From: Macrostomum lignano
Taxonomy: Eukaryota
DNA: 64,000 nt
Assembly (NCBI GenBank): GCA_002269645.1
Contig: NIVC01000023.1
Location: 1,116,001-1,180,000 of the forward strand
Direction: 5' to 3'
Shown here: one piece after another, positions 1 to 64,000 of the stretch
Position numbering within the stretch: position 1 is the stretch's first letter
Layout: each line of letters starts with the position of its first letter
Translations under genes and position numbers: made by a program
Notes under the pieces: model-generated
Told to the model about the DNA's origin: nothing
Database searches by the model: none
The model's input: the letters and a program-made list of their open reading frames with translations, nothing else

Positions 1-704
1 AAATTCATTATCGTTTCTCGTGCCAATACCTGTATAGGGATGATGCGCTTGCTGTCTTACTAGTTCTCATTTTAGGCGTCCGCTTGGATCGTGAATTGTT
101 GGATTGTTTGTTTTTCAAATTTAAATATAAACAATTGTTTTGTTTTATATATTGGTTCATTTTAGTTTAAACGGAGTGCCCAAAGTAGAACTGACAGCTA
201 GAGAAACAAATTTCTTATATCAATGGTTGTTGAGTGCGTGCTTGCTTGCTTGTATATTGCTAAACTGTAGTTGTTTGCTTTTTCTTGTTTGCTTTTCTTT
301 GTGTTTTTGCCTGCTTCATAAGTGTCTTTTAAGGTTTGGTGTTTTTTTTTCTGTAAATAAACGTTGCTTATTTGTATACAAAGCTAGATAACGCATTGGT
401 TCGCTGGGCAATTTTTTACGGGTAATTTTTACGATAGACACTACTGAGACACGCTCGTCAAGTGGTTGCAAACCAAAGAAAATCGCTAACCTGCTTGGAT
501 CTGAGAGAACATTCGTTTCTTTCTACTTTATTAAATTTTGAAGTAAAAGAAGCAGCACTACCCGTGTTTGGACTTTTGCATTTTACCCATTTATTTCATC
601 TATTTTATATTACAACTGTAGGAGTAGGATGGTTATAATTTTCATAGGCCAGCGCCAAAGTTTTTGCTTTAAATATAGTTTTGGACAGTGTGTAAAATTT
701 TCTA

Positions 705-1610
705 CTTGTAACAGATTCCAGCTTGTGACAGATTCCAGCTTGTAACAGATTCCAGCTCGTAAAAGATTCCAGCTTGTAAAAGATTCCAGCTTATAACAGA
801 TTCCAGCTTGTAACAGATTCCAGCTTATAACAGATTCCAGCTTATAACAGATTCCAGCTTGTAACAGATTCCAGCTTATAACAGATTCCAGCTTGTAACA
901 GATTCCAGCTTATAACAGATTCCAGCTTATAACAGATTCCAGCTCGTAAAAGATTCCAGCTTGTAAAAGATTCCAGCTTGTAAAAGATTCCAGCTTATAA
1001 CAGATTCCAGCTCGTAAAAGATTCCAGCTTGTAAAAGATTCCAGCTTGTAAAAGATTCCAGCTTGTAACAGATTCCAGCTTGTAACAGATTCCAGCTTGT
1101 AACAGATTCCAGCTTATAACAGATTCCAGCTCGTAAAAGATTCCAGCTTGTAAAAGATTCCAGCTTGTAAAAGATTCCAGCTTATAACAGATTCCAGCTC
1201 GTAAAAGATTCCAGCTTGTAAAAGATTCCAGCTTGTAAAAGATTCCAGCTTATAACAGATTCCAGCTTGTAACAGATTCCAGCTTGTAACAGATTCCAGC
1301 TTATAACAGATTCCAGCTTGTAACAGATTCCAGCTTGTAACAGATTCCAGCTTATAACAGATTCCAGCTTGTAACAGATTCCAGCTTGTAACAGATTCCA
1401 GCTTATAACAGATTCCAGCTTGTAACAGATTCCAGCTTGTAACAGATTCCAGCTTATAACAGATTCCAGCTCGTAAAAGATTCCAGCTTGTAACAGATTC
1501 CAGCTTGTAACAGATTCCAGCTTATAACAGATTCCAGCTTATAACAGATTCCAGCTTGTAAAAGATTCCAGCTTATAACAGATTCCAGCTTGTAACAGAT
1601 TCCAGCTTGC
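705..1610. repeat. 17-bp minisatellite (ACAGATTCCAGCTTGTA), ~53 copies
   Basis: Direct reading; variants TTGTAA/TTATAA/TCGTAAA. Lies about 150 bp upstream of the ATG at 1759. Confidence 0.95.
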
Positions 1611-1758
1611 AAAGCTTGATTACATATAGATAATATTTATGGTCGAGAATATAATAACAGTAATAACAGTAATGTAATAATACTAATTTAGTACCGGTCC
1701 AGAGTTTCTATTGTGTGCCACTAGCCCAATTAATATTTAATAATTAATATTTCAATTC

Positions 1759-4057
1759 ATGGAGGCCCAATCCGGACAACAACAACAGCAAGACGAGGAG
1801 CTCACCAAGCAAATCAGGCAACTGATTGATAGCAAAGAGATTAACCAGCTAACTCAACTGGTTAGACGCGTATTGAAAGACAATGACCAGAATGAAGAGA
1901 TCATGTGGGGCCGGTATTCGCCTATTAAAAATAATCGATCAATAATGGCGCCAATGTACAAGCCTAGATGCATTAGTCCCTTGGCCTACGCTCTGGAGGT
2001 GAACAGCTTTGACGTCTTGAGACAGCTGGTAGCGGCCGGTCTCAATCCGAATCACGTGGAACGAGTTGACAGGCGATTAGACGAAGCTGAAGATTATGCT
2101 CTGCATAGGTGTGTGTCTTTGTGTGTCCGGCCATTCACACGGGTCTCCTGTCTGACCCGGCCATTCACCCCCCCCCTGGGTCTCCTGTCTGACCCGGCCA
2201 TTCCCCCCCCCCCCTGGGTCTCCTGTCTGACCCGGCCATTCACCCCCCCCCCTGGGTCTCCTGTCTGACCCGGCCATTCACCCCCGGGTCTCCTGTCTGA
2301 CCCGGCGATTCACCCCCCCCCCGGGTCTCCTGTCTGATCCGGCCATTCACCCCCCCCCGGGTCTCCTGTCTGATCCGGCCATTCACCCCCCCCGGGTCTC
2401 CTGTCTGATCCGGCCATTCACCCCCCCCCGGGTCTCCTGTCTGATCCGGCCATTCGCCCCCGGGTCTCCTGTCTGATCCGGCCATTCACCCCCGGGTCTC
2501 CTGTCTGATCCGGCCATTCACCCCCGGGTCTCCTGTCTGATCCGGCCATTCACCCCCGGGTCTCCTGTCTGATCCGGCCATTCACCCCCGGGTCTCCTGT
2601 CTGATCCGGCCATTCACCCCCGGGTCTCCTGTCTGATCCGGCCATTCACCCGTACACATTTTTTCGGGACTTGCTCACGAAAATTGGCTGGTGGGTTGTC
2701 GTGCGATTGACAGCCCCGAGTGCCAACCCCCAAGGCACAGAGAGAGTACATGCCTAGGATTAGGCAGTCAGATTACCGAATAATTTTCGACGGTAAACGC
2801 AGTCTTTAACTCGCCACTCCAATCCGCAGGGACTGCCGGTTCCCTCTGTTAGCATTCTGGTTCGACATCGGCGCTCGCATGGTGTTCGGGCGGAAGATCG
2901 TGCTGGACCGAATGGAGTACGAATTAGCCGAACTAGTTCGCATTGGCAACAATGTTAATTGCCTATTGCAGCACCAGGTTGATTGGAAATCGCATTTCAA
3001 GCTTCGACTACAGATGCTTGAGCCGCTATTGCGCAATGGGCTTCATCTGCACGACACCTGCGTTGGCTGTCCAAAGATTCGCCCGGAACAGCGGGAGTTC
3101 TCGCTCTGTCTAATACGGCTGCTGGTGGACATTATGACCGCCTGCGATGTCATTGGCTATGAGGACGCTTTTCTTAATCTGTTTCTGACATTCTGCGGAA
3201 CTCCCGCGCAGGTGAATGTTTCATTTGGTTCAGTATCCACTACAAAGACCTACTTTTTGGTAGCTTACATGTACTTGTAGGTCCAATGTCCCATAACAAA
3301 GACCTTAGTTATGCAGATTTAATATCCCACAACAAAGACATTAGTTATGCAGGTTCAGTATCCTACAACAAAGACCTTAGTTATGCAGGTCCAGTATCCT
3401 ACGACAAAGACCTTAGTTACATGGTTCCTATATCCTACAACAAAGACCTTAGTTACATGGTTCCTATATCCTACAACAAAGACCTTAGTTACATAGTTCC
3501 TATATCCTACAACAAAGACCTTAGTTACATAGTTCCTATATCCTACAACAAAGACCTTAGTTACATAGTTCCTATATCCTACAACAAAGACCTTATAGTT
3601 ATACAGGTGCAATATTCATATAAAAAACATTGCATTAGTAAATATGAAAATTCAAATAAACCCATTAAAAAACTGCTTGTTTGAACAGGTGAAACACCTC
3701 ACGGACATGAACATCACCATGGACGACTTTTTAAACGATTTCTCTCACGTGGCCTCATTTTTATACGGTCGAAAATTTCACAACGACGCCGAAAAGGCGC
3801 TGTTCGTCCGACAGCGAAGAGTGTTCTACGATCGGGTGAGCAAAGTCGGCCAACTGTTTGTGCAGCCACTGCCGCTCTACCTGCTAGCCAGGAATTCTGT
3901 TCGCCGTTGCATTGGCGGCGTTCATTTTCAAAAACGCGTAGCAACTTTAACTAATCTGCCGCCTATGCTGCGCGAGTCCATTGTTTACCTTAGTCACGGT
4001 GAGCTCTGTCAGATATTGGATAGGTTGCCAAGGCTGCAGTCAGTTTCTCCTAGCTAA
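1759..4057 (+). CDS. Ankyrin-like repeat and C-terminal SOCS-box protein (ASB-like), ~366 aa, 3 exons
   Basis: Exons 1759-2108, 2830-3211 and 3689-4057 join in frame through GT..AG introns (phases 2 and 0; total 1101 nt). Ankyrin-like segment SPLAYALEVNSFDVLRQLVAAGLNPN. The C-terminus PLPLYLLARNSVRRCIG...LPPMLRESIVYL matches the SOCS-box pattern (BC box plus LPxx cullin box). Confidence 0.75.
2127..2651. repeat. ~30-bp intronic minisatellite (GGGTCTCCTGTCTGATCCGGCCATTCACCCC) with variable C-run
   Basis: Direct reading; intron 1 of the SOCS-box gene. Confidence 0.95.
3290..3597. repeat. 36-bp intronic minisatellite (TCCTACAACAAAGACCTTAGTTACATAGTTCCTATA)
   Basis: Direct reading; intron 2; accounts for the spurious ORFs 3286-3684 and 3355-3612. 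Confidence 0.93.
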
Positions 4058-4118
4058 TATGTTGCTGCATTGTGTGCGTGAATAGGTTCAGTAGATGAAC
4101 TTGCCTTTCCGAAAACTA

Positions 4119-4757
4119 TAGGAGATCCCAAATCCTAGATCCCTATAATAGGAGATCCCAAATCCTAGATCCCTATGATAGGAGATCCCAAATCCCAGAT
4201 CCCTATGATAGGAGATCCCAAATCCTAGATCCCTATGATAGGAGATCCCAAATCCCGGATCCCTATGATAGGCGATCCCAAATCCTAGATCCCTATGATA
4301 GGAGATCCCAAATCCCGGATCCCTATGATAGGCGATCCCAAATCCTAGATCCCTATGATAGGAGATCCCAAATCTCAGATCCCTGTGATAGGAGATTCCA
4401 AATCCTAGTAGATCCCTATGATAGGGGATCCCAAATCTCAGATCCCTATGATAGGCGATCCCAAATCCTAGATCCCTATGATAGGAGATCCCAAATCTCA
4501 GATCCCTGTGATAGGAGATTCCAAATCCTAGATCCCTATGATAGGAGATCCCAAATCCCGGATCCCTATGATAGGCGATCCCAAATCCTAGATCCCTATG
4601 ATAGGAGATCCCAAATCCCGGATCCCTATGATAGGCGATCCCAAATCCTAGATCCCTATGATAGGAGATCCCAAATCTCAGATCCCTGTGATAGGAGATT
4701 CCAAATCCTAGTAGATCCCTATGATAGTAGATCCCAAATCCCGGATCCCTATGATAC
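4119..4757. repeat. 30-bp minisatellite (GATCCCTATGATAGGAGATCCCAAATCCTA) with internal palindrome CCTAT-G-ATAGG
   Basis: Direct reading; accounts for the minus-strand ORF 4088-4771. Confidence 0.95.
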
Positions 4758-4780
4758 GGTACATCCCACATCCCTTTAAA

Positions 4781-4920
4781 TAACGATAGATAAAGTTAGG
4801 GCCGCTGTACACTCCTGTGTAAGTGTGTGCCTGCTCAGGGGAGTCGGTGGAATGAGCAGTACTGCATCTTGCCGGTAGTGTGACAATGTCACTTAAAGTG
4901 CGCCATGGCGCACACAGCCC
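4781..4920 (+). mobile_element. SINE family A, 5'-truncated copy
   Basis: Shares TTAGGGCCGCTGTACACTCCTGTGT, GTGTGCCTGCTCAGGGGAGTC and the tail GTGTGACAATGTCAC..CAGCCC with the copies at 23196-23500 and 56411-56768. Confidence 0.8.
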
Positions 4921-5409
4921 CCTGACTATTTGACTTGCACTTTATAACTGTGATAATCCTACGTCATAGTTGGCTTAGGCTGTCATTGTTGATATGAGAT
5001 ATGCTTAGTTGTGTAATATAGTGACTAATCATGCTGTCAATTATTTCAATTATTTTCAAATTTTAACGCTGCAATTTTGCATAATTCTAATCAACTCTGT
5101 ATTCTGTAGAATTCTTCTGTTGCTTACATTGTCTGTCTATGAATTGTGATCTCATTTCTGAGTTAATGAGTCCGAGTCCCGGTTGTAAATATAGTTAGTA
5201 CGAGGCATGCCACTAACTATTGGTAGCATGTTGTTAACAGTTCCCATGCAATTTTTTACAATCTAGTCTTTGTTACGACTTTTAATCTGGTGTATAGAAT
5301 GCTTAATAAATGAATAAAATCTTTCTTAAAACTAAAATAACATTGTGTCCGGTTTCTCTATTATTTTTGTGCTTCTTTCAATAGACATTTAAATGTCTAG
5401 GGTTTTGAT

Positions 5410-6725
5410 ACTTTTAAATACCCTAGCTAGGGTATTTAACCTCTGAGAGATACGTACATTCCTGGGTATTTTAACTCCGAAGGGTACATTCCTAGGGTAT
5501 TTAACCTCTGAGAGATACGTACATTCCTGGGTATTTTAACTCCGAAGGGTACATTCCTAGGGTATTTAACCTCTGAGAGATACGTACATTCCTGGGTATT
5601 TTAACTCCGAAGGGTACATTCCTAGGGTATTTAACCTCTGAGAGATACGTACATTCCTGGGTATTTTAACTCCGAAGGGTACATTCCTAGGGTATTTAAC
5701 CTCTGAGAGATACGTACATTCCTGGGTATTTTAACTCCGAAGGGTACATTCCTAGGGTATTTAACCTCTGAGAGATACGTACATTCCTGGGTATTTTAAC
5801 TCCGAAGGGTACATTCCTAGGGTATTTAACCTCTGAGAGATACGTACATTCCTGGGTATTTTAACTCCGAAGGGTACATTCCTGGGTATTTTAGCTCTGA
5901 GGGGTACATTCCTAGGGTATTTTAGCTCCAAGGGGTACATTCCTAGGGAATTTTAGCTCCGAGGGGTAGATTCCTAGGGTATTTTAGCTCCGAGGGATAC
6001 ATTTCTGGATTATTTTAGCTCCGAGGGATACATTCCTAGGGTATTTTAGCTCCGAGGGGTACATTCCTAGGGTATTTTAGCTCCGAGGGGTACATTCCTA
6101 GGGTATTTTAGCTCCGAGGGGTACATTCCTAGGGTATTTTAGCTCCAAGGGGTAGATTCCTAGGGTATTTTAGCTCCGAGGGATACATTTCTGGATTATT
6201 TTAGCTCCGAGGGATACATTCCTAGGGTATTTTAGCTCCAAGGGGTACATTCCTAGGGTATTTTAGCTCCAAGGGGTAGATTCCTAGGGTATTTTAGCTC
6301 CGAGGGATACATTTCTGGATTATTTTAGCTCCGAGGGATACATTCCTAGGGTATTTTAGCTCCAAGGGGTACATTCCTAGGGAATTTTAGCTCCGAGGGG
6401 TAGATTCCTAGGGTATTTTAGCTCCGAGGGATACATTTCTGGATTATTTTAGCTCCGAGGGATACATTCCTAGGGTATTTTAGCTCCGAGGGGTACATTC
6501 CTAGGGTATTTTAGCTCCGAGGGGTACATTCCTAGGGTATTTTAGCTCCAAGGGGTACATTCCTAGGGAATTTTAGATCCGAGGGGTAGATTCCTAGGGT
6601 ATTTTAGCTCCGAGGGATACATTTCTGGATTATTTTAGCTCCGAGGGATACATTCCTAGGGTATTTTAGCTCCGAGGGGTACATTCCTAGGGTATTTTAG
6701 CTCCGAGGGGTACATTCCTAGGGTA
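5410..6725. repeat. ~31-bp minisatellite (GGGTATTTTAGCTCCGAGGGGTACATTCCTA); the first ~470 bp is a ~64-bp higher-order dimer
   Basis: Direct reading. Confidence 0.95.
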
Positions 6726-6939
6726 TCCTAGCGAATCCCTAGTTCCTAAACTGCTCTAGTCAGGACAGACGTCTGCTGGTTTTATTCTGATTTCAACAAA
6801 GTAAAGTATTTTTAGCCTAAAAAACATGATTTTGATACTTTTAAAAGCATTTTTCAGCAAAAAATGCAAAGAAACTGTTTTATTAGTCTATAATTTTGTC
6901 CCTGAAAGTTATCCCCCCTTTTCAAAATCCTAGCTACGC

Positions 6940-7380
6940 CACTGCTAGGGCTATTTTAGCTCTGAGGGACATTCCTAGAGGTTGTGGGGTTCATTCGAAG
7001 GGGTACTTTAGCTCTGATGGGTACATTCCCAGGCGTATTTTAGCTTTGGGAAGTACATTTCTAGGGGTATTTAAGCTTTGGGAAGTACATTTCTAGGGGT
7101 ATTTTAGCCTTGGGAAGTACATTTCTAGGGGTATTTTAGCTTTGGGAAGTACATTTCTAGGGGTATTTTAGCTTTGGGAAGTACATTTCTAGGGGTATTT
7201 AAGCTTTGGGAAGTACATTTCTAGGGGTATTTAAGCTTTGGGAAGTACATTTCTAGGGGTATTTAAGCTTTGGGAAGTACATTTCTAGGGGTATTTAAGC
7301 TTTGGGAAGTACATTTCCAGGGGTATTTTAGCCTTGGGAAGTACATTTCCAGGGGTATTTAAGATTTGGGAAGTACATTT
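6940..7380. repeat. 32-bp minisatellite (GGGGTATTTAAGCTTTGGGAAGTACATTTCTA), related to 5410-6725
   Basis: Direct reading; runs up to the PFAS acceptor TTTGCAG at 7379-7385. Confidence 0.93.
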
Positions 7381-7385
7381 TGCAG

Positions 7386-10300
7386 GCTAATTTTGTTCGC
7401 ACCTGGACACTGCAGGCCTTCTATCGGCTCTACCTGTCCGACTGTCACACAGCCGAGCAGCTGTCCAACCTGCTAGCCAGCTGCCGCGATGCCTGCCCAC
7501 CAGTTGAGTCTGTAGCCACAGAGCGCTGCTTCTATGTCCAGTGCAGCCAACAGCTCAGCCCAGAGCAGCAGTGTCAGCTGCATTACCTGCTGGGCACAGA
7601 TAAAACCAGTTCCCAGCTGTCAGCTTCATCGGAATCTTCAAGCGTTGAAGCAGCATTCCACGGTGCCTATAGAGCCGAGGTCGGGCCTCGGCTAAGCGTC
7701 ACCACCGCTTTCTCAACCAACTGCGTAGCCATTTGCTCCGGCATCGGTCTGGCTCCGCCTGTTCAACGCGTTGAAAGCTCCATAGTTTATCGGTTTGTTT
7801 ATAATAGGGTGCTTAGCAACTGGCCAGATAGCGTTGTGCATCGTAGATTGACTGAATTTGTACACAGCGACAAACTGTGCGATCGCATGACCCAGTCTGT
7901 GTACCCGGCGCCGCTCACTGCCGACTCGTACCGATCCGAGTTGCTGCGCTGTCCGCCTCAGCCGGTCTTCGAAGTTGACGTCTGCGGCCGAGGCAGGGAA
8001 GCCCTGGCCGAAGTCAACGCTACTATGGGCCTGTCTATGGACGACTGGGATTTGGACTATTATACGAAATTGTTTGCTGAAACTATTGGCAGAAATCCTA
8101 CTAGCGTTGAATGCTTCGATTTGGCCCAGTCTAATAGCGAGCACTGCAGGCATTGGTTCTTTAAAGGTTCGCAGTCTGTTTTAAAACGTGTGATTTTTAG
8201 AAATCCCAAATGGGATAATCCAAGTTTTAGATCACTAAACATCCCAAAATGGGATATCAAAAGTTCCAGATCCCTAAAAATCCCAAATGGGATATCAAGA
8301 GTTCCAGATCCTTAAAAAATCCCTAAAGGGATATTTCAAGTTCCAGATCCTTAATAAAAATCCCAAACTGGGATAATCCAAGTTCTAGATCCTTAAAAAT
8401 CCCAAAATGGGATATCTCAATTTCCAGATCCTTAAAAATCTTAAAATGGGATATCTCAAGTTCCAGATCCCTAAAAATCCCAAAATGGGATATCTCAAGT
8501 TCCAGATCCCTAAAAATCCAAAATGGGATATCTAAAGTTCCAGATCCTTAAAAAAATCCCTAAAGGGATATTTCAAGTTCCAGATTCTTAATAAAAATCC
8601 CAAATGGGATGTTTTTTTCAAGTTCTACTATAGATCTTAAAAAATCTCAAACCAGGCCGCCTACTCAACGCATCGACTCGCGAGCCGTTGCTAGGCAACA
8701 AATATCCCCATCTGATGGCGCTGGTCTCATCAACTCTGGCCGAATCGGCGTCCAACAGCGTGCTGGCCATGTGCGACAACAGCAGCGCCATCCGCGGCCT
8801 CCGTGTGCCCGTCCTGTGCCCCGTTGACCCCGCTGGCGGCTCCGAGCTCCGCCTGCTGCCAGATCCCCAGCTGCGTCACGTGATCCTCACCGCCGAGACG
8901 CACAATTTCCCAACCGCTGTGGCGCCGTTTGAGGGCGCGGCAACTGGCGCCGGCGGTAGAATTCGGGACGTGCACGCGACTGGTCGGGGCGGGTATGAGA
9001 GTTCTGCTTTATGAAGCTGGCTGACGGCTCAGCTGTTGGATGAAAGATGCTGGGCCAGCCTCCCCAAATCCTCAGTTGCTGGGCCACCAGCCCCCCCCCC
9101 CAGATCCTCAGTTGCTGGGCCACCAGCCCCCCCCCCCCCCCCCAGATCCTCAGTTGCTTGGCCACTAGCCCCCCCCCCAGATCCTCAGTTGCTGGGCCAC
9201 CAGCCCCCCCCCCCAGATCCTCAGTTGCTGGGCCACCAGCCCCCCCCCCCAGATCCTCAGCTGCTTGGCCACCAGCCCCCCCCCCCCCAGATCCTCAGTT
9301 GCTTGGCCACCAGCCCCCCCCCCCAGATCCTCAGTTGCTGGGCCAGCCTCTCAGATCCTCAGTTGCTGGGCCAGCCTCTCAGATCCTCAGTTGCTGGGCC
9401 AGCCTCTCAGATACTCAGTTGCTGGGCCAGCCTCCCAGATACTCAGTTGCTGGGCCAGCCTCCCCAGATCCTCAGTTGCTGGGCCAGCCTCCCCAGATCT
9501 TCAGTTGCTTGGCCACCAGCCCCCCCCCCCAGATCCTCAGTTGCTTGGCCACCAGCCCCCCCCCCCCAGATCCTCAGTTGCTTGGCCACCAGCCCCCCCC
9601 CCAGATCCTCAGTTGCTTGGCCACCAGACCCCCTCCCAGATCCTCAGTTGCTGGGCCAGCCTCCCAGATCCCCAGTTTCTGGGCCAGCCTCGAGCTTCAA
9701 TACATGGCTTCAGGTACACCATCGCGGGCACAGCGGGCTACTGCGTCGGCGACTTAGACGAACGATTCGCTGTCGAAGGCTACGCAGCCGGCATGGCTCG
9801 GCCTCGCCGAGTTCTACTCGAAGCCTCGGACGGCGCCAGCGACTACGGCAACAAATTCGGCGAGCCACTGATTGCCGGCTTCTGCCGCGCATTCGGCGAC
9901 GTCTTTCAAGGCGGCGAGCGTCGGGAATGGGTCAAACCGGTCATGTTCAGCGGCGGTATCGGCGCCCTTGACGACGGATTGGTTGCTAAGCGACCGGCCA
10001 AGCCAGGCGATCTGGTAGTCAAGCTGGGCGGGCCGGCCTATCGGATCGGCGTCGGTGGCGGCGCCGCCAGCTCAGTCGGCGTCCAAGGCGGAGGCGGGGC
10101 GGCCGCCGACGAGTTGAACTTCAACGCCGTGCAGCGTGGCGACGCGCAGATGGGCGGCAAACTCTACCGGTTGGTGCGGGCCTGCGCCGAGCTGGGGGCG
10201 GACTGCAACCCCATACAGAGCGTGCATGATCAGGTAAGTCCTGTTGTTGAAGCTGAAATACCCCCTGATTGAGATCTGCTATTGAAGCTGAAATACCCCC

Positions 10301-13300
10301 TGATTGAGATCTGCTAATGAAGCTGAAATACCCCTGATTGAGATCTGCTATTGAAGCTGAAATACCCCCTGATTGAGATCTGCTAATGAAGCTGAAATAC
10401 CCCTGATTGAGATCTGCTATTGAAGCTGAAATACCCCCTGATTGAGATCTGCTATTGAAGCTGAAATACCCCCTGATTGAGATCTGCTATTGAAGCTGAA
10501 ATACCCCCTGATTGAGATAATGCCAAAACACCCCTAGGAATGTACCTTTCAATGCAAAAATACCCCTAAGAATGTAGCTTTCAATGCAAAAATACCCCTA
10601 AGAATGTAGCTTTCAATGCAAAAATACCCCTAAGAATGTAGCTTTCAATGCAAAAATACCCCAAAGAATGTAGCTTTCAATGCAAAAATACCCCTAAGAA
10701 TGTAGCTTTCAATGCAAAAATACCCCTAAGAATGTAGCTTTCAATGCAAAAATACCCCTAAGAATGTAGCTTTCAATGCAAAAATACCCCAAAGAATGTA
10801 GCTTTCAATGCTAAAATACCCCAAAGAATGTAGCTTTCAATGCAAAAATACCCCTAAGAATGTAGCTTTCAATGCTAAAATACCCCAAAGAATGTAGCTT
10901 TCAATGCAAAAATACCCCTAAGAATGTAGCTTTCAATGCAAAAATACCCCTAAGAATGTAGCTTTCCATGCTAAAATACCCCTAAGAATGTAGCTTTCAA
11001 TGCAAAAATACCCCTAAGAATGTAGCTTTCAATGCAAAAATACCCCTAAGAATGTAGCTTTCAATGCAAAAATACCCCTAAGAATGTAGCTTTCAATGCA
11101 AAAATACCCCTAAGAATGTAGCTTTCAATGCAAAAATACCCCTAAGAATGTAGCTTTCAATGCAAAAATACCCCTAAGAATGTAGCTTTCAATGCAAAAA
11201 TACCCCAAAGAATGTAGCTTTCAATGCAAAAATACCCCAAAGAATGTAGCTTTCAATGCAAAAATACCCCTAAGAATGTAGCTTTCAATGCAAAAATACC
11301 CCTAAGAATGTAGCTTTCAATGCAAAAATACCCCAAAGAATGTAGCTTTCAATGCTAAAATACCCCAAAGAATGTAGCTTTCAATGCAAAAATACCCCTA
11401 AGAATGTAGCTTTCAATGCAAAAATACCCCTAAGAATGTAGCTTTCAATGCAAAAATACCCCTAAGAATGTAGCTTTCAATGCAAAAATACCCCTAAGAA
11501 TGTAGCTTTCCATGCTAAAATACCCCAAAGAATGTAGCTTTCAATGCAAAAATACCCCTAAGAATGTAGCTTTCAATGCAAAAATACCCCTAAGAATGTA
11601 GCTTTCAATGCAAAAATACCCCTAAGAATGTAGCTTTCAATGCAAAAATACCCCTAAGAATGTAGCTTTCAATGCAAAAATACCCCAAAGAATGTAGCTT
11701 TCAATGCAAAAATACCCCTAAGAATGTAGCTTTCAATGCAAAAATACCCCTAAGAATGTAGCTTTCAATGCAAAAATACCCCTAAGAATGTAGCTTTCAA
11801 TGCAAAAATACCCCTAAGAATGTAGCTTTCAATGCTAAAATACCCCAAAGAATGTAGCTTTCAATGCTAAAATACCCCAAAGAATGTAGCTTTCCATGCT
11901 AAAATACCCCTAAGAATGTAGCTTTCAATGCAAAAATACCCCTAAGAATGTAGCTTTCAATGCAAAAATACCCCTAAGAATGTAGCTTTCAATGCAAAAA
12001 TACCCCTAAGAATGTAGCTTTCAATGCAAAAATACCCCAAAGAATGTAGCTTTAAATGCAAAAATACCCCAAAGAATGTAGCTTTCAATGCAAAAATACC
12101 CCTAAGAATGTAGCTTTCAATGCAAAAATACCCCTAAGAATGTAGCTTTCAATGCAAAAATACCCCAAAGAATGTAGCTTTCAATGCTAAAATACCCCAA
12201 AGAATGTAGCTTTCAATGCAAAAATACCCCTAAGAATGTAGCTTTCAATGCAAAAATACCCCTAAGAATGTAGCTTTCAATGCAAAAATACCCCTAAGAA
12301 TGTAGCTTTCAATGCAAAAATACCCCTAAGAATGTAGCTTTCCATGCTAAAATACCCCAAAGAATGTAGCTTTCAATGCAAAAATACCCCTAAGAATGTA
12401 GCTTTCAATGCAAAAATACCCCTAAGAATGTAGCTTTCAATGCAAAAATACCCCTAAGAATGTAGCTTTCAATGCAAAAATACCCCTAAGAATGTAGCTT
12501 TCAATGCAAAAATACCCCAAAGAATGTAGCTTTCAATGCAAAAATACCCCTAAGAATGTAGCTTTCAATGCAAAAATACCCCTAAGAATGTAGCTTTCAA
12601 TGCAAAAATACCCCTAAGAATGTAGCTTTCAATGCTAAAATACCCCAAAGAATGTAGCTTTCAATGCAAAAATACCCCAAAGAATGTAGCTTTCAATGCA
12701 AAAATATCCCAAAGAATGTAGCTTTCAATGCAAAAATACCCCAAAGAATGTAGCTTTCAATGCTAAAATACCCCAAAGAATGTAGCTTTCAATGCTAAAA
12801 TACCCCTAAGAATGTAGCTTTCAATGCAAAAATATCCCAAAGAATGTAGCTTTCAATGCAAAAATACCCCAAAGAATGTAGCTTTCAATGCAAAAATACC
12901 CCAAAGAATGTAGCTTTCAATGCTAAAATACCCCTAAGAATGTAGCTTTCAATGCAAAAATACCCCTAAGAATGTAGCTTTCAATGCAAAAATACCCCTA
13001 AGAATGTAGCTTTCAATGCAAAAATTCCCCTAAGAATGTAGCTTTCAATGCTAAAATACCCCAAAGAATGTAGCTTTCAATGCAAAAATACCCCTAAGAA
13101 TGTAGCTTTCAATGCAAAAATACCCCAAAGAATGTAGCTTTCAATGCTAAAATACCCCAAAGAATGTAGTTTTCAATGCTAAAATACCTAAAATAAAACT
13201 AATAGCGCAATTTTTCATCCTTTGCTCAGGGCGCTGGCGGCAACGCCAACGTATTAAAAGAGATCTGCGAGCCGCTTGGCGCCGATATCTACGCCGACAA

Positions 13301-16300
13301 ATTCCAATTAGGCGATCCAACACTGAGCGCTCTCGAACTCTGGGGCGCCGAGTATCAAGAGTCTGACGCTTGCCTCGTACCGCCAGACTTGATGGAGCGG
13401 CTCAGGCGGATTGGAGCCAGAGAACGGTGTCCTGCCATCGATGTTGGAGTTGTACGCGACACTGGTGTGGTCACGCTGTACAGCTTCGGCCGCGGCGACA
13501 GCGTTGTTAGCGACGGTGGAGATGGAGCAAAGCGGGCCAGAGTGCGAGATCCGGAGACAACTCCCGTCTGTCTGCCATTGGACGCCGTGCTCAGCGGGGT
13601 GCCACAGAAGGAGTTCCTGTTAGATTGCAGCAACTTGAGGCCTTATCGACAGACGAATGAGGTGTGCGAGAAATGGATTGCTAGTCTAGCCTTTCTGTGG
13701 GTTAATAGGCATCGAAAATGGATTGCTAGTCTAGCCTGTCTATGGGTTAATAGGCATTGAGAATGGATTGCTAATCTAGCCTGCCTATGGGTTAATAGGC
13801 ATTGAAAATGGATTGCTAATCTAGCGTGTCTGTGGGTTAATAGGCATCGAAAATGGATTGCTAATCTAGCCTGTCTAGACTATAAATAATAGAAACGGAT
13901 TGCTAATCTGGCCTATCCAGACTATAAATAATAGAAACGGATTGCTAATCGCACCGTAGTTACTATTATATTCCCCTTCTCCCCCAGCAACCGCCTCCGC
14001 CGCTGGAGTGCAGCCAATCATATCTCCTAGCCAGCCTGCTCTCAGTTCTCTCCTGCCCAGACGTCGGCAGCAAGCGGTTCCTAACTAACAAGGTGGATCG
14101 TTCTGTCACAGGCCTTGTGGCCCAGCAGCAGTGCGTCGGGCCGCTGCACACGCCTCTAGCCGACGTGGCCGTTGTCGCTCTGAGCTATTTCGACCGCGTC
14201 GGCGGCGCCACCGCTATTGGCGAGCAGCCAATCAAAGGATTGCTAGACCCGTCGCGCGCCGGTCGTATGGCCGTCTGCGAAGCCCTCACTAACCTGGCGA
14301 TGGCCCGGGTCACCAGTCTGGCCGATGTGAAATGCTCCACTAATTGGATGTGGCCAGGTAAACGCGGCGCCGATGGCGGCCAGCTGGTTGCTACGGCCTT
14401 GGCTACGGTGGATTTTATGAAACAGCTTGGCGTGGCCATCGACGGAGGCAAAGACTCCCTGAGTATGGCCGCCAGCGTTACTAATCAGACTACGGGAGAG
14501 ACGCAGGTGTGACGCTCGAAAATATTTCCAAAAATAGCTACTCTAGATACACTACTGTTAGTAGCAATGCAAGTAAAAAACAAGTAAAATATTATTAAAA
14601 AATGTAAAGAATTTTTTTTTCAAACTGGTGCAGGTGATCCGCAGTCCCGGACAGCTTGTAGTCTCGGTCTATGCCGTGTGTCCGGACATCACGCTGACCC
14701 TACAGCCGGTGCTGCAACCCCACGCTGGACCGTTGATCCACGTGCCACTCGGCGACCTGCCCGACGCTTGCCGCCTGGGCGGCTCGGCTTTCGCCCGTTG
14801 CAGCTCCGGCGGCGGCGACATCTTCGGCCGGGACTGTCCAAACCCGGACGCCGACCGACTAGCGGCCGGATTCGCCGCTGTCCAATTGTTGTTGTCGGCG
14901 ACTTCGCCGAAGCTGCTGACTGCCGGGCACGACATCAGCGATGGCGGCCTGGCCGTGGCGGCTATCGAGATGGCTCTGGCTGCTGGCGGCCGCTGCGGCT
15001 TGGAGCTTCGGGTGCCGGACAGTGTCGCCTGTCCGACAGCCTGGCTGATGTCCGAAGAGCCGGGCTGGCTGCTTCAGGCCGCGTCTAATGAGGCAGCCAA
15101 TCAGGTGTTGGATCGGCTGAACTCCGCCGGACTATCGACTGGAGTGCGCATTGTTGGCCTAGCAACCGTTGCCGGGGAACTGAGGATCGTTGCCGGGGAT
15201 CGTGTGGTGAGTGTCAGACAATAGCTTCAAAGTGTCGGGTGATGGCTTGAATTAGTGTCAGGTGTTGGCTTGAATTAGTGTCAGATGGTGGCTTGAATTA
15301 GTGTCAGATGGTGGCTTGAATTAGTGTCAGATGCTGGCTTGAATTAGTGTTTAAAAGTTTGAAAGTGTCAGAAAGGTAATAAAAAGTGTCAGACAATGAT
15401 CATCCAATTATTTTCAGACGAGAGTTTTCTAATTAGTGTCAGATGTCAGTGTCATTAAGTGTCAGATAATTATGATTTGACACTCACCGCAGCTGCTGGA
15501 CAAAGTCAGCCTCGCAGACCTTCGAGAAGCCTGGGAGCGGCCGTCGCACCAGCTGGAGTTGGCTCAGTGCCAGCCGGACTGCGCCAGGTCTGAGCTGCGC
15601 TACCTAAGAGAAGCCGGCGGCGCCAATCAGTACGTTGCCACGGCAACGGAACCCTGCTTGTTGCCAAGCGTTGACCGACTGTTGGCTATGGAACGGCGCT
15701 TCACTGTGGCCATCATTCGCGAGGAGGGGTCCAACGGCGACAGGGAGATGGCCGCCGCCTTCTACGCCGCTGGCTTTCGAGTCTTGGACGTCACCACTGG
15801 CGACCTGGCTGCCGACGGCGACGGCGAAGACGGGGTCAGCCTAGCCGACTGTCGCGGCGTGGCGTTTGTTGGCGGATTCAGCTATGCCGACGTGCTGGGC
15901 TCCGCCAAGGGCTGGGCAGCTCAGGTGAGAGATGTGCTCACGGCTAAAGTCGAATCCCAAATCCCAATGAAGAAGTATCCCCTATCTTCCCTTTTATCCC
16001 AACGGGGAAAATACCCTACAATAATATATCTCCCGCTGAACCTAACGGAGAAATATCCCGTTTCTCCCCTTAATCCCAACGGAGAAATATCCCATTTCTC
16101 CCCCTAATCCCAACGGAGAAATATCCCATTTCTCCCCTTAAACCCAACGGAGAAATATCCCATTTCTCTCTTTAATCCCAGCGGAGAAAAATCCCATATC
16201 AGTCCTTAATCCCAGCGGAGAAATATCCCATATCAGTCCTTAATCCCAGCAGAGAAATATCCCATATCAGTCCTTAATCCCAGCGGAGAAAAATCTCATA

Positions 16301-17031
16301 TCAGTCCTTAATCCCAGCGGAGAAATATCCCATTTCTTACTTAATCCCATGTCCTTCATCCAATTTTTAAGTCCCTTGTCTCTTTCAATTCCCAATGCAA
16401 AGCAAGATTCCCACTAATCTCCGCGCAGGTGCAATTTCATCCCAGCGTTCGTCGCGAACTGGACGCCCTCCGTCGCCGTGGCAACAGTTTCAGCCTGGGC
16501 GTGTGCAACGGCTGCCAGCTCATGGCTCGCATCGGCTGGCTTGACGGAGACTCCGATAGCGGCAGCAGCGACTCCAGCGCCCCGGTGACCTTGGAGCCGA
16601 ACTTGAGCGGCCGTTTCGAGTCTCGCTATCCGACTGTCCGAGTTTTGCCAACTTCTTGTCCGCTGCTTCGCGGCATGTCGGACAGCCGGCTGGGCGTGTG
16701 GAGCGCCCACGGCGAGGGCCGGTTCTCGGTGGCCTCGGCCGACAGCCTGCTGGCGGCTGGCCGGGTGCCGCTGGTGTACGTCGATCAGGCCGGCGAGGCC
16801 ACCGAGTCGTATCCGTGCAATCCGAACGGCTCGCCTAAAGGCTTGGCGGCCGTCTGCAGCCCTTGCGGCCGTCACCTGGCAATGATGCCGCATCCGGAGC
16901 GCAGCTTCCTCACCTGGCAATGCCCGGCTGGACAGCAAGCGTCTACTAATAGTAGTGATGACAATAATCTGGCGTCGCCTTGGTTTAAAATGTTTGTCAA
17001 CGCCTACGAGTTCTGCTGCGAGACCGAATGA
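7386..17031 (+). CDS. PFAS: Phosphoribosylformylglycinamidine synthase (large-type FGAM synthase/PurL), ~1400 aa, at least 8 exons
   Basis: Exons ~7386(or 7416)-8166, 8656-8992, 9714-10233, 13230-13661, 13988-14506, 14634-15206, 15493-15924 and 16429-17031 are phase-compatible with GT-AG ends. Motifs: [70 protein letters not shown], and the glutaminase motifs GVCNGCQ and MMPHPER. The exon carrying the start codon was not located. Confidence 0.95.
8205..8610. repeat. ~39-bp intronic minisatellite (AAAATCCCAAAATGGGATATCTCAAGTTCCAGATCCCTA)
   Basis: Direct reading; PFAS intron 8167-8655. Confidence 0.9.
9050..9690. repeat. C-rich intronic minisatellite (CCAGATCCTCAGTTGCTGGGCCA(C)CAGCC + variable C-run)
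   Basis: Direct reading; PFAS intron 8993-9713; source of the Pro-rich pseudo-ORFs. Confidence 0.93.
10245..10518. repeat. ~35-bp minisatellite (GAAGCTGAAATACCCCCTGATTGAGATCTGCTATT)
   Basis: Direct reading; starts about 11 nt after the donor at 10234. Confidence 0.93.
10525..13190. repeat. 32-bp minisatellite (TACCCCTAAGAATGTAGCTTTCAATGCAAAAA), ~83 copies
   Basis: Direct reading; fills most of the 3-kb PFAS intron 10234-13229. Confidence 0.97.
13670..13950. repeat. ~44-bp intronic minisatellite (AAATGGATTGCTAATCTAGCCTGTCTATGGGTTAATAGGCATTG)
   Basis: Direct reading; PFAS intron 13662-13987. Confidence 0.88.
15230..15350. repeat. ~23-bp short array (GGCTTGAATTAGTGTCAGATGGT)
   Basis: Direct reading; PFAS intron 15207-15492. 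Confidence 0.8.
16020..16350. repeat. ~34-bp intronic minisatellite (AATCCCAACGGAGAAATATCCCATTTCTCCCCTT)
   Basis: Direct reading; PFAS intron 15925-16428. Confidence 0.88.
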
Positions 17032-17674
17032 AAGACTGAAGCTGCTCAAACTATTTTCCGAGTATCAATATTAATATACGCGACTTGCAACTCAATAAAA
17101 ACTATTAAGGTCGAAAACTATCTAGTATCCCTGTAATCCTAGTTGAATCAATTATGCATTAAGCATTTCCACTACGGCCACAAACAATAATCTCATATTG
17201 TTCGGTAATAATTGTCACGATTTTATTTGTATGTTTTTCAATGCAAATTCAGTTTTTTTAGTCTTTTTAATTACGTCATTAAATTGATTTATAGTTATAG
17301 TTTATATCACATGAATGTAGTTTGTTTAATTCGTTTTGGTATGTTGACTGACCATCTTTATGATTTTAAATTTCTATAGACACCAATTATGAATGTATGA
17401 TAAAAGTTCCAGTTCTTGTAGGTTGGCATTTTTAATTGATGCATTGATTGACAGTTGTCTGCCATTTTTCCAATATATTTTGTGTGCTAGCACTAGTTGT
17501 TATTTTAGTTCTATGCCAAATACAGAGTATTTCAACAATAATAAATAAAAACAAGTTGACTAAATTTAGCTAATAATGAACTGTTAAATGTTTTTTTAGA
17601 TTTCTTTTTTAGATCTTTCAATTCTCTTATTTATTTTTCCCCTTTTAAATCACTGCTGCTTCCTGTTCAATAGG

Positions 17675-19157
17675 AATGACACCTGTTCATTAAGAATGGC
17701 ACCTGTTCATTAAGAATGACACCTGTTCACTAAGAATGACACCTGTTCATTCAGAATGACACCTGTTCTTTAAGAATGACACCTGTTCATTTAGAATGAC
17801 ACCTGTTCACTAAGAATGACACCTGTTCATTAAGAATGGCACCTGTTCATTAAGAATGACACCTGTTCACTAAGAATGACACCTGTTCATTCAGAATGAC
17901 ACCTGTTCACTAAGAATGACACCTGTTCATTCAGAATGACACCTGTTCTTTAAGAATGACACCTGTTCACTAAGAATGACACCTGTTCATTCAGAATGAC
18001 ACCTATTCATTATGAATGACACCTGTTCATTAAGAATGACACCTTTTCATTAAAAATGACACCTGTTCATTAAGAATGACACCTGTTCACTAAGAATGAC
18101 ACCTGTTCACTAAGAATGACACCTGTTCATTCAGAATGACACCTGTTCATTAAGAATGACACCTGTTCACTAAGAATGACACCTGTTCATTCAGAATGAC
18201 ACCTGTTCACTAAGAATGACACCTGTTCATTTAGAATGACACCTGTTCATTCAGAATGACACCTGTTCTTTAAGAATGACACCTGTTCATTCAGAATGAC
18301 ACCTGTTCATTATGAATGACACCTGTTCATTAAGAATGACACCTGTTCATTAAAAATGACACCTGTTCATTAAGAATGACACCTGTTCACTAAGAATGAC
18401 ACCTGTTCATTCAGAATGACACCTGTTCATTATGAATGACACCTGTTCATTAAGAATGACACCTGTTCATTAAGAATGACACCTGTTCACTAAGAATGAC
18501 ACCTGTTCATTCAGAATGACACCTGTTCACTAAGAATGACACCTGTTCACTAAGAATGACACCTGTTCATTAAGAATGACACCTGTTCACTAAGAATGAC
18601 ACCTGTTCATTAAGAATGACACCTGTTCATTAAGAATGACACCTGTTCATTAAGAATGACACCTGTTCACTAAGAATGACACCTGTTCACTAAGAATGAC
18701 ACCTGTTCACTAAGAATGACACCTGTTCACTAAGAATGACACCTGTTCACTAAGAATGACACCTGTTCACTAAGAATGACACCTGTTCACTAAGAATGAC
18801 ACCTGTTCACTAATAATGACACCTGTTCATTAAGAATGACACCTGTTCATTAAGAATGACACCTGTCCACTAAGAATGACACCTGTTCATTCAGAATGAC
18901 ACCTGTTCACTAAGAATGACACCTGTTCACTAAGAATGACACCTGTTCACTAAGAATGACACCTGTTCATTAAGAATGACACCTGTTCATTAAGAATGAC
19001 ACCTGTTTACTAAGAATGACACCTGTTCATTTAGAATGACACCTGTTCATTCAGAATGACACCTGTTCATTAAGAATGACACCTGTTCATTAAGAATGAC
19101 ATCTGTTCATTAGGAATGACACTTGTTCATTAAGAATGACACCTGTTCATTAAGAAT
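17675..19157. repeat. 20-bp minisatellite (AAGAATGACACCTGTTCATT), ~74 copies
   Basis: Direct reading. Confidence 0.97.
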
Positions 19158-19244
19158 CAGAGCCTCAGTTCAATAAAAATACGAAATGCTAAAAACGATT
19201 CAATGTTAAACAAAAATAAATAAAATAAGCAAAGATGAGCGCCT

Positions 19245-20420
19245 GTCACAAACTCATCTAGGTTGTGGCACCTGTCACAAATTCATCTAGGTTGTGGCAC
19301 CTGTCACAAATTCATCTAGGTTGTGGCACCTGTCACAAATTCATCTAGGTTGTTGCACCTGTCACAAATTCATCTAGGTTGTGGCACCTGTCCAAATTCA
19401 TCTAGGTTGTGGCACCTGTCCAAATTCATCTAGGTTGTGGCACCTGTCACAAATTCATCTAGGTTGTGGCACCTGTCACAAATTCATCTAGGTTGTGGCA
19501 CCTGTCACAAATTCATCTAGGTTGGGGCACCTGTCACAAATTCATCTAGGTTGTGGCACCTGTCACAAATTCATCTAGGTTGTTGCACCTGTCACAAATT
19601 CATCTAGGTTGTGGCACCTGTCCAAATTCATCTAGGTTGTGGCACCTGTCACAAATTCATCTAGGTTGTGGCACCTGTCACAAATTCATCTAGGTTGTGG
19701 CACCTGTCACAAATTCATCTAGGTTGTGGCACCTGTCACAAATTCATCTAGGTTGTGGCACCTGTCACAAATTCATCTAGGTTGTGGCACCTGTCACAAA
19801 TTCATCTAAGTTGGGCCGCCTGTCACAAATTCATCTAGGTTGTGGCACCTGTCACAAATTCATCTAGGTTGTGGCACCTGTCACAAATTCATCTAGGTTG
19901 TGGCACCTGTCACAAATTCATCTAGGTTGTGGCACCTGTCACAAATTCATCTAGGTTGTGGCACCTGTCACAAATTCATCTAGGTTGTGGCACCTGTCAC
20001 AAATTCATCTAAGTTGGGCCGCCTGTCACAAAGTCATCTAGGTTGTGGCACCTGTCCAAATTCATCTAGGTTGTTGCACCTGTCACAAAGTCATCTAGGT
20101 TGTGGCACCTGTCACAAATTCAGTTAAGTTGGGCCGCCTGTCACAAATTCATCTAGGTTGGGGCACCTGTCACAAATTCATCTAGGTTGTGGCACCTGTC
20201 ACAAATTCATTTAAAGTTGGGCCGCCTGTCACAAATTCATCTAGGTTGTGGCACCTGTCACAAATTCATCTAGGTTGGGCCGCCTGTCACAAATTCATCT
20301 AGGTTGTGGCACCTGTCACAAATTCATCTAGGTTGGGCCGCCTGTCACAAATTCATCTAGGTTGGGCCGCCTGTCACAAATTCATATAGGTTGGGCCGCC
20401 TGTCACAAATTCATATAGGT
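19245..20420. repeat. 29-bp minisatellite (CACCTGTCACAAATTCATCTAGGTTGTGG), ~40 copies
   Basis: Direct reading. Confidence 0.97.
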
Positions 20421-20845
20421 TAACCCGCATCGATTTGTTGAATCTGCTTCAATTTACGAGTAAAAGAGATACTCATATAATCTAGCCAATTTTTTATCAA
20501 ATGATTTTTCTATCATTTTCTACCTGAAGCATTGTATTGAAACAATCAAACAAACAATAGAAAAAAACAGGTTCGGCGGCTGGAATCCTTTGATGTCGAT
20601 TCCCAGATTCTCAGAGCATTTATTGCATGGCGATCAAGATAAACCAAGGGGGCGCAGACAGGAGGAAGCAATTTTTTAATCTGATTTCTTTCTGTTGCTA
20701 GTGGGTTGCTAAGCAACCAGAGAAGTGATCCGCTTTAGACAAAGGAATTCTAGAGCCAGAGCAATTTATATATTCTGTCGGCCGTCATCAAAGTCAGTCT
20801 GAGGCTGGAGCGAACAGTCGAAGCTGCCATGCGACAAATTTCGTC

Positions 20846-21571
20846 ATGAAGAAACCATTCGCAGTCATCATCGCGCTGGTGATCCTTCCAGCCTCCTTGG
20901 CCGCCTGTCCATCACCCTACACCCTGGTGAATGGGTTCTGCCTGTTCTGGAACCTGTCGGACACAAAGCGGTCCTGGTGGGACTCGGCCAGGTTCTGCCA
21001 GAGCATCAACGGGGAGCTGGCACTCGGCATCGAGCGCGCCAGAGCCGTCAGGCCGCTGATTGGCGGCTCGCAGCTCTGGATCGGCGCCAACGACTTCTTA
21101 GTCGAGCGCTACCGCAACCGCACCGGCTGGCTGTGGGCCAACGGCACCCAGCTGCCCGAACTGGGCGACTCCGACTGGGAGTCAGGCATGCCGGACGACC
21201 AATCCCAGAACGACGACTGCATGGCCGTCAGGGGAAACGGTCTGAGGGACGCCTGTACTAAATGTAAGAAGGCCTGCCTGTGCCAGCCGGTGCAGACGCC
21301 AAACAGCAGCACTTTTGAGCCGGCCGACTTCCTCCAGCTGGGTAATATTACTCCATTCTACTGCTCCACGGATATTGAGGTTGAGAAGGATGTGAAGGCC
21401 GGCTTGTTCCGCTGTCTGGATGCCTGCGCCTCCCGCTGGGAGTGCCGGGCCGCGCTGGTCAACACGAAGCTGGGCCGCTGCCGCATGTTGGACTATTCGG
21501 ATGCGAGCGTTGGGGATGGCATTGAGAAGAATCCCGACTGGCGCAAGTTTGTCAAGGTGCTGACCGGCTGA
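20846..21571 (+). CDS. Secreted C-type lectin domain protein with a Cys-containing (PAN/apple-like) C-terminal domain, 241 aa, intronless
   Basis: Hydrophobic signal peptide. CTLD marks: CPSPYTLVNGFC, SWWDSARFCQSINGEL, LWIGAND, WESGMPD..DDCM..D..C...ACLCQ. C-terminal CLDACASRWECRA..CRML. Confidence 0.88.
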   Translation: MKKPFAVIIALVILPASLAACPSPYTLVNGFCLFWNLSDTKRSWWDSARFCQSINGELALGIERARAVRPLIGGSQLWIGANDFLVERYRNRTGWLWANGTQLPELGDSDWESGMPDDQSQNDDCMAVRGNGLRDACTKCKKACLCQPVQTPNSSTFEPADFLQLGNITPFYCSTDIEVEKDVKAGLFRCLDACASRWECRAALVNTKLGRCRMLDYSDASVGDGIEKNPDWRKFVKVLTG

Positions 21572-21572
21572 T

Positions 21573-22600
21573 GAGGTAGAGTGACAGATTGGGTAGAGTG
21601 GCAGATGGGGTAGAGTGACAGATTGGGTAGAGTGACAGATAGGGTAGAGTGGCAGATTGGGTAGAGTGACAGATAGGGTAGAGTGGCAGATTGGGTAGAG
21701 TGACAGATAGGGTAGAGTGACAGATAAGGTAGAGTGACAGATAAGGTAGAGTGACAGATAAGGTAGAGTGACAGATAGGGTAGAGTGACAGGTAAGGTAG
21801 AGCGACAGATAAGGTAGAGTGACAGATGGGGTAGAGTGGCGGATTGGGTAGAGTGGCAGATGGGGTAGAGTGGCGGATTGGGTAGAGTGGCAGATTGGGT
21901 AGAGTGACAGATGGGGTAGAGTGACAGATGGGGTAGAGTGGCAGATGGGGTAGAGTGACAGATAAGGTAGAGTGGCAGATGGGGTAGAGTGGCAGATTGG
22001 GTAGAGCGGCAGATTGGGTAGAGTGGCAGATTGGGTAGAGTGGCAGATGGGGTAGAGTGGCAGATTGGGTAGAGTGACAGATAGGGTAGAGTGGCAGATT
22101 GGGTAGAGTGACAGATAGGGTAGAGTGGCAGATTGGGTAGAGTGACAGATAGGGTAGAGTGACAGATAAGGTAGAGTGACAGATAAGGTAGAGTGACAGA
22201 TAAGGTAGAGTGACAGATAGGGTAGAGTGACAGATAAGGTAGAGCGACAGATAAGGTAGAGTGACAGATGGGGTAGAGTGGCGGATTGGGTAGAGTGACA
22301 GATGGGGTAGAGTGGCGGATTGGGTAGAGTGGCAGATTGGGTAGAGTGGCAGATGGGGTAGAGTGACAGATGGGGTAGAGTGGCAGATGGGGTAGAGTGA
22401 CAGATAAGGTAGAGTGACAGATAAGGTAGAGTGGCAGATGGGGTAGAGTGGCAGATGGGGTAGAGTGGCAGATTGGGTAGAGCGGCAGATTGGGTAGAGT
22501 GGCAGATTGGGTAGAGTGGCAGATTGGGTAGAGTGGCAGATGGGGTAGAGCGGCAGATTGGGTAGAGTGGCAGATTGGGTAGAGTAGCAGATGAAGTAGT
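21573..22600. repeat. 17-bp minisatellite (GTAGAGTGACAGATTGG), ~60 copies
   Basis: Direct reading; starts right after the lectin stop codon; accounts for minus ORF 21493-22623. Confidence 0.95.
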
Positions 22601-23195
22601 AGTAGATTCCAGAAGCTACTCAAGACAGTAGTGTTTGAGCTCTGCCTACTAGGAATTTTTCGTTGGTCTTTTAGTTTCTGTCTGTCTGTTTATTTTTATC
22701 AATTTTCGTTAAACTGTTTATATTTTTCTTATACTTTTCCATTGTCATTTTCAACAGTTTTTAGTGTCTGTTTTTAGTTATCTGTGTTTTCGAAATTACT
22801 TATTTAATTAAAATCTACTTTAATTGAGCTGAAGCAATTGTAGTCATTCAAAAATAATTATCAATTACTACTCTTCTTTTTATGCATAAACTTATGTACC
22901 TCCTATTTAATTAACTGGAGAGGTCCAAATTCGATTGTCTCATTCGATCTGTGAATTTGAAAATAAACATTGCGAAATTGACAGGCTGTTATATAGTCTA
23001 GTTGTGTAAAACAGCACACGGACACGATCATACTTATTACTTACTATAGAGTAGTAGTAGTCTGAATGCATCGATGCAAAAAATACTCTGAAAAATTTAA
23101 GTCTACATGCCTGACGATTAGAAAGTCAGGGCTCAAATAAAAACCCCTGGATCAGTGTGATCGACCCGTGGCAGGTGAGAGAGGTACAACTGATA

Positions 23196-23500
23196 GGCTG
23201 CCGTAGCCCAGTGCATGGTCCATGTGGTCAATGTGATGTGCCAGCGGCCCAGGCTCGATTCCAAGTGCAGTCACATTAATTTAGGGCTAATTGGAATATC
23301 GGCTTGGCTCTGCTCGTGCAATTAATGCCCAGCTTGAGGGCCAACCCCCAAGGCGCAGTGAAGTGTACATGCCTAACGATAAATAACTTTAGGGCCGCTG
23401 TACACTCCTGTGTGATTGTGTGCCTGCGTACGTATCCGCGCGCTTGTGTGCCTGCTCAGGGGAGTCTGCGGAGTGGGCAGTAATGCCTCTCGCCGGTTGT
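23196..23500 (+). mobile_element. SINE family A (tRNA-like head), near full length
   Basis: A-box-like TAGCCCAGTG and B-box-like GGCTCGATTCC; collinear with the reverse complement of 56411-56768. Confidence 0.8.
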
Positions 23501-24373
23501 GAGCTGTCCGAGACTGCGCCGTTATCGCCGGCTTCAGGGCCTTCGTTAGCTTCCGTTTGTCTGCTGGTTGGTGATTGTCCTGCTAGTTGCTAACACCCGT
23601 GAAAAATTGTCAGAAATATATAAATTTTATTCATACTTGGCTCTACTTTTCTTTCGTGACTTTTTTCTACTATTAGTATTACATTAAGTGAATTATGTGC
23701 CCGTTCGGGAAGTTCGTCTAAAGTTCAATTTTAATGAGGGACAGAGTGGCCCAGTGATAATTTTGGGCGTTTGACTCTTAACAAAAAGCGTAACGTACGC
23801 AGAGGGGGGCAGAGGGCCGTGTCCCCCTCCACAATAGCCGGTAGAAAATTGCAGTTCTCCAGAAACTAAATGAAACAGGCTGGTTAATCTCGACGAATGA
23901 CGGCTTTTGAAATTTTGCTATCTCTTGGATGTGGCACCCACCTGTCTCGCGCCCACCAAGAGACTGAGGCGAAGTCTGCTCATTCCTTATTCAACTGTCA
24001 CCTGTATTAATAAGTAAAAAATAACAATTTAGTTAGTCTTTTGGCAGACAGTCAAAGGTAGAACTTCGCAAGCTAATGAGGAGGTAAGCAAGTGACACCC
24101 GAAGTTCGACCTGTCTCGCCCGGCCCCTGCATCCATTCTTTTCTATCCTGCAGCTGCTTTCAGTACAGTTTAATTACTATAAAAAGCCGCGAACTTTGTA
24201 CAGCACAATATAATAGTTTTGCACAATGGCTTTCAACGAGTGTACACTGTTGGAAGAGGCAGACTTACTGTAAGTTGCGGTATAAAGCGTCAGCGAGAAG
24301 TTTCTACCAAAACCTTCTCAAATAATTTTGTTTTTTTATCTAAATTTGACGCTAACTTCGGCTTCCAGAGGCC

Positions 24374-26278
24374 ATGTCAGTTGAAAGCCGGCGAGTCAAG
24401 GAGTGCATCGAGCATATCCGAGCTCTGCTATCGTCGCCAGACTTTGCAGACGGGTGCGCCACCTCTTCGGAGCTGTGCGAGTTGCTAAGCGATGGCGAGA
24501 TTCTTTGCAGCGTGCTGGCAGAGCTGAGCCAAGGACAGGACCTGGCTGAGGTGGCCTACACGTCCTACTACATGCGCAACTCGCAGCTGTTGGCCAGGCG
24601 CAATATTCGCAACTTCCTGCGTCAATGCTGGACCGCATTCGGCACCAGCGAGAAGGAACTGTTCGAAGTGGACGACCTCGTAGAGATGAACGACCCCGAT
24701 CGCGTCGTGTGGGTTTTGCACGGCCTGCTCCAGCGGAGATCGAAAGCTGCTCAATCGCGAGACAGCGGGATCCTGGCCAATGTTGTGCAGGAGATCTGCG
24801 ATCACGAGAGGCAGCTCACTGAGAAGCTGCTCAAAGTGCTACTATTTCGCAAAGAACTCCTGGGCATCCTGTCCGAATGGGACGAGGAGCTGGTCGCTGT
24901 TGTGTTCAGGTACACTGACCAGCTCTACCTGCTGCACAAGCAGCTCCACAGCAAGCTCACCGCTCTAGCTTCGAAGGGTTGCGAGCACTTCTGCCAGAAC
25001 ATTTCCTCCGTATTCGCCGGCATGCTGCCTCGAATTGAAATCTATTTTCAGTATTTTTCGCACCTGCCAACGGCTAATGCTAGATTGAAGGCCGAATTGG
25101 AGCGGTTTCCTGAGAAGAACGACCAGTTGGAGATGCTTGAGAAGCTTATATGTGACCCAAACACCTTTAATTACGTTTACGACGCTCCAATTCGTCAGCT
25201 GCCCAACTACCAGCAGCTTTTCATCCGGTTAGAAAAGACCGCTAAAAAGGAGGCTCCAGAAACTCTGCCATCCGTGTCCAAGGCTCTCTCCGACCTGAAG
25301 TCCCTGCTGACAAGGGCCGACGTCTACCAGAGCGAGGCTCAACAGACTGACGACACCATCGTGGTGCTGTCCGAGGTTACTGGTCTGAAGGCGGAGCTCA
25401 GGCAGCCGTCCGAGATCGGGCTGCTGCAGGCGGACGCGTCGTTTCGTGTTCGCTACCGGGCCTCGGGCAGCCAGGGGGAGCGCAAGGAGATCAGAGAGCT
25501 GTGCAACTGCATTCTCACAACCAAGTATCTCTTTGTAGCGTCCAGAGCTACGAAGAAAGATCCTCTGTGCCATTGGATGTCCGTGCCAATGGATCAGGTG
25601 CAGGGCGTGAAACGCAAGGACGCGACAACTCTGGAGATTGCTCTCGAGGCCGGGGCTCGGTTGAAGCTCGAGAAGCACAAGTCACCGCGGGATGCCGACC
25701 CGGCTGATTGGATCGAGTTGCTCAATAAGGCCAAGGCCGACTGTTTCCCAACTGGCTGGGATAAGAACGGGCACGAGTTCAAGCTCACTACATTCTCGTC
25801 TGGCACGGAATGCCAGGGCTGCGGCGGTATCATGAACGGCACCGTACTGCAGGGCTACCTGTGCAACAACTGCGGCTGCCGTGTTGACCGGGCCTGCTTC
25901 GAGGCCCAAGCCAAAAAGAATTGCCAGCCACGGCGCATCTCTCAGCCGTCGAATTTTTGTTCGGAAGACTTCTTTCATCGAACAGCGAACCGAGATAGAG
26001 CGGCCGAGCTGCTCAAGTACAAAGAGAACGGCGCCTTTCTAATTCGACCGAAAGGCAGCAGTGATGAGGGCAGAGTGCTGTCTCTCAATGTCTCAGGCGA
26101 CGTTGTACATATTGAGATACTCCGAAAGGACGGCCAGTACGGACTGGGCCTCAACCAGAAGCGCTGGTTCCCCACCATGGAAGGACTGATCAACTATTAT
26201 AGAAGTACGAACATGTCTCGTCACTTCAGCAACCTGAACTGCACGCTGACAAGAGGTGTGCCCCCGACAGCTGACTGA
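24374..26278 (+). CDS. Intronless Vav-like protein (CH-DH-PH-C1-SH2), 634 aa, with no SH3 and no acidic region
   Basis: Vav-type CH (LSDGEILC..MRNSQLLARRNIRNFL..C...FG....LFEVDDL), a DH-like helical region, PH, C1 (GHEF..TTF....C..C..IMNGTVLQGYLCNNC) and SH2 (NRDRAAELL....GAFLIRPK). Single open frame. Confidence 0.85.
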   Translation: MSVESRRVKECIEHIRALLSSPDFADGCATSSELCELLSDGEILCSVLAELSQGQDLAEVAYTSYYMRNSQLLARRNIRNFLRQCWTAFGTSEKELFEVDDLVEMNDPDRVVWVLHGLLQRRSKAAQSRDSGILANVVQEICDHERQLTEKLLKVLLFRKELLGILSEWDEELVAVVFRYTDQLYLLHKQLHSKLTALASKGCEHFCQNISSVFAGMLPRIEIYFQYFSHLPTANARLKAELERFPEKNDQLEMLEKLICDPNTFNYVYDAPIRQLPNYQQLFIRLEKTAKKEAPETLPSVSKALSDLKSLLTRADVYQSEAQQTDDTIVVLSEVTGLKAELRQPSEIGLLQADASFRVRYRASGSQGERKEIRELCNCILTTKYLFVASRATKKDPLCHWMSVPMDQVQGVKRKDATTLEIALEAGARLKLEKHKSPRDADPADWIELLNKAKADCFPTGWDKNGHEFKLTTFSSGTECQGCGGIMNGTVLQGYLCNNCGCRVDRACFEAQAKKNCQPRRISQPSNFCSEDFFHRTANRDRAAELLKYKENGAFLIRPKGSSDEGRVLSLNVSGDVVHIEILRKDGQYGLGLNQKRWFPTMEGLINYYRSTNMSRHFSNLNCTLTRGVPPTAD

Positions 26279-26786
26279 ATTGCCGGTCGAGAGGTGACTA
26301 ACTGAAATTTTTCGACTTGTTTAATCCGGTTAAACTATGCCAAATTAAGCCAGTGAACCCATGTATATTCTCTAAGCAACTTACGAATACTCAAGTGCAT
26401 TGAGTGGATTTACACAAGAACAAGAACGATAAAGTTTCCTTCCACTAAGTATTACAATATTTATCCTACAAGGTTGGTTGTCGTAGACCTACACCCTTTT
26501 TTCTGATATTTTTGTCATTTTGTGCGAAGTATCATCGAACACCTTTAGCTAATGGCTTCTCACAATGAAGCCAGTAGAAGTTTCATAATTATTTTTTATT
26601 AGTTAACTGTCTAGAATTTCATTTAATCGCTTGTTCAGAGCTTCCACAGCCAATTATAATCGAACTTTTCATTGGCTCTGAGCTTTTATCTATGGCCAAA
26701 ACCGACAAATTCAACGTTTCGTAGCAGAATCGGAAACGCTTTTATTTTGGAGTTTTCTTTGCCAAATCTTGGACGCGCTGTCCACC

Positions 26787-27893
26787 CGCCAAGGAGATAG
26801 ACGTAGGGGGACCTATCAAGAGACAGCTGGGGCGCCCACCAAGGAGATAGACGTAGGGGGACCTATCAAGAGACAGCTGGGGCGCCCACCAAGGAGATAG
26901 ACGTAGGGGGACCTATCAAGAGACAGCTGGGGCGCCCACCAAGGAGATAGACGTAGGGGGACCTATCAAGAGACAGCTGGGGCGCCCACCAAGGAGATAG
27001 ACGTAGGGGGACCTATCAAGAGACAGCTGGGGCGCCCACCAAGGAGATAGACGTAGGGGGACCTATCAAGAGACAGCTGGGGCGCCCACCAAGGAGATAG
27101 ACGTAGGGGGACCTATCAAGAGACAGCTGGGGCGCCCACCAAGGAGATAGACGTAGGGGGACCTATCAAGAGACAGCTGGGGCGCCCACCAAGAGACAGG
27201 GGCCACCCACCAAGAGACAGGGGCCACCCACCAAGAGACAGGGGCCACCCACCCCCACCAAGAGACAGGGGCCACCCACCAAGAGACAGGGGCCACCCAC
27301 CCCCACCAAGAGACAGGGGCCACCCTCCAAGAGACAGGGGCCACCCACCAAGAGACAGGGGCCACCCACCAAGAGACAGGGGCCACCCACCAAGAGACAG
27401 GGGCCACCCACCAAGAGACAGGGGCCACCCACCAAGAGACAGGGGCCACCCACCCCCACCAAGAGACAGGGGCCACCCACCAAGAGACACGGGCCGCCCA
27501 CCAAGAGACACGGGCCGCCCACCAAGAGACAGGGGCCGCCCACCAAGAGACACGGGCCGCCCACCAAGAGACACGGGCCGCCCAACAAGAGACACGGGCC
27601 GCCCACCAAGAGACAGGGGCCACCCACCCCCACCAAGAGACAGGGGCCACCCACCAAGAGACAGGGGCCACCCACCCCCACCAAGAGACAGGGGCCACCC
27701 ACCAAGAGACAGGGGCCACCCACCAAGAGACAGGGGCCACCCACCAAGAGACAGGGGCCACCCACCAAGAGACAGGGGCCACCCACCAAGAGACAGGGGC
27801 CACCCACCAAGAGACACGGGCCGCCCACCAAGAGACACGGGCCGCCCACCAAGAGACACGGGCCGCCCACCAAGAGACAGGGGCCGCCCACCA
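26787..27893. repeat. Compound array: 50-bp unit (~26787-27190) followed by a 21-bp unit (CCACCAAGAGACAGGGGCCAC, ~27190-27893)
   Basis: Direct reading; period of 50 seen between 26821 and 26871. Confidence 0.95.
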
Positions 27894-28483
27894 AATCACC
27901 AAATATTGGCGCCCCGTAGGGTTGCGGTCCCAGAAAAACTGCTGCTTACGTCATTGGGCGTTGCCATTTACAATTCCAAGGCTTTGTGCTTATAAAACTA
28001 GCAACAAGTCGCATTTGTTGCTCACTAGAAACACCTTTTCGTGCTTCATCCATGGGTCTGATGCATCTGCTAACTTTTCGCCCAACAGTCAATATTGTGA
28101 GGGGGCGGGGGCTTTGATTCCTTACAAAAACAGCCAAAAGTGTTGAATCAGGATTAGCGTAGAAGAAAGCTTAAATCGATTCGCCTGTTCCAAAAAGTCT
28201 CGGAGGGGATTTCCCGGACATGGCTTCCGGAGTTGAGAAGCAAGTTGAAGCAAACAAGCAATGACAGACTGAGAAACTAATCGCATTGAGGCATTGTCTG
28301 TCTGACTTCCCTTTGTGATAGCATCGATTTTAGTACCTACGAAAGGAAGAAAGATTTCCTTTCACTTTCCTGTGACTGTCACTAATAGCTATATCTACAT
28401 GTGTTAGCTGGAACTTTTCCAGTGAGTTTCTTCACTCGAACTAGCTGAAGTTAAAATCTTAACAGACAACACTGTCGGTTGTC

Positions 28484-29302
28484 ATGCGGCTGCTCTGCCA
28501 GTCTACTGCCATCGTTGCGTTGTCAGCTGTTCTTCTACAGGGGGCTATCGCAAATTTACTCGATACACTGAGAACAGTACAAGCTGTATCGGATGCGCTT
28601 GGAGCAAGCTGCCCACCTGGCTTTTCAAGAATCCGAAGCCACTGCGTACTGATCAACCTGACAGCCAAGGTGAGCTGGTGCGAAGCCAACCATCGATGCG
28701 CCGCTCTGGGAGCCGAACTCATCACGAGCTGGTCGCTGGTCGGCAATCTGAGCTCTCTGGTAGCTGAGCCGGGCGCCCAGTTCTGGATAGGAGTCAGCGA
28801 CCTGGCTGAGGAGAGAGTCAACTCAAAGCTGGGCTGGCAGCTGGTCAACGGACGAGGCCAAATGCCTAAGAGCGACTCAATCTGGTACTCTTTTGATCCG
28901 AACAACTTCAACGGCCAGCAGGACTGTTTGATGCTCTCAAACGGCACCCGCGGTGTGGGGCTGATGGACAAACAGTGCGAAGAGCTCAGCGGATTTGTCT
29001 GCGAACTGCAGCCGCCAGCAGCCGATGACGGCGGCTGCCCGACGAAATCGCGTTGGCGATGGGCAGCCCGGCGTGAAGTGCCAACGACTGGCTTCAACAA
29101 GCCCGAGCGCTACTGCTTCTGGGAGGCGGATCGGCCCGTGCCAAGCCTGGATGACTGCACCCTGCTGGCCGCTCTGAGGCCGTTCAGTCGCAGCCTCCTG
29201 TACCACGGCGGGCTCATGCGGTGCCGGGTGACGGAGTTCAGCGACTCGGAGACAGAGCTGGAGTTTGAGAAGCCCGACTGGATGAAGTTGGTGCGAATCT
29301 GA
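28484..29302 (+). CDS. Secreted C-type lectin domain protein with a Cys-containing C-terminal domain, 272 aa, intronless; paralog of 20846-21571
   Basis: Signal peptide; CPPGFSRIRSHC, SWCEANHRCAALGAEL, FWIGVSD, DPNNFNGQQDCL, D..C....GFVCE. The C-terminal KPDWMKLV mirrors NPDWRKFV in the other lectin. Confidence 0.88.
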   Translation: MRLLCQSTAIVALSAVLLQGAIANLLDTLRTVQAVSDALGASCPPGFSRIRSHCVLINLTAKVSWCEANHRCAALGAELITSWSLVGNLSSLVAEPGAQFWIGVSDLAEERVNSKLGWQLVNGRGQMPKSDSIWYSFDPNNFNGQQDCLMLSNGTRGVGLMDKQCEELSGFVCELQPPAADDGGCPTKSRWRWAARREVPTTGFNKPERYCFWEADRPVPSLDDCTLLAALRPFSRSLLYHGGLMRCRVTEFSDSETELEFEKPDWMKLVRI

Positions 29303-29428
29303 CTGACTGGATGACTCAAAATCGTATAAATGATAATCTTCCCACAGCCGAGAGGCAATTCTGCCCAATCCACAGACTCCTGAGCACATGAGTACAAGCG
29401 CGCCAATGCTGTACACACGCTCATGCAG

Positions 29429-29479
29429 GGTGTACAGCGGCCCTGACTTTCTAATCGGTCAGGCATGTACACTGTGCCT
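29429..29479 (-). mobile_element. SINE family A core fragment (hairpin)
   Basis: Reverse complement reads GTGTACATGCCTGACCGATTAGAAAGTCAGGGCCGCTGTACAC, homologous to the core of the other copies. Confidence 0.65.
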
Positions 29480-31334
29480 CGCAATCGCAGGACAACCCAC
29501 CTGGTCAATTTTTATGCACACAAGCCCCAAACATGACCCGTGACCCGAGCGTCAATCACCTTTACCCTTCAGCTCTGGACCAAACAACGCAAATTTTCGT
29601 TTCAACTAAATAAACTCGAATTTTTATCAAGTAGAAATCTCTTAATGAGTCTTAATGAAGCATAGCAAAGCTGTTAACCTTCCTAAAAATGTTGCTATTT
29701 ATAGAAACCTTAACAATTCTAGTTTTTCAAACGAACTGCCTACTTTACTGAGTAGCTTTTTACCAATACAATCTAAATTTAAAGCAGGTTGCAAGTGCAG
29801 TTAGTAAGCTACTAAAAGTAGCATAGATGCGGGGTCTGTTCTATTTCTATTCCTTCAATTTAAATTTCAATATGATGCTTAAATTAAAGAACTTTTGTAA
29901 GGTAAAAAATTTGACCCTTAAACCAATTTATTGTTTAGCGTGTATAGCCTTTTAATAATAAACTATACTACTTATTTTTGTTACTTAACAGTAGCATATT
30001 GTGGAAATTATTTTTTCCAATAATTACTATAACCTACCGGTTAGTCGCCACAGGTGGTAGCAATTTTATGCTACTTTCTTGGTGATGCCATCTTTTTAGC
30101 TATACAGTAGTTAATAATAAAGTACTTTTCACCTACTGATGTTTATTTACAGTGGCAGACGGATATACCGATATTACCTACATCGAGCTACTACCAATAC
30201 TGCATATATAATACACAATCTTGATGCTATGCCTTGTAGTTTCTACGGGTTTAAATCCTGTAGCCGAAGCCAGAGAGCAAAAAGAATTTATTCCAAATCT
30301 GAAGCCACTTGTATGCATCCTACTGCACACTTTGGCGTGGCTTGCTACAAGACGCCACAAGTTAGATAGCGGAATGAAGGACTGAGAGAGGCTGATTCAG
30401 GTACATGCGGCTAACTATAACTAAGACAAAACAATACACTGATTGATGCATAACAAATAATCATGTTCCATTACAATATAGTTTGATAAATGGCAATTCA
30501 GATAGATACTTGTAGTATAATAGTATATTCGGAACTCGCAATGCACTATTAGGGAAGCCGGGAGTTAATATTTTAAATAAAATTGAAAAAAATGAATTTT
30601 TAGCATCGAAAACCGCAACCAACAGCAACACTTTATCACGATTTCGAGTACAGCGCTGTCCATGACTACTACTGGTACAATAATTGATTTCGCATTTGAT
30701 ACAATAATAACAAATTTATTGAAATGTGAAAAGACACGGTAAATTGTGCATTTACTTGTACAGATATAATTTGTTTAAAATTGCAGTAATTCTTTTCAAA
30801 AATTGTGACATCGATAAAAATCTATTAGATAAATGTACTTTTAAGCAGAAATCAGTGAATGGGCTGTTGGCCATAGACATAGGCAGTATCAAGTTGCTTG
30901 CCTTTTCCCGTCTATGTCTATGTCTATGGGCAAGACCGAATCTACTGCTGCCAAATGGCATTTCTCAAAGTTGGTTGGATTTACTATAAACTTGACTGAC
31001 AATAGCAACGTAGCTGATCGACCAGGGCGTTCCAGACCGGACACCGAATGTCTTTGACAATTGACAACAAAAGCAATTCAATGGAATATACTAGGGATAT
31101 ATGATTAGGTATAAGCTAGTACAAAAGTAGAAAAGTGATAACGACAGTGTCTCCTAGACATCAACTAGAATTCTGTTAATGCAATATTTAGTTCAGTTAA
31201 AAAGTCTCTGACCAATAAGAAAAACTGCGAGGTACAACGCACATACTGGTACAAAACAATTGACGACACCATTAGAGAGCTGCAGCATTGAGTTTCAGCA
31301 TTGTAAATGTACTTTGTTTTACTAAAGACAGTTT

Positions 31335-31505
31335 CCATTTTCGGCCTAAAGCCCCTGGTGCTAAAGCCCCTGATGCTAAAGCCCCTGATGCTAAAGCCAC
31401 CGGTGCTAATGCCCCTGGTGCTAAAGCCCCTGGTGCTAAAGCCCCTGGTGCTTAAGCCCATGGTGCTAAAGCCACCGGTGCTAAAGCCCATGGTGCTAAA
31501 GCCCC
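31335..31505. repeat. 15-bp minisatellite (CTAAAGCCCCTGGTG)
   Basis: Direct reading; just downstream of the TMEM26-like stop codon. Confidence 0.9.
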
Positions 31506-31573
31506 TCAATTCTAAAGCCATGAAAAAGCCTTCTACCAGCCCCTGGATCAGTGCACAACGCCGGCCGGAGAAG

Positions 31574-42243
<10,670 letters not shown>

Positions 42244-43104
42244 GACTACTATAAAGCCTAAACAGTAATGCTATATTACTGTTGTATCAGATTCAATAGA
42301 AAGTTTTTAGGCTTTAAATAGATAAACAAAGATAAACTAAAAACTCATAAAATCTTTTCCGCTCTAAGCAAGGAGTATATAAAATGAAGGGATCTGAATT
42401 GAAGGACTATATAGGAAGCTAAAGCTGGGGTTTTATTGGTTCCTGGTCAAGGGTCCAATCAGGTCATCAAAGTTCAGTGCAGCTTCCTCGATGGCTACTA
42501 TAGTAGATAGGTCTTTTAACCCAGGGGGTCATTTTGGATCTATGGGAATGCTTTCTCTTTCAGTATTGTGTCATAAAAATGAGGTTAAACTGTGCGCTGC
42601 ATATAGTATGTCACTACATGCGCACGCATAGAAAGAATAGATCTTGAACTATGTTCTTCTATCGCACGTACAGGTATGCCTATAACTGGATTATTTAAAC
42701 AAAAATCTAAATATGCTCAGAAGCTAAAGATATATATAGACACCATAAGAATTCAGATGTTAGAATTAGCTAGCAAATGTACATGCCAGAAGCAGCATTT
42801 ATTTGTTTATTTGAGATTCATTATTCGTAAGTTGTCCTTCCGGCGGACATACGAGCTATAATTGGAGGTTTCGCTTTGTTTACTCTGTGACGATGTCACT
42901 TTCTTTATTTCACCTTTCTATAATATTAAGAGTATAGTAGATTATTATCATTGTGAATTGATTGAAATAAACTCTCAGCACGATCGATCTAAATTCGACA
43001 CAATTTCTGGAGGTCCCACCGATCAAACCGACTTAGGTCGACTCTGCAATTCCGAGTCCCAGATCACTGTGAGAGGAAGCAGTAGTGATCCACTGCTGCA
43101 CTTG

Positions 43105-43370
43105 TCCTGAGTACGTAGAGTACGTGTCCTGAGTACGTGTCCTGAGTACGTGTCCTGATTACGTGTCCTGAGTACGTGTCCTGAGTACGTGTCCTGAGTA
43201 CGTGTCCTGAGTGCGTGTCCTGAGTACGTGTCCTGAGTACGTGTCCTGAGTGCGTGTCCTGAGTACGTGTCCTGAGTACGTGTCCTGAGTACGTGTCCTG
43301 AGTACGTGTCCTGAGTACGTGTCCTGAGTACGTGTCCTGAGTACGTATCCGTGTACGTGTCCCGTGTACG
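43105..43370. repeat. 13-bp minisatellite (GAGTACGTGTCCT)
   Basis: Direct reading. Confidence 0.93.
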
Positions 43371-45781
43371 TGTTTATAGCAGCGAATACCAAACATCCCA
43401 TTCTGTTGCGATGCCGGCCCTCGAAAGCCAAACGTCATAGGCGTTTTTCAGCATTCTTTTTTTTTCTTATGTGCCTGTTTTCTTCTGCGCCTCTACATGT
43501 CTGGGCGGTTTCTGCGTCCCATCGGGGGCGCGCCCGTGCGGTCGTCCACCGGGATGGGCCGGTGAGCCGTCCGTCGGCTGGCTGCATGCACTCTGCAGCG
43601 CGGACACATTTTGCATCGGTTTCGCCTCCTCAATTGCGTCGCACCGGTGGTGTCTCCCGTGTGCTTAATTCTCCTGTTATTTTCATTAGCCCATCTGCGT
43701 ATTACTTATTATTCTCACTCTACTGTGATTTGTGAATTGATTTAAATATATAAACTCTCAGCACGCGTGCATCGACATCGTTCATTATAAATAATCGATC
43801 TAAATTCGTCACAACTCATTATATAGTTACAACTCGTAGTATCCGCATTTGTGTACTTCTTTTTTGTGAACCTATCAAAAGAATAAATAATTTAGGCTTT
43901 GTTCTACTTCTACTATTAGTAATGCGTAAATTATACCAACTTTGTTATTTATTCTAAATTTTATTTGGTATAAACTGGGATAAAAGTTGACCTCGCATAA
44001 TATATATCATATATATAGGTAGACTATCGAGAAAAGAAAGACAAGAAGACAATAAGACTGAGACAAATGGACTAAATTTCTCTGTGTTAGATTTGCTGTC
44101 CTCAGCTTCCGTAAATCAATAATGAGCGAATGCCGGAACGAAAATAATCAATTGCTAGCACATTTAAACAAAGAAAGCAAAAAATAAAATATTAACAACT
44201 AGGGGGTTCTTTTATTTAAAGCTAGTTATAATTTAACGGATTATAATCCAACAGTAAAAAATATGCTGCAAAGAAGCATTCAAACAATAGTTTTCATCGC
44301 AAAAGTTTGACTTCGTATCTACGACCTCGTTTAAACTTTTCAACCACGCTATCAGAAAAGAAACTACGAGCTATAAGTAATTGTCAGTTTGTTTTATACG
44401 TTTCTGTCTTCAAAAAAGGGTTCAATGGACACTAAATGTTTTGACATTTTCTTTTAACAGAATTCAAAAGAAGCCGAATTATATGTCCTCAGTATTTAGC
44501 TGGCTATACATACATATTGAATCGCATGTTTTAATGCAAGCGCAATGAATGCTTTTTACGTACACAGTTAATTATAAACTGGTTGTCTGTTTCTCAAAAA
44601 AGCTTTGTCTTAATATTTTTCTTTCTTGAAACCATTTATTTATACTTGTTCTATAAACCCCAGAGCATATTAGAACTTTTCAAAAATAATGCACATCTAG
44701 TAAAGCAAGGCGGATTTAAACATTTTTATTGACAATCTACAGTTTAAGTTTAAAATGAAATTAAGTTGTGTAGATCATCATTTATTTTTGGTAAAAAACT
44801 CTAAATAGAGTTTTTAATTCTCTTTTCTAGTGTCGTCAATAGTATATCTTTATTTAACTAAGAAGCTTGAAAATCTAAAAAAGTGTTATTTAATTTTATT
44901 ATAAAATATAGACCTATAATACCCAGCTGGCCACCTGGCCTATGGAAGATAAACGAAAAAAATTTAAACGAAACTTAATATAAAGGCCATGAAGTAGAAA
45001 ATGAGTAATCACTAGTAAAAAACGTTTTTACTAACCTAAAATTGCGTTTCTCATTTGTGATGCTACAAATGTTGAGGTCATGGAAAGTTGAATTCTTAAG
45101 CTACATGAATGCCTATGTAATTTGTATTTTTTGTACTTTCAGTCTATAAAGCATGAGTGTGATTGTTTCGAAGAACAAGTTGTAGCTTAAGACGAATAAC
45201 AAGAACAAGTTGTAGCTACTTAATTTATAATGTGTCCAGATATATCTAGCTTTTATATATAGTCCAAGCCTAAAAGATATAGTCCTCACGGACAGCTAAA
45301 ATCCGATGATGCATCATTCGTACATCGTGCAGATTTTCACAGGTTTTCAACTTTAATAAACACTAAATTGAAAAAAATATTCCACTTAGAAGTACTGAGC
45401 TTTAAAGTTTGAGGACAGATCGTTGGGAACCTGGTCAAAAATATATCTGTTGCTCTCTAAAACGGATTTTGCAAAAATTCGCTTTGTTACTTCACGTTAG
45501 CTACGAGCGTAGGGTTTTAACCATAGACAAACTCAAATTCATTAAAAATCTAGACAGTCTGGAGGGCCGAAGGCATTTTTAGCAGCGCGAAAACTGGCCT
45601 CCAGCGAAATTCACACGATATGCTAATGCAAATTCCTTCTGCGCCCAATTCCGGAATAATCAGTGAGAGTATTTTATAGAGTTTTCCCACGGTAAATTTT
45701 TGCGACTAACTTGAATTGCTCGTTAACAAAAATGTTTGGAAAATCTAAGCTTTGCTCAATGGATGTCTGAAAATTTCAGTC

Positions 45782-48700
45782 ATGGATGCTCATTTCGCTA
45801 GCTTGGACTTGAAGTCCCAGACAAACGACAGTGACAATGAACTTTTAAAATACTATGACCAGCACTTCCCGGCTGCGAATCTTACCCAGAAAGACGTAGA
45901 AAATGTTCTGCGAGCAATCTGCGACTGCATGGCCAAGGGGCCGGGTTTTTGGCCGAAAAGACATTCTCCCGGATACTATTGTGTGCTGAGAACGATCGTG
46001 CATATGCGGGATGCAGTGTAAGACACCTGTGGCATATGCTGGTTGAGTGAAACACATGGAATAGTAGAGTGAGAAACCTGGAATAGTAGAGTGAGATGCC
46101 TGGAAAAGTAGAGTGAGACACCTGGAATAGTAGAGTGAGATGCCTGGAAAAGTAGAGTGAGACACCTGGAATAGTAGAGTGAGACACCTGGAATAGTAGA
46201 GTGAGATACCTGGGATAGTAGAGTGAGATACCTGGAATAGTACAGTGAGATGCCTGGAATAGTAGAGTGAGATACCCACCAGGAATAGTAGAGTAAGATA
46301 TATGGGATAGTAGAGTGAGACGCCTGGAATAGTAGAGTGAGACACTTGGAATAGTAGAGTGAGATACCTAGCTGGAATAGTAGAGTGAGATACCTAGCTG
46401 GAATGGTAGAGTGAGATACCTAGCTGGAATAGTAGAGTGAGATACCTAGCTGGAATGGTAGAGTGAGATACCTAGCTGGAATAGTAGAGTGAGATACCTG
46501 GAATAGTAAAGTGAGACACCTGGAATAGTAGAGTGAGATACCTACCTGGAATAGTAGAGTGAGATACCTACCTGGAATAGTAGAGTGAGATACCTGGAAT
46601 AGTAAAGTGAGACACCTGGAATAGTAGAGTGAGATAGAGTGTAGACTGAGACACGTAGGACAGTTTTTAGAGTCGAGTGGAGATACCTGGAATGGCTGGC
46701 TGAGTGAGATAACAAGTATCGAGACAGAGTAAGAGTCAGAACCTCAGACAAACACTTATAAGTCTCAGACGAACAAAACCTCGCCACTCTGACGCCATGC
46801 AGAAAAAATCACACGGAGTGGCTGCCAAACCTTCGGCAAGCGGTCTGGTCTGCCTACTGCGCCTGTTTCGCACACGGCGCCAGCGGATTCACAACGGATG
46901 TGTGGTCCGATTTGCGTCAGACGTTTAAAGATTTGACGTTTAATGTGAGCGATAATTTGCACTGCGTATGCGATTTTTTGACAGACTACTGTCAGTAGGT
47001 CAAAACAGAAACGCTTTTTATTGTTGCGCAAAATTTCAGGAGCCCAACTTTGCTAAGCAGCTTTTGCAGACGATTCCTAAAGCTAGAATTGAAGCCGAAG
47101 CCGATGAAAGAAGCTTGACAGTCTCGCAGATGCGGAGCCACACTGTTTCAACCATGCTGGACAATCTCAGGTCAGTAAGCTCAAAATAAGCTCGAAACTT
47201 GATACATGTAATTCTCAGCACTAGAGACATCTGCGAAGGTTTAACAGTAGGAATGCCAAGCCATTTTTCCGCCCGACGAACTGTAAATATCTTTGATGTC
47301 GCTGACCAATCTTTAATAGACTAGCTGAGACTAACTAGCCAATGATGTCTAGCAGTTCAGGTTTTGCCCATTGTTAAAGCTTGGTCAGCGACATCAAATA
47401 AATTTGCAAGCTTAGGGTGTACATATAGTCACCTGCATGCGGTGCCTGTTGAAGGTCCAAGTTCTTCACGGCGCTCAAGATTTTTTGAATATCTCGACGG
47501 ACAGGAGGCGGCTGGCGACTTGATTCTTGTTTGAGAAGGTGTGCAACAAGAAGTTAGTCTGTGCTCTTCAATTTCGTGTGCCTATGTTGCTTCGTTACGG
47601 CGCAGCAAAAATTGTCAGGGGGTTTTACTGTTAACCTGAAAAAAATGCAGATACTGAAAATAGAAGAAACTCTCAAGGCAGATCGGACGATCTCGTCTTT
47701 CTTTTGAACTTTTTTGGCTCCTGGAAGCCAGTGCAGAGCACAGATCACTTGGTTGTTGATGCTTGCTTCGAATAACTTTGGGCAATGTTAGATATTCGTA
47801 ACTTGGGATTAGAATCTACGAGCCGTAACTAACTCAACTAACTCATCCCTTATGCAATTTTCAGTGATGAAGTTGCATTAGACAACACAGAGGAAATCCA
47901 GGCGCTCTACCTGGACTACGTCAGTCACGGCGGGGCGGAGTACGACGAGATTCGATCCTATTGGGCCTTCGCCCTCGGCTGCCTGGGCAGGAAGCTGGAG
48001 AGCAGCCAATCGGCTCCTATGAGTTCGTCAATTGTTCATGTAAATAAATGACAATTGTTTGCTTAAGGTTGATTTAGGGAACTAATTAATTTAGTGCTTA
48101 GAAAAATGTCTTTATCTTGCTCATACATTTTCGGGTCTCTAGTGGAATTTACACGATATTTGTGCGCATCGTCCTTTTACTCTAAGTGGTCAGAGGCTTG
48201 ATAACAGACTCAGGTTCTAATAGTCCTAATTATTTTATAGTCAACAAAGTATACTCCTCTGGCATACTGTATAATCTACGAAATTTCAGTTCTACGCCAA
48301 AGACGACGCCTTCATGCGACGGCTACTCGGAGCCTTGGATTCGGCAGCCAGTTCGGACCTGTCAGATGATGCCGCTGATAAACTCGACAGAGTCGTCACG
48401 AACTTCGGTTCGGCGCTTTGGTGAGCTAAAAAGCCAGAATTTGAACTGGTTCCAAAAGACGCTGTATCACAGTACGCTGTAAGAGTTGGGCCCGGCACTG
48501 CACTCTTAAGGCCGGTTCACGTTGCCCTCAGTAGCTCAGCGGCCAAAGATGGCTCAAGTCAATACACAGTTGGTTCGGATAGCACTTATGCGAGTAAAAA
48601 GTAAAGACATTTGCCATGGTATACAGTAAAATTTTATTGAGAAGGCGATGGCGCTAATCGTGAGCGGGTCGTACGCTCGTCCGTTAGGAGACCCTTTTTG

Positions 48701-51700
48701 AGTTAAGTTTAGCTACGAGTTCAATCACGCCCCTATTCAGAACCAATGAGATGCATGTAGACTGAGAAGTGCAGTTTTTATTATAAATTTTGTGCATTCG
48801 GCACATGACTCATGTTCAATTGTTCTATGACACACAGCGCCACAAAGGACGTCGATTTCAAGTACCTGTTCAACGATGCCTACCAAGCATGCTTCAAGCT
48901 GTTGAGCAACAAAAAGACATCGAAGTCAGGCGGTTTTTTTCTGCGACGCCTCACTGAATTGGCAATTAGCAAGAAATATACACTGGCGGTAAGTACGCAA
49001 AGCCGAGGATTCAGTAGGAACTCATACGGTACTTTGAAGATTTGGCTAGGATTGCAACATGACTCAGATCATCTGAAGAACAGGCAGTCCAGACAGTAAC
49101 TCGCCGATAAAAAAACCCGCCTACCCAAGAGACTAAGATCGCAGGGGGCTTAGTTTTCTTCCTTGCTTCTTTGCTCGTTTTCTTTTTAAAATCAAAGCGA
49201 CAGTCGAACTGCACTCAGTGAGGAAACAAGAATCAGTCACGTAGTAGTGTGGCCACTAACCCTGACTTTTCTATTGGCCTGCAGGGCCCACTGCCTTGCG
49301 ATTTATGCCAGTTTCAAAGAATTAACTCCAAAATACTCGTACTAGACTAAGCACCTACTCTTTTATTAGTAGTTCGTCTGCGCATTGTCATTTAAATTTT
49401 GGCAGCTCAAGTGTCTTTTCCTTCAGGGTCTGCGGCTTCAGAGCGTATGGGTTGAGAATTAACAACACAGTTATATGACCAATAATAAGGAACACATTTG
49501 ATACAAGTAAACACAAGACGGACGAAACTCAGCCTAGGTGGCAGGCCCAATCTGGCTCAGCCAATGAGGAGCAGTAAGGAGAGAGGTAAAAGTCAGACGG
49601 ACGAAACTCAGCGAGCCTAAGGGCAGGCCCAATCTGGCTCAGCCAATGAGAGAGCAGTAAGGAGAGAGGTAAAAGTCAGACGGACGAAACTTAGCCTAGG
49701 GGGCAGGCCCAATCTGGCTCAGCCAATGAGAGAGCAGTAAGGAGAGAGGTAAAAGTCAGACGGACGAAACTTAGCCTAGGGGGCAGGCCCAATCTGGCTC
49801 AGCCAATGAGAGAGCAGTAAGGAGAGAGGTAAAAGTCAGACGGACGAAACTTAGCCTAGGGGGCAGGCCCAATCTAACTCAGCCAATGAGAGAGCAGTAA
49901 GGAGAGAGGTGAAAGTCAGACACAAGCGGGCAAGAGGAAAGCCAAAAATTTGTCGGCTTGGCTGGGGGCTGCTGGGGCGCTGCCCTTCTCTCTCTTGCTC
50001 GCTATGCACACGCACTGGATTCGGGTTTTTAAGTTTTCCTGCAATCGTCACTCTTAAATAAGTTATCTATTGAAATAACTTCAAGGCTGAGACAGTCTGG
50101 AGTCAGCAAAACAGGCTAAGTTAATGGGTCTGCTTTTAGAAAACCAGAGGCGATGATTGAATATCGAGCAAACTGTAATAAGTTTTCAACTCTGCTCTTA
50201 TAAATATTCAATAATGCGTTTTTAAGCTATTAGAACACTTTTATTGAAGCTCGAGTCTTCAATGGGCAATAAAACTCGTTTTAACTTTCAGGACACGTCA
50301 AGCCTTAGCGAGTTGGTTTCGGGCAAAGCTAACATCGACCTCATCATGCAACGTCCCAATAAATCAGATGATGAAGAATTGACACCGGAGGACGAGATAC
50401 TCAAGAAGGCTCGATACGAGCTATTCCAAAAACTGTTGCCAAGTGCTGCAACTACAGTTGAGGACATGGCCTCGTGCATGCCGTTGTATGTAAAGCTGCT
50501 GAGCGTTTCCTTTAAGCAGTTTGTCGAAAGCATTGAAAAAATGTACTTTGACAATGCTAAGCTGAAGCTCATTCAGTTGAACGCTGCAGTGAGTTTGATA
50601 ATATTACCTTTTTTGCATCCTTGTCGTTTTGTTCCCGAGGTTCGACCCCAAGTTTTAGTGTGTAGCAGCGTTAAATGAGGTTTACTACTGAACTATACTG
50701 AAAGTAAAAATACTTTTTTGTACTCAACAAAAAAACTTTTTCAGAAATTTCAATCGGCTTTCATTTTGTTCATCGAAGAGTGCGCCAATGCTCTGACAAA
50801 ACTAGACGAGTCTGTGCCCGAGGAGAAGCAGGGTGATCCATTGATATACGGACCGGTGCAAAAGCTGGCTTCCATTCTGGAGAAAATGATTGAAAAGCTT
50901 TAGTAAGTGATGGGTGCGATAGTACGAGTAGTGTTTCTTATGTCAGTGAGGTTGATAGTTAAGCCCTATCATGTTGAGAGTGTGTGAGAGTCGATTCGAT
51001 TTGCTTGATTACAAGCCACGCTTCAACTTGACTGACCCTACTGGAGTCCTTGATATAGTTATCTGCTTTGCGGTTTGTATAGCATCTTGGAAAGTATTAT
51101 TCGATATTCGAAGTATCGATTTATTGTTTTAGCAAATCGCCCGGCAAGAAGATCGTGCATGAGAAAGTTACCCAGGCAAAGCTGTTTGAAGTCATGCAGA
51201 AGATGGTGTCCAGTCGAAGTCTTTGCCTTCTCGGTGCAATACGCGGCTTTGACAAGGAAATTTTCAACTGGCCGGCGCTGCAAGATCGTTTTCAAGAAAA
51301 TCTGGATATGCTTGAGGCATTTCTGAATGATAACTTCACTACTATTGAGAGCGTGCACTACGGTATCGGGTTCGCTGTGATCCCGGTAGACTTCATCTTG
51401 TTTATGATGTGAGAAGCATTAAAGCCATGTTTTATCATCTGTTTTCCACACCCTAAGTAAAGGTGGGGTATTGACAGATGAAGTGCTCTACATTGTCAAC
51501 ACAGGAGCGATAGAACTGGCATTCCTCACTGCGGATTTCCCCTAGAGGTAGCAATGCCTAGCGAAGCAGCCATGACCTGAGAGGGCTATGGTTACCGCCC
51601 TGACATCCCAGCGGTAGAGTCCAAGCAAGGGCCCGAACAGGACAGGACCGGTTTTTGAGTCCCTACACGTAGTCAAGTGGTCTTAAACGCTGAGTCAGGA

Positions 51701-54700
51701 ACTCATTACATATACTTTAAGTACTACAAGAGATTCCATTCAAAATCTGTTTACTACTCTTTAGTAGGATACCTTCCTAACTTACTATACCACTCTTCTA
51801 CTTCAAATTTCTGGCAACAAAGCTTTTTACAGCTTCAGAAATACCATATTCTGCCCACCGTAGCAAAAACAAGCCACCGACTGTGTGCAACAGCATGGAA
51901 AGTCTTCGCAAGATTATCGAAACCTGCTTAACTAGCGACATCATGGTGACAATGATGAGCGGGTCGGACATTCTGTCTGCAGAGGGTCTCGTCTTGATCA
52001 ATCTACTCAGCAACCTGATGTCGGCAACTAGCGTTCAGACGGTAAGTTTTCATTTGTCTTTACGTTCCGTTCCTTGATGTGCGCCAGACCCCCCCCCCCA
52101 AATATGACGAAATCTCTAATATGTAAACTCGCCAACCAACTGCTATGCAAATTCCTATACAATTAAGGCCCAAAACTTTATACACCGCTGCCAAATTGTC
52201 AGATGCTGCCTATCAACAAAGAGCTTTACCCGCTGTACGTCAGCATGTGCCGGAAAACCACTGAGTATCCCGAGTCTGGCACAAGCGGAATAATGATTGG
52301 CCTCACAACCTGCCTCGGCTACAGCCCGGATACCGTTTTCCAGTTTCTGCCGCATTTTCCGCTTCTGTTGGAATTTCTACAGGAGCAGAAGACTGCGGGC
52401 TCTCAGATGTTTGGAGCATTGTTTGCGGGACTGTTGCGTGAGTAAATGCACAAAAATGTTTTTTGACTCGAAGAACTAAATCTAAATCTAAACGATAATA
52501 GTCATTCCTTAAAAAATCTTTTGCGAGCAGAATGCCTGCAACTGTCAGCGAAAACGGAGATTCCGGATCAACTAGCCAGCCGGGTTGACCAGCTAATCAG
52601 CTTAAGCAAGGGAGAAGACACTGTGCAAGTACAGATGGTTCAGTTCATCGGGACTGTCTGCAAACTTAACAGCGCCAAATCTGCCGAAAAGATGCGAGAT
52701 TATCTGCTAAGCTTTCTGCAAGGTCCATACGCCGCTATTGCGCTCAGTGGCCTCGCTTCGCTAGCAGAAAATCAACCTCAGGTGATGTCAGGAGCCTTAG
52801 ACCAGCTGGTGACGACAGCGATATCTAACATCGATCTTGTAGCACTCATAATTACTACCATTGATAAAGGAAAGTTTGATGCACCAAAACTAATGACGTC
52901 CATGTGTGAGATTGTAAATCATCACCTTGCTCAAAACTCAGAGGCTAACAAGCTCACCAGCTGTCTCGCGCTGATGCGACGCATCGGAGTCGACAGTCCG
53001 CAGCTGCTGGCCGAGCGAGAGTCCGACATCAAGCGCTGGAAGTCGAGCCCGGCTCTGCTCGACGCCTGCAACCACCTGCTCGATGTGATCGCAAACCGCT
53101 CGCTCGTCGGTCTGGAAGGCCAAATCACCGACCAGAGCGACAAGATCGGCGGACTCGAGCGAGACTTGAGCGACACCGGACACAAAGTCGACGAGGTGTC
53201 GGGTCGCGTGGACGAGACCAGAGACGAGCTCGGACAAGTTCGGGGCAGAGTGGACGCGACGGAGGGCCGCGTGGATGAGCTAAATATCACTGTGGGCGTG
53301 CTGGACGAGAAGGTCAAGGAAATCGATCTCAAGGTGAGTCGCTGAGAAGCCTTCAGCAGGCTCTAATGGCAGATAAAGAAGCCAACTCGCAGTTACAACT
53401 CCACTCCAGACTCTGAACGCGGCTCCTGCGTGGTCTCGCGAAGTGTCCCGCCTGATGAACCCGGAGTCCGACACTGACTGGCGACTGCTGGCTCAGAGAC
53501 TGAACTTCTCGGCCGACGACATTCGAGCATGGGCCACAACTGCGGACCCGTGCATGAGTATGCTGGCCGAGTTCTACACAAACAACCGAGCAGCGGAAGC
53601 GTCCAAGGCTGTGCTGCAGCAGCTCAAGGAGATGAACCGTCTTGACGCAGCGGCCATTGTCGAGGCGTCCATTCTGAACGCAGGTGAGTACGAGCTATCT
53701 GAGCTTGATGCTCAGAGCTGAATCGAGACCACTCGTTGCTCAATTGAATATCTGAAATCGTATCGGAGCTAGCTGCTCGCCGTTTCCATTCAGAGTCCGC
53801 TGCCTCCGACGACCCGGTCGAGTTCACGGCGCCTCGCAACGTCTTCCTCAGCTATCAGTGGGGCCACCAGGCCGAGGTGAAGATGCTCAAGCAGCACCTG
53901 GAGAAGGCCGGGTATCGCTGCTGGATGGACATTGGCCAGATGGGAGGCGGAGACAAGCTGTTCTCGGCCATCGATGCTGGAATTCGGTCAGCCAAGGTGG
54001 TCATTGCGTGCGTGACGGACAAGTACTCCAAGTCGGACAACTGCAGACGAGAGGTGAGCGTGTTTATCCTGAGTTCATCCTTGCAGTAGAGTAGCTACAT
54101 GTGTGCTCACACATACATGTGCCGCTCTCATCTCCAATTTGCAGCTGAACCTGTCCGTGTCGCTGAACAAGCACCTGATCCCGGTGCAGCTCGAGCGAGT
54201 CTCTTGGCCTCCGGAAGGAGCCATGGGACCTCTGCTGACCGAGTACCTGTACATCCGCTTGTTCGATCGGAGCGGCAAGGCGTCCGGCTCCGGCGGAGTG
54301 TTCTGGCCGCCGGACAAGTTCATGGAGCTGCTGGTTCAGATCCGGTTGGCCGTGGCGCCCGACTACGACTCGGTGAGTGCAGAGTACGCGAACTGGTGGC
54401 AGCCGCCCAGCGCCGACGAAACCATCGTGCTGCCCGACCGGAAGGAGGCCTCCAAATCGGACGCCAAGACCAAGACGAGCTCGGCCGACAGCCGCGACGC
54501 TCCGCCTGCCGCTCCGCAGGTGTTCCTGTCCTACCAGTGGTCCAAGCAATCAGAAGTGAAGGCGCTCTACTCTCGACTCTGCAGTCTTGGCTTCACCTGC
54601 TGGATGGACATCTTCCAGATGGGAGGCGGCGACTCGCTCTACGAGAAGATCGACCGCGGAGTTCGCGGCTGCAGCGTCGTTGTCGCCTTCGTCACTCCCA

Positions 54701-55437
54701 AGTACGCCGCCTCGCCCAACTGCAGGCGAGAGGTAAGCCTCGCCGACGCCATCCGCAAGCCGATCGTTCCGGTGATGCTGGAGAAGATGGCGTGGCCGCC
54801 CGAGGGTCCGATGTCGATGCCGCTCACGCAGCTCATCTACGTGCAGATGTACAAGGACGCGGACGACCAGCTGACGTGGCGCGGCGAAAAGTTCGAGGAG
54901 CTTCACGCCAGACTGCGGCAGATTGTGCCGGCGCCTGCGGCAGAGGCTGCAGCTGGATGGCAGGCGAAGAGCGGAGCTGAAGCGGCGGCTGGTGGGCAGG
55001 CGAAGAGCGGAGCTGAGGCGGCGGCTGGTGGGCAGGCGAAGAGCGGAGCTGAAGCGGCGGCTGGTGGGCAGGCGAAGAGCGGAGCTGAGGCTGCGGCTGG
55101 TGGGCAGGCGAAGAGCGGAGCTGAGGCGGCGGCTGGTGGGCAGGCGAAGAGCGGAGCTGAAGCGGCGGCTGGTGGGCAGGCGAAGAGCGGAGCTGAGGCG
55201 GCGGCTGGTGGGCAGGCGAGGAGCGGAGCTGAGGCTGCGGCTGGTGGGCAGGCGAGGAGCGGAGCTGAGGCTGCGGCTGGTGGGCAGGCGAAGAGCGGAG
55301 CTGAGGCTGCAGAGGCTGCAGAGGCTGCAGAGGTTGGCGGGCCTGTGAGCCTGCCTCCGCTGAGCGAGAAGAAGCGGGAGAAGCTGGCGAGGGTGCAGAG
55401 CGCCGCCGGTCGCTCGAAGACGTGCAACGTTCTGTGA
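45782..55437 (+). CDS. Large helical-solenoid / coiled-coil / Death / TIR / TIR / CaaX protein, ~1579 aa, 15 exons
   Basis: Exons 45782-46017, 46803-46944, 47040-47170, 47865-48039, 48290-48420, 48838-48988, 50292-50588, 50745-50902, 51133-51408, 51864-52041, 52203-52437, 52531-53333, 53410-53683, 53794-54053 and 54145-55437. All are GT-AG and phase-compatible (4740 nt), and exon limits are mirrored in the paralog. Death domain DWRLLAQRLNFS..DI...ML.EF...L..L.EMNR.DAA.IV. Two TIR_2-type domains VFLSYQW...CWMDI.QMGGGD.L...ID.G.R....V.....KY..S.NCRRE. Ends CNVL-stop. Confidence 0.85.
46060..46635. repeat. 22-bp intronic minisatellite (TGGAATAGTAGAGTGAGACACC)
   Basis: Direct reading; intron 1 of the TIR gene. 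Confidence 0.92.
49515..49925. repeat. ~80-bp tandem repeat, ~5 copies, two CCAAT motifs per unit
   Basis: Unit GACGGACGAAACTTAGCCTAGGGGGCAGGCCCAATCTGGCTCAGCCAATGAGAGAGCAGTAAGGAGAGAGGTAAAAGTCA; intron 6. Confidence 0.92.
51518..51656 (+). ncRNA. Putative structured ncRNA or short Pol III-type element, copy A (family unknown; 5' end undefined)
   Basis: Shares a ~60-nt core with 59581-59641 (GGCATTCCTCACTGCGG..GAGGTAGC.ATGC.TAGCGAAGCAGCCATGAC) and CAAGGGC..GAAC; ends in TTTTT; lies in intron 9. Confidence 0.5.
54939..55305 (+). repeat. Coding 36-bp minisatellite, 10 copies, encoding AEAAAGGQAKSG
   Basis: In frame between TIR2 and the C-terminal polybasic/CaaX tail. Confidence 0.93.
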
Positions 55438-56410
55438 TCGGATTTCCATAAAGAGTTGACTCTACTTTTTTCGTTAAGACTGTTTTTGGACTCTAGATAA
55501 CTAATACACCCAAATTTTATTAACTGATTTGCGCAAGTGCTAATCATGTCAACCCAATTGGACTGCCTAAGCGCGTTTTTCAACTGTCGATTAAACCCTT
55601 GTTGCGGCTGCTAAAGGCTTTCCTTTTGGTTGGTTGCACTGTAATTCGACCTTTATTGAATGTTTTTATTCTTAACTTTATGTTTATTATTTGTTAGTAT
55701 TTTACCTAATCTTTAGCAATTAATACCTTCCCTGACCTATATAAAATAGATTATTATCAATACTTTTAGCGCGTTATTTATGCTCAGCCCCTGCTGCTCT
55801 TTTATTTGCTTTTGTAGCGTCTGACTGCTAATCTGCCGCCTTCTACGTCAACAATTTTCAAATGAGAGTCGTTTAAAAGATTGTTTATTTGCTTATCATA
55901 TACGTTTTTCTGACTTCCACATTTTATGAATCAGTTTTTAGTTATTTTTAGACTATTCTATGACTATGACAGATCAGGCTGTCAGAGTACCGAATAGGAG
56001 TCAGTTTGAGCTCTAGGATTTTATTGGAATCGACCGGTTTCGTTGGTTATACCTTCATCAACTTCAAATAGGTGTATTTATGGTTACACGCTTTTCGCGG
56101 CATACTGTTCAATATCTTGGACAATAGCTGGCGTTTCTATGACTTTTCTCATAGCAACAAATTTTATTGAAGTCAAAGTAGACAGACAAATCGATTTTAA
56201 TAATACTGTAGTGTAACATGTGTTGTATTGTGCTTATTTAGTGTTTTGAAATTCGCTGTCAAACTTTTAACTCCTAAGTCTGATAACGTAATTTTTTTTC
56301 TTAGCAACCTTTTCTTGGAGGTCTATACATATACCATATTGCAAGTGCTCACGACAACTACTCAAGTAGCCGTGTTGGAAATTAATCCTTTTTATTTTTA
56401 TTAGAGACAA

Positions 56411-56768
56411 GGGCTGTACGCATCCTGGCACACTTTTGTGACATTGTCACACAACAGGCGAGATGCATTATTACCAATTCCGCCGACTCCCCTGAGCAGG
56501 CACACAAGCGCGCGGATACGTACGCAGTCACACGCACAGGCATTCACTCAGTCACACAGGAGTGTACAGCGGCCCTAACTTTATTTATCGTTAGGCATGT
56601 ACACTTCACTGTGCCTTGGGGGTTGGTTCTCAAACTGGACGTTAATTGCACGAGCAGAGCCAAGCCGAGATTCCAATTTAGCCCCAATATTAATGTGACT
56701 GCACTTGGAATCGAGCCTGAACCGCTGGCACCCGAGAGCGCCGCGCTGGAACCTGGGCTATGGCACCC
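56411..56768 (-). mobile_element. SINE family A, full-length copy
   Basis: Reverse complement starts GGTGCCATAGCCCAGG...GGCTCGATTCCAAG (tRNA-like A/B boxes), followed by the hairpin core and the tail shared with 4781-4920. Confidence 0.82.
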
Positions 56769-57076
56769 TGGAATTGACAGTTATTTCATACTATCTTATT
56801 GCGTATCTATCTTCTGCGTAAATACAATATTTAAATTGACAAATAAACTACAGCGTATAACTGTTTTATCTTGGGAGATTCGTTTGATTCATTTTCACTA
56901 GCTGCTAGCTAAATTTAAATCGAATTGGCTACATCGAATTCTGTGAGGTCGTTTAAAACGCACAGAACAGGATTTCATGCAGAACTGTTGAGTATTACTT
57001 TAAAATATAAAGATTACACGTGAATTTACAGCCTCGCATTTCGAACAAGTTCCAGAACAAATTAGCTACGAGCGTA

Positions 57077-60000
57077 ATGGACTCCTATTTTAAATCGCTA
57101 GACCTGCTAACTAGGGAAGAGCACGTGGACAATAAGATAATGGACGAACTCAAAACGAGATTTCCTTCGGAGTCGGTGTCGCAGTACGATGTCAAGAATC
57201 TTCTACTGGCAATGACAGAACGATTCTCCAGTCAAGACAAGTCGCCTCCAGATCGGCATTCTCCTGGTCACTACGTAGTGACCCGTTTTGTTGTCCACAT
57301 TCGCGACGTTATGTAAGCTACCGGTCAGACCGGGTATGAGGGTTTAAAGCGTACCACACCCCCATTTCTTTTCTCTGCCCTGTGTCTTTCTTTTGGGCAG
57401 CGGCTCGTGATTGGCTGGCCAGTGGGGTGGGGTTTCGTGGCTGCCTGTCCGTCCCCCTGTCCTTCCCCTCTTTCTCTATCGCTGTTTATATCGCTTCCTT
57501 CCCCCAACATTTCTTTCAGTGGACTTGCGGGGACGGGGAACAGCTTGAACGCTATATTAATGTATAATTGATATATATAAACTTGAACGCTCTGTAAATA
57601 GCTCGTGTAATAATAATAATAAGAGTTGCTTGTGCAGCTGCCTTGGGGATGCAACCACATGCTGCATATACTTGGCTTTAACTTCTTTACCTACAGCTAC
57701 AGGAACAAAAGCTGGCAGAAGCAGCTGCGCGGCGTCATCTGGGACACGTTTTGCACTTTAATGGTCGGGCCGCGGCTAAGCGGGTTCTTAGTCGACTTAA
57801 TGAGCGAGCTGACTGTGCTGAGCAAACACGATGAGGACAAGTTTGAGGTGGGTGAAACTTCTCATGCTGCTGGAATGAAATCGGGAGCCTACATGCATCA
57901 TGTTCCCTCCCCCCAATCACATCCGAATTAAACATCGTCAAGTAAGCATCGGTAAAAGAAGTAAATCGTTTATTCGAAACTTGAAAGCTAATTAGTTAAT
58001 AATAAAGCTACGAATAGGAAGGTTGTTTCTGTAGCATTAGCAGGCGCAGCAGAAAGTTACGAAAGATTAGGAAGGAAGTTTAGTGAATCGAAGCGATCGA
58101 TGCTCACGCGCAAGCAATAAAGTTCACAATTTTAATTCATTATTAATGTTCATTAGTAAGAAGTTGCTACATTTGCATGATCATCGTTATACATGTAAAC
58201 AAAGAGATTAATTAGGCATTTAGGTAAATTCGAATACATTCGCAATGTTGTAACTTCTCGTCAGACTTATATTTTTGTTCTTTCTTTGCGTCTTTGGTCA
58301 TTGACATTGTCATTAACGTTAACGATGAATTTGTCGTTAACTCACAAAATTATTAACGCAAATTTGTTAATCCGTTAGTGCAAAAAATCTTAACGGCAGT
58401 CCGTTAACGTTAATAAAAAATCTTAACACCTATTAACGCTTATTAACTGATTAACGCTTATTAACGGACTGGTGCCCAACACTGATAATAGTAATTGATT
58501 ACACCTGCCCTAATGGCCAGACGTGCAACCGACAGCTCAGCCGCAGCTATTGCGCGGCGCATCTGAAGGCTGCGTACGGCTGTTCAGTCCAAGGACTGGG
58601 GGGTCGCCACACACACCCTCAATTACCCCAGCTAATGCTGGTACTAAATTTTACAGCTGGGTGAACTGAAGCAATGCAGAGTTATAAGTGTCATGATCAA
58701 GGACACGAATTGTTCCAGTTGGATCAGGAATCGAACCCCCGACCTTCAAGTCACGAGTCCGACGCTCTGACCACAAGGCTACAACCCCTGCTAAATTAGC
58801 AGAAGTTGATGTTAACATTGACACTATAGAAACGTGTCTTTTATTTCACGTGTGATAAAACCTGTAAGAATTGATCTTTTTACTGACATTGCGAGGGTAA
58901 AATTCAGTGCGTACTACTCCTCAAGCTGAAGCTGATTTCTAACTCACCCGACAGGACCCAGACTGCGCCCGTAAGCTGCTGCTGGCCATTAAAGACGTTA
59001 GAATCGAAGAGCCGAATACAGCTGAGGCAGAAGACGAGAAGGACAGAGCTTACGCGGTGTCCCGACTGCGCGACCTGACCGTCACATTTCTGCTGTCTAA
59101 GTTCAGGTAGCTAATCGAACTGATTAGGATTGATTCTTTATCTCAATGCTTAACCACTGATAAGAAAAAGGGTGCGTCACTTTCAAATTGTGGAAATTTA
59201 TTTCTTTTTGAGCTGCTATGTGTGCTAGATATGCCTATTGTCAGTATATCTACTTTGGCTGTGGAAAAACCTTATTGGAGACTTGCGGAGTTCTTCCCGT
59301 TGCTCTAACATTTTCTTTACCGATTTCATGCAATGGATTCTACGGTATATAAGCAGATTAAATACGTTTTCGAGTGCTGCACGGTTTTCGGGCGTTGCCG
59401 ACCGTTCCTTTAACCCCTAACGACCACGGTCAGCTAGTGCTGCGGTGCCGCGCCCGGAGATCTGGTAGTGCCGGTGTCCGCAGCGGTACCTTAGGTACCG
59501 GACGAGCTGGTAAATTCTCGGGACTAAAAAAGTCAGAGAAAGATCCGGGTTCGGACCGAGGCAGAGTGAGAGGCATAATGGGCATTCCTCACTGCGGGTT
59601 TCATCCTTGGAGGTAGCGATGCTTAGCGAAGCAGCCATGACGTCGTGCGCGGGCGACGACTTCGACTGGCTGGCCATGTCATTCGGTCAGAGGCCCGCTG
59701 CCCTGAGCCGCTACACGAAGTGCTGCTGCAGGGACCGCGCAGGCGATGCCAAGGGCGAACGGCGAGATATCCTGACCAGCTTTTGACTGATGCTGGCGCC
59801 CCGGACTAAGCTGGGGGGGGGGTTGGGGGTGACTTTTTAAGGGCTATGGCCCAAAGACTTTTCCCCCTTTCTGGCCACTGAGTGGTCGGCGGGTGAAATT
59901 TTGTTATTGTTGTTGTTGTTGAAAACCCGAAGTGACCACATTGCAATAGTAATTTTATGATTTCCTGGTGACTATAAAACGCCTCGCTTACAAATATGCA

Positions 60001-63000
60001 TTTTTTGCAGTGAAAAAATCTATTTCGAAAAACTGGTCGATACAGTGAAGAGCTTCTATCTGAATCTATTGGAGACATGCGACTCATCTACTGCCAAAAC
60101 TGAGCAGTACAGAGAAAGCGTTCTGGCAGCGTTGCATCGAAAATTGAGTCAAGCTGCTCACAGGCCTCTTTGTAACTCTATAGTTCACGTGAGTGAATGA
60201 AGTTGTTGCTCTTGCTAAGCTACTTGCTAAGTAAGTTGCTTTGTTATAATCTGCCTCATATGGTATCACATTCTGCGGGTTTAATGAGACTTTTTAACGA
60301 ACGAAAATCACAATGAAAATATTTCCTCATCTTCTTCTCGTCTCTCCTGTGTGCCTCATTGTAACGGCCTTTGTCTGCAGCCATTTTAAGAAGTGTTTCC
60401 ATTCCCATTTCGCTTCACTGGTTGCCTTGTCAAAAGTCAAAATTTAACTCTTAAACAATGACCGGTTATATAGCCTAAAACAAGGTCACTGCCGTGATCT
60501 TCCCGAATTACTTTGCACATATACGTATTCCAGATGTACGCCAATGACCAAGCATTCATGCGATCGTTGTTAGGCGTCCTTGACAATCTGGCGAACCGTT
60601 ACAGAGGTCGCGCCTTGTCAAAGCAGACAGCAGGCACTGTGGGCATGGCTATGCTCAAGCTGGGCTCATCAGTTCAGTAAGAAAGGGTTTGGACTTCAAT
60701 TCAACTCTGCTTTACTGCGGCTAAATGTGACGGCTTCAAGAAGAAAACATTAATCCTCATTGAACTGTTGCAGAGAGGTGACAAATGTAGACTTTACCTA
60801 TCTAATTGACGATGCACATCGCATTTGCCTGTGCATTTTGGCAAGCAATACAGACAATGAGAAGCTGATTGATCGAGGAAAATATCTACTGGTTCGATTG
60901 TACGATTTTGCTGTCAGAGCTAAACTGAGCTTGAAGGTGAGAGTGAAGATTTTTTATTGATTGCGTTAGTTCCTTAAAGGGTGTCAGTAAAAAGTACTTA
61001 ACAATCATAGTAGCTTAATACGTTACCTCTGAGTTTCTCTGATCTTTGGAAGTAGCATGTGTGGTTATTTTTATTCGTAAATATCATCTTTATGACTGAC
61101 ACACACATTCATAGCTAATTTTGATGTTGGAATTTATTCTTCTGTTATTTACTGCCAAAGCCCCCCCCCCAACCTGACTCTGCTTTGGCCTTTCAGAGCA
61201 TTCCAACCATATACGAGACTTTAGCTGATCAAAGCAGCATCGGATTCTTGCTCGTCAGGCCACCTCCACCGGATGAGAGCGGCAAGCCGGCTGCAGTTCC
61301 GCAGCTACTGAAGGACATTCGCAGCCAGTTGTACAGCAACCTGATGCCCGAGCTTGTGACCAGCGTTGAAGAGCTGAGCGAATGCATGCCCGCCTACCTG
61401 AACCTAATGCGCATTTCTAGCACGGAGTTCGACTTGTACTTTAGGAAAATGTACATCGACAGCGACAGGATGAAACTAATTCAGCGAAATGCTGAGGTGC
61501 TGGATAAGTTTTTTTGTATTAAAGATCTCTTGATAAGACTAGCGCTCCGTTGTAGTCTGTAGCTAAGACTGAAGTGTAATGTACTGTACTGTACTGACAC
61601 GACTTGTCAAAAATAGAAATCACCTGATTGTCACGGACTGTTTCCACACCAGACTTCAATGTTTTAGCTGACTAAGACTTACAGAATTCATGGCTGGGTT
61701 TTGATATACATTTGGTATTACATCGGTTCTCATAGCCTATTAATAAGCTTGCAACACTCGTGTGATGGAGAGAATCATGCAGCGGACGAACGTTTATCCA
61801 AAGATCAATTTTCAAGGTTAAGCAAAAAGGGGTCTATATAGTACAGTGTAAAGGCTCTTTTATAAAAGTCTGTAATCGCCCGAAGTCTTTTAGTTTGATG
61901 ACCGTGTCAATGAGGTTAATAGCTAAAACTAGTGGTAGCACAAACCACAGAAAATTCAGTGCAAAGCATCTCAAAGCGCCATGACGCTTAATATATAGAG
62001 CCCTATTAAGTAATACTATTGCTTTTAATTCTCATAGATTCGTTCATCAGCAAGAGGAGTCTGCAAGTCTGCAAACCGGTAAACGCAGACCTTTGTCAGA
62101 ATTTTTCATAGCTAGATTGAGTGTGTGTAAAGATTTTCCTTTTAAACTTTTCAAGCGACTAGCCGGTAGCGCGCCCCGGTTTTACTTTTGCTTTATACTT
62201 GCATTGAAATTTTCAGTTACTTTGATTTCAACTTCGTTGCACTGTTGATCCATGTAGTATTATCGCGCATGCATTTCTAAATAAATATTAACGTAATGGA
62301 CTCAAGGTAAGCCAAACCCAACCATTTCAGACATTCCGACCGGCGTTATTGCTTTTCATCGACGCGTTCGTGGCCGAAGTGTTGTCAGTCGAAGAGGCGA
62401 AACGAGCCACATCCGGTCAGGCCTTCGATCCCAGAGCGGGCGATCTTTTCAACAAGCTGATCATGAACATCTTGTGAGTGACCTTCACTCTCTTCTTTGC
62501 TCATGAGATGTTTTTGGCGCCGTCTACCTGTGCTTTGTAGCTTGAAGTTGAGGGTTCGAAACCTTAATTTTACGTTGCATCAAAAGCGGTCAACATCAAT
62601 TCAGCGATCAAATCGCACGACTGCTGTACGAAAGGAAGCCGATATACTCAAACAGACCGTGTCCTTTCAAAAATTGGTCTCTACTTGATGGCTGTGTAAC
62701 GACGCTTATTGAGCACACTAAGCCTTTATATTCAGGAAGCCAATATATCCACTAGATTCATAATTTGTAGGTAGTTATAGGTAATTGAAATCTGTTAACT
62801 CGATCGGTAGCTAAGATAATCGTAATAAAATCCTCCATATTGATTCGCGTTTTTTCTAGCCAATCGCCCGGAAAGGCGATGCTCCGGCAGATACCAATGC
62901 AGCTCAAGCTGCTCGAAATTCTGCTTCTAGCCGTTCGCAGCCTAAGCTTAACTATTCTCGTGAGCGGCTGGCGGTGCGACATGTTTAACTGGCCGGACCT

Positions 63001-64000
63001 GACTGACCAGCTACCTGCTGTCCTTGACGCAATGGTTCAGTGTGTGCGACAGCCAGTTATTACACTCGACACTTTGAACTATGGAAGCATGTTTCTTAGA
63101 ATACCGCTAGATTTCATCGACAATGTGGTGTAAGATTGGCGCATTCATGTTTTAAATTTTATTTCAGCCTAGTTGGCAAAAATTGGCATCTCTGGAAGTA
63201 GAAAACAGATTTACCGTATGGTCTGACCGCAAGTCACATAGAAAGGAAGTATGCACGACCTATGCTCTGCTGTAGTGCTGGACTTAGGCCTAACAAAGAA
63301 TTACTTGGAAGCTTCCAAGAGGTAATTTGATCAAGACGCTAATTTTCATTGACAGGAGGACCTCGCCAGAAACCATTTGCAATCTGCTTGAGAAATTTCG
63401 TCCACTTCTGGAAACCTGCCTTGAAAATGAATTGGCTACAGTCGACGTAACTGGCAGTGACACCTTGACTCTGGAAGGCCAAATACTGCACTCTGTTGTT
63501 GTTAGTCTAACCGCTGGATTCCAACAAGCTGCGAAGGTAAAAATAACTTCATTCAGCCCATGCTACGAAGCATTTTACTACAAAAGTTACGTTCGTAAAG
63601 CTAAAAAATTAGATTGAAAATTCGCACCTGCAGCTAGTGACAATCAACAAGGACCTATTTCCTCTGTACACCAAAGCCGTGGACAGGTTCTTCAGCAGCT
63701 CACGGGGCGACATGGCTACCGGAGTTTTGCTGGGGCTTAACAATTGCCTTGGCAACAGCTCAGATACCGTGTTTGCTTTTCTGCTGCATCTACCTCTTCT
63801 AGTGGATACGTATAAAAGAACGAAGAGAGAGCAACCGGAAATTTACACCGGCTTGGCACCTGGATTGATATGTAAAATTGAAATAGCATCTCTTTACAGA
63901 CACTGTGTAAAATATGAGTATTTCAGAGCATCTCTCCGTACATTCCAGACACTCTGCAAAGCAGTTCACGCAACGAGGTGCCAGACACATTGGCGCAACA
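57077..64000 (+). CDS. Tandem paralog of the 45782-55437 gene (N-terminal solenoid part; continues past the window end)
   Basis: Exons 57077-57312, 57697-57847, 58955-59106, 60011-60188, 60534-60676, 60774-60936, 61197-61496, 62331-62473, 62860-63129, 63356-63536, 63634-63871 and 63949-end. Same intron phases as the upstream gene, with matching motifs (MDSYFKSLDL/MDAHFASLDL, RHSPG.Y, SIVH, VDF.YL..DA, KMY.D....KLIQ.NA, FNWP.L.D, INK.L.PLY). Confidence 0.85.
58501..58788 (-). mobile_element. SINE family B, longer copy
   Basis: Reverse complement: GGGGTTGTAGCCTTGTGGTCAGAGCG...GGTTCGATTCC...GTGTCCTTGATCATGACACTT...CACCCAGCTGTAAAAT; tail shared with 40965-41203; in paralog intron 2. Confidence 0.85.
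59428..59785 (+). ncRNA. Putative structured ncRNA, copy B (~360 nt, GC-rich, terminal stem GGTCAG/CTGACC, T5 end)
   Basis: GC-rich island in the AT-rich intron 3, with many hairpins, the core shared with 51518-51576 and a B-box-like GGTTCGGACC. Confidence 0.55.

What the first reader, a model, noticed from the sequence alone, without database searches (positions are those of the whole stretch)
45782..55437. Large solenoid-coiled coil-Death-TIR-TIR protein with intact catalytic glutamates and a prenylation motif: candidate new innate-immune or NAD+-signalling module
Seen: a 15-exon gene of ~1579 aa. It has roughly 900 aa of helical repeat-like sequence, a heptad coiled coil, a Death domain, two TIR domains, a repetitive linker and a C-terminal ...KKREKLAR..GRSKTCNVL. 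Both TIRs carry S.NCRRE. Established: the Glu in this helix corresponds to the catalytic Glu of NADase TIRs (SARM1, plant NLR TIRs, bacterial Thoeris ThsB), and the VFLSY/WMD/GGGD style is TIR_2-like rather than TLR-like. Inference: this could be a SARM1-like (solenoid-autoinhibited, oligomerising) or MyD88-like (Death-TIR) hybrid, anchored at the membrane and able to cleave NAD+ or make cyclic ADPR signals. I do not recognise this architecture as a named family.
Basis: partly seen in the sequence, partly recalled or inferred. Interest (0 to 1): 0.85.

Follow-up and report, generated by a model that had tools for sequence, protein, structure and literature searches.

The report
Flatworm solenoid-Death-twin-TIR gene (ecTIR-DC 6)
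The gene is real as described (15 exons, 1579 aa), but it is the Macrostomum lignano member of an invertebrate protein family that is already catalogued and has never been tested for function; that it cleaves NAD+ and is lipid-anchored remains a reasonable prediction.

Summary
There is a 15-exon, all GT-AG gene at 45782-55437 (+) encoding 1579 aa: helical N-terminus, coiled coil, Death domain, two TIR_2 domains that each carry S.NCRRE, a 12-aa x10 repeat tail, and a C-terminal CNVL.

The window comes from the flatworm Macrostomum lignano (contig NIVC01000023.1). The model rests on three supports. A GenBank product from the second genomic copy has the same junctions (BOX15_Mlig018443g1, 97% identical). 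Exons 1-14 have no indels between the two copies, and dN/dS is 0.17. A diverged tandem paralog at 57077-64000 keeps all 11 intron positions and phases.

The architecture is not unnamed. It is "ecTIR-DC family 6" (Gerdol 2017), found in molluscs, annelids, rotifers, amphioxus and urchins, and never tested for function.

Four things are newly supported here:
- Both glutamates align with the catalytic Glu of SARM1 (E642) and of an active coelacanth TIR.
- The closest solved structures are NADase-type TIRs and full-length SARM1.
- A CaaX box is present in 37 of 43 relatives.
- The family also occurs in animals that lack Toll-like receptors.

NADase activity and prenylation are inferred, not shown. 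Verdict: a new member of a known kind, of moderate interest.

The parts
45782..55437 (+). Whole coding region: 15 exons, 1579 aa plus stop
   Evidence: Independent reconstruction. 97.0% identical, with the same junctions, to GenBank BOX15_Mlig018443g1 from the second genomic copy.
45782..46017 (+). Exon 1 (aa 1-78), start codon
   Evidence: The ATG aligns with the paralog's ATG at 57077 (MDAHFASLDL / MDSYFKSLDL). An acceptor-like TTTCAG lies 2 nt upstream. UniProt A0A1I8I651 starts at the same Met.
46803..46944 (+). Exon 2
   Evidence: GT-AG junctions, phase conserved in the paralog; no indels against the other copy.
47040..47170 (+). Exon 3
47865..48039 (+). Exon 4
48290..48420 (+). Exon 5
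48838..48988 (+). Exon 6
   Evidence: The donor GCG|GTAAGT sits where similarity to the paralog ends. The paralog has AAG|GTGAGA at the same codon position.
50292..50588 (+). Exon 7
   Evidence: Acceptor TTTCAG|GAC. The paralog has an acceptor at the same position and phase.
50745..50902 (+). Exon 8; profile homology to the family's solenoid becomes confident from here
   Evidence: Junctions. hhalign of target + paralog profile against the family N-terminus: probability 90%, E 1.6e-6.
51133..51408 (+). Exon 9
51864..52041 (+). Exon 10
52203..52437 (+). Exon 11
52531..53333 (+). Exon 12: end of the helical solenoid plus the coiled coil. The acceptor is GCAG|AATGCC; a second in-frame acceptor lies 18 nt downstream at 52549.
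   Evidence: A family N-terminal HMM hits this exon at E 1.5e-24. The annotated product reads ...GLLQCLQLSAKTEIP. AF2 pLDDT is about 90 for the helical hairpins.
53103..53333 (+). Coiled-coil segment (aa 895-971)
   Evidence: AF2 models one 77-residue helix, at low pLDDT as a monomer. Weak Pfam hits to coiled-coil families.
53410..53683 (+). Exon 13: Death domain (aa ~980-1065, ending in the first codons of exon 14)
   Evidence: Pfam Death E 2.2e-8. Six-helix bundle in AF2. Best solved relative by sequence is the p75NTR death domain, E 6.5e-5; MyD88 scores 0.12.
53794..54053 (+). Exon 14: first half of TIR1 (TIR1 starts at about 53841)
   Evidence: Pfam TIR_2 E 3e-19.
54051..54053 (+). TIR1 glutamate codon (E1149), the last codon of exon 14
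   Evidence: SDNCRRE. Invariant in 40 aligned sequences. Aligns with SARM1 E642.
54145..55437 (+). Exon 15: rest of TIR1 (to about 54345), linker, TIR2 (about 54520-54924), repeat tail, CaaX, stop
   Evidence: Pfam TIR_2 E 3.7e-24. AF2 TIR folds with pLDDT 80-93.
54730..54732 (+). TIR2 glutamate codon (E1345)
   Evidence: SPNCRRE. At least 90% conserved. Aligns with the Glu of Cat1 and of the active Latimeria TIR.
54943..55333 (+). Low-complexity tether: 36-bp x10.1 repeat (AEAAAGGQAKSG), then 9-bp x3.4 repeat
   Evidence: Tandem Repeats Finder. Copy number differs between the two genomic copies (51-aa gap). The equivalent tail in the amphioxus homologue is disordered (pLDDT ~26).
55366..55434 (+). 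Basic stretch and CaaX box (EKKREKLARVQSAAGRSKT-CNVL; CNVL = 55423-55434)
   Evidence: 37 of 43 relatives end in C-x-[ILV]-[LIMS]. Five of the six without it end before or shortly after the TIR domains, consistent with cut-short models.
57077..64000 (+). Tandem paralog (exons 1'-12', 733 aa so far), running off the window. Not part of the gene; it supports the gene model.
   Evidence: 33% protein identity. All 11 intron positions and phases are conserved.

Best explanation
SHOWN: This is a single, intact, selectively constrained protein-coding gene of the free-living flatworm Macrostomum lignano. It is the flatworm member of the invertebrate family catalogued as ecTIR-DC 6. Its layout is: alpha-solenoid (ARM/HEAT-like), coiled coil, Death domain, TIR, TIR, disordered tether, basic patch plus CaaX. 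It sits next to a diverged tandem paralog and has a second, ~97% identical copy elsewhere in this neopolyploid genome.

INFERRED mechanism:
- The protein is geranylgeranylated on Cys1576 (CaaX with X = Leu). It hangs from the cytosolic face of a membrane on a ~170-aa flexible tail.
- The solenoid holds it in an off state or binds a ligand or partner, as the ARM domain does in SARM1.
- The coiled coil and Death domain drive oligomerisation.
- Clustering brings the TIR domains together, so that one or both use the alphaC glutamate (E1149, E1345) to cleave NAD+. The outcome is either a cADPR-type signal or NAD+ depletion.
- Because M. lignano and bdelloid rotifers have no Toll-like receptors, the protein most likely acts on its own as a sensor or effector, not as a TLR adaptor.

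The confidence given (0.55) is for the whole statement. The gene model and family assignment alone are about 0.95; the enzymatic, membrane-tethered mechanism alone is about 0.45.
For: Gene and family (strong):
- The 15-exon open frame and per-exon coding scores.
- Exon versus intron conservation between the two copies; dN/dS 0.09-0.22 in every part.
- GenBank and UniProt products spanning the N-terminus to the CaaX box.
- A paralog with identical intron phases.
- 43 relatives with Death+TIR+TIR in molluscs, annelid, rotifers, amphioxus and urchin at 36-58% identity.
- The family's name and definition in PMC6836662.

Mechanism (indirect):
- TIR_2 scores far above TIR in Pfam.
- The nearest solved sequences are PdTIR, AbTir, a bacterial 'TIR domain protein' (7uxr), Cat1 and SARM1. 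These are bacterial TIRs and SARM1, several of them known NADases, with the Glu aligned.
- E1149 is invariant and E1345 is at least 90% conserved across 40 sequences.
- The top Foldseek hits are full-length human SARM1 and C. elegans TIR-1 (E 1e-6 to 1e-5). Next come SPARTA, SARM1, AbTir and plant TIR domains, TM 0.7-0.8 on the target.
- The amphioxus homologue's first 500 aa fold as a confident solenoid (pLDDT ~90). It resembles SARM1, CAND1, importins and beta-catenin.
- Both TIRs are 32% identical (E 3e-22 and 3e-16) to the Latimeria TIR H2ZXV5. That TIR shares LSYQW / WMD / S.NC..E and depleted NAD+ in E. coli. A herring relative made cADPR.
- CaaX is present in 37 of 43 relatives, with a basic stretch before it.
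- TLRs are absent from M. lignano and Rotaria (PMC8609888).
Against: - No biochemical, localisation or expression data exist for any member.
- The Trp found four residues before the catalytic Glu in SARM1, plant, AbTir, Cat1 and PdTIR (WxxxE) is an invariant Asn here.
- In the one large screen, only 12 of 61 Glu-bearing animal TIRs were active.
- Four tested TIRs with an NCxxE motif (rotifer, chytrid, two Emiliania) gave no product.
- No member of this family was in that screen.
- The alphaC Glu also occurs in some TLR TIRs, so it is necessary but not diagnostic.
- Foldseek TM-scores to full-length SARM1 are low (0.14-0.24). They reflect shared domain types, not a shared arrangement.
- Bivalve members are co-expressed with TLRs in gills, which also fits an adaptor role.
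- Autoinhibition by the solenoid is pure analogy.
- aa 1-430 have no detectable relatives outside M. lignano.
Confidence: 0.55

Rival explanations
1. It is a non-enzymatic scaffold. This would be a MyD88-like adaptor whose Death domain recruits death-domain kinases or caspase-type partners. Its two TIRs would only bind other TIR proteins, and the conserved Glu would serve structure or binding.
For: - Death+TIR is the MyD88 combination.
- The family is gill-enriched and co-expressed with TLRs in Loripes, and its authors proposed an adaptor role.
- Most Glu-bearing animal TIRs gave no product in E. coli.
- The WxxxE tryptophan is missing.
Against: - M. lignano and bdelloid rotifers keep the family but have no TLRs.
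- The TIRs are of the TIR_2/SARM1/bacterial type, not the MyD88 type. MyD88 has Phe at the catalytic position (Table S2 excerpt).
- The Death domain is closer to that of p75NTR than to that of MyD88.
- Glu is invariant in TIR1 and at least 90% conserved in TIR2 across six phyla.
- The nearest tested TIRs are active.
Confidence: 0.3
2. The locus holds two genes. An orphan helical protein (exons 1-6, or 1-11) would lie next to a shorter Death-TIR-TIR gene, perhaps as a trans-spliced operon, and the long product would be an annotation artefact.
For: - Relatives in other phyla have 580-740 aa before the Death domain, against ~975 here.
- aa 1-430 have no relatives elsewhere.
- An in-frame ATG lies 30 nt upstream of exon 7.
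- No transcript reads could be examined here.
Against: - GenBank and UniProt products of the same species join aa 1/13 through to the TIRs.
- The exon 6 donor and exon 7 acceptor are strong, phase-compatible, and conserved at the same codons in a paralog only 33% identical. Intron 6 is only ~260 bp there.
- The ATG upstream of exon 7 is absent in the paralog.
- Exons 1-6 and 7-11 diverge at the same rate between paralogs, 35% against 32% identity.
Confidence: 0.03
3. It is a decaying duplicate in a neopolyploid genome, an intact-looking but functionless copy.
For: - There are at least four related loci: two copies each of two paralogs.
- The repeat tail varies in length between copies.
Against: - No frameshift or stop occurs in 4737 coding bases.
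- Exons 1-14 have no indels, while the introns have 1261 gap columns.
- dN/dS is 0.17.
- All splice sites are canonical.
Confidence: 0.02

Closest known systems
ecTIR-DC family 6 (Gerdol et al. 2017, Dev Comp Immunol 70:145; described in PMC6836662 for a Loripes orbiculatus gill transcript and mentioned in PMC5549309 for Mytilisepta)
   Same: - Long ARM-like N-terminus, central Death domain, two C-terminal TIR domains, no signal peptide or transmembrane segment, invertebrates only.
- 36-58% identity over coiled coil, Death, TIR and TIR.
- Same S.NC..E motifs and the same CaaX ending.
   Different: - The flatworm protein has ~230-390 more N-terminal residues.
- Its solenoid is so diverged that only a profile detects the relationship.
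- It comes from an animal with no TLRs.
- I could not read the Gerdol paper itself, so the family number rests on the quotation in PMC6836662.
SARM1 / C. elegans TIR-1 / Drosophila dSarm
   Same: - N-terminal helical solenoid, then an oligomerisation module, then a C-terminal TIR of the same broad type.
- The Glu aligns with E642.
- These are the top structural matches for both models.
   Different: - No SAM domains; a coiled coil plus Death domain takes their place.
- Two TIRs instead of one.
- CaaX tail instead of an N-terminal mitochondrial signal.
- Asn instead of Trp at position -4.
- About 20% TIR identity.
- It is not an orthologue.
MyD88
   Same: Death domain followed by TIR; a cytosolic signalling protein.
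   Different: - About 300 aa with one TIR, no solenoid, no coiled coil, no CaaX.
- MyD88 has Phe, not Glu, at the catalytic position.
- The Death domain matches MyD88 only at E 0.12.
TIR-only proteins of fish tested by Hurieva et al. 2026 (bioRxiv 10.64898/2026.04.20.719644): Latimeria H2ZXV5, herring A0A6P8EVF3
   Same: - The closest experimentally tested TIR domains: 32% identity.
- They share LSYQW, WMD and S.[NS]C..E with an aligned Glu.
- Both are catalytically active (NAD+ depletion; cADPR).
   Different: - Short proteins of 236-296 aa with a single TIR.
- No solenoid, Death domain, second TIR or CaaX.
- The BB loop lacks the family's invariant GQMGGGD.

Membership tests
ecTIR-DC family 6 | Two TIR domains at the C-terminal end | tested here: met
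   Pfam TIR_2 with two stretches, 158.6 bits. Two TIR folds in AF2.
ecTIR-DC family 6 | Central Death domain directly upstream of the TIRs | tested here: met
   Pfam Death, 34.5 bits against a cut-off of 22.6. Six-helix bundle at aa 980-1065.
ecTIR-DC family 6 | Long N-terminal region with ARM-repeat-like helices | tested here: inconclusive
   - Helical hairpins are modelled at pLDDT ~90 for aa ~740-890.
- Profile homology to the family solenoid covers aa ~430-703.
- The amphioxus homologue's solenoid is confident and ARM/HEAT-like.
- There is no Pfam ARM/HEAT hit, and aa 1-430 could not be modelled.
ecTIR-DC family 6 | Cytosolic: no signal peptide, no transmembrane segment | tested here: met
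   - The N-terminus is hydrophilic.
- The two most hydrophobic 19-mers (KD 1.9) are not membrane-spanning candidates. One lies inside the helical repeats that AF2 models confidently. The other is less hydrophobic in the paralog.
- This was a crude scan only.
ecTIR-DC family 6 | Sequence orthology to bivalve members | tested here: met
   E 1e-187 to 1e-105 against Sinanodonta, Ostrea, Crassostrea, Pecten and Mytilus proteins with the same domain order.
SARM1 family | Tandem SAM domains between ARM and TIR | tested here: not met
   No SAM hit in Pfam. A coiled coil plus Death domain occupies that place.
SARM1 family | Catalytic Glu in TIR helix alphaC | tested here: met
   phmmer aligns query RE with SARM1 KE(642). 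E642 is confirmed in WVHKE. The Glu lies in predicted helix 462-473 of the model.
SARM1 family | NMN/NAD+ allosteric pocket in the ARM domain | not testable with these tools
   No residue-level superposition is available, and the solenoids are not alignable by sequence.
MyD88 family | Small Death + single TIR adaptor with a MyD88-type TIR | tested here: not met
   1579 aa and two TIR_2 domains. The nearest solved TIRs are bacterial and SARM1, not MyD88. MyD88 carries Phe at the Glu position.
Catalytic (NAD+-cleaving) TIR domains | Conserved alphaC glutamate | tested here: met
   E1149 invariant, E1345 at least 90% conserved. Aligned to the Glu of SARM1, PdTIR, Cat1 and Latimeria TIR.
Catalytic (NAD+-cleaving) TIR domains | Trp four residues before the Glu (WxxxE), as in SARM1, AbTir, Cat1, PdTIR and plant TIRs | tested here: not met
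   Asn is invariant at that place in both TIRs. The active Latimeria TIR also has Asn there, so this feature is common but not obligatory.
Catalytic (NAD+-cleaving) TIR domains | Measured Glu-dependent NAD+ turnover | not testable with these tools
   Needs an enzyme assay. No family member was among the 154 TIRs of Hurieva et al. Table S4.
CaaX-prenylated proteins | Cys at position -4 from the C-terminus, with aliphatic a2 and X determining the lipid | tested here: met
   CNVL. 37 of 43 relatives end in CaaX, mostly with X = L, which from general knowledge directs geranylgeranylation.
CaaX-prenylated proteins | Actual lipid attachment and membrane association | not testable with these tools
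   Needs metabolic labelling or localisation of a C1576S mutant.

The most novel reading that the evidence does not exclude
The family would be a lipid-anchored, TLR-independent counterpart of SARM1 and plant TIR-NLRs, conserved across invertebrates.
- A solenoid sensor releases a coiled-coil/Death oligomeriser.
- The oligomeriser assembles twin TIRs on a membrane.
- One or both TIRs then cleave NAD+ through an unusual NCxxE active site, producing a cADPR-type second messenger or collapsing local NAD+.
- This would give flatworms and rotifers, which lost Toll-like receptors, a self-contained TIR immune or cell-death switch.
Probability: 0.3. Interest if true: 0.7.

Novelty: new member of a known kind. 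Interest (0 to 1): 0.4.

Why it matters
If the prediction holds, this would be a second animal lineage of regulated TIR enzymes besides SARM1. It would have a different oligomeriser, two catalytic domains and a membrane anchor, and it would occur in animals without TLRs. That would separate 'TIR signalling' from 'Toll signalling' in animals.

It would also extend the recent finding that many animal TIRs are enzymes (bioRxiv 10.64898/2026.04.20.719644) to a large multidomain protein.

M. lignano can be made transgenic (PMC5730564), so localisation, E-to-Q and C-to-S alleles and infection assays are practical.

If the prediction fails, the gene is still a well-supported annotation of a conserved but unstudied adaptor.

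Tried and rejected
N-terminal homology searches that found nothing or too little:
- A simple HMM of the relatives' N-termini against the six-frame window hit only exon 12.
- phmmer of aa 1-710 against the 43 relatives gave nothing.
- A word-indexed search with aa 1-703 gave no hit.
- Pfam at E up to 10 on both paralogs' N-termini gave nothing useful.
- An exhaustive phmmer with aa 705-900 against 1.84 billion representatives found only the same-species protein and two short fragments.
- Only the two-sequence profile (target + paralog) reached the family solenoid.

The N-terminal 700 aa of the window's own protein could therefore not be folded.
- I folded the C-terminal 734 aa and a full-length amphioxus homologue instead. 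The first 22 residues of the 734-aa query were intron read-through and should be ignored.
- A look-up of the last-exon ORF as a called gene failed.

Corrections to my own model:
- My first acceptor for exon 12 (52549) was replaced by 52531 after comparison with the annotated product.
- A start at the ATG 30 nt upstream of exon 7, or at Met342, was considered. It would give a length typical of the family. I rejected it on the paralog and annotation evidence.

Other:
- No further copy lies upstream in the window.
- The Gerdol 2017 paper is not held.

Full report
WHAT IS THERE

The window is metazoan DNA with short GT-AG introns. I used open-frame segments, a small dynamic-programming exon chainer and direct reading of each junction. 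The result is 15 exons on the + strand from ATG 45782 to the stop at 55435-55437.

The correction moved the exon 12 acceptor to 52531 from a second in-frame AG 18 nt downstream.

Pfam finds one Death domain (34.5 bits) and two TIR_2 domains (E 3e-19 and 3.7e-24; 158.6 bits jointly). The classical TIR model scores far lower. SDNCRRE (54033-54053) and SPNCRRE (54712-54732) are present. The tail is a 36-bp x10.1 tandem repeat. The protein ends EKKREKLARVQSAAGRSKTCNVL.

IS IT REAL?

Five independent lines say yes.

(i) Coding scores. Codon-usage log-odds were trained on other genes of the window. They are positive in frame and negative out of frame for all 15 exons. Nearly all introns are negative in every frame; four short ones have one weakly positive frame.

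(ii) Source and second copy. A single-exon neighbour (RhoGEF-C1-SH2, 24374-26278) is found exactly on two contigs of assembly GCA_002269645.1. That assembly is Macrostomum lignano Mlig_3_7 (PMC5730564). The window is identical to NIVC01000023.1.

(iii) Comparison with the second copy, on NIVC01000073.1 and fetched as L003:
- Exons are 97.15% identical, with no indel column in exons 1-14.
- Introns are 93.1% identical, with 1261 gap columns.
- dN/dS is 0.17 overall: 0.22 for exons 1-6, 0.09 for exons 7-11, and 0.20 for the rest.

(iv) Annotated products. GenBank annotates that second copy as BOX15_Mlig018443g1 (partial, 1518 aa). UniProt holds A0A1I8I651 (1401 aa). Both run from the N-terminal exons through Death and the TIRs. 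They agree with my junctions at 97-98% identity.

(v) A tandem paralog starts at 57077 and runs off the window:
- Its first 12 exons give an open 733-aa frame that is 33% identical to the target.
- Its ATG sits at the same codon.
- All eleven intron positions and phases are conserved, including the exon 6/7 junction.

That last point disposes of the main doubt, namely that exons 1-6 might be a separate gene. Relatives in other phyla are about 230-390 aa shorter before the Death domain, and aa 1-430 have no detectable relatives elsewhere.

WHAT FAMILY?

A search with the C-terminal 734 aa returned 43 proteins, all unnamed or 'uncharacterized'. They have the same coiled coil-Death-TIR-TIR order, and most also have a 450-740 aa helical N-terminus. 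They come from bivalves, gastropods, an annelid, bdelloid rotifers, three amphioxus species and a sea urchin, at 36-58% identity.

The literature has a name for this. [quoted passage not shown] TIR domains'. [quoted passage not shown] 2017. The same family is listed as gill-enriched in Mytilisepta. No function has been tested.

It is catalogued, and this gene is already in public protein databases, but it is uncharacterised.

STRUCTURE

AlphaFold2 on the C-terminal 734 aa with a 40-sequence alignment gave mean pLDDT 77.7. The model shows:
- confident helical hairpins (pLDDT ~90);
- one 77-residue helix;
- a six-helix Death fold;
- two TIR folds;
- a disordered inter-TIR linker.

The first 22 residues of that query were intron read-through and should be ignored.

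A full-length amphioxus homologue folds with about 30 helices over its first 500 residues at pLDDT ~90. These are followed by the same modules and a disordered ~110-residue tail.

Foldseek against the PDB puts full-length human SARM1 and C. elegans TIR-1 on top for both models. After them come:
- for the TIRs: SPARTA, SARM1, AbTir, plant, Cat1 and Hydra TRR-2 TIR domains;
- for the solenoid: CAND1, karyopherins, SF3B1, beta-catenin and adaptins.

TM-scores to whole SARM1 are low (0.14-0.24). The likeness is one of parts and order, not of packing.

The flatworm solenoid itself is very diverged. A single-sequence exhaustive search with aa 705-900 finds only the same-species protein. A profile of target plus paralog aligns aa 275-701 to the family's N-terminal profile at 90% probability and E 1.6e-6, with confident columns from about aa 430.

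THE GLUTAMATES

By sequence:
- TIR1 aligns to SARM1 so that R-E1149 matches K-E642. It also aligns Glu-on-Glu to PdTIR and Cat1.
- TIR2 aligns its Glu to that of Cat1.
- SARM1 E642 is confirmed to be the Glu of WVHKE in Table S4 of Hurieva et al..
- E1149 is invariant and E1345 at least 90% conserved in 40 sequences. The BB-loop motif GQMGGGD and SYQW are similarly conserved.

It is an invariant Asn in this family.

A 2026 preprint (bioRxiv 10.64898/2026.04.20.719644) expressed 154 Glu-bearing eukaryotic TIRs in E. coli. Twelve of 61 animal TIRs were active, mostly making cADPR. No member of this family was tested, since no MGGGD sequence appears in Table S4.

The closest tested domains are informative:
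- A coelacanth TIR with LSYQW / VWMD / SRNCKKE depleted NAD+.
- A herring relative made cADPR.
- Both flatworm TIRs are 32% identical to the coelacanth domain, with NC..E aligned (E 3e-22 and 3e-16).
- Four other NCxxE TIRs (rotifer, chytrid, two Emiliania) gave no product in that assay.

The Asn therefore does not exclude catalysis, but activity cannot be assumed.

THE TAIL

Thirty-seven of 43 relatives end in Cys-x-[ILV]-[LIMS], usually after Lys/Ser-rich residues. Five of the six exceptions end before or shortly after the TIR domains, which suggests cut-short gene models. From general knowledge, X = Leu directs geranylgeranylation.

The preceding 110-170 residues are low-complexity. They are lineage-specific in sequence and repeat number, and disordered in the model. 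This fits a flexible tether to a membrane.

I found no paper in the held library that links CaaX to a TIR-Death protein. That is weak evidence that it has not been noted.

CONTEXT

Toll-like receptors are absent from M. lignano, other flatworms and Rotaria (PMC8609888). Yet the family is kept in both groups, duplicated in the flatworm, and under purifying selection. That argues against an obligate TLR-adaptor role.

The Death domain is closest in sequence to that of p75NTR (E 6.5e-5), not MyD88 (E 0.12).

VERDICT

The SARM1-like/MyD88-like hybrid reading, the TIR_2 type, the Glu correspondence and the CaaX motif all stand up. The claim of an unrecognised architecture does not.

I file the gene as a new (flatworm) member of a known, catalogued, functionally unstudied family.

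The most likely mechanism is a membrane-tethered protein whose twin TIRs cleave NAD+ when it oligomerises. That mechanism is inference. I put it at roughly even odds against a purely scaffolding role.

Noticed in passing
window 57077-64000 (+): Tandem paralog of the target gene: 12 exons so far, an open 733-aa frame, 33% identical, all intron positions and phases conserved. It runs off the window before its coiled coil, Death and TIR part. No product of it was found in the protein database, and no other gene is called within 10 kb of the target's copy on the second contig.
   Followed up: partly
L003 (NIVC01000073.1:847881-876748, reversed) vs window 40309-61234: Second, colinear copy of the whole region in this neopolyploid genome, 90-98% identical. 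The 80-bp x5 tandem repeat in intron 6 (49516-49921) and part of the 22-bp x25 repeat in intron 1 (46045-46636) are missing or shorter there.
   Followed up: partly
window 45774-45781 and 57048-57076: A strong acceptor-like site (TTTCAG) lies 2 nt before the target's ATG and about 21 nt before the paralog's ATG. This may be a spliced-leader trans-splice site or the end of a 5'-UTR intron.
   Followed up: no
window 52531 / 52549: Two in-frame acceptors 18 nt apart at the start of exon 12. The upstream one matches the annotated products. Using the downstream one would drop six residues (QCLQLSA to P).
   Followed up: partly
window 7380-17031 (+): Multi-exon phosphoribosylformylglycinamidine synthase gene (Pfam FGAR-AT_N, FGAR-AT_linker, AIRS_C, GATase_5). 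A proline-rich tandem-repeat stretch lies around 9036-10272.
   Followed up: partly
window 20846-21571 (+) and 28484-29302 (+): Two apparently single-exon secreted C-type lectin genes (Pfam Lectin_C) with N-terminal hydrophobic leaders.
   Followed up: partly
window 24374-26278 (+): Single-exon 634-aa RhoGEF-C1-SH2 (Vav-like) gene. It encodes an identical protein on both genomic copies although the flanks differ.
   Followed up: partly
window 31574-32674 (-): TMEM26-family gene (Pfam Tmem26, E 1.5e-57).
   Followed up: no
P0043 (1263 aa, Logan assembly): A distant relative with a different front end: GTPase (Roc/Ras) and COR-like domains, then Death and a single TIR of the same subtype. It still ends in a CaaX box (CTIL). 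The anchor seems to travel with the Death-TIR unit.
   Followed up: no
window 36537-38656, 34965-36058, 27066-27902, 21493-22623, 4088-4771: Many long tandem-repeat arrays, including a (GA)n-like run at 38421-38656, which produce long spurious ORFs on both strands.
   Followed up: no
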